From Tubiluchus corallicola (lineage: Eukaryota; Animalia; Priapulida): a stretch of 64,000 nt of DNA. The stretch lies in contig JAQGDQ010000005.1 in assembly GCA_030141605.1 (NCBI GenBank), positions 992,180 to 1,056,179 of the forward strand, in the 5' to 3' direction. The position numbers were made by a program, and so were the translations under genes. This document shows positions 1 through 64,000 of this stretch, in pieces. Below the pieces are notes generated by a model that was not told where the DNA came from, searched no databases, and was given only the letters and a program-made list of their open reading frames with translations. Each line of letters starts with the position of its first letter. Within the stretch, counting starts at the first letter, position 1.

Positions 1-321
1 TAAAGCCAGCAGTTGCTGTGTCTGAAAAATTTTATGAAAAAAGCTCTTTCAGCTAATGTGGTAATGCCTAAGACTTACTATATTTCTCTTTAAGGAGTAA
101 CAGGACGACTTCCTTATGTATGTTGCTTGTCAGGAAAACAGTGTATAAGATTTTACTTTTGAATCTGTCACATATTGACATGTTGTTGTGATGGTAGATC
201 CAATTGCTGGACTATTGCAACTTTGAGAATTTTCTTTAGTAGAAGTTCGTTTCATTCTGCAAATCTTGTAATTGACTCTGGCTTCGCTTCAACTTATTTC
301 AGACCTGACTTCTTGTTTTAG

Positions 322-3300
322 GCAAAGAAGGTGGTTTAGGAGGTACAATGGATGAACTGAGAGAAAAGATTGATGAAATTATGGAAACGGCTGCTAAAGT
401 AACAGCTAAAGTTGTTCAGGCTGATGAAGCATCTAAAGAAGGCATTCAGGACATCTCAGAAGCTGAGGATGCTGTTACCAGAGCAGAGGATGCTTTAAAT
501 ACTGCACAAAAATACATAGAAAAAGAAGGCAAGGCGGCACTGGATGAAGCACAGGAGGCTTCGGATAAATTTGGAATGCAGTCTGATCGGATGTCAGAGA
601 TTGCTCGGGAAGCGAGAGTAGAGGCAGACAGGTATTAATGCTCAATTATCTTTGACGAACATCACTGTGTATAATATGTAACTCTGCTTATATTCTCACC
701 ATATATACTTTGACTGCTGAAGTATTATACATTTAATTTTGAATTACTTGCTTTTTCTAATTGGTTATTGTTCAGTGGAAATAACTTTATGTGTATGCTA
801 TTCTGTTTGACTTTGTGCCAATTAAATTTGCTTCCTACTAACATGCTGCTAAGGAATAAAAAGCGTCGTTTCCGAAATTTGGAAAAGCATTTAAAGAAGA
901 TCGCTCGCAAAAGTCGACGTAAGGCTAAGAGGTACCAGTTGCCTTGCCAAAAGTTTTTTCTTTGACATGTTATGTATATTCTTAGAGTTATAAATGTTTA
1001 TGTTTTAACTTCTTCCCGACTAGTACATACATCTACCTGTCATCTATGACGGGTATAAGCAATGCTTTATTGACTAATCTTTCTAACCTCCAAATTTAAT
1101 GAAATTTGGAAAAGCAACAACCAACATATAAGTAAATCATATAAGAAATGTTCTGTTGTTTTACTTCATTTTCAGTTTTTAAAAATTTGTTTGCAAACTA
1201 TTGGATAAAATTTTGCTTTACACTTGTACGGGACACTCGGCATAACAACGAAAAATGATCTACCCTGTTGTGCTGAACGGTAATGCACGGCTGTCAATTC
1301 AGCAGTGCAGAGGCCCATTGTTATAGTTAGCTGCAGGTTCACCTATAGCAAGCATTGCATTCCTGTACAAATTTTCAGAATATTTTGACGTGTTTGAACA
1401 GTTGCTAACAATTTGCAAACTTAGAGTGTGGAAAAAAGAATGCGCTACAGTTGTTATGTTGAACAGTTTTAGATGCAAGCTATCACTTGGAAACTAGTAT
1501 TCTTTGAAATGAAAAGTGCATAAAAATTTTACGGATTTTTTATATCATCCTGTTAGATCTAAGCATTGCATTTACAAGGCTAGAAAGAAAATTTAATTCT
1601 CTTTCAGAAAATGTATAGTTTTGCACTAGCATCTCATACTATTAGGCTGTTGTGGACATTTCTGAACAGGGATGTCAAAACTACACAAGTATTTATAGTT
1701 GTGAATGAGTTAAGGGTGAAGTTATAAATTATAATTGTCATTTGAGAACACAGATTAACTTTGCTCTTTATTTTGCATGGAATTTGATAGTGCTCTAGTT
1801 GCATCACATTTTCGCTTATTTTTCAGTCTTAGCTCTTGTATGTTGTAGGTGATTCGTAGATCTATGTTGTGATGGCTAAGACAAGCTTTACATTCTATAC
1901 GCATGGATTTTTTGTCATAATTATTTATCACTATTGCCTGCTGCTTGAAAGCAGGAATTTTACTAAAGTATAAAAGCTATTCATACCTAATTTGCAGTTC
2001 TGTGGACATTATTAATAGAGCTAAATGCTATTTCTTATAGGTAGATGTTATTAGTGCATTGTGGTTTTCAGGCAAGAAAAAGAGGCAGCAGAGATTGAGA
2101 AAGTGGCTAACGAAGCTTTGAATACATCAAGAGAAGCTTATAAGATAGCATATGCGGCTATTCAAGGGCAGGGACAAACAACTGATGATATAGAAAAGTT
2201 GCGAAATCAGTAAGCATTTTTACTAATTAAACTTGACTCAGGTAAGTGTAAATTAATAATGGCAATTGTGCAAATTGTCGGGCATTTAGTATCGTCATTC
2301 TCTCAAAAAAATTAGTATAATAAGCAGGTGTGCTTCCAGGATTTTTTCAGTTTTGTGAATTTGAAAATGTAAGAAATTGTTAGATTGAATAATGTCATAA
2401 AATGGCAGTGTGCGGTTAATTATTTTCTTGCTGTCTAAACTTTTAGAAATATTTCAAGAAGGCGCATAACAAGAATGTTCTATAAAAACTTTAGTGAAAA
2501 TCATAAGCTGTTAATTTTTGTTCGTTGTGCTTCTCTAACCATAACCATATAGCGTAAATAAAATTTCATAAAACTTCACCTTTTTTTACTTTTTTATTGT
2601 GTACAGCTACATACTGTTACTTTTCAGAATTTTACTATAATACATTAACCTGTTTAATGTATACAGGTTAGCTTTTCGTGTGAGCTTCAAAAAGTTTTTA
2701 GCTGTTTTCAACATGCCCGTGAACGCTGATCTTTCCGTACACCATTTCTTCCTGAAACGTTGTGCTATTGCTAGCACGTGTGACTCGAAGTTTATCTGTT
2801 GTGCAAAAATTTGTCTGTAGTAAAATTCTTTTTTCTTTAAATACAGCAAATTGTTTATTTCTGTATTATTTTACAACAATTCTGTGTTTGCCACTTCACT
2901 GCAATGTGTATTTTAGGTACTATGATGCAGAAGAATTGTTTGATCGTACAAAGAACTTAGCCGAGAATGCTCGTAAACAGGCAGGAGACGTGTACGATGA
3001 AGTTCTGGAGATGCTGACCAATGCTAACTCACTACAGTTACCAGAAGCTGATTCAGAGTCTTATAGAAATCAGGCTGAATCCATCAGCAGAGAGGTGTGT
3101 ATTACATTACTAAATACATTTCTAACAATGACTTTCTTGTTTTGTCGCTGTTGTTGTCATTGCCATCTTTCAATTTGATGCTTTAAGTTAGAGATTTTTC
3201 CAGATTAGATTTTTTCCAGATGAATCACCAACTACTAGCTATAAAGTGTAAAATGCATAACCTATAAATTTTTATTATGATGCAAAAGTTATTGGCAAGC

Positions 3301-6300
3301 ACAGTGGATGATAAAACAAGATTAGCAAGTTTTTCTTTTACTTGAGGCAGTGAAACATCTTTTGTACTCCATTATTGTGTACATTATTATTAACTTATAA
3401 ATTAATGTCTTTAATTTATTGATGTTTATAAACATAGTGATAATTTGCCAGAGACTTATATTGGAAGGCATTAAAATTTAGTGACTGAAGCACACATAAT
3501 CGCTCTGTCACTGTTCTAATTTTCTAAAGCATTTGTTAATTTTTCTTGATATTTATTTGTTATTTTGCAGGCACAGGAGATAACCGATGAGGCTACAAAT
3601 ATGATGGCAGACAACGAAGAGCTTTTGGAAATGATCAATGAACAGAAAGCAGAAGCAGAACAACTGTTAGAAGACGGAATAAAACAACAACAGATAGCTG
3701 ATGAAATGCTAGCAGATGTAAACAAAGCTAAGGGCCAGGCTGAAGCAGCTGATGCAATGGGTGAACAGACTTTGAAAGAAGCCAATGAAACACTGCAGAC
3801 ATTAAATGGTATGTACATTTCATATAATGACAAAATACTCTAACAGCTACATTCATAGCACTGATGAATCTACATTTGATGTTTGTCAGACACTAACCAA
3901 GTCAACAAATGTCAGTATTATGTTCTACAAATGGAGTATATCATGTTGTGAAATTTTGTCTTTATACTTTAGTATGTTTTAGTGTAGTATACAGTTTTTG
4001 AGTACACAAGTTCTATAGTTAGTTGCTGGAATTTTAGAATTTCAACGCTTGTGATTCAAAAACATTTTAAAATTTTAATTGTTTTCATAACACAGGAAAA
4101 TGTTTCACTAGAATGCTATCCTTAGCCATTTTTCTCACTTCACAGTTTAAACTTTGTTTAACTATATATGCTATCTATAGCCGTCTTTCTCACTTCAAAG
4201 TTTAAACTTTATTTAACTATCTGATCAGTACAAGTTATAGTAATATTTTATACTATGTCTGAAAATGCCAAGCGATCAGTGGAAAATTCTTGATTTTAAA
4301 TAAAAAACAATAATTCGTGAACATATAAATGGCAGCTTGCAGTTAATGTAGATTTGCTAATGAGTTGCAGTGCCATGTCATTTCAATCGTGTTATACAGA
4401 TTTTGATAACCAAGTAAAAGAAAGTGAAGGAAAGGCAAAAGAAGCAATGGAGAAAGTAGGAGAGATTGAAGAACTCATTGAAGAGGCAGAAAGTACAACA
4501 CAAGATGCAGAGGATTTGCTTGCAAATGCTGAACAGGATGCTAACACGGCACGTGATATCGCTCGCCAAGCACAGAAAGTTGCTGAAGGAGCCTCACAGG
4601 TGGGCAGTATCATTGTTATCAGCTGTTACCACTATGTACATATTTCTCAAATGTTTACATTTGTTACTGATTTATTTATTTTGGATGCAAGTTGATGAGT
4701 AACCAGACTGACCAGAGCTTAACCGGTTTAAATTGTATTTAGCAATTAAGCAAAATTCTCTCACAAATGCGTAGTGTTCAGTGAGAAACTTGTATTATTT
4801 CAGGATGCCGAGCAAATTCGTGAAGATGCTGCTTCAACGAAAGACAGAGCTGAACAGCTAAAGGATGAAACAGATAGTCTTGCTGAAGAAGTGTCTGGGG
4901 TAGAGGAGCTGCTGGTAACATTAGAAAATCAAACCGTTCAGGATGAGGAGCTAGCTAAGCAGGTGTGCAGCAATTCATTTGATGTCTTTGCAGCACTTTA
5001 CTAATAAGTTGTAATAAGTTGTAACGAAAACTCATTTTTTTAGTTCATAAATTTCTTTAGATATGTTTAAAATACTAACAAACTAGGAGTCCTCAGTAGA
5101 GTAGCATATTTCTAATTTGCCGATAAGATGCCCGGAGACTACTACAAAAATATGTTTTCTATATTGATGCAGTTGTAATTTTCACTTAAAATGATATTAA
5201 ATCTTTATACAGCTACCATCATAATAGAGCATCATAATTATTACAATGTATTTGAAGATTTTCTGCATTGACACGGATTGAATTTTTTTTTCACTTAAAA
5301 TAACAGTGTACTAAATGGTTGTGAAAATCAGAGCCACTGTCAGAAGGCGCAGATTTATCATGTGTTTCTGATTGTTATTATCTGACCCCAGCTAATATAT
5401 TATATTTAATTTAGCTGTCTGACTGTGTACTGTTCGTGAGCGGTGGACATATTACATTGGATAGGACTTTTTATATGATTATCTTCAAAAAAATGTTCAA
5501 AATTCAAATCTGCACCTTATGAGTCAAAAATGAATAGGCTCTGAGCTTGACCCCATTCCGTACGCATGTACCAAGTATCGACTTCTATATTACTCAACAG
5601 CCGAGAACGAGAAAAAATAGTGACATATAGGTGGACGGACGGACGGACTGACAAACAGGACTGATAATTCTAATGAAGTGGCAACTATAATAAAGATATT
5701 TACGGTTTACTTTCACAATCATTGGTAAATTATAAATTTGATTTTCTTGCATTCTAGGCATTAGAAAAAGCAGATCAAGCCAAGCAGTTAGCAACAGATT
5801 CTTCTACTAAAGTTAAAGAAGCCTTAGACAGTGTCAACAAAATATTAGAAGATCTTGGTAAGTAATTAAATGTGGCACTCACAATCTGAACATCTTCAAA
5901 AAATTGTAAAATGTGTTGCGTGGGCTTAGCAAAATTAAGCGTAACTTACCACCAGAGACTTACAATGAGCATGTAACATCTGCCTACAAACTCAATTTCA
6001 TGCCTTGAATAACATTTTAAAAGAAACATTTTATAAAAATGTATGTTTTCTGAAATTAGTGTATTGTGTAACTCAATACAATGAGTGATGCTGAATACTG
6101 ATTCCGTTTATGTTTCATAGTCTGCTCAGTAAATTGTGCTTTGTTTATTTAGACAAGCTTGACAGCGTAGATGAAGATCGGCTGAATGAGTTAGAAGCAG
6201 AACTGGAGAATGCTCAGCAAATATTGAAAGAGGCAAAACTTGACGAGCGATTAGAAAAACTTCGGAAGGCTAACGAGCAGCAAAGCCAGTGGGTGAAGGA

Positions 6301-6412
6301 TTATAGCGCCGAGTTGGAACAGCTGCGGAGGGATGTTAACAACATCGAGGATATTCGTAACTCGTTACCTGATGGCTGCTTTAGGACAGAAGTTTTAGAA
6401 CCAATAGGATAA
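322..6412 (+). CDS. LAMC1: Laminin gamma chain (LAMC1/LanB2-like), C-terminal coiled-coil exons; 5' part lies upstream of the window
   Basis: Phase-consistent GT-AG exons 322-631, 2072-2209, 2917-3094, 3571-3808, 4400-4599, 4804-4962, 5758-5857, 6153-6412 encode an acidic Ala/Glu-rich heptad region. It ends DVNNIEDIRNSLPDGCFRTEVLEPIG*, matching the laminin gamma tail (LPxxCF....E, with the interchain Cys and integrin-binding Glu). Confidence 0.93.
854..931 (+). CDS. Candidate 78-nt polybasic cassette exon of the laminin gamma gene
   Basis: TACTAAC branch-like motif 836-842, AAG acceptor 851-853, donor AG|GTACCA. Phase 2-2 fits the flanking exons; no stop; encodes (R)NKKRRFRNLEKHLKKIARKSRRKAK(R). 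Confidence 0.65.
4123..4220. repeat. Direct duplication of about 43 bp in a laminin intron
   Basis: tagcc..tttctcacttca(c/a)agtttaaacttt(g/a)tttaactat occurs twice. Confidence 0.8.
5077..5690. mobile_element. Possible non-autonomous Helentron/DINE-1-like (HINE) element
   Basis: (GGAC)4 microsatellite 5633-5648 followed by TGACAAACAG, a catgtaccaagt motif, and AACAAACTAG / TATAATAAA ends in A-rich context. Boundaries are approximate. Confidence 0.4.
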
Positions 6413-7594
6413 AGATGTTGTATTTAATGCCATTATTGTATATTTAGTATAATGTGTAGTGCCTGCATATTCTTAGGGTGCTTTATTTTATTTTATTTTT
6501 TGTTACATAGTCAGCTTACAACATTAACTGATTGTACTTTGAGTGTGTGTTTGTACAGATGGACATCTTTTTCATAAAGTTGTTTTTTTTCGTTACAGAC
6601 ACTTGGAATCTTAAAATTTTTGTTAAAAGTCCAATTTTTTTTGCAGTTCGCGAAATCCAGTTTGTGGTAACACATAACATAAATGTGCTTCAGGTGAATT
6701 TGCATTGTTTGACAAAAATGTATCATTTTACAGACAAGACTTCAGCCAGTTTTCCTCAACTTCTTGCATTCCCAAGCTTTGCTTAGTATGATGCATGTTT
6801 CTTTAAATCCCCTCCTAAGCTGCAATTTTTTAGTCCCTAAAATAGCCCGTGTTCATATTGTATTCTCCAATTATCGATGTGTAGTGTGGCTCAGCAGTTA
6901 TATTATACATAATGGGAAATGTAAAAGATAAACTTATTCACCAAGGGAAAAGCCACTGGTGCTTGAATTGCTTGTAGTTTTTTGCATAAGTGAGTAGTGA
7001 AGTGCCAGAATTTTTTCACCACATTTAGTTTCCTAGTTTACAGTGCTGGTGGGTGTCCTAAACCTATAAAAGAATTGATAAATTCCTTAACAGTTCATTC
7101 GTCAGTGGTATATTTAAATTGCATGACTCATTTTTGACACTTAGACCTTAGTGGTTTGTAGCTTCTTTTTGTAAAACCATCAGTAGTTTTACATTCAGAC
7201 ATCATATAAATGTTAAATATTATATATATGTATGTGTAAGTATTTATTTTATATTGTCGTGATGTCCATAGCGTTGTAGTTTTAAAATGTATTATGCACA
7301 ATACTAAGTTATCTGCATTTCACCAAAACACAGTCGACTATCAGTGCTTGAAAAGTTTTCCTGTTTCTTTCTAATAAAGTCACATTGTTGATACTAAGTT
7401 GTAAAGAAGAGATAAATGCATTTATGATATTTTGTATCAAAGATTTTCTTTCTCGTAAAAATTTATCACGGATTGAATTTTTCTCAACATCTTCATACAA
7501 GATTCAGGAACCATGGGCTTCCATTCACATGTGCGTCACTCGCATTGGGATTCTTGTTTGAACTAATATCATCTGAAAGTATTCTGTATCTTGT

Positions 7595-7676
7595 CACGTT
7601 TCTTCACTGTAGTATGTAGCCAGTTAAGTTTTGAACACGTTTCTTCACTGAAGTATACAGCCAGTTAGGTTTTGAA
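7595..7676. repeat. 41-bp tandem duplication in the laminin 3' region
   Basis: cacgtttcttcactg(t/a)agtat(gt/ac)agccagtta(a/g)gttttgaa x2. Confidence 0.85.
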
Positions 7677-9479
7677 AAGTGTTTTGCATTCCTGCTAAAA
7701 TTAATCTTATGTTAGTGTATGAATGTCTTTAGCTGAACTTCCTTAGTGTGCTTCCAGGTACGCTGTAAGCTATGGTGAAATTAGGTTATTATGGTGCTAG
7801 AAGGTAATGTAAATTGAATTTTATTATGATTGTTATCGCTGTGGAACCAACACTGCCATTCTGTTCTCAAGTATTCCACATTATAATGGTGGCCTTTAGT
7901 TTTAAGCCATGTGCGCATGTCTTTGCCACAGGGATTATAGATAGTAAAAACTATTTTTATTTTGGGTCCGAATCATTTATAAAAGCATTTATTATTACTA
8001 AACGTCTATGGTATTGCTTTCATAATTGTTTGTATATTATATAGATAAGAAATTTAGATGCCTAGATGAGAACTGCTTAACGTCTAATAAGATCTATTAA
8101 TGTCGTGTTAGAATGCAAACGGTTCATTCATATACCATTGATGCAATAAATTTTCTGGTGCTGTATTGTAATCTCGTGTTTTCAATCATGAAAAATGTTA
8201 TTAATAATTATGTGGCTAAGCACAAGTATAATAGCGGATAGATTTAAGTATTATAAATGACGTATTTAATTACTCTCTTGATGTGTGTGTGTGTGTACTT
8301 TGAGCTTTTTTAATGTACTATTATACTAAGTATGGAAACTTGTCTTTGTACCCCATATTTTATCATCTTTAGCAAATCATAACTCCTACAGAATCACAAA
8401 TTTGTTATTTTACGACTAGTTGCATTTTCTAGTAGCTTTGTTTTATCATTTTTCTACAAAGTTAGTTGCTAAATACTTAAGTCAGTATTGAAAACAGGGA
8501 ATCATTACTGTACCAAACTTTTTCAATTTGTTTAAGTTTTACCTTAATTTTTTTATATATATGAAAGCCAGTAATGATTATCTTGAATTGAAAAAATGTC
8601 AGTTTTGTTTTTTGGGCTGATTTAATTGAATCGTTATAGTCAAACAATAAAAAATGGTAAAACATACAATACATTTTCGCTTTATTTTTTTAGTTAATAA
8701 TAATTTATTCATCTCAACAACATGGTATTTCTCGCCCTCTGTCAAGAGTTTATAGGCTTGTCGATTATAATGCTAAATTGTTTCTTTGCTGTCAGTTGCA
8801 ACAGATTTGTCCCACCATGACGAAATTGCGTTCATTTTCAGGTACGAGAATTTCCTTTTGATAGAGTGGACAGACATGCTCGTTAAACGCGTGCTTACTT
8901 CGGTGAAGCTGCAGTTGCAGTTCGCTGCAATATGCCGTAGCTTTCATGTCTCAGCAGCATATCTGCAAATTTAATCTTGCATGGTCTGCATGTTTATTAA
9001 TTTTTAAAATTACAAAAAATCCAAAATTTATTGAGTGTAGAATTTTCGCTTCAAACTGTTATTGTAATAAAACAGTTATAAATGTTATTTTTAACTAGGT
9101 CTTTCTTTATTTTCTGTATCATTAATTGACATATATGCCCAGGCCGGATTTACAAATGATTAGAAAACGTAATAAAGATATGCGGTGAGATTTATCAATC
9201 CTTTTTGTTTTTGGAAGAGCCTGCTCAGTGACCTCGTTGGGCAGAGCTTATTATGGTAATAAATCTATCTTCTCTCCCACTTATCGTCGATACCAGTAAA
9301 AAGTGTTTGTTTGCAAGATCAATTACACGAATTTACTTTACTTGTAATCACACTGTGTAAATCATTCACTTTGTCGTGAAGGACGACTATATGACCATTG
9401 CGGGAAATAAACCACTAGTCGTCTGCGGTTTATACATTTATAAAGTTTTGCTACTTACTGTTTGAAAGAAGAACTGCAA

Positions 9480-10024
9480 GGAAGTCTAGCAAAATTATGT
9501 AAAAATACGATAAAAGGGGAAAACAAAATCAAAAATATGATAGGCTATATTTTGCCTATTTCTGGTTGGATTTCAGTAAGGTCTTCCTCTATGCAGTAAA
9601 CACAGTGGATATAAATGTAATAACTAAATCTAGATGGAAAAAGTATGTAAAGAATGAAATTCATTTATTTATAGAAAAAGAGCTTAAAACTAAAATAGAA
9701 ACTATGATAAAATTAAGATTTTTAAAAAACAGAACTTTCCAAAGACAAATGTATGTCTAAAAATGGTTAGACAACATGAAAGGTATTATTTTAATTGGGC
9801 TTAATATGATAGATGTTAAAGCAAATTTCAAAAATCTGTATAAAGGGGATCTTAAATGTTGTTTATGTCAGGTAACACAGGACACTATTGAGCATCTTTT
9901 TGAATGTAAAGCTATGTATATCAACAATTTGGGCCTATCTGCGCAAGATATAAGTGAATGGAACATAAATAAATTACTACTGACTAGGATATATGTTAAC
10001 GAGCTGTTGAAACTAAAAATATAA
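9480..10024 (+). mobile_element. Degenerate non-LTR retrotransposon 3' fragment (C-terminal CCHC region of ORF2)
   Basis: Broken frames encode GLNMIDVKANFKNLYKGDLKCCLCQVTQDTIEHLFECK, a typical LINE C-terminal zinc knuckle. Confidence 0.7.
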
Positions 10025-10261
10025 TTAAAGACGAGTGAACAGTAAAGACAAATTGACGTTAAAGATATTTGGTGTGATTTGTAAATCAAATTGATCGTGT
10101 TGTCGATCTCGCAAACAGACACCTTTTATTGATGTCTGTTTGCTTGCCACTGGTGGTGAAGCGGATCGAGCGTATCAACGGTATCCACGGTAGTAAGGAC
10201 GATATAATTTTTTAGTCCTATGCAGTAAGGATAATATACTGCTATACTGTCATGATTAGGG

Positions 10262-10500
10262 GTTAAGCGAGTATACTTATACAAACCCCGTATTTTTCCG
10301 CAAAATAATTGTTGATTAAGGTTTTAAACTTTACCACGGTTGGTGCGGCAATTAGCATGGCAGGCAGATTATTCCATTCATTCACAACTCTCACAGAAAA
10401 TGAACATTTACGAGTGTCAAGACATGACCGCTATTTAAACAGCTTTAAACTGTGTCCTCTGACAACACTTATTAAATTTCTACCACTATCGTATAATATT
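10262..10500 (-). mobile_element. CR1-type LINE 3' fragment
   Basis: Minus strand reads RGHSLKLFK*RSCLDTRKCSFSVRVVNEWNNLPAMLIAAPTVVKFKTLIN, the characteristic CR1 ORF2 C-terminus, with an in-frame stop. Confidence 0.85.
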
Positions 10501-10695
10501 TATGGTAGATAGTATATACTACCACAATGCTACCATTAAGTTTTATTGCAGTTCCTTACATCTATCATGATCTATGACAAGGCCGTCAGCTATAGGGAAA
10601 CCAGCAAACACCAAGCCAAAAAGACACTGCGTATTGCCAACTACCCAGCCATTGCACTTGCTAAAGCTAGAGTTTAACCGGCATGTGTATTCAAA

Positions 10696-13600
10696 ATGTT
10701 AAGAGTCATGAATGAATACTTGTTAAAAAATTCCAAGAACTTATGGGTTTTTATCAACCTTTTAGCGCCGCAGAAGTTTAGTTATAAGCCAATTAGCATT
10801 TTAAATAGGTCATGTTATAAAAGTGCCCTTAGTCTTAATAAGTTATACCCAAATAGCGAATCACAGTCAGGAATCTCATTGACGTCGATGCAGGTATTGC
10901 TACATCACGATTTACGAATTAGGCAAAATTGCGAACTACATTGCAAATTACGAACTGCATTAGGAAACTAACCCTGAAAAATTTCTTGATCCTAACAAAC
11001 CTTTTTTGAGTATTAGTATTAGTACTAATAAGTAATAAGTTAGTGGTAGTGGTATTCAAGATTTTTTCGTATTTACACTACGTCAGAAGTTGGCGCTTGC
11101 TCAATTTCACCATGTACTGCCTCGCCGTATATGTACTGCGGTACCGTGTACCGTAGCACCATGTGCGGCATCTATTTACCACCGTACGATGTACCACCGC
11201 GCAATTCATTGTGTAGGGCGCGGAGTATGCCACTAGCCGAAGTAGGACACTTCCACTAAAGCGCACGTGCTAAATTTGTGGAAAAGCAGCATCGTACATG
11301 GGCAGCCTAAGCAGGGCACTGGCGATTTCTGTCGAGAATCGAGAATTATGACATAATAAAACATGAAACTAAATTTGTTTTAGAGAAAAAGTAACTTTAT
11401 AATAATGATGGATAGTCCTTGACAATTTACAAATGTATTTTTTACAATAATATCATCATTATTATTTGCTCCATTAATATCATCATAATGTTAAACTAAT
11501 GATCTAATGCTTTAAAGAGAGAAACTATGTAGGGCACATAGCTCGCTAGCCCATTTACTTAGTAGAAAACAATTATTTGTCCAAGAGATAGTGAAACAGA
11601 TCACCTGTCTGTGAAGCGAGACAAAATAAAAAATGATATACTTTAAGCAAATGCTGGAATCGCCTAAAAAGCGGGCTTATTTCACTTCAAAAATATTAAT
11701 ATCGAAGCCAAATTTAATATTGGCGGTTCTACTAGCTCAGAATAAGATTCTTTTATGTTATCAGATGTATAATAAATTATTCAGCGTGTATTGATGTTTT
11801 CGATTAGTATTATTAAATAAACAAGGACAACGGATGCTGCCAGTACGCTGCCTAACGACTCATTTCGTGACCTGTCTCTAGGTACGCAGCGCCACAACAC
11901 AAAGGAATGTCGACCAAGTGCAAACGTATCACATAGTATTCTCAGGCACTGGCTAACGCATGTCATTTGGATTGCCCTTATAAATTTTATTATTTAAGAG
12001 CTTTCGCACAAGCCTTTCAATGGTGCTACTCACACTGCATCACTTCAGCCAGCTAAGCCTTTCATCAAGTTTTCATTTTTTAAAACACAAAAGCAAATAA
12101 TTATAAAATTTAGCCATATGAATTGCAAACAGTTATTTCCAAGTCATACTTAGGTGTTAAAACAGATTTAGCACTGTGGTGTTAGAAAATTTAGGTAAGT
12201 GTTATAGATGTAGGAGATGACATCTCTAGCACTTACGTAAATTTTGTTATAATTATACATTATGTGTGGCATACACAGAATTCTTGTTCACAAGTTATGT
12301 TCAATGCTGATAGAGGGCTCGCTTTTGGGTCAGTTATGAGTAGAAACGGTGGTTGGGAATTAGACTCAGCAACATGGATATTCTGACTATTATTTTAAAG
12401 TGAATTACTTTCAAGCACTTATTGGTTGTAAATTAGTCACTAACAGATGAGCAACAAAGTGATATACCCGATAAAACAATTGACACCCACTAAAGTGATT
12501 ATGGATTATAGATTATGAATTAATACTAATAGTAATATTAAAATATTTTGCATTCCCTCGTAAAGTAATGTGTTCCGTTACAGTTATTTTGCACTCTCAA
12601 GCAAAGTTTTTACAAAGTTTTATGATGTTTTTTATCAAAGATGTGTATCTTTATCTTTTCAGATGTTTAGAAAAGGTGGTATGGTAGTGGCATATTAAAC
12701 TGACAAATAATTTGAACAAAAACATGGTATTTCTTAAAAGACTGGGGTTTTCGAGTTTTGCTTGAATGTAGAATACTTAAACGATAATTATGTTCGTTTA
12801 ACAAATTGCATTCAGTTATACAACCAGCCAATTTTTATTTTTATTTTAGCAAGCTTTTTCTTCTGATCTATACAGTGGAAAGTTTGGTGGATACATCCCA
12901 TTGGGTATGTATGCATTTTTCAGTTAACGATGTACTGTCTATAGTTTGTTGGGTAGAGGGATGTGATATTTCCTACGATGTTCAACTATGAAAAACAGTC
13001 TTGATGTCGATCAGTTGCCTATCTTGTGCAAGAGAGTTTAATTCCTGAGATGTGCAGGCAGTGTGATGGGCATGTAAGACATGGACTGCTAGGTTGAATA
13101 TGGAAATACTGAAGTAAAAAATTCAACTACCTCCACCACTAAATATAGCAAAAATTTCACATAACATTGTAAATAGTATAGTGTTGTATATTGTAGTGTT
13201 GCAATATGGTGAAATGTGGTAGTTTTAAAGAAATACATGAAATACCAAAACCTGTCTACGTACAAAAGCTTATATTAAGTTTTTGCTACTGTCAAACAGA
13301 GAAAAATTCTAAAATCTTCCAAAATGACATCATTACAGTCACAGTTAAAATCGTGTTCAGCATGTTTCTCTACAGTACGACATGAGATAAAACGCGCAGT
13401 TATAAACTAAAACACGTGTTATTGATGTCTAGCTTTAAATTGCGCCAAAACTGTGGTCATTGACTATGAAAAATCTATAATCTACTTGTGATTGTAGAAC
13501 ACACTATACAGTACAAATGATTCTAGTCTACGATAATTGCGGCGGTAGGATGACATCGGTTCCATTCTCACAATCAAGAAAAACCATTCCATGATTGTTG

Positions 13601-16261
13601 GGAAGACTCTATTGGTGAATTCTCTAGCACCATCTTTCATGATTGATTGTTTTGTTTCAGAAAAACTAAAAATTTGTTATAGCAAATCAAGTGGACCTGG
13701 AGGACAAAACGTGAATAAAGGTAAAACATATAAATCAACCAGAATTGTTTAATTATTTAATTAATGATAATACTATTATTAACAATATTTGATAGCTCTG
13801 TCATCTGCTGAAAATCATTGTAGAGTGTAGGGATGCACTGAAACTAGATTTCGAACCGGTACCATATTTTTCAAATCTTTTTTGGCCGAACCGAATTTCT
13901 ACAATTTTATTTTGCTGAAACCGAATTGAGCTGAATTTCACAATTTTTTTATCGAAACCGAACTGAGCTGAACCAAATTATTAACTTCTAGTAATAAATT
14001 TCATTAGTGGCTTCAGTATGTTTTTCAAAAAAGATTTATTTTCACACTTGGAGAGGTAAGATTCTATATTACGTAAGCCCCTTGATATGTGTACAAATTT
14101 CATTTTGATAACCCAAACAGTAAGTAACCAGTAATTAAATCAGTTTTCATTAAAAGATGACAGTATAGTCAATTACTTTAATATTGTAGCTTAATCAGTA
14201 ATCATATAGTCAATATCACATTTTACCTATTGTATCAGGGCGTCAAATATTTTACACTAAACTTCAATCTGCTGTGTTGCTTACATTTGATATGCTTGGT
14301 TAACTGTGCTTGACACAGTTACACTAAATTCATTGAACAATGTTGACAATAATTATAATCTACAAAGCATTCACAATTACTTCTGCCAAATTAACAAGAA
14401 AACATGTATGTGGAAATGAAGACGATGACTAGTGAATGTTTTCAACGATATCCGAGCGCATCACCCCAAATTTTAAAATTTTACTAAACTAGCTCAAACT
14501 GCCAGCCTACCATACACAAACAGTTTTGTTGAAAAATTGTCGGTTGATTTTGCCAGGCTTAGTTATGCTGCTTTGTGGCGGCGGCGTTCATCAGACAAAA
14601 ATGACAAATTATGAAAACAAATTTTTTACCAGTCACGACCGAATTCATTTAAACAGATCGACTCGAAACCGAATTTTGCAAAATTTCGACCAAATTTCTT
14701 AGAAAAAAACTTTACAGAATTTTCTTCTACCAACGAAATGAAACGAATTGAAAATTCTTTTCGGTTCAACAACCGAAATCAGGCTGTTTCCAAGTTTCAT
14801 TCGGTGCAACCCTAGTGGAGTGCTATTGATTCTATTTAGTCAAATATGTTTTACTCTTGTTTGTGGAACCAATAATCAATAGACACTATTTGCTTGGAAA
14901 ACGTAATTAGTGCAAAATGTCAGTTATTTTGACTGGCTTGATATTTTGTTGTATCTTTGTATTTATGTAACACAGATTCAGAAGCAAAATTTAACAAGTA
15001 TCCTACTCTAAAAATATTTTTGCATTGTTTGCGGGTGAAAGCAAATTGATTCATGGCTTCATATAATATATGAAATCATCTGTGCTGCTTACCTAGAGCT
15101 AAAGATATTTTCTCTGATTTTACTAGTTGGTTGTTGAATTTTTCGGCATCTAAAGAAAAGGTCATTTGTTACAGTTAATACAAAAGTGGAGATTAGATTT
15201 CATTTGGACACTGCTGAATGGATACCACAAGCTACCAGGGAGAAGTTAAAACAAGTGGTAAGAAGTAGTGACTGTTTTGTCTTATTTTGTGGAACTATAT
15301 TCTAGAAATAGTTACTTTGATAGCTATTATTTGAAGCAGTTAAAATTTAAGTAATTATCAAATAGTAATTAAAAACCTTGTTTTATTTTCGTGAGTCTAG
15401 GTTACTTTAAAATAATCTCTAGATGATTTTATATCATTAAAGTTTCAGCTTTTGTAATAACATTTGTTTTTCTGCAGTACCACAGAAGGGTGAATAAAGC
15501 TGGTGAATTTATTGTCGTTTCTGAAAGGACAAAGTCTCAACTGCTCAACACTGGTGATTGCTTGGATAAAATCAGAAGTGCTATCCGAGAATTGGAGAAG
15601 CCAGAGTCAGAACTATCACCTGAAAAACAAGCAGCTATTGCTGCTAGGTTAGTTAGATTTCTGGAAACATTTTGTTCTTATGGTTATTTGCTTTTTTGAG
15701 CTAGCACTCATGGTATAGCTAACGAACACCTTTAACAGATCAGGACAGACTATCTCTAACTGAATTTACTTAACTATTGTGCATAACATTGAAAAATTGG
15801 GCTTAGATGCATGGACGAGCTAGTGTTCAACAGTATACAACCCATGATTTTATAGTTAGTACTTGCTGATGTATCACAATTTTACATTAATGCAGTTATG
15901 TGCAAAACATGCAAGACAATCCTGTAGTGTTTTCAGCGTACAACAGAGCTCACATAGAAGGATTGGCATCACTAAACTTTGTTGATAAATTTTGTTGTTG
16001 TTGTAGAATTTCACTTGAGTGTCTTCCTTGCAAGCAAATGTCTCGTAATTATAAAAAAATGTGAAAGCAAGCTTTTACATACTTTATTTTTTTATGTATT
16101 TTGCACTTGCATACATGAAGTTTGACAAACATCATTGAACATAGTCTTCTATTTTCTCTTGTTTTTGTTCTAGGATCGAAAAGAAGAAAAAGGAAACTTT
16201 AAAACAAAAGCGAATCAGATCTATGACAAAAGAACATCGACGAGCTCCAATTCTTCGATGA
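10696..16261 (+). CDS. MRPL58: Mitochondrial peptidyl-tRNA hydrolase ICT1 / mL62 (about 217 aa)
   Basis: Exons 10696-10893, 12850-12904, 13661-13720, 15175-15257, 15478-15647, 16174-16261 are phase-consistent. Motifs: [50 protein letters not shown] (catalytic GGQ), and a basic C-terminal tail. Start may be 10696 or 10708. Confidence 0.93.
13225..13438. mobile_element. Short TTAA-flanked non-autonomous DNA element (Kolobok-like)
   Basis: TTAA-AGAAATACAT ... ATGTCTAGCT-TTAA imperfect terminal inverted repeats. Confidence 0.4.
13828..14814. mobile_element. hAT-type non-autonomous element (MITE) in ICT1 intron 3
   Basis: Termini TAGGGATGCACTGAA / TTCGGTGCAACCCTA; 8-bp target duplication GTAGAGTG (13820-13827) / GTGGAGTG (14815-14822); many subterminal AACCGAA motifs. 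Confidence 0.85.
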
Positions 16262-17309
16262 GAAATTACAATTAGTTTCTACATTTTTAATTTTTCCTAG
16301 TAATTTATCAGATAAATGCACAGTCATTGCTTAACTAAAACGTTTTGTGTTCTCTAAGTTTTTTTACTGACAAGAGAATGTACCTGACATGTGATTAAAC
16401 TTTGTTGGAAAATTACTCATTTCAGCCTTACTTATCACTGTATTAATTTTACAATTTTATGTATGTGTGCACTTGAAATATTTTCAAATGATTTTGATTC
16501 ATGAAAGGCATAATAATGTGCTCTTTGTGGGTGGAATTTCAATTCTAGTTTCATAGCTAATGATATCAATTCAGCATTAGTGGTCAATATTTTAGTAGCA
16601 GTTTGAAAGGGGACTAAAATAATAATGATATTAGAGGATTATGTGTTCTGTGAGGAGCTTATAACTTCTTTAAGCACATGGTTAACCTATAGTAGCTGGC
16701 AAATCTGCGGCTTTCAACTCTGTAAGTATTAACTGAGTTACACTTCAAAACTTTGGAATCATGTTTGATAGGACAAAATTTAATATTCGTTGCTTTTTAT
16801 TGTATTACGTTTGAATAACTAACTAAGTAGTTGCAAAAATAATAGGAAGATTTGAATTTGTTTTTAATTACATATTTTGTTATTTCTTGTGTCATCTACA
16901 TTTATCTCGTCTAAAGATGCAAAATGACTCTCACCCATACTTTTGAATGTCTGGGCAATAAAATTGTTAATTGTTACTATATTACGACATTAAATGCTTA
17001 CTTTACTTTCTCCTTACTGAACCTAGCAAATTTTGTGGCAAAATAACAAATCTTATTATATAGTTACAGTTTGCACAATCAAAGTACAGGGTCACCCACA
17101 TTGTAAAAATAAAATTATTTTGTACATACTAAGTATAGTGTCAATGAATTTTAAAAATAAAATGATTGAACAACAAACACGTTTATTTTTTATTTGTGAG
17201 TGTTTATAAGCACCATTTAGGCTTTCAACAGCTAAGTCTTCTATACATCCCCTATTGAAATGATAGACTTTTTACAATTTTGCTTTTTTATAATTCTGTT
17301 TGAATTTTC

Positions 17310-17465
17310 TTGCGCAAGATAATGATTCGGGTAGTTTTGCGCGCATGAAAAAAATCTTATTGTTTCGACCAATAGATGGCGCGATCATATCGCCGCCCTC
17401 GTGGCTGCTTGAATGGAACAGCGAATGGTGAATATTTGAGCATACGTTTTCTTATTTCTTCGATA
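17310..17465 (+). promoter_or_regulatory. CpG-rich eIF3d promoter region with CTCF-like motif and pyrimidine tract
   Basis: Local CpG enrichment, GCGCGCATG near 17339, CCAATAGATGGCGC 17369-17382, and a pyrimidine run just before the ATG. Confidence 0.5.
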
Positions 17466-20400
17466 ATGTCTGCGAAATTTATTCCCCCAACTATACAGGA
17501 CAACCCTAAAGGATGGGGTCCGTGTGCTGTACCGGAGCAGTTTAAAGACATGCCATATCAACCATTTTCTAAAGCAGACAGACTTGGCAAAGTAAGTGCA
17601 ATAGTGTGATTGAAATTTAATGCGTGTACACATCTTGATACTGGTGTTTTTGGTGATGTCTGTGAACATCAAAATTTTCATACAATTTTTTTATTCACCT
17701 GTAGGTTTCAGATTGGACCGGAACTACATACCAAGACAAGCGCTATACTAGTAAGTATACATTGCAATAATTCATCGCTTTACGTTACAGTTTACCATTT
17801 AAATTCAACATCCGCAAATTTTTGCAGTTTTTTTGTTGTTAGGAGTTTTTAGCATTACTTTAAATTGGAAGTTACTTGCATTGCTTTCCTAGCAGGGCTT
17901 CTATTTTCTGTCAATTTTAAAGGTTTTTTTAAAGTAGGTTTACTAATTTTTTTTTCAATCACAACCAATTTTGGTGATAGAATTACAAGGTGATATAGAG
18001 CTATAAGCAGCTAACTGATTTTCCACCAATAGACAATAATCAATAAAAGCTGCCAAAAAGTTACCACGTTCCCTGTGATTTATGAGCATTGGTACCCATG
18101 AAACGAAAAACCTGCACTACATGAAAACGTCTGAAATTTCAGATTGGCTTTATGAAAGGTTAAGATGGTTTCTATTTTTATAGCTAGCATCCTAAAGACA
18201 AGGGTCCTACTGGAGACCAGACCACTGCTATTTATTTCAAACTATACTTACAGGTTTAAGATTAAATTTTATCAGTTGTTGAAGGAACTTGCAATTTTGA
18301 TAGATGATAGAAGAACCAAAATCAACAAACTGACCTATGTTCAGTAACTGACGACTAAAACAATTAGCAATTGATAAAAACTTTGACAGCAAATTTCATA
18401 TTTAAAGCAGTTTCAAAGGTGAAACTTTGTAAACAGTGTTGCACATGATTCACGAACGAAAACATTGGACGACTGCTATTCAATATACAAATGAAAGAAA
18501 CGACGAACAAAATATAAAAAACTAACAACAATACACGAAAACCAACAGCAACAGGAATTTATAACAGTGTATTACTTAGTTGATAATAAATAAAATTGTA
18601 ATATTTGCTACTGACTGTAAGACGCCATCACACAGAGCTAACGGAAACAGTGGCAATATCTGATCACATAATGGATACATACTGAACGTGATATTTAAAA
18701 ACCGGGATTATGAAACCAGCAGCTGTTTAGTAAATCCTGATGCCATAATTGTAAGGCAAAAAATCATCAAACTATTCGTGTTTTTTTAAAGATATTTGTA
18801 AAAATAAAAAATTAATGTAAATATTTTTTTAATCTTGAACAACGAGTATCTAACAACAAGTTGTAATTGCTCATGGAAAGAAGCCGCCACATAAAACATA
18901 GCAATTATCAGCCTATTTTTGCTTATATGATTAACTTGATCTTAATCATTGCACATATGAATTGTAAGGAAAATTTTTATTTCCTTTACCAAAGTAGGTA
19001 AAGAAGATATTCCACAATGTAGTTGTAGATGCATGTAGATGCTAAGGAAAGTTTGTGATATTACATGTGCATGCTGAAAAAATAGATGTACATTACAGGT
19101 AAATAAAAAAAGTAGTTCCAAACACTGCTTGCAAAATGCAAAACCAACAAAATTAAACAACTAGAAGGACGAATGTTTATATGACTTTTTTGATAAATTA
19201 ATAATTGGTTAAAAGTTATTAACCAATAAGCGGTCAGAGCCCATATAGAAATCCTGCAGGTTTCCTCAAAAGGAAAAAATAATGCACAACACCAGTTACG
19301 CCGCATTGGTTAGCTCTGCCTTTATGTATGCCTTATAGGCTGGTTATACTGAATGGTTATAAACAAGCTCTTGAGATGAGGTTTACAGTTCTACAGTCCT
19401 GCCTTAATTTGACTAACTAATCTATGTAAGTTACCAATTTTCGTTTAGATCGCTACCAGTCGCAGTTTGGCTCGGCTAGCCAGTATGCATATTATCATGA
19501 CGAAGATGAGAACACCTTTCAGTTGGTCGATACTGCAAAAGTACAAAAACCTATCTATCAACGAGGTCGCGGGAAATTTAACCAACGAAACATGCGTCGT
19601 GACAGGGAACGCCGCGATCAGAAGCAAGCTGCACAGATGCAGGTTTTATCTAAGACCCAGAAAAGCAGAGAGAGGTAGGTATTTATGATTCAAATTTTCA
19701 ATAAATTTTGAATATTGCTGCAACAAATAAACTCTAAATATAGATTGTAAATATTTATAAATTGTAAATAAAGATAGATTGTAATTTTACTCCAAAATTA
19801 TTTTATTTTTTGGGGTAAAATTTTATTCTCCTGCTGGGTAGTATTGTTTGTATTAAATTGTAAATACAAAAAGCTGTATCCAAAGTGATGTGCTTACTAT
19901 TCAAATATTTTATTTACTCTTAGTCTTATGTTTTATGTAGAGATCGACAGAGGCAGATGAAAAAATGGCAGAAGCAATATGGTGTTCGTCAGAAGTTTGA
20001 CAACCGAGGACAGGTAGTTGGTTACTTATGACAATATATCATCAGTATATTTTAGCACTGGTTTGCTTCGCTTCTTCATCTAAAAGAAGCTGTTTAGATG
20101 CATTTGCTGCTGAAAAAGTTTATTTGTTACGATATTATTCAGTTATAAATTTTGCCGTAACTGCGGTGTATTTTAACAGATGGCCTGCATGAATTTCGGT
20201 TTTTCTTTCTTTTTCAGCAGCCAATGAAACAGCGAGTTGCATCAGTTCAAGTACGTCCAGACTGGAAAGTCATTGAAGAGATGGATTTCCCTCGACTAGG
20301 AAAACTGTCTCTCCCTTCAGTGGAACTGCCAACAGATGTGTAAGTTTCATTAGTACACCACAACTTGAAAAAAATGCAGCTTCAACTAAGGCTGCTGCTG

Positions 20401-23400
20401 AAAATTTTATAAAGTAAAGGTAGGACCTTCGTGTGCGAGTAATGTGTGATGTGCTTTGATTGTTTCCATGTGTCTGTTAATACTTGCAAAATAAAGCCAA
20501 GGACACTCTTTCTGCTATTTTTGGTTGTTGTTTATGAAAATTGGAAAAAAAAAATCATTTTTGGAAGCAATGTTTTGCTCAGAATTTCAGCGTAACAAAG
20601 ATCAAGAAATAGTCACAGTGATGGAATTAGCTTATGCTGCATAGGTTTTGGTGCATAACATTTTGTGAGGTTCTGGGTGCATAACATTTTGTAAGGTTTT
20701 GGATGCGTAAAACTTTGTATTGGATAGAACAACATGGCATTTGTCACCACTTAGTGAAGGAACTGGGACTAGATGCAGAACAACATAATTATATGCTTCT
20801 TCCACTTTTTAAAAACTCAAATGGAAAAATGTTACCGTGTATGGGTTCTGAAGTGACTAAAACTTGCTTGACCATGAAACCAATCAACAAGAATTGACAA
20901 CGGAAACTTAAAAATTCGCTAAATCACCTGGGCAGTTTCCTGTCTGCGTACTGCTGCGTGATGTGTATTTGGATGATTAGCTATCCTGTTCGTATAAATG
21001 CGGATCACGCATGGTGAATTGTGTATTACATACACATGTATTTAAATACAAACTGTTTACGTAGCTGATATGAAGATATATCTACAACCAACATAAGCAA
21101 GAAAAAGTCTTTACGTCTTTACAAATTCTGAAACAAAATATACGTTTATAGTTGAATGGTTTATAGTACTTAGGAAATGAGTTTCACTTGTTACAAAAAT
21201 TTCGTTGGACTCCTGTATGATGGAAATACATCCGATCTGAATGAATTGCAATACAAGTTGCTTGTCAAAAATGATCTAACTAGCTCCAGTTTCTTATCAT
21301 CTATTGCTGCTGCACAAGAACCCATTCTTGCATTACCATCACCAGTAGGAATTGGTTGGACAGCCGCTCAGTCCAGGACAGTAACACCTCTTTTAATGAA
21401 TGATGCCTGAGCTCCTGGTAGTATAAAGGAATTAGTGATTTGCAATTGCAAAAAAGGCTGTAAATGTCAATGCAGTTGCAAAGTTGCATGTTTCTTTTGT
21501 ATGCCGTCATGCAAGTGTGACTAGGAAATTTGTACAAACATCATTAATGACAAAAGTGACGAAGAAGAAGACTTAGAATGATCCTCAGAATAAACTAGAC
21601 AAAGTAAATGTTCAAAGGCTGAATGTGTGTAACAATAAATAGCGTCTTGCTTACCATGCCCAAATTTGCTATAATGTGGCTTTGTGGAGTTGGTTCCACA
21701 AATCGGCCCGTGCTACCCACACGGCCCACCTGAAAATTAGTACTGCTGCCACTCAGGCAATGAGCATCAAGGTGCCCTCTGTCATCTGATGTAGGTAAAA
21801 ACTGGTTACCAGAATGAGTGAACGAAACTCATTTTCCTGGCCTTTTTTTGAGTTTGCCCTCCCGGGGACTATACATATGGTGATAAATAATTATTATGAT
21901 CCTAATGTCAAGATTATTATTAATGATGTGACATTAAGATTAATAATAAATCACCTGTGGAAATTTCTGGCTCATAATTAATCAAATTAAAAAAATGTAA
22001 TTTGTTAGAGTTGTGAGTGATCTAACACTGGAAATTTGATTGGCCTTCTATAAGAGACAAGTACTGTCTTGACCACTGGCAGATGAGGCGGCCTAGTGGT
22101 TAAGGCTCTTGCGATGTAAGCAGAGGTCCTTGGTTCAAATCCAGACTGCATCCCAACAATTCCACATTTCCTATCTTTCAAGTTTCTTATCAAAATTTAA
22201 TTAATTGTGCATTTGTGATATCATAGTGATACATGTTATATCTATTTTTTAGTGTTCGCTGTGGTTCTTTAGAAATGTATGATAAGGTGTATGACAGAGT
22301 GACAACTAGGAATGAAAAGAAACTGATGAGAGTCAATCGTATTTTCCACAAAGTTACCACTACAGATGATCCAGTTATACGCCGAGTAAGTCTATAGGTT
22401 TTGCTACTTTTATAGTTTTGTGGCTAACCAGTTATTACTATTTATGTTTTCTAATTCCTGCGTGAATGTTTTAACAAATTTAAGTGGGCCCTTATTTTTG
22501 TAAATGTAAGCTGCAAATATGTTCTGTGCCAATGAAGGTTTCAGTGTTTCATCGATTAATTTTTTATTGCAATATCCCAAATAATGTAAAGGGTTGACAT
22601 TCTTTGCCCTTCCAAGAACCATACCTCATTTTCTTCTGGTGAACCAAAAACCATACGTCCTTTTTTTCTCAGGTTGTCAGTCCTGTTGCAAAATTCAGAG
22701 ACTAATTTTTCCCAACACATAAATTAGTCATTCATACAGTGGACAATTTATTTTGTGGTGTAAATTATTTATGCTTTGCAGCATTACTCTTTGTCTTAAT
22801 ATATATATTAATATTTAATATTAGCATTTAATATTGTGTTTGCAAAACAGCTTGCAAAAACTGAAGGCAACGTTTATGCAACCGATGCAATTCTTGCTAC
22901 TCTAATGACAGCAACTAGATCCGTTTATTCATGGGATATCCTTGTACAACGCGTAGGAAACAAACTGTTCTTCGACAAGAGAGATGATTCTGAATTTGGT
23001 AAAAAAAAATTTAATCAGTAGACATTGTAACGCTAATAGACAGATGCTACAGTTTGATTAGAAATAACTCTTTTGTTGGCATTTAATACCAAGAATCTGA
23101 AAAATGTTTTTTGTAGAACTTTGGGATGCAGTTGTTTCACATTGTGATAAACATATTTTGAGTTTTGATATGATAAATAAAGTAGCTTACATTTTATTAT
23201 GCCAGCCAAGATTCATTAAAACTGCACAATTATACTAGTAGCTATTGTAATAATAAACTGGCCAGCAAAAATTTGGTGACAATTCATGCAATTTACTGGC
23301 ATGAGTTATGACTTTCATCATGCATTATGTAATTGCCAATCTGTTGTAGATTTGTTAACCGTGTCAGAGACATCAAGTGAGCCGCCCGCTGAAGAAACCC

Positions 23401-26400
23401 AAGGGTTAAATTCACCAAGAAATCTTGCTCTGGAAGCCACCTTCATCAACCACAACTTTTCTCAACAATGTTTGAGACAGGTACCACGGCTAATTCGAAC
23501 ATTTGCTCATAGAAACCTCGTAAAAATTAGTCAAATTTTGAGTATTGACTAGAGCCACTCTGTTTTTGGTATTGTAGATATAAGAATTGCAAGTATTATT
23601 TTTTTCAATGTTGCTATAAGAATTGTAGTTATTATTTTTTCAATGTTGTTATTTTTAGAACTGAAATTGAGTTGTTTTTGAAGTCATGCTTGGTAGTTAT
23701 TACGTACAGCTGTTTTGGTTTGCATTAATCAGGTTGTAACTCAATAAAGTAGTAAATGTTAATATATGTTTTATAAAGCTGCTTTGCTATAAACTTTGGA
23801 TTAATAATCCAAGTCATCTTATCAAATTACTTACAATGTTTTGCAGGGAGAGGAACGGCATAATTTTGAGCAAAGAAATCCTTTTGTACAAGAGGAAGAA
23901 GAGCAAGAAGTTGCATCAGTTGGTTATAGGTAAGCAGAAATCTTTTTTTTGAAGAATTTATTCATTTTGATATATATTAATCAATTTTATGTGTGAACGA
24001 GACACTATTTTGTGATTTGCTTTTTGCATTAAAGTGCACTTTAATTAAGTGATTTTTGTGCTCGTACATGGTATTATAAAGTTTTCCTGAAAGTATTAAC
24101 TCATAATTAAGTTATCAAGCTCAAGAAAAGTCATACAAAGCAATAGAACCAGTCCTATAACTTTTGTAATGAGCTTTTATGATACTTCCATTACTGGCTT
24201 AATGCTGAACATTATAATTCGTTGTGCAGGTATCGTAGATGGGATCTAGGTAATGGGATTCAGCTGATTTGTCGGTGTGAACATGATGCTACAATGATGG
24301 CGACAAACAACGAGTTGCAGTTCATTAACATAAAAACTCTTAATGAATGGGACCCGAGAATTAAGGTGTGCTTTTTGTGCTAAATAGCTTTAAAATTTTA
24401 ATTGCCCTATAAACCTTTCTACTCAAGATCAAATTTTGAGTTTTTACTATTGATTTTAGCATTCTGGAGGTGTGGATTGGAGGCAGAAACTGGACACGCA
24501 AAGAGGTGCTGTATTAGCTAATGAATTAAAGAATAACAGCTGCAAGTTAGCCAAGTGGACTGTGCAAGCCATATTGGCAGGTTCTGATCAAATCAAGTTT
24601 GGGTGAGTCTTTGCAATAAAACACTTGCGTCATTAGTCAAGTTGTTTGCTTATTTTTGCTCTTAGATCCTTTCATCCCAAATGAACCACCGTTCATTCTA
24701 AATGAAGAATGCTGTTTTGGTTTTATGATACTTGCAGTTTTCTTATCCATACCAGATAGTCAATATTTGAGTACCAAACATGTTATGGGACTTGGTTTTG
24801 ATAAGCATCTTATAGTGTATTTTGTCAAGAAGTTGAGAATTGTTGGAGATAGATGCCGTAACAATGTGTGAGGCTTAGTAGTCAATACAATAATGACTAT
24901 TACTTTAATTAACTGTCAATTTTTCTTAAAAGTTTTATTAATATTATTTATTACATTATTAATTAGTTAATTGATAATTACTTCTATAGGTTATATAGAT
25001 AGGTGATCATTATGCAAACAGGCAGTGAAATGACTAAACCGATTCTGTTTCACATAAATATTAAAATGAATTTGCAGCGGCTATTTTGATCAATGCTTGT
25101 TTTACTTTTTCTAGTTACGTATCGCGTGTGAATCCATATGACTCTTCTAAACATGTCATCTTGGGCACGCAACAGTTTAAACCGATTGAGTTTGCTAGCC
25201 AGATATCCCTGTCTATGGATAATGCTTGGGGAATACTGCGCTGCATTATCGATTTATGCATGAAACTTGAGGATGGCAAATACCTTATTCTGAAAGATCC
25301 AAATAAGGTAATATTGTAGATGACCTGACTGCATTCCTTACAGAAATTTTAACGTGCATACTTATCTCTAAGATGTTTGAATTAATCGAATGAAGCTAAG
25401 GTGAATGTGTTAGGAATTACCATTTTGTTGTACTTTTCAGCCTGCTATTCTTATCTATGATATTCCTGATAACACTTTTGATTCAGACGAAGATGATGAA
25501 TCAGAAGATGAAGAGTCTGAAAATGACGGTATGTTTGTAAGCATCTTAATTACATCGGTGTAGCTAAACCCATGCTTTCGAGGGTTTTTTGTCATTAAGG
25601 AAAAAACTAATTCTACCATGCACTTACACATTGGCTCATGAGTCTGTACTCATCAGTAATAATGATTTTAATTTTGCATAATTATTTTTGTACACACGAT
25701 AACTTTTTCCTGAAATAGAATGGAAACTTAATAATTTAATCTGACCTATTGTAATCATGCTATCTCACCATGTAAGTTAATTCAACATTATAAAGCAGGC
25801 CGTTGCATGCATGTAATGCAACCATTTCCGGTGTAAAAATGTAGACAGTTAAACGAGAATTTCGCTTCGGCAAATAATTGCATATTCGGTTCAGTTTCAT
25901 TTTCTTCGAAAATTATTAAGTTTCGTAGCCAAAACTTTTTAGAAATTTTCTGTAGCATTTTTCCAAAATTTTAGTAGTATTTGTCCAGCTTACCTTTTTT
26001 TACTCCCAGATGTTAAAAATCGCTGAAAAATCTTAGCCAAAATAGTTCAAATAAAGGGAAAATATTGTTTATTTTACTTTTTTGTACCATTTGTAGCATG
26101 CTTTTTATGGCAATGCGGTATATCTTCAGTGCTGACAGCTGTTTAGCTTTAGGGTCTCCAGGCACAATCAGTCAAAATATTAAAGTGTAATTTGAACAAA
26201 ACCAAGTTTAATTTGATAATTTATGAAATAGGCAAAAAAATGAAATTTGTCAATTTTTTGAAGCATTATGATCTTTAACTGTACACATTGTTCTACTTTT
26301 TTGATCAAGTTTGTATCAGAACAAATAAAAGGAAACAAGCAAAAACAAAGTATTTTATTTATTTCAGAATTTTTTCAGTTTTGATAGTAGTTGGTTTTGC

Positions 26401-27498
26401 AAAAATGATTTCGGTTCAGTTTCATTTGGTATCGGTTTTGTATATTTCATAAATATCGGTTTCTGTTTGTAATTTCAATTTCGGTAACATCCCTGTTTCA
26501 CAGTTAGGTAAAATAAGTAAAAATATTTTTTACATTTTGAGGTCTGGTTGACTTTGGAGGTCATAATTCAGTGAACCTGCTAAACATGCTATTACTCTAA
26601 CACTGCTTACCTATCTCACTCCATAGCTATACTCTAGATGAACATATTTTTATTGGCTTAAGTAAGTGCAGAATGTGAAACAAATGTTCATTTTGGAATT
26701 TGCCACAGCTGAAGAAAAAATACAATTTGTATCACCAAAAAATTACAAACAGGGCAAAAATTGGCTATAGGGTTTTAAAAGACAATGTAATTTCTAGTTT
26801 GAAAAGTTCTGTAATTTACAAGACTACTATAGAAATTTGTCAGTGTCACAAAATATGCAACTTTGTTGGGTGGTTCTCATTTCCAATGGGTGGATTTCAG
26901 AGAAAGTATTTTTTCTGGTAGCAAAATTGTAATTATAATTAATGCATGTACATATATGATTAGCAAAAAATGGGTAAATTTCTTGAAAACCATTCCTGTA
27001 CTTAATAATATAATCACAAAACGACGACAGTATGACAAAAGATTTGAAACAATTTCTCAGTTAGTGCTGGTTTTCATGTTGAAGAATTTTTACAAAAAAA
27101 CTTAGCTGTTTTATGCTCAGCTGTTTGTTGAACTTGTATTGTAGTTGTTTTTACACCTATTGTTGCAGGAAAAACACAAAATACAACTTCTTTGAGGCAC
27201 TTCTCAAGCCTTTTACACACATAAATTTCAAAACTTACTTGGGTGTTTACTAATACATTTAGTATCATGCTTGTTTTCACAAGGCGTTTTATTGTAATTA
27301 CACGTGTACCTCATCTCAAACTGGCCGTATTTTGTGAGACTTGACTTTCGTAAAAAAATTTTAAATTTTATGCATTCTAATTTTCACATTCTGCATTTTT
27401 ATTTAAACGAAAATGACTAGATACTAATATATGCCTGTAATGTGGAGCTGAATATTTTTTTACTATTTTTTGTTAATTTTACAGATGAGGAGGATTAA
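17466..27498 (+). CDS. EIF3D: Eukaryotic translation initiation factor 3 subunit D (about 553 aa)
   Basis: 14 phase-consistent exons: 17466-17591, 17705-17750, 19449-19674, 19941-20013, 20218-20339, 22253-22385, 22851-22998, 23350-23480, 23847-23929, 24230-24365, 24460-24602, 25115-25307, 25441-25528, 27485-27498. Motifs [63 protein letters not shown] and an acidic tail. Confidence 0.97.
20703..21871 (+). mobile_element. Decayed DNA transposon coding remnant, Academ-like (Cys-rich C-terminus), in eIF3d intron 5
   Basis: Broken frames give [45 protein letters not shown] and [13 protein letters not shown]. Possible right terminus ...CCGGGGACTA at 21871. Family assigned from memory of the motif. 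Confidence 0.55.
22081..22155 (+). pseudogene. tRNA-like sequence (tRNA pseudogene or SINE head), nominal anticodon TGT
   Basis: A box GGCCTAGTGGTTAAGG, B box GGTTCAAATCC, partial acceptor pairing GATG/CATC, ends CCA. Stems are mismatched and the U33 position is not U. Confidence 0.7.
25796..26495. mobile_element. hAT-type MITE related to the 13828-14814 element; left end uncertain
   Basis: Right terminus TTCGGTAACATCCCTG and repeated TTCGGTT motifs; no clear target duplication. Confidence 0.6.
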
Positions 27499-28264
27499 CC
27501 AGAGAACTTTTAAACTACATCCTTACAGGATTACCTACTAGTTTTGGCTGAAACCTACACTTTCTTTTCGATGTTTCTTCATTTGGACAAAAATGTCTTT
27601 GGTTTTTTTTTTTTTTAACAGCAGTGCATCTGTAGTCGTGTATAATATATACATCTTTGGTTATGTTTAGTAAGTAAATTGAGAAAATGATTGCAGTGAT
27701 TTTGTTAAAATAAACCTTAGTAGACCTAGGTAAAACAAATATTTTAATTCTTAAGCTTTTTCTTTTATAATGTAGAAATATAAATTTTAGAATACCTGGG
27801 TAATAGTGATAATTTAAAATTAAGCGCTGTGGTAGGCAGTATACCAGATGACACTGCCGGAAAGCAATGTTTTCTTTATCCACTTACTGCGCAAGATTGA
27901 TGTTACTTAACTTTTGTTGCTAAGCATACATGTGATCACTTGACTTATTCCTTAGCCTAGGATATGGTTGTCGTTTTGTAGTGTGATGATGTTTAAACAT
28001 ATTATGGTCTCAATGGAAATGTTGACCACAATTATTGTTTAAAATAGGTCCCACATTAACGTTTACTAATGGTTTCGCATACACGAGCATATAATATGAG
28101 TACTGCAGTTGACTGCTGGTAACCACAAGCAATGAGCCTTCAATTTCAGTTTTGCGGTCCTGTCTCTGCCCACATTTGTAACCATTCTAGCTCTTGTATT
28201 AGACTTGCAAATGTCAAGCATGGGTTACACCTCAAGTTTTTTGCATTTCCTCATTCAAAATTGA

Positions 28265-29250
28265 ATGAATTGCAGACATGCACCATTCAAGACAGATTTT
28301 AACTCGAATAATATAACTATCAAGACATACATCAAAAATTTATCGACCGATAGGATAAGCTGTAATGGTGGGCATAATTGGTTACCTGCCTGTAAGTCAC
28401 TGGAATCAATTACTTACAGAAAACTTTGTGTAAGCACTAATGCACTCAAAGCCATCCGACGACGAGTTCCAACGACATTTTGAGAACTTACTGGATCCCC
28501 GGGTTGATGACACCCTGCTTGTTGATGAAGAGCACTTTTCTGACGCACCTGAAATACCTATATTAGACAACCTATCACAGCAGCCGAATATACCGAGGCA
28601 GTACAAAAAATCAAACCTAATAAATCTGGAGGTTGTGATGGGAATGCTCCTGATATTTTTAAAATTCTACCTGTTGTTTTGAGTGTGGTGATTATGGACT
28701 TATTCAATAAAATATTTTGGTATGGCAAATACCCTGCCCAGTGGTGCATCTCTGGACTAGAGGTAATTTTCAAGAAAGGATGTTGTGAAGTGTGTAGCAG
28801 TTACAGAGGGATTGCCGTTTTGAATGGGTTAAGTAAATTGTATATGAGACAATGACGATGCGGTTTAGTCCATGGTATAAACATCGTGCTGAACAGACAG
28901 GAGCACAAAACGACAGAGGGTGCTTGGAGCAAATACTAGCACTACGTCTACTAATCGAATATGCGAAAGTGAAAGGAGTAAAAGTTTGGATATTATTTGT
29001 TGATTTTAAACAAACCTACGATAAGGTACCTCGAAATAAGCTGATTACTTACTGAAAAATGTTGGGTGAGATCGAAGATTTTTGATAACGATTAAAGAAA
29101 TGTGTAAGTGCGCACGTTTAGCATTGCGAACTGCCATCATTGATGTGAAGCAGGGAGTGCCAATGAGTTGTTTGCTCTTTGTGTTTTATCTAGACTTCAT
29201 GGTGCGTAAGATTTGCGAGTACGGAATAGACGGCTTAATTGGAAATCTCT
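28265..29250 (+). mobile_element. Non-LTR retrotransposon reverse transcriptase pseudogene fragment
   Basis: Frameshifted RT motifs: IKPNKSGGCDG, IFKKG..C.SYRGIAV, EQTGAQNDRGCLEQILALRLLIE, LFVDFKQTYDKVPR, VKQGVPMSCLLF. Confidence 0.9.
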
Positions 29251-30187
29251 TGGAATCATTCACTTCACAACAGTGACCAATTTTACAATGAATATCACAG
29301 AACTAGTCTTTGCCGCAGCTCTTTTATAAGTGCAACAACCCAAGCCTGGAACAATTTGCCCCATGATATTAGAAATGCTCTCTCGCTTACTCAATTTAAA
29401 CGTGGACAACTTAGATGAGTTTAGAGTTAGTAAGCCACCACCTCATTCTGCTACTGGTGCTAGGTTTGGGCAGGTTTACATGGCAGGGATGAGAATGGAT
29501 TGCAGTTTACTAAAAGCACACATATATTCTAATTGTATTACCCCTTCTCCACAGCACTCTTGAGGCGCTCTCTATGAAGATCCCAACAATTTTCTTATGC
29601 ACTGTCCACAAAACCAACAAATCCGCACTCAGTATATCTATCCTATAAATACCCAAATACTACAGCATACATATGGCGACCTCACTTCCCGCTGATTCTA
29701 ACGATGATATAGTATTTGCTGTCATTTCGGTTGTTATACAAAGTGGGCGCTTTAATCAATAAAACTAAAACTATAATTTTTTAAAACCTCTGACTTATAC
29801 CTTACAAGACAAATTATTTATACACTTACGTTCCCGTGACCCCAACCCTTTCATCTTTCATTAGCTGCATTATCATTCATTCATTCTATTTTTGTAGCTT
29901 AACATCAACAACAAACACATCATAATCAACGTGTTCCACCTTTTTGCACACTCCTATTCAAAAAACAAGTTACAAACCTCAATTTCGCTCTTACTTAATA
30001 CATAACTAACAGTCCTTATAATCGTGTGCCTAACTTACAAATGACGTATTTACTCACTGAAAGGTTTTTATATAGGTCATACCTGTTAGCCAATCAGCAT
30101 TTGATTAATTACCCATTGTTTTTTTATTATAAATGTACTTACCATTGTAATGCTTCTTATCAAATAAAGAAAATATTGTTAAAAAAA
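29250..30187 (+). mobile_element. 3' end of a second LINE (CR1/L2-group-like C-terminus, 3' UTR and A-tail)
   Basis: MRMDCSLLKAHIYSNCITPSPQHS*GALYEDPNNFLMHCP is a decayed CCHC region; ends AATAAAGAAAATATTGTTAAAAAAA. Confidence 0.6.
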
Positions 30188-31139
30188 TTAAATTGTGATT
30201 TTGCTTTTTTGAATGGGTGATTTTCAGAATGTAGTACACACGTATATGCAACGTTAGCCCTATTTTAACAAGTGCAATTTTTACATCTCTAAATGCAGAT
30301 TATCATCTTTGTTTTATTTATAGGTAATTAATATTTTCCATTTAGAAACATACGCAGTTTCTGATTTACTTTTTCTATTTAACACGTAAACTACGATTTA
30401 CATTGCAGCTCGTGATTATTTCAGATCATCAAATCTCCCGCCAAAATACTGGTGTCTCATCGCGGGTTGACGTCTCGCCGTTCTACTACATAATGGACCG
30501 CTAAGCCAGTTTCATTTTGAAACGTTGAGCTGACTGCCATAAACGGAAGTTCTCAGTGCAGTCACAAGTCCACTTCGCGTGCGATAAATGCATTGTACAT
30601 GCTGTCACCACAATTATAGCAATAGTGTTAAGAACGCAATAATGTCTTTATTGTATCTCAATGCTGTAATTTAAGTCAGTACTATACAAGGCAACATTAG
30701 TGCATACAAGCTCATTTTTTAGCAGTCGTTCAACATGTTCGTAAAATTAATGATTTCCTGAACACTCACTGCAAAATATAAATGCAACATTTTAGTCAGA
30801 AAAGAAAACAGATGAATCGTACTGTTGGCCATGGAAAAACTTATGTCAACTCTTCACTGTACGTGTTGGACTAATTTTCTTCTTTGATTATCCTATATAA
30901 TTGTAACCATTAGTCACTAAATCTAATCTAACCTGTACAAATGAACTGTGAGAAAAATTGAACAAGTGCATGTTTGGATGCCTATTACGCGGCAAATGCT
31001 TTCCTGCCTCAGTGTAACTGCACGTAAAAGAAAAAAATCACTTAATACTAATGCTGGGTGTGTATTGTTATACCATAATATATAAACTTTTAGAAGTTTA
31101 TAAAACATAATTTTTTTTAATAGTGAAAAACAAAATGCG

Positions 31140-31191
31140 TAGCAAAATCAGAATCTCCTTTCGGAAAGATATAGTGGCCCTGAAAAGGGCC
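31140..31191 (-). promoter_or_regulatory. H2B 3' histone stem-loop plus histone downstream element
   Basis: Minus strand: GGCCCTTTTCAGGGCC (31191-31176), then GAAAGGAGATTCTGATTTTGCTA (31162-31140). Confidence 0.95.
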
Positions 31192-31223
31192 GGTTGGTTT
31201 TAGTGGTGTAATAGTTCAGCAAT

Positions 31224-31592
31224 CTACTTGGAGCTCGTGTACTTCGTCACTGCTTTGGTTCCTTCACTCACAGCGTGCTTAGCTAACTCTCCTGGAAGGA
31301 GAAGACGGACAGCAGTCTGGATTTCTCTGCTTGTGATGGTGGAACGCTTATTGTAATGAGCGAGACGGGATGCTTCTCCAGATATTCTCTCAAACAGGTC
31401 GTTGACAAAGCTATTCATAATGCTCATTGCTTTGCTAGAGATTCCAGTATCAGGATGGACCTGTTTCAACACCTTGTAGATGTAAATGCTATAACTTTCC
31501 TTTCTCTTGCGCCTCTTCTTTTTCTCAGAAGTTGGTCTTTTCTGGGCTTTACCAGCCTTCTTCGCTGCTTTACCACTTGGTTTTGGAGGCAT
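31224..31592 (-). CDS. H2B: Histone H2B, replication-dependent type
   Basis: Intronless 122-aa ORF with [27 protein letters not shown] ... [10 protein letters not shown], followed by the histone stem-loop. Confidence 0.99.
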
Positions 31593-31914
31593 CTTCTCTT
31601 ACGTGCAAACACAAAATAAAATTCAACTCAGTAATCGAATAGCTGATCGTGTTTATCATCGTAACGCAGCATTTCGTCCTGCTTATATAGGCTGCGCAGG
31701 ATTGAACAGCGGATTGAGTGCACAAACCTTCCTCGCTTGAGCAAACAGAGCCGTTATTTTAAGCATCCAATAGACTGGCCGTGCGTTGGCTGCCTGCGCT
31801 CATCTGTTGTTCTATTGGTTTACGAATCTGTGCCTCAATCCAAGCGCGGGTATAAAAGCCTGATCTCGGTTAGTTATTTAAACTATCTTATTTAAACTAT
31901 ATAATTTATACATT
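31593..31914. promoter_or_regulatory. Bidirectional H2B/H2A promoter
   Basis: TATA boxes on opposite strands (CCTATATAAG minus near 31682-31691; TATAAAA plus at 31851), with CCAAT (about 31767) and ATTGG (about 31814) between them. Confidence 0.85.
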
Positions 31915-32292
31915 ATGTCTGGTAGAGGTAAAGGAGGCAAAGTTAGAGCAAAGGCAAAAAGCCGTTCTACCCGGGCAGGTCTACAATTCCCGGTAGGACG
32001 TATTCACAGACTTCTCCGCAAGGGCAACTATGCAGAAAGAGTTGGTGCTGGAGCTCCTGTTTATCTTGCAGCAGTAATGGAATATTTGGCTGCTGAAGTT
32101 CTGGAATTGGCTGGTAATGCTGCTCGTGATAACAAGAAGACGAGAATAATTCCACGACATTTGCAGTTAGCCATCAGGAATGATGAGGAACTGAACAAGC
32201 TTTTGTCTGGGGTGACCATTGCGCAAGGTGGAGTTTTGCCTAACATTCAAGCAGTCTTGCTGCCAAAGAAAACCGAGAAGAAGGCTAAATAG
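31915..32292 (+). CDS. H2A: Histone H2A, replication-dependent type
   Basis: Intronless 125-aa ORF with [26 protein letters not shown]; no SQ(E/D)Y H2A.X tail. Confidence 0.99.
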
Positions 32293-32313
32293 ATGAAGCA
32301 AGTAAAACCAACC

Positions 32314-32363
32314 GGCCCTTTTCAGGGCCACATTTAATGTGAAAGGAAATTCTGATTTTGCTA
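32314..32363 (+). promoter_or_regulatory. H2A 3' histone stem-loop plus histone downstream element
   Basis: GGCCCTTTTCAGGGCC 32314-32329, then GAAAGGAAATTCTGATTTTGCTA 32341-32363. Confidence 0.95.
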
Positions 32364-35158
32364 TTGTTTTTTGTATCCGGTGTTTTTGCTAAGAGGCTTG
32401 TGTAAGTTGCGTAGATTGAATATTCAGGCGCGTAGCACAATATCCACAACAATACTTCTTACGTGGCGTCACAGCAATCCCTACTGCCTAGTAAGCATCT
32501 TCACCTACGCTAGCAGCCTGGTACGGTTTCATGAAGGACAGTAGCGGCAGGCGGTATCACTGATTTCGAGTCGTGATCAGAGAACGTAATAGCTGATGCG
32601 CGATTAGTGATAATATTTTGTTCGTCACAACCTTTCACTCGCAGTTTATCCATTTAGACAGTTGTGTCAGGTGCATTTTCGTGTTTCAAATTCATTACAC
32701 GGATAACAGTATTATTAGGTGACGCTCATTAACACACGTGATTAAATACTGTAATATTAGTATTAACAGTTATTGCCGCAATTATCTAGAAAACATGAAA
32801 GTCGAATTGCTTTACGTATATAATATATCATGTGAGCGTTATAGGTAGTAATAGCTAGGAAAGTAGACATTCTGCTTGTTCCTGGTATAACGACAGATAA
32901 TATGGAATTTTTGTGCCTATAAGGTACAAAAGTTTAAGTTACATTCGTATATTTACTGTGTTAACATGTTCCGTTTTTTATTTATTTTTTGTTAATTAAC
33001 CTGCCTATAGACATTATCTGTTATTGATTGTTTTCTCTGTGTTTTTTGTTTGTGAAAGCTTTATTGCAATAGCTTTTGCTGATGTACATTTTTTACTCGT
33101 TTTTGTCTGAGCTCGATTTTTTAATACAAATTAAATACGTATCGGGCCTTTCATCATTGAATTACTGTTTGTTTAATATTCCTGTATGCTATTTTGCGGT
33201 ACCTTTCTCCTGCTTCTGAGTCTGACTCGACTTTTGTCTGCGCACGACATAATAAATAAATGGTCAATGTTTACGTCTTGGCAAACAAATACGGTGTATG
33301 TGCGCACGGAATCTATGCAATATTGTTTTCCTTACTAGATGGCAGCACCATGTGACATTTGGTTTTTTATTTAGTTGACTAAAATTTGTTTAAGCATAAA
33401 AAATTCTTTTAGTTAGTAAAAGCAAGTATATATGGCAAATGCTGCAAAAAATTCATTGAAATGTTTGCATGTCAGTACGTTACACAACAAACCTGACCTC
33501 AGTGAAGATATTTAATCGCCAAGTTTATATTTTATGCTTTGCTTTTTATATATGATTCTCAAGGCGATTTTAAATCCGAAGCCTGTCACACAGTAGCCGG
33601 ATTTTATTTAATAGTCAACAATGGAGAAATTTAAATCTGGCTATTATCACCTAACCTTTGCTCTTGTACGCACCTACTTATTGCTAGGTATAATAAATTA
33701 AGTCATTTTTATACTCATCACTCTTTTATTATACACTGTGCTTTTATAAATAATAATGCAGCACAACTGATAAAGATCATATCACATGAACTAGTACACA
33801 TAACGATAACTGAATTATTCTTAAAGTTAAGTATTTATAATTAGCAAATCCTCGAATTCTGAAAGCAGGTTAGGCTTGAGAGCAGTGAAGGGCTTAAGAA
33901 AACCATGTAGAAGACTGATTTGACAGTTACTGCTGCAATATGCTTAGAATGAGTTATTGCTCTGTATAAAATTAATTAAAGATTCAATACCATCTACATA
34001 CAGAACAGCAGCAAATAAATAAACGTAAAATTTAAGGTATAGCTGCACCAGTTATTGATGGAACATGTAAATATCTTGCACGAGAAAGTGTACTGGCAAC
34101 TACATTATATACTTTAAAATTAATTTTACTATAAATACTTTGAATTTTACTTCGTACCACAATGCTATGTTTGATGAAACAGGACTGGAAAATCTTTTTT
34201 TATTTTATCTCATTGCTTTTGCAACCGGTCTGCTCCCAAAATCTTGAGTACTCATCCACCCTTGGTTAAAATTGGTGCCCAAAATGGAATATTCCAAGAA
34301 AGGTTACATTGATAAAGGCATTTACCAAATGAAGATATGCATGTGTCCAGACAAGTGCAAACTTCCAATATGAAAATATACTTCAGCGAGAAAATCAAGT
34401 GGAAAAACACATCACAAGAACTCATGCAATTATCAATTTCAACACAAATTTACACAAACAGTTAATGTAAATAAATACATTTTTATAGGATATAACAGGT
34501 CACTAAACAGTCATTTTGTAGGCAAATCACTTTCACCATAAGGTAAACTGGAACTCAAGTGGTATTTTTTGGTTTACTGATTCATATCAACATCAACACT
34601 ATTTTACCAAATTAGTTTTACAACCATGTGCTCTTCCCAATGAGACTCCTACAGAAGGCAAAATTTGGCCATTACCTCTACTTACGGTAACACGTATTTA
34701 TATGTTCAATGATAACTTTAAAATCTCGCTCAAACATTGCCAGGTATAAAGTGCCTAAAAATTTTTTGTTCATTTTTCATTAAAACAAAGCACTTATATA
34801 GAAGTACATATAATGCATGAAACATCAACAGTAAAAAGGCATAAGTCTCATCTGACGAGTTCATTAATCTTGTTGCATTTTGAGATACATCTCATCATAA
34901 CTATATATGCAAACATAAATTATTAATAATTAACATAAAACCTAAATATATATGGATAGCAACATGCTTAACAATAACCAGTGTGTTCAATCCACAGCAA
35001 GTACATCATATAAAAAAGTAGCAAGTGAGAAACATCACAGTTTTGTTTAGGAACAATCAAACACAACCAACACAACAACACTGTTTGCAATACAGATACC
35101 CTAACACATGAAAAATCTTTGAAGACAAAATCATCACAAATTTAACAAGCTTTTTAAG

Positions 35159-38100
35159 CTATTTGCTACCCTCACTATCATCTGCGCTGTTCTCAGTCAC
35201 CTGAGCCATAGACGGAGGTGTCTTTGCAGCGTACTTTGGTTGTCTATCATACTGGTTTCCTTTATCTAAATCTTCTTGTGAACTCTCTGAAATTGGTAAA
35301 TCAATCTTGCTGAAGCACAGCCTCCAATCAATTAGCAAGATTAGCAGAGAAAAACTAAATAGACTTTTACAGAAACAAATGATACCTTTAAAATAATTTT
35401 AAATGTCTTCTTTTCTTCTTCTTATGATACAAAACTTCATTTTCAAATGAGTGGCAAAAAGGACACAGTGAAGAAATGTAAAAAATTAGCAGTTTAAAGC
35501 ATATCAAAGAACAAAAGTTTTATCGACTAAACCCTATTATCAGTAACTCACAAATAGCAAAACTGTGTACTGCTTAACTTGTAGCGTTAAGGAAAAAAGA
35601 AAATTCTAAAAATTAAGGGTAATAGTACATGTTTCCTATATAAATAAACAAAAAAGCTCATCGGAACTTGAAATCTCATATATGTTACCAGAAAAATGGA
35701 GTTTATCTATATCAACTACGTGATTTACACTGTCTCTCTTGACTATACATTAATAAATAATAATATTATTAATAGCATTCATATGGCACCTAGTACACTA
35801 TTTCTCCAGGCCAGTTTTTTTCACAAATAACAACTTTTTTAACTTTTATTTAACCCACTTCACAAGTTCACAATTTGGAGACATTACACATAGTTTACAT
35901 GCAGATGTGGGCTATCCATACATGGAGAGCCATACATGGCAAAAAACCGCAAACCGTACCGACCACCCAGATTTGAACATAACAGATTAAAACACAAAAA
36001 GAATCGCTGGAAAGACACTTAGTTACCATATTCACTTACCATTCAAGCTTTCTGAAGTGCTGATTGAACTGGGAGATATTTTACTGGAATCGCTGCTATT
36101 CCATCTAGGTGGAGTGATTGCCTGCTTCTTATTGGGTGGTGGACTATTCTGAATTTGCATGTGATATTTATAAGTATTCTCTGTACTTTCCATCACACCT
36201 ACCACAAAAAAATTAGCGTAATTTTGCTGAATATGAGAGGAGAAACTGTATGTAAAAAGAATGGTGCTGACATTCAAGGTAAAAAAGCTTAAAAACCTGA
36301 AGCCAAGTCGAATGTACGTCCACTGATGCTTGTTTCTTTCGGGGCTGGTGACCACCAGTTTATTAAAGAGCCAACAATCGGCACATAGCGTAGGATACCC
36401 TAAATAAAAATGTATTAATTACCCATCATTATAAGAATTTATCACATATATAAGAAATACGCAGATTATATATTTCTATATATGTATTCTGTGCACAACA
36501 AAACTGAAACTGTTCAACTCTAGATCTTGCATACAAAATATCCATTTGAGCATTTAAGCTATTTTATTAAGTGACAGAGTTAAAAAAACTGAATCTGTAG
36601 TGTGGAGACGTAGTTTATCAACTTGTTCTGCTTTGTATGTCTATGAAAGACACATTTTTTCTTCTGGTTATAAGCTTACACTCATGTGGAACTTCACTAT
36701 AACTCACTTTAAAATCATATCAGTACAAAGTAAACATGTTTCAATTCTTTGTCTCGTTTTACTATAAATACTGATGAATCCTTAAAAACTAAATTTATTA
36801 TTGCACAAATTATCTCTAAATTCACATGACAGAAAAACATCATACCTCTTGCATTAGTTTATCAACATTCTCTTGTTCAAGATCCTTATTCGCAGCCTCA
36901 ATTCCTTTCTTAACTACAGTAGCCATTGTTTCTATAAACTAAAAATGGAAGAAATAATAATCATTGTAAGCTTACTATGTAGGTTTCGGTTATTCAAATG
37001 AAAAGCTCATTACAGAGACACAACAACGATGTAAATTAATTGAAAATTTAAAAAATTTTGGCACGAAAGAAAATACTTAGAAATAATTAAATTTATTACA
37101 GAAAAACAAATTAACTACATCTCATTCATTATTCTAAAATTTGGTACTCCTTTGTGCATCACGTGAGATAGCTGGAAGATAATTAAGCTGTAGTTTCCCT
37201 TTTGCACCTTGTGATAATAAACATGGTACTTGCCGATAATGAAATTTTATGATTTATTCATATCTTTTTTATTATGGGAGGACTCATATATGTAAATTAA
37301 CCAAAAGCACATGGTTAAGTCACAGGAGCAGCCATCTACAAAAATTATTATCAAACTAACAAAAGCTGCAATTTTGAAAGAAAACTGTACCTAATCTTAA
37401 ACTATCTCCCCTAAAAAAATATTCAAAGGAAACACATTTTTTTTCAAGAATGGTTTACGTTGTTCAGAATTATTCAGTTGTGATGTACAGCACACGTTCA
37501 AGAACTCATGCATGAGCACAACGCATCTGAATTGTAAAATAAGCCGAGTATTTGTATGTCACACTGAATGTTGTACAGAAGCACTGTACTTCATTTTTCG
37601 CTTTCGCAAACACATGCAACACGATCATGGAATGTTTAAAAAATATGTCCTTTTTGTGATGTCATCACTAGTTGGGCTTGCCTGTCGTTAATTAAGTGCT
37701 TAGCCTATTATTTAATTATCAAAAAATGCTTAAGCATTATTATAGCTATTAAAATGTATACTTCTTACCATACTTCAAAATGGGACAGGATATGAGAAAT
37801 CATTCTACACTGCATTTTCCCTTTAATATTCATACTTTAGCTTTGGTTCTTGGATCATCAAGTAGGGACTAACTACCTAATTGAGCTGATATTGGCAAAT
37901 TTGCCAATAATTAGGACTTCATTTGCTGTAGTTATATAGTTGCTAAAACTCTAAATCTTTTAAGCAGCTGTAGTTATTATTAGTTATAGTGTAGCACAAT
38001 TTTTAGATACTTTAAGATTCATAGCAAATACTGCAAAATCCAAATTGAAATTCGCTTTTATGAATACAGATGAAGTATCTCAACATTTGTTGTATTTAAT

Positions 38101-41100
38101 TTTTTTGCTGAGTGATTCATATTGCTCAATCTTAAACAAATTATTAAACAAAATTACCTGTTTATTCAGAAATTATGCTGTTGTAGCAGAGATAAATTGT
38201 ATCTAGTCATCAGTACGAGCATGGAAATGTAGAAAATTATTTGGATAAGATTTATTTTTTAAACTGCACCTTTCACTCAGAACAGGTTGCATATATTAAA
38301 TATTCAACAAAACAGCTGATAATAGCAGCTTGTTGAACAGCTTCAGAAGCTTATAGCCAATGCCAGAAATACCTGATAATAATTTAAAAATTAGTAGTGA
38401 TTATATCACTATAGCAGTGTATTGTACCTTTGAAGATTCTTCTACTTCTTTACCAGTTTCACAAACCATGTTAATGAGATCTTCAGTGTCCGTGTCTTCT
38501 GTCACCATGCCAAATCGTATACATGCTTGTCCATCAACAGATTCTCCTAAATATGAGTTAAGTGTGATGGATTTGATTCTTTCATAAAAGATACTATAAA
38601 TACCTGTCTTGACTCATCAGCATAAATGTCTGTATATAATGGTTTTTACAGTCTAATAAGCAGGTGCAGTGGTCATTTTTGCGTTGGTTTCCCACAAAGT
38701 CAATTGACAAACACATCGTGCGAGCAATGTATGTAACAAAGCTTGTGGCTAATAGCAGTGACTTACAAATGAAGTAATAAGACTCAGTGTCTAAACAGAA
38801 TACAATAAGTGTGAGTTGGAAATCATTGCCCTGTGCCTTTCTTGCATATTTCGCAATAATCTCATAATCTCCCGTGCTCAAAGTTTTCATGATTTACATT
38901 ATTATTACTAACTAAAATATGTTCCACTTGCATATTAACAAAATGCACTTGACAAATATTTTATTCAAGTTAACGGTTAACCTAATGCAACATATTAACA
39001 CTACTGCATTTTGAAAAAAATTATTTAGCATGCAAGTTTGCCTCTCAAACCAACTGCCGGCAAGGCCTCTCAAACCAACTGCCGGCAAGGTTGGGGTATC
39101 AAAAATATAGCCCTTCTACAACTTCCGCAAATCTACCCTAAAGGTAATTAACAAGTAGGGGTGAGCATCAAATGTTCCAGTTCAATTCGAACGAATTTTT
39201 TTAGTTTGAATTCAATTCAAACCCAAAATTATACATTTGAATAATTCAGCACTTCAACTACATACGTTCCATACCATTACAGCATTTGAAACAGCATGCA
39301 ATCAGCACAATTTAGATGCGATTTCTGTGCACAAATTTTCAAGAAATTATTAGTGTTTTTATTGCAGAACAAAATCAAGTAATATGCAAGATCTTCGCAA
39401 AACTTCTTTTCCTTAGTAATTCAAAAATTTATTCGAAAATCTTTAAAACTGTTGATTTCGATTCAGATTCAAAAATCTCAAAATACGGTTCGATTCGAGT
39501 TCAAAAGTCAATTGAATTTGATTAAAATCCGCTTTCTGGTAGAGAATGCTCACCCCAAGTTACAGTGTTCTTGCTAACAAACCTAATGTGAAAGCGGAGT
39601 CAGCGTTCTTGACTTGGTGAAGAAGTTCAAGATTAATCTTGTTTAACTCATTCTTTTTTATCTCATCTGTAGAGTCATCGGAATTGTTTGCAAGATCTGT
39701 GGGAACGTAGCTAAAAATATGGTAAATCGATTACATTCACATTAACCCTGCAATCGTATTCTGAGAAGTATTTTAAACTAAAATCAAACTACTTTGCTAA
39801 CATGAAAAGGAAAAGCCAAAGCTTTATGTGACATGAGATGCAATACAAATGTGACTATATGGCACCGTTAGAAAACTGTAGAAAACAAAGTTTGTAATCT
39901 AATTAATATACTGACAAGACATATGAATGCGTGTTTACACTTTGGTTAAACAAAAAAAAACAACAAAAAAAAAACAAGTCCTTGGCATGAAGTTTATAAA
40001 CTTCCAAATAAGGCTTGTAAGTCACTTAACAAAGCAAATATAGTAAAACATTATATGCAGAAACACTAGTTATGAATGATTTTGGTGTTTTAGGTTCCGA
40101 AAAGCAATAGCCTTTTAACGAATTTTCGTTCACTAAGGCAATTATCTCTGCCTAAGGATAAAAATTGCTCAAAAAATTGATGGGCACATTGCTAGTACTA
40201 TATAGTGAATTAGGAACACTAGTTATGAACGACTTCAGAGTTTAAGGCACACTAACTCGCCGACTTTACTGCAGGAGGTTCTGCGGCTTGTCCCATATAA
40301 TCATTCATCCTAGTTTTGTATAAATCCAGTCATTTGTTGCAGCACTAATAGTGAAAGACTTGTTGTGGAAACCGGATAGGAGGATGGATAGGCACGTAAC
40401 CTCATTTTAACCGACTTAACTTTGACTGGTTGTTGACAAAGTATCAGCGTTAATACTGACATAATAATAATATAATACCAGTGCAAAAAGCAACAGTTGG
40501 TGTTGAAGCACCTTTTTAGATCAAATGTTGTCAGTGCTCTATATCATAAACTGCACATTCTAAAGTTATTTGTTTTACTGCAAAAAGGTCACAATAACCT
40601 CCTGTATTTTTGCTACTTATGCATTGATAATAAATAACTAAAAAAGTTTTGGTTAAGTCCAAATGCAATAAAAATTGTTGGCTTTTAAGTGCCAATACTT
40701 TTATGATGAAATTCAAGCATCTACCAATTGTTTGTTTTTGATTTGTCAATTTTGAAAACTCGCTAATAGCCACTATTGAAACAAATTTAAAGAGGCATTG
40801 TGCGTATGACACATGCTGTAATAACTGTAAAGAAACTACTATGTAATAATAATTTATAACATACCGAACTGCACCAAGCCCAGCCCAGTTCCCAACATCA
40901 ACTAACTCCAAATTGTTGTGTGATGTCACTATGTCTCTAAAAAGAGCTCGCTGTCGTGCTGTTGCATTTAATATGGAGACTTTGTCAAACAGACATTCAA
41001 TAAACTCATCCATGTGTTGAAGTGTAGTACCAATAACTAGAAATGTAAAATAGTTGTAAAGTTAGTTGTGCACACGGCCTATATAAAGATTAAGACCAAC

Positions 41101-44100
41101 ATACACAAACTCTACTCCAGGCCCAACTAGGCTACATGGTAAAACAAGCTTAAATTTTTATTCCAATAGCATAACATCTTTCAAAAATTGAAAAACTTAT
41201 TTGAGACATAATTTCCACTCTATAGCTATATTCCTATTTAAAGCTCTGTAATTCTTAACTAAGAGTATGTGAGTATTTTACCTATTGATAAACTTGACCG
41301 ATTTATTTTTTATTTATTTATTATTAAATAGATGACTTTTATTAAAAAATCATTAAGCAATTGCAGGAATTGTCATTATTTTTTGAGGAGTGGCTTACTG
41401 TGTGCATTCTCCAAAGGACAGTATCTGATACAGATCCCTTCACCATCGAGTTCAATCACGTCAGTTAACACTTCCGGAATATCACGCTGCAGGGTCTGCC
41501 CCATCTGAATATAACAAAACATCCACAAATTAAGCAAACATGAAGCGTTAAGAATTAAATGCACATCTTTGGGCAAAAGGCATTCTCACCAAGTTTATAG
41601 GACATGCATTTCATGCCTACAAGTGAGAGCTAGTATTGTTAGCGATCACGATTGATTTTCAGAACTGACTGCGATATTCTAATTTTTTTTTAAAATTGGA
41701 AAGAAATTATCACAAAAATGATCGCATGGATCAATTACGAAGCAATCATAAACAATAATCACAAAAGTGATTGCAATCATTTGTGCGATGACCATCACTG
41801 ATCATTGATCGTTAATTGCCATCATTTCAATTGCAGTCATAACAACCCTGGTGGAAAGGAACCTCTGACGAATGAAGAAATAGAAAAGCCAGGCCCTTTA
41901 CATCGATAACACTTTACCAAACTTCTTTTTAATACAGTTTAATTCATCGACTATTCGTGGTGATGTCTTTCAAACGAAGTGTTCAGTAGAAAAAAGTGGT
42001 GGAAACTGGACAACAACACCAAGGTCACCAATAACAATGACCAAGACATTAGTAAACAAATTGTTACTGTAATAAGATGATAAATGGAAATTGTACAGCA
42101 CAAAGGAAACTGAATTAAGCTGCATCTATAGCGACGCTGTAAGAGATAACATGTGCTCTATCACCTATCTTTGATTTGACAGCAAAGAAACATTCAAGTT
42201 GATTTGACAGCATGATCTTCTGGATGTTGTTTTTTGGATGTCATGGTTAACAGTTGTTCTAAAATTTTTAAACCCCATACTGTCACAACTTACCTGACAA
42301 CAGTTACTTTATCTATGACATAATCTTTATTTATTTTTGATAATTTTGTGCAGCATGCCAGTGGAAATAGATAAAATGTTATCTTACGACTGCTCGGCAT
42401 CTAGTGTGAAGTTGCTACCATTCAGTTTGACTGTACCATCTAACTGTTAGCAGGAATTGTATACATTGCAGAACCACTGTAGAAAAGAATCTTATTTGGT
42501 TGAGTTCTGTTTGCCCAGGGAAAGCAGGAAGTGTATGTGTAGCGGTTTGCCTCTCGTAATGTGATGACTAATAATGTGTTGAAATGTTTAACGGAGACTA
42601 TGTAGGGCAAGAGACGGAGACGGATTAAAGTAGAGTTACAACATTAACACTTATTTCTGCTAACGAAACACGTAAATTAACTTGACAACCTCATACACGT
42701 CACAACAATCTCATAAACGCGTATTCATGCACCGGTCAGTACGCCGTCCATTGTTCACTAAATGCAAAATACTGGACGAACCAACAATGCCTGCTGATGA
42801 TTAATAGAGGGCAGCACCATCTAATAAAAGTAAATGCAATCCTGGAATTACATTATGCTTGGAATGACATAGTACATGTAAATGGATTGAAAAATTTTCA
42901 GGCTGTTCTGGTGTTCTTAAAAAAACATAGTTACCCTTCGGTCCCTTCCAAACAAGACTTCAACATCATTTCACTAGCTATTTGCAACTTTTCACTTTAG
43001 TCAAATTTGCAAATTCCCAGATAACTAGTTTGTGTCATAATCACATCATTTATTTTTGTACTTTAATTTTGTCATTTGTTCATACATGGCACAAGTTCAC
43101 AGCACATAGAAATATGATTAGTGGTAACTGTTTCAACTAATGTTATAGGTTAAATCTAATAACAACAATAAATGTGGCATGTTATTTAATGCATATTTAT
43201 CTGAACCATAACAGTTTTACACACTTTCTGCATTTTCAAATGAACTAAATCTATAATTAATATTACATAATCAAGATATAATTAAATAGTTAATTAACCA
43301 AATTTAATTTCTTAACACATTCTCACTGTAGCACATTTTAAATAAGTTTACTTACTTTCATTTTAGTAGTAAGCTTGCATACTTTATGTAGTGATTACAG
43401 AATATCACTATTTTAGCTCTTTTGAAAAACTGTGATGGTTCAAATGACTAATAACGAACATAAACTAGTAAAGATTTTTTACTTTTTACTTGAATATAGT
43501 TATTTATAATCTCGTCGTGCTGGCAGAGATTTGTAAGAAAAAGCTACAAAATTGATTGTTGGAATTAAATTATAAAAATTACAGTACGAATAACAACACA
43601 GTACGTTGAGTGAAAGCACTCTACATGTAATTAAACAGATTGATTTATACAAGACTATGTCCACGTAAGTAAGGTGTGTTGAAGAAGCAACATAAACAAC
43701 TGACATGTAACTTTGAGAAAATAGCTTGTATGCTTTAGCTTGTAAGCTGACATTATGAGACAATTAGATAGCTGGACAATGTTGTATAACGTCAGGCTGC
43801 CTGAGGAGGTGTTGTCAATGCTTCTCTTTTCTGCATTTGTAGTAAATAAATTCACATAGCAGCGATATGAGTGAGACAATGAATCCACAAAGCAGAACCC
43901 ACAAGACAGCACCAAGTTGGTTCAATGTAATAGACTGGACATTAATGGCCTGATGAGGTTCGTCCACACACTTTCTCAATGGTTTCATCATGGTCTGTAA
44001 AAAATTTTCTATTAGATCACCTTGCATCAACGTGGCAATTCCGAAATTCAATGACTCGGCAAAATCATTTACTTTCCTAATTCCAAAAGTTAATGGAAGT

Positions 44101-47100
44101 GGAACGAACGAAACTGGTGCATATGAAAACCTACATCTTCCATGCACATAATAATCCTGAATTAATGCCAATGCTGCATATATATTATCATTAAAATATG
44201 TATACTTCCCTGTAGCAGTTAAGTTTAATGCTATCTCTACACTGTCAACAGGTACATTTCCATCAGCTTCCATTTTCTTCCACAGCTTCCCATATTCAGA
44301 CTCAGGAGCACTATTTTTCAACACTGACGTTGACGCAAAATCTCCTACTGTAACAGGAGTTGTATCACTGTCTATCAATTCTTGCAGGGAAATGAATGAG
44401 TAACTTTCTTTGCTGATAAACAGTTTACTAACTAATGTCCCTGTGTACATTGCTATCATATTTACAGCAAAAATCCACCACCATCCAATAAGCATTCTGG
44501 TTGACAGGCATCTGGGTAGGTAAGTTCCAGGTTGTTGCAAAAGTGACGACAGTGCGAACCGAATAAAGTATATGACATTGTTTCTTTCAGAAAATCTCCC
44601 CTTTTGCTGGTTTGCTGGCTTGGTGCAACAATCGAGACAAAACAGTAGTGATCCAACCACTAAAGTATATGTTATTAGAAGTAGCCAAACAGGCCAAGAA
44701 AATGGATCTGTCAAACCAAAACCTTTTAGTTCATGTTTCTTTACAACAAAAACATTTGGTGAATATGCAATAGGGTGAAGGAATCTCATATATTCAGTTC
44801 TTTCAGGAATTGTAGACACTAATCCAACAAGATCAACTTCTCCACTTTCCATGATTTTTTCAGGAGTTTCTAGTGATCCAAAATATTTCACAGTGTACAC
44901 AAAGTCTAAACTTTTGCTAAGCATCGCAATAATTTCATTCAAAAATGGATTGATTGCTTCGTCTTCCCAAAATGCTACTCTAAGATTTATTCCTCCGAGT
45001 GAATAGTTGTGCTTTTTAACAGTGTAACTAAGAAGACCATTAACGTTTTTCGGCATAAAGTTATCCAGTCCTGCGTGACACCAGGCAGACTGAATTGACG
45101 ATTTTTGAACATGACAGAGAATTTTATTTTCACAAATTATCATCCACACAGGACTTGTAGCAAAGCTCAACATTAAAAACAATAAACTTATCCAGAACAT
45201 TCTGTTGCACAAATACTATTATTAATGTGTATTAATTCTGTGTGAAAATTAAAAGTTCTAGTATATTAAAAGTATAAATTCGTAAAAACGCACACGTGCA
45301 TTTGTCATGAAAATAAAAACCGATTGACAAACAGTGACTCTTAACAATGAGTTAGGCAGAGGAGGTAATAGACAATATCAGTATTGCATAAGCACTGTTT
45401 GCTGAACATTAGCTTGCATTTATTCAACTGCTGCCTGTTTGTGTAAGAATGGAAAGCTTTCAGCAGCTGAATAAAATGCACACACGTCATCTGATTTTGC
45501 TATATTTTACGTTTCACCATTTGAGATGAAACAAACTTCAGAACAGAAGTCCTTATTAAAAGCAATATCATAACAGACCAGTTTTGTCAATTTTGGACAT
45601 TATTTACATTATCAAGAAGGTTATATTTTACACTTTTTTTACAAAAACCACTGTTTACAATAATCATCTCTACAATGTCAATCGTCAAAGTACATCACTT
45701 ACATTCATGTGTTTAATAAAGCAATAAATGTCAGTCATTTATGTTAAGCAGTTAACTGACTGTCTCTTTGCCAGAAGCACTCAAAAATAACAGTAACTCA
45801 GTAAACAGATCGGATTGACCAGCGTGTATCAACATTGGAAAGGGGGATAGAAATGCAAGGACATTGCTAAGAACTTTTTTTTGTTTGATTAAATAGAAAT
45901 GAACTGCAATCGAATGAACTGCTAATTTTTTGACAAGAAAAGAATCATGCCTATTATTCAATTACTGAGCAAAATTATATATATATATATAATAGCTGGT
46001 AATTTCAAAGCAACAGTTTACTTTGCTTTTTAAGAGCGATTCCAGATGAATGATTTTCACAAAGAACATTACAAGGTAAATGACCTATATGGAAACTAGT
46101 GCAAGTCTGATATCGGTCCTTTGTGAGGGCTCGTATTTTCAAAATTTTACATTTCCAGGAACTATTGTGAGTTCGATGATGTTTGGCTATTTCTGGACAC
46201 AACTGGACCTGGAAGTGGTTCAACAATTCTTACAAGCACTTACAACAAAATGGCATAATGAAGACTCTTGAAACCTGAGCAGGTAAGAGACCAAAAAGTA
46301 TATAGCACTTGTTCGCCTTTTGGTGAGTTTTGACTTTTGAATTTGTCTAGGCATGACAGTTATGTGTGTGAGCATTTCAACACAAAAAAGTACAGAGTTG
46401 ACACACAGTTAGTTGAGGGACTAAACACGACGAATGCGAAATAGTGAAAGCCAAGGTAACTTTGACTTCTGCAAAATCAGCCATTGAACGTGCTAGGCTA
46501 GGATCGTTCGGAATTTTTTAAATCAATTCCATTTGAATAGAGTAATGTACGGCTGAAACTCAGCCACATAAAAGGAAGCCAGTTATTTGTTGACCCTACA
46601 CAGATGACACTCAATTAACTAACACAACGAATTGGTATACTAATGGTATAGGCTTTCGTTTACATCAAATCAAGATGAACGGGTGTTGCGCTGGTGAACT
46701 TATGAAAAAGGACTTTCGAATTTTATTTATTTCAACCCAAATTATCTTGCCTTTTAAATTCTGTTATTTAAATGCATACTAAACACTGCCTAAATAAATG
46801 CATACGATAAATGACAAGTTTGCAAAGTGCAAATTTCCATTAATAAGACAAATACAGCACAAAGGCTGCCGCCTGTATATAAACAACATGAGATATTACG
46901 CCTTTGTATCAGAAATAATGATATATAAAGCACAATAGGAATTTTCATTAATGAAATGAGTAGTGGAAGTTACCAATCTGCAATATCAAAGATATAACTA
47001 GGCTCAATGGTAGGTGTAGCAGACTTAGCATTCTTTTTGTTAATCTTACTTATCGTGCACGAGGCGCCATCTGTGACGTGAATGTAAAGCTTTTGGTTTT

Positions 47101-50100
47101 GGCCAGCGTTTCTGTTTGTTACCTGCTAGTCACCTGTCTGTCATTACATACCTGTGCTCTGAACAGTCAGGTTAATCCATTTATGGGAGCTGTTGGACAT
47201 TTATGTTATACTGGACATACTAATTATGTTAATAAAGCATACAGTGGTATTAACCTCTGTTTACAGTGTTTTCTGTGACTACATCATTAACCTGACTAAA
47301 CTATTATGCTGACATTTGCTGTGGAAAGTTTATTTTTTACAACAGTGAACTGTGGAGGATTAGAAGCCATGCTGTAGCCTATACAGGTACACAACTCTGA
47401 GCTTGACCTACTTTGCTGTTAACACTGATTGTAGGACAACTACTGCTACGTTGCTGTAAAACTTTAGACTGCTGTGTGGAAATAATAATGTCACAGTCTG
47501 GAAAGAAGGAGCTTTCTCAGCACGCAGATAATATTAGTGATGAGAGTGCCCCACTGGAAACTGAATCTACTGTCACGGGTACTACTGCAATTCCTGATTG
47601 GCAACAATTTCTAATGCCGTCTGAGAATATTAAAAAGTTAAAAAGAACTAGGTCAGGTCAAGTGGCCTACATGACAAGACTGATTAATGTTTTGAAGTCA
47701 CTACTACGACAGAATGCCGATTTTGAACTAATAAAGGAAAAGGCCGATTCATTAACAAAGGCCTATGAGGAGGTTCTAAACACTTGTGAGACTTTGAAGC
47801 AATTAGTGACTGAACAATGTGAATTAGATGAAATATGTGAGTACATGGATGGCAAAAGCTGTGAGTACAGTGCCGTGCAAGCAAACGTGGAGGCGTATCT
47901 ACAACAGAAATGGCAACCAAGCCCACATGCAGCACCCTCTCCTGGTAGTGATCATGGATCCGCCCGTTTGCATTCACTCAAGCCACCGGAAGTGCCCGCA
48001 CCACCGGGTAGCGATCATGGATCCGCCCTCACACGCTCATCACAGGCAAACTCGCGACGCAGCGTGAGTTCAAGCGCTAAAATAAAGGTGGATGCCTATA
48101 AAGCAAAACTAAAGCTTGAACAGTTGCAAGGTGAACAAATGCTAAAACAACAACAGTTGCAAAGTGAACAAGTGCTAAGACAACAACAGTTGAAAATTGA
48201 ACAAGAGTGTGAAAAACTTAGAGCAGAGACTGATTTTAAGATAGCAACAGAGAGTTTGCGAATTTTGCAGGAAGAAGAAAGAGATGCAAATTCAGTTGAG
48301 TTGCATTCACACTTGTCTCACATGACACCTGCACATGGAACTGCCCACCACAGATCGTAAGGGCGTTCCCAGGATAAAGCCAGACAAACAGCAATGAATG
48401 CAGGTGCATTCACAAGTGCAGACACACTCGTTCATGTGAACCCAACTTCTCGTGTTGTTGACGGGGCTCAAGTTGCAGAAGGACATGTAACGTACGACTG
48501 TCTTGACGATGCCCAGGTGAGGAATACACCATCTGCATCTAATGTCAATGTTATCAGGGAGATGGCAGATGCAATAAAACGAGGTTTTTCTTTACCTGCA
48601 TCAGCGCTAACTGAATTTAATGGCGATCCAACTGATTATCATCGTTTTCTATGCTCATTTGAGGCCAATGTTGAATCAAAATGCAGCGACGATGGTGAAA
48701 AATTGCACTTCTTACAACGATATACAACTGGTAAGGCTTATGAGCTGATTAAAAACTGTGTGACGCTGCAACCAAGTGAAGGCTTCTTGAAAGCAAAGAA
48801 GCTTTTGGAAGAGCGTTTTGGCTCTCCTTATGTGATAGCCCGAGCATACATTAATGGATTAATTGATGGACCAGAGTTCAAGGTCAGTGACAGGAAAGGG
48901 CTTCAAGATTATGCTGATAAACTGGTTGATTGCCGAGATGCTTTAGGGCGTCTAGGTTATCACGCGGATATTAATGCTTCTGATAATTTAAAGAAGATTG
49001 TGAGGCGGTTACCAATGCAATGGCGAAGCCAGTGGTTAAGTACGCTCACTGAAGAAGATGACTCTAATAATCAACATCATATTAAGGAAGCCACGTTTGC
49101 AGATTTAGTGTATTTCGTTTGCAAGAAGGCCAAAGCAAGCAACCACCCAGTCTTCGGTGACATATTTGAGAGCAGCAAACAATTATCCTCTAGAGGTGTT
49201 TCTGGGAAAAGGATGGAAAGGAGCAAAAGTACAAAGGTCTTCAACACCGAATTGGCAAGGCAAAATGCTAAATGTCCAATGTGTCTTAGAGACCATAGTT
49301 TGGAAGACTGCACTGATTTTAAGAAGAATGTTACCGATGACAGATTCCAATTTGTTTTTAAAAAGAAGCTTTGCATAAATTGCTTTAAGCCAGATCATAG
49401 ATCGAAGATGTGCCCTCTAGGAATGAAGTGCAAAGACACGAACTGTAAAACACGCACAAAGCATCACCAAATGTTGCATCCATTACCGAGGTTTGGTCGT
49501 GGTGGCATAACCGAAAGACGACAACAACCAGGGCAGCAAAAGACACCTAGTGTTTCATACAATCCGCCAAACGGAGCCGGGCCAAGTCAAATCGATGACC
49601 ACTCTGGAGGTAATGGCACTGTAGTGGTCGCTGAAGTCACTGAGACTGAGAATCGTAATGTACCAGAATTGAGGAGTTGTAATTCTACACAGTTTGTCGA
49701 TCCTGGCTGTTTTCTACAAGTTGTTCCTGTAACTGTTAAGTCGGAATTGAACGGTAGAACTGTTACAACATTAGCAATGCTGGACAGTTGTTCAAGCTCT
49801 TGCCTTTGTGAGCAAAAGCTTCTGCAATACCTCAATGTTGAAGGTTCCAAAGGTACAGTGTCCATAACTACTGTGTGTGGAAAAGAGCAGCGACAAGTTG
49901 AGAAAATTGACTTGCTAGTGTCTGGAATCGACTGCGATGAGTATATCAAATTACCAAGTGTAGCAGCTATGAATGGTTTAAATTTGAGTTCCACAAAGTG
50001 TCCAAAAAGGGTGGAGCTGAACACCTTTGAGCACTTGAAGTCCATTCCGTTCTACACAGCTGACATCAATGAGGTTACGCTAATGTTAGGCACAAATGCA

Positions 50101-53100
50101 ACGCGATGTTTTCTAGTCTATGAGACAAGATCAGGTAGTAATGATGAACCCATAGCAGTTAGAGGTCCGCTAGGCTGGTCCATATTGGGAGGAACATCAA
50201 ATAGTTTGCAGTGCACTAGCAATTACACGAAGACTGAGGATGGTGATATGTTGCTTAAACAAGTTCAAAAGTTTTGGGAAATGGATTCCTGTGGTGTTGT
50301 CAGAGAGGCAAAGGTTGGCATGTCAGTAGAAGATGCACAGGCATTAAAAGTTACTACTGATTCTGCACAGCTCATTGATGGACATTACCAGTTTAAGATT
50401 CCATTTCGTCAAGATCCACCTGAATTGCCTAACAACAGGCATGTAGCCTTAAGAAACTTCTTAATGCTGGAAAGGAAATTTGTAAAGGATAGCGACTACA
50501 TGGAACTATATAAGAAGGCCATGAGTGACAATATCCAGAAAGGCTACGCAAAGCAGGTAGATGAAGAATATTCTGGAATTCGTCAAGATGGTGATGGTAA
50601 GAATCCCATATACTGGTATTTACCCCACCATGGAGTATTTCACCCTAGGAAGCCAAACAAGATCCGTGTTGTTTTTAATTGCTCCTGCAAGTGCAATGGC
50701 ATATCTCTGAATGATGTTATAATGTCTGGACCGAATCTGACATCAAATTTATTAGATGTATTGCTACGGTTCCGAGAGCATGAAGTTGCTATTTGTGCAG
50801 ACATCGAGGGCATGTTCAACCAGGTCCTCGTAGATCCTTCACAGTATGACATGCTGAGATTCTTGTGGTATGATGATGGCGCTCAGATTGGCGACAGTCC
50901 AGTAGACTACCACATGTCTGTTCACTTGTTTGGTTGTATCTCATCACCATTTTGTGCCAATCTGGCAGTCAGAAAGACAGCTGATGACAATGCTCATGAT
51001 TTTGATGCTGCAACACTGTATGCTGTAAAGAACAATTTTTATGTTGACGATCTGTTAAAGTCTGTCAGCACAGAGTATGAAGCAGTAAGACTAGCAAATA
51101 GCCTCACGGAACTACTGCAGAGAGGCGGTTTCCACTTGACAAAGTTCCTTAGTAACAGAGAGGCTGTTATCAAAGAAATTCCGGAATCTGAAAGAGCCAA
51201 ACCTATTCTGGACTTGCAACAGAAGCTAGCTGATCCACCAATAGAGAGTGCCCTTGGAATTAGATGGAACACTCAAGATGTATTTCAATTCAAGTCTGTT
51301 CTGAAGGGCAAACCTACCACGAGGCGAGGTATCCTGTCTGAGACATCATCATTGTTTGATCCTTTGGGTTTCTTATGTGCTGTGATTCTACCAGCCAAGG
51401 TCTTACTCCAGCACTTGTGCAAGCTAAAGCTTGATTGGGATGAGCATATCCCAGATGATCTAGAAGCTAAGTGGCTAAAGTGGACTACTAGCTTGAGCAG
51501 TCTTAATGACCTGAAAATTCCGAGATGTATCAAGCTCATCAATTTCGGACCTGTTGCATCCACCCAACTGCATCATTTTAGTGATGCCTCGAATGATGCC
51601 TATGGAGTATGCTCCTATGTTCGGTTTGTTAATCAGCAGGGACAGATTCATTGTTGTCTGCTAACAGCTAAGAGCAGAGTAGCTCCTCTGAAAACACAAA
51701 CTGTGCCGAGATTAGAATTGCAAGCTTCAGTTATTGCTGTCAGAATGAACAAAACAATTCTAGAAGCTTTGGACATCAAAATAGATGCTGTTGTTTTCTG
51801 GATTGATTCAACATCAGTTTTGAAATTCATCCAAAATGAAAAGAAGAGGTTCCAAGTGTATGTGGCCAATAGACTCGCTGAGATTCATTGTGGTTCAGAT
51901 GTTAGTCAATGGCGGTATGTCAGTTCTTCGCAGAATGTTGCAGATGACATAACAAGAGGCATAAAGGCAGAACAGCTATCTGCAGACCACAGATGGTTCA
52001 AGGGTCCTCCTTTTCTCTGGAAAACAGAAGCTGAGTGGCCAGCACAGCCAACACTATTCCCAGTACCTGATGACCATGAAGAAGTGAAGAAAGTGCAGAT
52101 CAACTTGGCCATCCAAGAAGATGCAATAGACGAGTTGCTAACTTATTTCTCTTCATGGGAAAAACTCCGTAATTCTGTAGCTTGGTTCATCAAGTATAAG
52201 CATTACTTGAGGAACAAGGGAACAGGTTGCCATGGAAAGATAGAGAAGCATCTGCGATATGGTGATCTGGAAGAAGCAGAGAAATCCATTATTCATCTGG
52301 TGCAGAAGATTGCATTTCGAGAAGAGATAAAACTGATGTCTCCCGCATTACCAGGTAATAAAGAATCACTTAATAAAGAGAAGAATCACCTAAAGTCCAG
52401 TCCTCTGTATGGCATCAGACCCTTCGTGGATGCCGAAGGCCTACTGAGAGTTTATGGAAGACTAACCAGAGGTAGCTTCAACTATGGTTACAAATATCCA
52501 CTGATTCTTCCCTACAAACATCACATAACTGACTTGCTGATTCAATATTATCATGAATCATATGCTCATTTAGGCAGAGACTACGTTCTTTCCCAGATGA
52601 GACTGAAGTATTACATTATTAAGGGGAAAAGCGCAGTAAGAAGAGTTTTGTCTCGGTGCTTCAAATGCAAGAAAGAACGCTCCCGGCCTGCCGAGCAGTT
52701 AATGGCAGATCTTCCGACTGCAAGGATTAAGCCATACGATCCTCCATTTTCCAGAATAGGAATCGACTTTTTCGGGCCGATATATGTTAGACAAGGCCGT
52801 TCTACCATCAAGCGCTATGGGTGCCTTGCTACATGCATGGCCACCAGAGCTGTTCATATAGAGATCACGCACAATCTTGACACCGACTCCTTCATCAACG
52901 CATTTCGAAGAATCATGTAGAAGAGGAGAGGTGCTGGAAGTCTGGACTGACAGAGGGACAAACTTCATTGGTGGTGAGCGTAAACTTCGTGAAGCTCTAA
53001 AACTGTGGAATGAAGAAAAATTAAACAAGCATATGGTGCAAAGGGGTGTAAAATGGACCTTCAACACTGCAGGGGCCAGTCACCATGGTGGTGTTTGGGA

Positions 53101-56100
53101 AAGGTGTATCAGATCTTTCCGTGGCATCTTCCGGCAACTGTTGAAGGAACAAACCATTACTGATGAAGTCTTGCTGACTTTGATTGCTGAAGCCGAGTTC
53201 ATCATGAACAACAGACCTTTAACGGAGTTTTCCAATGACCCAAATGACTTCAGACCATTAACGCCAAATGACCTCATTCTACAGCGACCTTGCCCAAATT
53301 TGCCACCAGACATCTTCTGCAAAGACGACTCTATGCTGAAAAGGAGATGGAGGCAGTGCCAGTATCTCGTCAACATCTTCTGGCGCCGCTGGGTCAAGGA
53401 ATACATTCCAAACTTGCAACAACGTCAGAAATGGCTGACTGTAAAAAGAAACTTTAAAGAGAATGATTTGGTTCTGGTCGTTGATGAGAATGCTGCTCGG
53501 AATCAATGGACAACAGGCAGAATCACCGAAGTATTCCCAGCTCCGGATGGACTCGTGAGATCAGTTATGGTGAAGACCCCATCTACGACATTGCTTAGAC
53601 CAATAACTAAGCTATGTCTCCTCGAAGAAGCTGAGTAAAACTCTGTTTAATGTGTTGATATGCACTTTAATTCTAAAGTACGAATTATTTCATATTTGTC
53701 ATATATAGTTACGTTTATTTTGACCTAATGACTGCAGTATTGTTGGTAAGAAATGACCTTGCCTGTATTATTTAGTTATTTAAATTTGATGCTGCAATTG
53801 TTCGCTGTTATGCGAAAAATTTGATTCTGTGTTAATTTTGTGAATTAAGTGTTATCCATGAATGTGTGATTTAGTTTACAATTTTGCCAAATTAATTGCC
53901 AGTAATTTGAAATGTATGTCAAATATTTGCTTAAATCTTTCAGACAAAATTAACATTAAATTCTATCACTTGGCAGTATGCCAACTTTGTGATAATGTAA
54001 TTCTAAAATTTATATGATGTGCTACATAGAACTTAGCTTTGAACGACATTTGCCTTTGCTAACTGTTATAAGCTATCAAAATGTCACTATAGCATCAGAT
54101 TCTGTTTTATTACATCGTATCTTATTATCGATTCGTTATTTGATTCATTGCTTTGTAGTGCTTTAGCTAACAGTATTTATCTGTAACTTTCATGTTTGGA
54201 ATTATTTCACTCAAAGTGTTTCACTGGAATAGTGTTAACTATCAAACTGTGTGATTGTTCAGTTTTGACTGAAATATTTAGTTGTACTAAATAGCATCTA
54301 AGTGTTACTGTTCAGAGTTCATGTAATATTGTCAGTGACTTACAAGCAGATTATTGTAATGACCACTTTATAAGCGCTCATTAGGAGCCGGGTGTAGCAG
54401 ACTTAGCATTCTTTTTGTTAATCTTACTTATCGTGCACGAGGCGCCATCTGTGACGTGAATGTAAAGGTTTTGGTTTTGGCCAGCTTTTCTGTTTGTTAC
54501 CTGCTAGTCACCTGTCTGTCATTACATACCTGTGCTCTGAACAGTCAGGTTAATCCACTTATGGGAGCTGTTGGACATTTATGTTATACTGGACATACTA
54601 ATTATGTTAATAAAGCATACAGTGGTATTAACCTCTGTTTACAGTGTTTTCTGTGACTACAGTTGGGTAGAGGCCCATAAAAATTGGTTAAACCGTGAGT
54701 TAAAAAATCTCAAGCCATATAAGGACATGTGTGTTATTTATTTATTGATTTAAATAAATCCACCCCATTGTACAACAAAGGTAAAATCTTTTCATAAGTG
54801 ACAGGTATGTTAAAAAGTTTAAAAAATGCTGAAAAGGTCACTTGTGACAAATGAAGTCAGGAAAAACGCTTGCTCAGTCAGCCCCTTTTGCTCCTCCCCT
54901 AGATACACCACTGTGTCTAAAAACAACAAATTGTCCTTTTATATCACAAATAACGCTACAAAGAACGTAAATACATTAGCTAGCTGTTTCTCTTTGCAAA
55001 AAACAGTGAAATATTGACATAGCCGCTTCAGTAAAGTGATATGTGCTGCCCTATTGTCAATATGCAAACCCATAAAAAAATTTATAGTGTACCTATTAGT
55101 GACTTACAATGGAAATGTATCAAAAGGAGATATTCCTTCGCACAACTCGCATCATTATTTGTTGCTTTTCAGGAATATATAGATTTTGTGAAACTTCGTG
55201 CCAATGCACATCACAAAAAAGTTTGACTTGCATTCAGAATTCAGAAAACCAAGCAAAAACTGTTTTCGCCTACTACATCGAGTTTGACAGATACGAATAC
55301 TAACTTCGGGGTTCACTTCTTCAAACGGGTATGGTATGAATTAGATTTCAAAATTGGGTAATCATACATGAGCTTTCCTTGCATAAGTTAAAAAAAGTTT
55401 AATAAACATTAAGAAATAATAATTAAGAAAAGTTAATAAATATAATAAATATGTGAATTTCAAAACTTGCCGAGCAGCACAAAATATTCTGCTAAAAAGG
55501 CTCTAATGTATTATTTTTCCATAATGTTTTCAACATACAACATAAAAGGCAAAAGGTTCTAAGTCATTATCGCTAGCACTTTCATCTGTATTTTAAGACT
55601 TCATCAGCTGATTTTTATTTGCTGAATACAGTAAATCTGTAAGCAAAGTAACCTGTTGAAGGCAAACGCTGCAATTTCATTGTACAAATCCTGCAAAACT
55701 ACACGTCACAGTTTCTTGGCAAACCAACTAAAGATTATTATTCACTTAAGAAATGCACACTTTTGTCCTCCAATCTTAATACCTTTTCACCAAAACTGCT
55801 TGCCTGAAAATTCAATTATATGCTTTGAGTAGTAAGAACAAGGCAACAAAGTACTTTGTTAGAAAGGCGTACCTTGCACAGCATCTTTGTTAATCATTCT
55901 GCTTTACTAAAATTGGTAAATGTTAAGTTTTAGATGAATGATGTTGCATCAGTAGTTGAGCTTTGGTTAATTTTGGTCTACCTTCTGGTGTTTTCAGGGA
56001 TCACGCTTACAGCCCCCTTTTGCTTAACTGTGTGTAGCATACAGTTTATTCAGTGTAAATAAGTGATCATGAGTTCAAGACAAGAATGAGAGCTTGCCAC

Positions 56101-59100
56101 AGAGGTTGCATGTCTCAGTTGTATGTAACTTTCTGCCTAAGAGATTTTTGCCATTTATCTGAAAGCTTTTGCTTAATAACAATGAATTTAACTCAACTTA
56201 GAAAGTCTTGGCATACTTCCAGAATGGTGAGATGGGCTTTTTTAGTGATTTTGCAACATCTTTGTTATGACAGAGAACTGAAAAACATTAAAGAAACAAG
56301 ATATTTTACTGATAAACTATTAATGAAGAAATCAATAGTTTACCAGAGTATCCAAAAGTTTAGCTGCATACTTGAAGATTGCTAAGCAAGTTTAGTTCAT
56401 CACTTATTCATGTTGGTATCATGGAGATTATAGATGAAATAATATTGCCATTGCACACACTGTCATAAATCTTAACTAGCAGTTTTCTTACTGTGATTCT
56501 CACTGCATTTTTGTCACACCCAGTGAAAATAAATATCACTATCTTGGTTATTTGAGTATTTTCACTAGCGACGGCTGTGATGAGAGGAATCGCTGGCGGG
56601 ACTTTAATCATTTCCACGGGTGATATGAAGAGTGATATCTTGCGGTGTTTAATGTTTTCACTGGTGATTTTATTGCTCCAGCATTAGAGCACTCGCTAGC
56701 AAGATTTACAAGAGCTTTCCTTTGCTGTGGCGATAGACTGGCTGTTGGTGATTTTGGCATTTGTGATATCGCCAGTGCTTAAAGTGCGCTGTGCCTGTTA
56801 GAATGGCAGACCTGGAACATAAAATTGCAGATTCTGCACCTAAAGAAAGACAATGTCTCGCTGGGTTGTACATTTAGTTTTCTCACCATTTAATTAGATA
56901 TAAGCCTATCCGTAACACATGTTAGTAGCACAATTTACATCTTGCAGTCAGAAAAATTGAACTGTAAATTATAACAACGGGCACAATGATAACAACAATA
57001 ACGTGCTGCAACTCACTTTTCTTGCAACTTTTCAGGAAAAAAGAAACTGTTTCTTGAGAACATGCACACAAGAATAATGAGTTAACACACTTCACCATGC
57101 CATAACTTATTTTGGTTTAGATTTCGAAAGTTGCTTTAAAATTTGGCTGTAATCAGTTGGTGTGATTGTATTAGTAAAAGTATGTCAACAGGTAAATTGC
57201 AGCTAGTACACGTTGCTGTACTTCGTCTGCTCAGTGATTCCTAATGGTTAAATGGTTTAAATAGGCAAAGACTTAAACAGGATAATGTATAAAGGCTAGC
57301 TGATGAAAACTAGTTAATTTACTGATTAAAAAGAAAATTAATGTTTTTGTATTAAAACCTATATTTTGTATCCTTAATGGCAAAAAATATTTGAAAAACT
57401 ACTTACTGAACTGACCTTTTTCTACAACTAAAAGCCTAAAATCAAGGAAAATGCATTGGTTTTTGCACCAATGTAAGCCCCGGACGACATAGGGCGAGCT
57501 TACAGTGCTCCCCCAGACCTCCAGCTGTTTCTTGCTCTGTTCATTCTGACCTCTTACCTAAACACTTTAAGCACTGGATATCACCTAAGTGTTATAATCA
57601 CTGTGATAAAATTGCTAGTCAAAACGATCCTTAGTGAAATGTTCTCAGCTTCCACATAAGGTTACTGTCACTTACTACATATACAGAGAACAATTCGTGT
57701 GTGTAAATGATGCATTTAAATAATGGGATTTTTATGGTAAATTATATTCCATACTAGAATTTAAATTAAGCAGCTAATTTAACAACTGAGGCTAAGCTCC
57801 TATATAAGAAAAACACTCATAATTACAATTTATGGCAAAATTAGACTTTCATTGATTCACACATTTTGGAAAAGCAAATCGACAAGTTAGCAGACAAAAA
57901 TGAACTTGTCAGTAGCAGTGCTAGAATTATGAATTTATTCCACAGCAACACAAACATACATACAAATTGATATTACATTGAAAAAAATGAACAAAGCGAG
58001 TTACTGTGAGGAGTTACTGCATTGAGCTTTCAAGTCCTCCTCCAAATAAGTGAAACAATTGACAATTAACATTGGATAGTATTTTCATCAGTTATAACAT
58101 ACATTAGAACCAAATAAGTTTTGTTAGTAACTTAAGATCGGGATGAGTAAAATTGTGAGTTAATTATACTGTTGTAGTAGGTAATTCTTTGATGCATTTT
58201 TAAATTGATAAAGATTAAGAGTTTTCATTTCACGCGGATTATTTACGCGGACATGTTAAAACTGAATTATTTTACATGATTATGAATTAATTCAACCATC
58301 AATGCAAAAAGTGCAGAGCACATTCCAAATAGTAATAACCAAAAAGCAGTGCTAAGCTGTTCTATAGAAATTGCTTGTGCTTCTATAGCTTGACTAGGCA
58401 TATTCAAACATTTATGTGAAGGAACAAACTGCTTGTTTAATAAATTACCGGCAATGCTACTTTGGAGTAATGAAGCAAAGCCATGGTTTAATGCTTCTGT
58501 ATAGTGACTTTGTTTTGGAACTGCAAAAGCCATTTGCATTGGAGCAGAGACTACTGGTGCTACAGAAAATCTACAATATCCATATATTGTAAAGTCTCGG
58601 ATAAACTCCAACTCTGTATGAATCTCATTATCAAAATATGTATATCGTCCTGTAAATGTCAGATCTAATGCTGTTGAAATATCATCCACAGGTACCCTTT
58701 CATCAGCTTGTATTTTCTTCCACAATTTTCCATAATCTGTATCAGATGGACTGTTTCTTAAAACAGAAGTAGAAGAAAAATTTCCAACAGTTAAGGGAAT
58801 TATGTTACTTTCTGTTAATTCCTGAAGAGTGGAAAACGTGTGGTATTCCTTGCTTACAAACAGCTTACTGACCAACATTCCTGAATACATGGTAACTACA
58901 ATGATCGCAAACAACCACCACCATCCAATGACCATTCGAGCAGGCAAACGCTGAGGTAAGTAAGTTCCAGCTTGTTGCAGAAATGAAGACAAGGTATATT
59001 GAGTGAAATACATTATACCTGATTTTGCAGAGTGCATTTCAGTGAAATCATTTTTTTTGCACGCCATCTTTGTTTGACGATTAAGACAATAAATTATAGG

Positions 59101-62100
59101 TCCTGTTACAATTCCAAATGTTATAAGCAGCAGCCACACTGAAGTACTGAAAGGATCTGTTAAATCAAATCCTCGCAATTTGTTCCGTTTTGTAACAAAC
59201 ACCTGTGATGAATATGCAACTGGATGCAAAAAAGTCATGACCTTTGTCCTTTCCTGAAGCATATCAACTAATCCAAATACATCAACCTTAGCCTCCTCAG
59301 CCACTGTTTCTGGATTTTTCCAAGCTTCAATCATTTTTGTTTTAAAAGTAAAGTTCAGAGCATTGCTGAGTGCCAGAAAAATTTTATTTGCATACGGTCC
59401 AACATTATCAGAATCAGCATCCCAGATACCGACCACAAGTTCAGCACCGTTGAGTGAACAGTCATGCATACCCCAGTGGGTGCTATAAAATGCACAGTAA
59501 TCTTTTGTGGTTGTACTGCCCATGTTTTTCAAGTGTCTAGGCTGACTGACACTTTGTTTGTTGTCTACATTGGTCTTACAATTCCTAATGCAAAATTTTC
59601 CCAAAAACTGAAAAATAACAATGTAAGTCAAAAAGAACAGTGTCCTTGTAGAAACCATGTCACAGCCTTCCCAGATTAATTATTTTTCTGCTCAAAACAA
59701 AAAGATCGAGTCACCCTATGTCACTTTTGCAAAATCCACTATGAGTCAGTTACTGCTAAAAGCCTCTTATTGAAGAATAGTTATCGATTAGTGATGTGCT
59801 GACGAATGGCTGGTTTTCCCTATACGACAAATAACATTTATCACAATCACCAAACGTACAATAATAGGGATTGTATACTAACTATGACTGCTAAGTGTTA
59901 TTGACTGTTTCTTCCTCACCACAATGCTGACTAAACAAATACAAATGACATACAAGAACAAGCAATTTGAACAATGCAAAACATAGCTCTGCCTTGGTGA
60001 GGTATGGGCGAGATTTACTAAACACCCATTTTCTCTTAGAAGTATAAAGAGAAGCTGATTACAACCACAGAAGTCAGCCTTGTGCAGTCTGATATTACCT
60101 AGGTTGAAAACTTCTATGAGTTAAAATTACTTCTGTATTCATCCTTATGCAAGTCGGCTTGAGACATTCAATCCACTTATGGCCTTTATGAGTGAATAAA
60201 ATAAAAATCTCCTACAGGTAGTCTAAGAAATTATGGGAAATTCTATCGAATGTTTTCATTTTCTTCAAAGCTAGATACTGAATACTTACCATGTAACACA
60301 TTTTTTTATTCATTTTAATGAAGCACAAGGATGAACTTAATATTAAATAACCGGTACTAAAAGATGAAAAAAGTGAAACAAATGGCACCCCAGTAAAGGT
60401 CCATATGAATGCAATGTAAACCAAAAAACTATAAGCTACACTGTTTTTAAGCTGTAAATGAAGTAGATCAAATTTACACAATATTTCTGACAACTCATTA
60501 ACAATTTAGCTAAAAAATCTGAAGAGGTTATTGTTGGAATGATTTTCTTTTAAGAAATAAAAACCACTTATTTTCCCTAAAACTACAATAATTTCAAATT
60601 TATTGCAATAGTATAACATTCGTAAAGAAAAAATCCAACAGCATATATCAGTCTCCATAATGGTTACACTTAGAGAATTTAGCAAAAATACTACAATTTT
60701 TATATTAAAAAGTATGTTCAGCATATTTAAGTCAAAGGCTCAGACTATTTCATACATTCCACAAGGCAAAAATGAAAACGTTATGCAGTAAATTCAAGCT
60801 CGCACAAGTGGGTAAGAATAATTAGTTTCAGACTACTTGTGTTTCATTTTACTGAAAAAGTCATACGACTCAGTGACACACATTGGTAATGGACAACTCA
60901 GTTTATATTTAAGCAAATTTGGGCAGCTCCAAAGATACACAGTAGAGAGGAGAGTTCCAAAAATAACCACTTGCCGAAAGACCTAGAAGATTCTATCGTC
61001 TCTAACCATTTAGCCACCTAAACGACCATTACACCAAGTGATGGAATCAACCTGGATCGGAATTTGGATAGCTGTGAGCAACTGTCTTTACTTGTACAAG
61101 CAAGGACACCAAGGCATTTGCACTCAAAGCGAGCGACACACAATAGCTCTTTGATCAAACAAGATATCTTGTACAGCTACAGAACTCCAGAAAAATCTAC
61201 AAACAGCACACCATAGGCAGCTATGCCACTATCATCACTCCAACTTAGTTTCTCGGAAAGAAAGGAAATTTTGATTTCAATCTAAATTTTATTATTAAGA
61301 CTGAGCACACTAGATGTGGTACACCTTTGACTGCATCCACACTAATTATAATTAAAAAAGCGCAACTTACCCACTTATTTAATGCATCCAAGTAGGCAGG
61401 ATTGGCACTGGTATTTGCATTCCTTTCCTCTGCATTGGCTGCATATGGTGCTACCTCAAGTTCTATAGTTTAAAGTATAGAGAAGGCATCACATTTTAAT
61501 GTCTTCTAAATTTTATTACATCTATTACATTTAAATCTTATTACACAATAATTATTCTAAATATTATTACAGCATATGCCATAGTAATAAATAGTTCTCT
61601 TTCATTAATCTTACAATCTAGAACAATGTTAAGCCAAGAAGCCGTTTAAGAGATTTGTATTAAAAGCTGTCATTAGTAGCAAGGATATGTCGTTCACAAA
61701 CATTAAAACAAAACCGACCCAATCTTATACTGCAGGTCAAAACAATCTGCTCTTTAAAATATTAAAAGGGAACACACAATTTTTTCAAAATGACTTACGT
61801 GAAAGAATTATTACCACATGAACACGATTTCACATCCGCGCCACTAGTTCTTCGGTGTTACATGCATTTCCCCATTCGCTAGTTAGACGGGCACTAGCGC
61901 CTTAGTTTCTGAGGAACTATGCACGTTCGACAGCACATGCGTGAGCACAGTGCTAAATTTGAAATTTGAATTTTTATCTTAAAACTTGCCTAGTTTCAGT
62001 ACAACACACTGAATATCTTACAGTAGCATTGTAATTCAATTTTCAATTTCGCAAACATGTGCAACATGCTCGTGGAATGTTTTTGCTGTTGAAAATTATG

Positions 62101-63976
62101 TTAATTTGCGATGTCATCAAAAGTTGGGCTCACCCGCTGTCAATTAAGTTTTCAATCTATAATTTAATTATCAGAAACACTTTTACATTATTAATTGTGT
62201 TAAAATGTATACTTTTTATCGGACATGAAAATGTAAAAATATATGAAAAATCATCCTGTCTTCCTTTAATAATTACACCATTACAGTGTTGCAAAAAACT
62301 GTTCAGTTTGCCAGATGGAGCCGACCTGGATCTGCTGGATCATTCGATTTGACAGTAAATCTAAAAAGTTCTGTACCAACACAGCTCACAAATGTATGTC
62401 ACGTGAAGTCCGGCAAAAACTCCACTTCGCAAGTAAGAGGTTCTGTATAATGCCAGACATTATATATGGCAGTGTATCTAACATTCACTTTATTAATTAC
62501 GAACGATTCATAAAAACTCATAAAATGTATGCCAGTAAATTTTTTAATAAGGCAAACATCCATGCTGCTGTGGTAACTATTGCCTTTCCACGGTCCAAAT
62601 CGAGAGCTCAAACTTGAAAATTTTCTGAACAAAAACTGGAACAAAAAGGAACTTGGCACAGAGCATGAAAAAGACCAAAATTAGTTTTCTTTTCAATTTG
62701 GCATTCCTCACATATCATAAACAAAATAGCAAAGCTCGATTTTTCTAAATTAGCTGTCTATAGCTTGCAAGGAAAACAGCTATACAGAAGTGAGGCATCT
62801 TATGTCCAAGATACTTACAAATCTAAAACTTTACCGTATACAGTAGTTCTCTTTAGTTACTCACTTTGACTCGGCAGTAACATAGCAAATTCGACAAATT
62901 TTCTGCTTGATTTGGCATGATTAGGCACTATTTTAGCACACTCAGCAGAGATTCAGTTGACCAAATTAAAGTTACCTTGCTTGACTGAGTCAAACTCACA
63001 TTCTAACTCGGGCACTTTAACTCACTCTAACTATAGGACAGAAGCGACCACTAGTAATATGCAGACACATAATAGCAAGAAAAATGTAAAAAAATTATTG
63101 CATATAGTCCACAAAGAATTTGCATTAAAATTGAATTTGCTTACAGATAAAAATTATATGGGAACCTCGGAACATCCTTTTCAAGTAACAACATTACCCA
63201 TACTAAGACTGATGCGAAAATGTCACACAGTTTAAAAACCAACCTGTAGTTTCTGGATTACCAATGTATTTAAAAACACATGTGGGAGGCACAGACTCCA
63301 GTACAAGTATAGCATTAACAGCTTTCTGCAGCAAATGTTGGAATGACATTGGAGAATGGTCTGACTTCGCTGCTTGTTTAGGCTTATCTTTTGACTGTAA
63401 CAAAAATAAATACTATAAAAATATCAGTTTCTCTCAAGCTTCACTCACAACGCTAAGTTGGTGCAAAAAACTTAAAAACTGTCATGCGTCTTAAATCTTA
63501 ATAAACGGACCACATTACCACAATTCTGCTTGTCAACCCACTTCTGAGAATTAATACAGTTGCAATACACTTATGCAACTTATGATCAATACAGTTAGAT
63601 GCCACTTTAAGTAGTAAATTATAGCATTTAGCTAAAAATAGCATTAATATGATCGTTTGCACCAAATGTCATCTACAAATTATGATACATAAAAAATGGA
63701 ATTTATGGTATGCTATTTCATGTCAGATTTCAGACAAGTATAAGGCAGGAGTCTAATGTGCTTCAGTTCAGAGAACTTAATCTTTTCGCACGTTTTTTGC
63801 TTATCAAGAAAAATACATGGCAGACCTGCAAGACAAACAGCAACGTACTATTTCTCTGAGATTTTTACGATGTAAAAAAACAAACACCAAAGACAATTCT
63901 AAATGTGAAGGACTGTAAAACTTACCAATATTTTAATGGATGGCAACTTTTCTAAATGTTCATGCAACTTTGCACT
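35159..63976 (-). CDS. PDXDC1: Pyridoxal-dependent decarboxylase domain-containing protein 1, 3' part (5' exons lie beyond the window)
   Basis: Phase-consistent minus-strand exons 63926-63976, 63262-63394, 61371-61462, 41399-41504, 40865-41036, 39583-39710, 38428-38546, 36846-36938, 36297-36399, 36040-36198, (35689-35742 possible), 35159-35286. Motifs YLDALNKW|MGQTL, GICIRYCPL, WAGLGAVRY, CIRFGMVT, GILRYVPIVGSLINWWSP, GRTFDLASG, MESTENTYKYHMQ. Confidence 0.92.
37422..37826. mobile_element. Non-autonomous Kolobok-like element, copy 1
   Basis: TTCA-AAGGAAACAC ... TTTTCCCT-TTAA; collinear similarity to 61762-62269 (catggaatgttt, gatgtcatca..agttgggct, ttaattatca, ttaaaatgtatactt). Confidence 0.7.
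39040..39090. repeat. Tandem duplication of about 24 bp
   Basis: gcctctcaaaccaactgccggcaa(g) occurs twice in tandem. Confidence 0.85.
39156..39558. mobile_element. hAT-like MITE
   Basis: Inverted termini TAGGGGTGAGCAT / ATGCTCACCCCAA, with internal ATTCGA/ATTCAA repeats; target duplication not clear. Confidence 0.75.
41631..41849. mobile_element. Degenerate short hAT-like MITE
   Basis: Ends TAGTATTGTTA / TAACAACCCTG, with repeated GATCG/CGATC/GATTG motifs. Confidence 0.45.
43815..45200 (-). CDS. Intronless divergent ionotropic receptor (IR, iGluR-derived chemoreceptor-like), paralogue 1, about 461 aa
   Basis: ATG at 45200 (the ORF track starts at an upstream TTG). Hydrophobic signal peptide, S1 (VDLVGL..IPERTEYMRFLHP), DPFSWPVW+M1, pore LLQQ, RMLIGWWWIF..MYTGTLVSKL, S2, final TM; no amino-terminal domain. 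Confidence 0.88.
   Translation of the reverse strand: MFWISLLFLMLSFATSPVWMIICENKILCHVQKSSIQSAWCHAGLDNFMPKNVNGLLSYTVKKHNYSLGGINLRVAFWEDEAINPFLNEIIAMLSKSLDFVYTVKYFGSLETPEKIMESGEVDLVGLVSTIPERTEYMRFLHPIAYSPNVFVVKKHELKGFGLTDPFSWPVWLLLITYTLVVGSLLFCLDCCTKPANQQKGRFSERNNVIYFIRFALSSLLQQPGTYLPRCLSTRMLIGWWWIFAVNMIAMYTGTLVSKLFISKESYSFISLQELIDSDTTPVTVGDFASTSVLKNSAPESEYGKLWKKMEADGNVPVDSVEIALNLTATGKYTYFNDNIYAALALIQDYYVHGRCRFSYAPVSFVPLPLTFGIRKVNDFAESLNFGIATLMQGDLIENFLQTMMKPLRKCVDEPHQAINVQSITLNQLGAVLWVLLCGFIVSLISLLCEFIYYKCRKEKH
47015..47283 (+). repeat. 5' LTR
   Basis: TGTAGCAGAC...GTGACTACA; AATAAA at 47231-47236. Confidence 0.97.
47286..47297 (+). promoter_or_regulatory. Putative self-priming primer-binding site
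   Basis: ATTAACCTGACT, 2 nt after the LTR, is the exact reverse complement of AGTCAGGTTAAT at 47165-47176; no TGG tRNA-type PBS is present. Confidence 0.75.
47488..53638 (+). pseudogene. BEL/Pao gag-pol polyprotein disrupted by one in-frame stop and one frameshift
   Basis: Likely ATG 47488; TAA 48358-48360 with the same frame continuing; three Cys/His knuckles (CPMCLRDH, CINCFKPDH, CKDTNC..HH); protease LDSCS; RT YLPHH, ADIEGMF, FYVDD; RNase H FSDAS; integrase GIDFFGP / TDRGTNF / GGVWER with a frameshift near 52910. Confidence 0.95.
54393..54661 (+). repeat. 3' LTR
   Basis: Near-identical copy of 47015-47283. Confidence 0.97.
56447..56810. repeat. GC-richer tract of degenerate palindromic ATCGCTGGCG/CACTGGTGAT motifs, probably the interior of an old MITE
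   Basis: Repeated cactagcga, atcgctggcg, cactggtgat, tcgctagc, gatatcgccagtg. Confidence 0.45.
57465..57527. repeat. Hairpin-forming interspersed repeat core (GAGCTTACAGTGCTCCCCCAGACC)
   Basis: GCAC..TGTAAGC / GCTTACAGTGC inverted repeat; a related fragment gcttacagccccc lies near 56005. Confidence 0.5.
58267..59658 (-). CDS. Intronless divergent ionotropic receptor, paralogue 2, 463 aa
   Basis: Same layout as 43815-45200: VDVFGL..LQERTKVMTFLHP, DPFSTSVW, FLQQ, RMVIGWWWLF..MYSGMLVSKL, CRFSVAP, final TM. Confidence 0.88.
   Translation of the reverse strand: MVSTRTLFFLTYIVIFQFLGKFCIRNCKTNVDNKQSVSQPRHLKNMGSTTTKDYCAFYSTHWGMHDCSLNGAELVVGIWDADSDNVGPYANKIFLALSNALNFTFKTKMIEAWKNPETVAEEAKVDVFGLVDMLQERTKVMTFLHPVAYSSQVFVTKRNKLRGFDLTDPFSTSVWLLLITFGIVTGPIIYCLNRQTKMACKKNDFTEMHSAKSGIMYFTQYTLSSFLQQAGTYLPQRLPARMVIGWWWLFAIIVVTMYSGMLVSKLFVSKEYHTFSTLQELTESNIIPLTVGNFSSTSVLRNSPSDTDYGKLWKKIQADERVPVDDISTALDLTFTGRYTYFDNEIHTELEFIRDFTIYGYCRFSVAPVVSAPMQMAFAVPKQSHYTEALNHGFASLLQSSIAGNLLNKQFVPSHKCLNMPSQAIEAQAISIEQLSTAFWLLLFGMCSALFALMVELIHNHVK
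61762..62269. mobile_element. Non-autonomous Kolobok-like element, copy 2
   Basis: TTAA-AAGGGAACAC ... GTCTTCCT-TTAA; homologous to 37422-37826. Confidence 0.72.
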
Positions 63977-64000
63977 CTGTAAAGAAAAAAAAACTCCAAG

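Follow-up and report, generated by a model that had tools for sequence, protein, structure and literature searches.

The window, by which we mean the whole 64-kb stretch of DNA that was analysed, contains a BEL/Pao retrotransposon of 7.6 kb that is young but broken (Table 1). Its two LTRs differ at 3 positions and constitute the sole long near-identical direct repeat in the window, and the structural hallmarks of the group, two TG...CA LTRs, a target-site duplication (with one mismatch) and a polypurine tract, are all present. Three reading frames are found between the LTRs. The lesions are a stop that ends the frame 47407-48360 and a frameshift in the integrase near 52.9 kb, and the approximately 740 nt of AT-rich non-coding sequence from the integrase stop to the polypurine tract (53640-54382) are devoid of an envelope-sized ORF. 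The element is located between two single-frame ORFs on the minus strand (43815-45215 and 58267-59679, approximately 470 aa each), both of which match Lig_chan and resemble intronless ionotropic-receptor genes. An unrelated repeat is present as two 83-nt copies at 37724-37806 and 62175-62257 that are 72% alike.

Table 1. Features of the BEL/Pao element, in window coordinates.
Feature	Position	Strand	Remarks
Left target-site duplication	47010-47014	+	GTAGG; 5 bp
5' LTR	47015-47283	+	269 nt, TG...CA; no sense GT(A/G)AG splice donor
Rival promoter candidate	47083-47116	+	TGTAAAG at 47083, 30 nt before TCTGTT at 47111-47116
Predicted self-primer segment AGTCAGGTTAAT	47165-47176	+	predicted 3' end after T47176
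AATAAA polyadenylation signal	47231-47236	+	54 nt 3' of the pairing segment
Spacer TC	47284-47285	+	2 nt; separates the 5' LTR from the primer site
Putative primer-binding site ATTAACCTGACT	47286-47297	+	complementary to 47165-47176; no TGG
gag, 5' part	47488-48360	+	first ATG to premature in-frame stop; no Pfam match
Rest of gag (DUF1759), protease region, RT (YVDD), RNase H, start of integrase	48361-52920	+	
Integrase, C-terminal part (DUF5641)	52862-53638	+	different frame from upstream pol
Polypurine tract AGGAGCCGGG	54383-54392	+	adjoins the 3' LTR
3' LTR	54393-54661	+	269 nt, TG...CA; second copy of the pairing segment at 54543-54554
Right target-site duplication	54662-54666	+	GTTGG; one base unlike the left copy GTAGG

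Pfam matches above the cut-off were obtained for Peptidase_A17, DUF1759, DUF5641 and Integrase_H2C2, and a weak one for RVT_1 (22 bits against a cut-off of 29.6). Their order, DUF1759, RVT_1, Peptidase_A17, Integrase_H2C2 and DUF5641, corresponds to PR-RT-RH-IN, and these domains are common to the homologues. RNase H is covered by the Peptidase_A17 model and retains its four invariant acidic residues; in an alignment of the long frame of the window with 36 of at least 120 homologues, the acidic residues of RT and RNase H are present and invariant in all 37 rows. Among the matches listed, protein relatives are 45-51% identical over residues 640-1240, and the named ones originate from corals, sea urchins, a hemichordate, a brachiopod and a limpet. 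The assignment to BEL/Pao rests on this polyprotein, which is not of the Ty3/gypsy type that marks the Tf1/sushi group; the tRNA-Arg or tRNA-Gly site belongs to the ICTV description of typical members, and the level of classification is BEL/Pao, above the named clades Sinbad, Sparrow, Surcouf, Suzu, Pao, BEL, Tas, Dan and Flow.

At the position expected for a tRNA site after the 5' LTR we looked for TGG and found none. The 12 bases ATTAACCTGACT are instead an exact reverse complement of AGTCAGGTTAAT in the element's own LTR, and the pairing is bounded on both sides by mismatches (C47164/A47298 and C47177/C47285). The window contains a single copy of the site 12-mer, and the complement of the 12-mer is confined to the two LTRs. 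All of this, coordinates, letters, flanking mismatches, TC spacer and lack of TGG, is as given in the preliminary description. Its chance estimate was 2e-5 per start position; a looser, empirical test still yields a small value, as complements of at least 12 nt to this LTR arise in 30 of 63,342 overlapping 25-nt stretches elsewhere in the window (4.7e-4). The pairing segment does start in a CAGT initiator-like motif, as had been described; that R begins there was an assumption and not an observation. Note that the segment has another, imperfect complement in U5 (47245-47261), with an exact 8-mer at 47249-47256 against 47169-47176.

The predicted probability of the 12-nt helix is 0.94-0.95 if the RNA starts at 47165, 0.05-0.94 from 47143 and 0.02-0.37 from 47113. 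Folding thus mildly favours a start at 47165, with the caveat that the removal of upstream sequence helps any helix, and the overall fold is unexceptional (z -1.64). The U5 stretch 47249-47256 was considered as the main partner of the segment and rejected, the probability of this helix being at most 0.03 in the 5' leader and up to 0.29 in the 3' copy. For the rival promoter candidate in Table 1 we assume, speculatively and from consensus motifs, that TGTAAAG is TATA-like and TCTGTT initiator-like; some copies of the family have an A at 47113. Three ACCTG motifs precede the pairing segment in the LTR (47121, 47132 and 47150), reading CAGGT on the minus strand, which we take to resemble antisense splice donors or E-box/Zelda-type sites. 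Repeats of ACTTAC, antisense donors, are likewise seen near the LTR start in four relatives (L041, L065, L066 and L068).

Contigs from four DNA runs (two samples) contain the window element as a multi-copy family. Among the contigs from both samples no change is listed in 47286-47297, and the site is therefore not private to the window copy. The possibility that the 12-mer is a rearrangement specific to this copy, raised in the preliminary description, is at odds with this recurrence and with the self-complement that the relatives retain. Approximately 20 variable LTR sites are listed in 47060-47283, one of them in the pairing segment, a 1-nt deletion at 47171 in one contig. As this number matches the chance expectation, variation within the family is uninformative, and we have rejected its apparent conservation as evidence. 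Many contigs break off at 47015 and 47283 with unrelated flanks, and the summed contig depth over the LTR, which is not to be read as a copy number, is approximately 10x that of the element interior; together these observations indicate that free LTR copies are probably common.

For a comparison beyond the family, the alignment with the 36 homologues was used to retrieve 78 loci from metagenome contigs (the best 80 of 531 confirmed); a pattern scan of viral contigs gave 29 matches, with no relative among them. In 14 loci the LTR 3' end was fixed by the repeat between two flanks, and L001 and L043 were dropped as near-copies of L003 and L048. Set A comprises 12 relatives with LTR ends from such a two-copy repeat plus the window element, with three ends moved (L020 and L042 by 1 nt, L036 by 10 nt), and set B 12 further relatives whose LTR end was picked by scan or by eye. 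The 24 relatives of sets A and B show approximately 50% or lower RT-RNase H identity to the window element. Together with the window element they make up the matrix, the other 54 of the 78 loci standing outside it; L012, L024, L072, L047 and L077 are without a clear LTR end. Complements to each site were sought and scored both in contiguous LTR sequence and across GT-AG joints. Since the targets in the relatives were found by a search for complements, the pair counts are partly circular, and the non-cognate matrix serves as the control. The LTRs of L028 (8599-9139), L036 and L042 end in TATA or AATA and not in CA, and the self-complementary site is kept in all three.

As evidenced by this matrix, each of the 25 elements (the window element and 24 relatives, from the best 80 of 531) carries a cognate match of 10-15 nt to its own LTR that begins 2-4 nt after the LTR, with letters that differ between elements. 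At least 10 nt are reached in 13 of 600 non-cognate pairs, many of them between sister families with the same site; in set A alone the figures are 13/13 cognate and 4/156 non-cognate. Positions 4-10 from the target end show three or four Watson-Crick pair types each, with the exception of position 7 (two), and most of positions 3-10 of the helix show three or four; this count was made on 23 elements, the sisters L027 and L056 being left out, and positions 1-2 are imposed. Two-sided changes in the 12 bp number 5 between the window element and L003 and 7 between the window element and L046. The 3' end of the target is A-C or A-T in 24 of the 25, a feature not imposed in the matrix and one expected of a fixed cleavage or priming register. 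In a separate scan of 39 loci, 28 remained below 10 nt, many of them visibly without a whole LTR, and 11 reached at least 10 nt, of which 8 are credible while L012, L013 and L047 were judged spurious; the reversed-target null had a maximum of 9 nt. A normal TGG site in sister copies would, according to the preliminary description, have spoken against self-priming. Within 8 nt of the LTR we see TGG in one of the 25 elements only, L002, which also matches its own splice joint. The covariation that had been proposed as a check is present, and it supports the earlier reading of a self-complementary primer site over an accident of one copy.

The match is contiguous in the window element and 8 relatives. 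In the other 16 of the 24 relatives it arises only when the two sides of a predicted GT-AG splice joint within the LTR are brought together, with a GT(A/G)AG donor in 15 cases, GTTCGT in L002, and introns of 76-372 nt. In the window LTR, which contains no GT(A/G)AG donor, no GT/GC-AG joint exceeds the contiguous 12 nt, and removal of an intron neither creates nor lengthens the complement. Splicing at the acceptor-like AG 47165-47166 of the window copy was also considered and rejected: the match gains no length from any donor, and splicing at this point merely reproduces the same two letters. In several relatives read by eye, pairing continues upstream past a bulge of 2-4 nt. With 16 of 24 segments spanning a predicted joint, this implies that the primer, unlike that of Tf1, does not have to consist of the first ~11 nt of the RNA; the spliced relatives point to longer primers. 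Extra donors of the GTAAGT type lie upstream of the primer joint in L003:972-1390, L009:682-1077 and L036:6401-6951, so that alternative splicing in some of the spliced LTRs might separate primer-competent RNA from mRNA.

The coexistence of both forms raises the question of their history. In an IQ-TREE analysis of 32 labelled RT-RNase H sequences, rooted at the midpoint and with the labels of L016, L032, L047 and L077 on partial evidence, the window element joins the spliced L001 and L063 (95/92) on a long branch (1.23). FastTree, with 77 rows, places it otherwise, loosely near L002 and L019, which are also spliced. On the IQ-TREE topology, 5 changes are required to account for the contiguous state, well-supported branches force 4 of these, and L065/L041 and L068/L066 are sister pairs of one spliced and one contiguous member. 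L001 belongs to the same family as L003, and L063 shares the site of L046. The distance from target end to LTR end is 108 nt in L003 and 107 in the window element, with AAT then C in both, and in register with L003 the former joint of the window element would fall at 47170/47171. On the simplest reading, the contiguous state would have arisen by precise loss of the intron, and the window copy looks like an intron-less derivative; given the midpoint root, the long branch of the window element and its differing FastTree placement, the direction is tentatively read as loss rather than gain.

From the sequence, we consider it likely that the 12-mer downstream of the 5' LTR acts as a self-primer site, and that this holds throughout the lineage, because every one of the 25 elements has a cognate complement, with different letters and in spliced or contiguous form. 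The transcript would fold back to pair 47165-47176 with 47286-47297, and cleavage immediately 3' of U47176 would follow, probably through the element's own RNase H by analogy with Tf1. Primed by the 3' end thus freed, minus-strand synthesis by RT would run through the spacer and U5-R as far as 47177 (approximately 109 nt), and the DNA would then transfer to the 3' copy of R. The primer itself may begin at A47165, giving 12 nt, or further upstream, giving a longer one. We lean, with only slight preference, towards a wider picture in which a broad animal BEL/Pao lineage self-primes, the spliceosome ancestrally joins two LTR exons, and repeated precise intron loss gave rise to the contiguous, Tf1-like form, including the window element with its old joint at 47170/47171. 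In this lineage the pairing segment would come together when an intron is spliced from the transcript of the 5' LTR; with the primer 3' end of the spliced relatives in exon 2, complete splicing and then the cut would both be needed. Because the DNA jumps to the 3' copy, which is unspliced, the intron would be retained, and this implies that it persists only if the 3' LTR copy is usually copied unspliced. Occasional splicing of that copy would delete the intron precisely and leave a contiguous segment.

Other explanations were weighed against self-priming. The pairing might be selected and yet structural, acting in packaging, dimerisation or the control of splicing, translation or polyadenylation, while another primer starts the minus strand. 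The U5 stretch 47249-47256 does offer 47169-47176 a weaker second partner, whose helix reaches 0.29 in the 3' copy, so that the segment could act in a switch; the same helix does not rise above 0.03 in the 5' leader, however, the start of the match 2-4 nt after the LTR in all 25 elements is the register that a primer needs, 24 of 25 targets end in A-Y, and 24 of 25 elements are without a tRNA site. We regard a purely structural role as unlikely. An LTR-derived primer that acts in trans or is released by a host nuclease, with trimmed solo-LTR or early-polyadenylated transcripts annealing to the genomic RNA, could draw on the abundance of contigs bounded at 47015 and 47283 with unrelated flanks, on the approximately 10x LTR depth and on the AATAAA 54 nt after the segment. 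The intramolecular helix is nevertheless predicted to form readily, the RNase H residues are present in the window element, and cleavage in cis by an element's own RNase H has a precedent in the accessible description of Tf1 (PMC7175516), so that we hold a trans or host-cut primer to be quite improbable.

Least credible, and in our view very improbable, is that a host tRNA fragment or small RNA anneals to the site, or that the site arose by local rearrangement, with the LTR match being incidental. Priming by tRNA-Arg or tRNA-Gly is what ICTV gives for Belpaoviridae (PMC8742986), and half-tRNA priming is known in Copia, as stated in the accessible text of PMC6317226. Against this, the 25 elements have many different sites, each of which tracks its own LTR or splice joint, and contigs from two samples carry the site with no change listed in 47286-47297. 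No tRNA genes were found in the 64-kb window.

If self-priming is confirmed, BEL/Pao would be the third LTR superfamily to use it, and a self-priming lineage would account for elements without a recognised primer site. The sister pairs of spliced and contiguous form provide a natural comparison for primer cutting, and self-priming predicts RNA termini at 47176/47177 and defined splice joints in the relatives. In mammals, tRNA fragments can repress LTR elements through their tRNA-complementary site; self-priming elements would be without such a site open to tRNA-fragment repression. The literature was searched for self-priming BEL elements, as the preliminary description had suggested, and no report of BEL/Pao self-priming was found, although subscription papers, Repbase Reports, GyDB and supplements may hold one. 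Some zebrafish BEL entries in Repbase may have been annotated without a tRNA site. The accessible parts of PMC3601003, PMC5445492, PMC2774666, PMC8220671, PMC12451622 and PMC3286476 contain no word on BEL/Pao self-priming, and terms for tRNA, PBS and priming are absent from those of the Sinbad paper (PMC554778), a BEL/Pao survey (PMC3118150) and a mollusc survey (PMC6238403).

In its LTRs, polypurine tract, PR-RT-RH-IN gag-pol, Pfam families and a size within 4.2-10 kb, the window element resembles the canonical Belpaoviridae, for which ICTV describes tRNA priming through an 18-nt tRNA-Arg or tRNA-Gly site and a replication that is poorly understood (PMC8742986); unlike these, the window element and 23 of the 24 relatives are without a TGG site. 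The absence of a tRNA site from the expected place is shared with the fungal GalEa Copia elements (Conserved Hairpin Site), whose site, according to the accessible part of PMC5445492, is a local palindrome with no LTR complement found, whereas the complement of the window element lies in its LTR. Self-priming is established for Tf1, whose RNA pairs with the site through its first 11 bases and is cleaved by RNase H between bases 11 and 12 (PMC7175516, as far as its accessible text extends), and has been proposed for Tj1, Tcn1 and Copia TAR (accessible sections of PMC7175516, PMC4600332, PMC5341516 and PMC6317226). With a site of at least ~10 nt complementary to its own LTR RNA and no tRNA site, the window element is like Tf1/Tf2 of S. 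pombe, Tj1 of S. japonicus, the Tf1/sushi group and Tcn1, which in the accessible portions of PMC7175516, PMC4600332 and PMC5341516 likewise have a complement of ~11 nt to the own LTR and no tRNA site. The Tf1/sushi and Tcn1 groups are Ty3/gypsy elements, however, while the window element belongs to another superfamily, BEL/Pao, and unlike Tf1 the segment of most relatives spans a predicted splice joint, which is absent from the descriptions of Tf1-type elements as far as these are accessible. Self-priming outside Gypsy is already proposed, in the Copia TAR lineage (Houba, Osr-1), where the accessible text predicts it from a complement of at least 10 bp located 0-5 bp after the 5' LTR (PMC6317226). 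The window element shows the same arrangement; TAR, as described there, is a lineage of another superfamily (Ty1/copia) and other hosts (plants), with contiguous complements only. What the sequence most likely represents is thus a known mechanism, self-priming, in a superfamily described as tRNA-primed, with the window copy as the simpler, contiguous form, and the more surprising form, a primer built by splicing, is predicted for its relatives.
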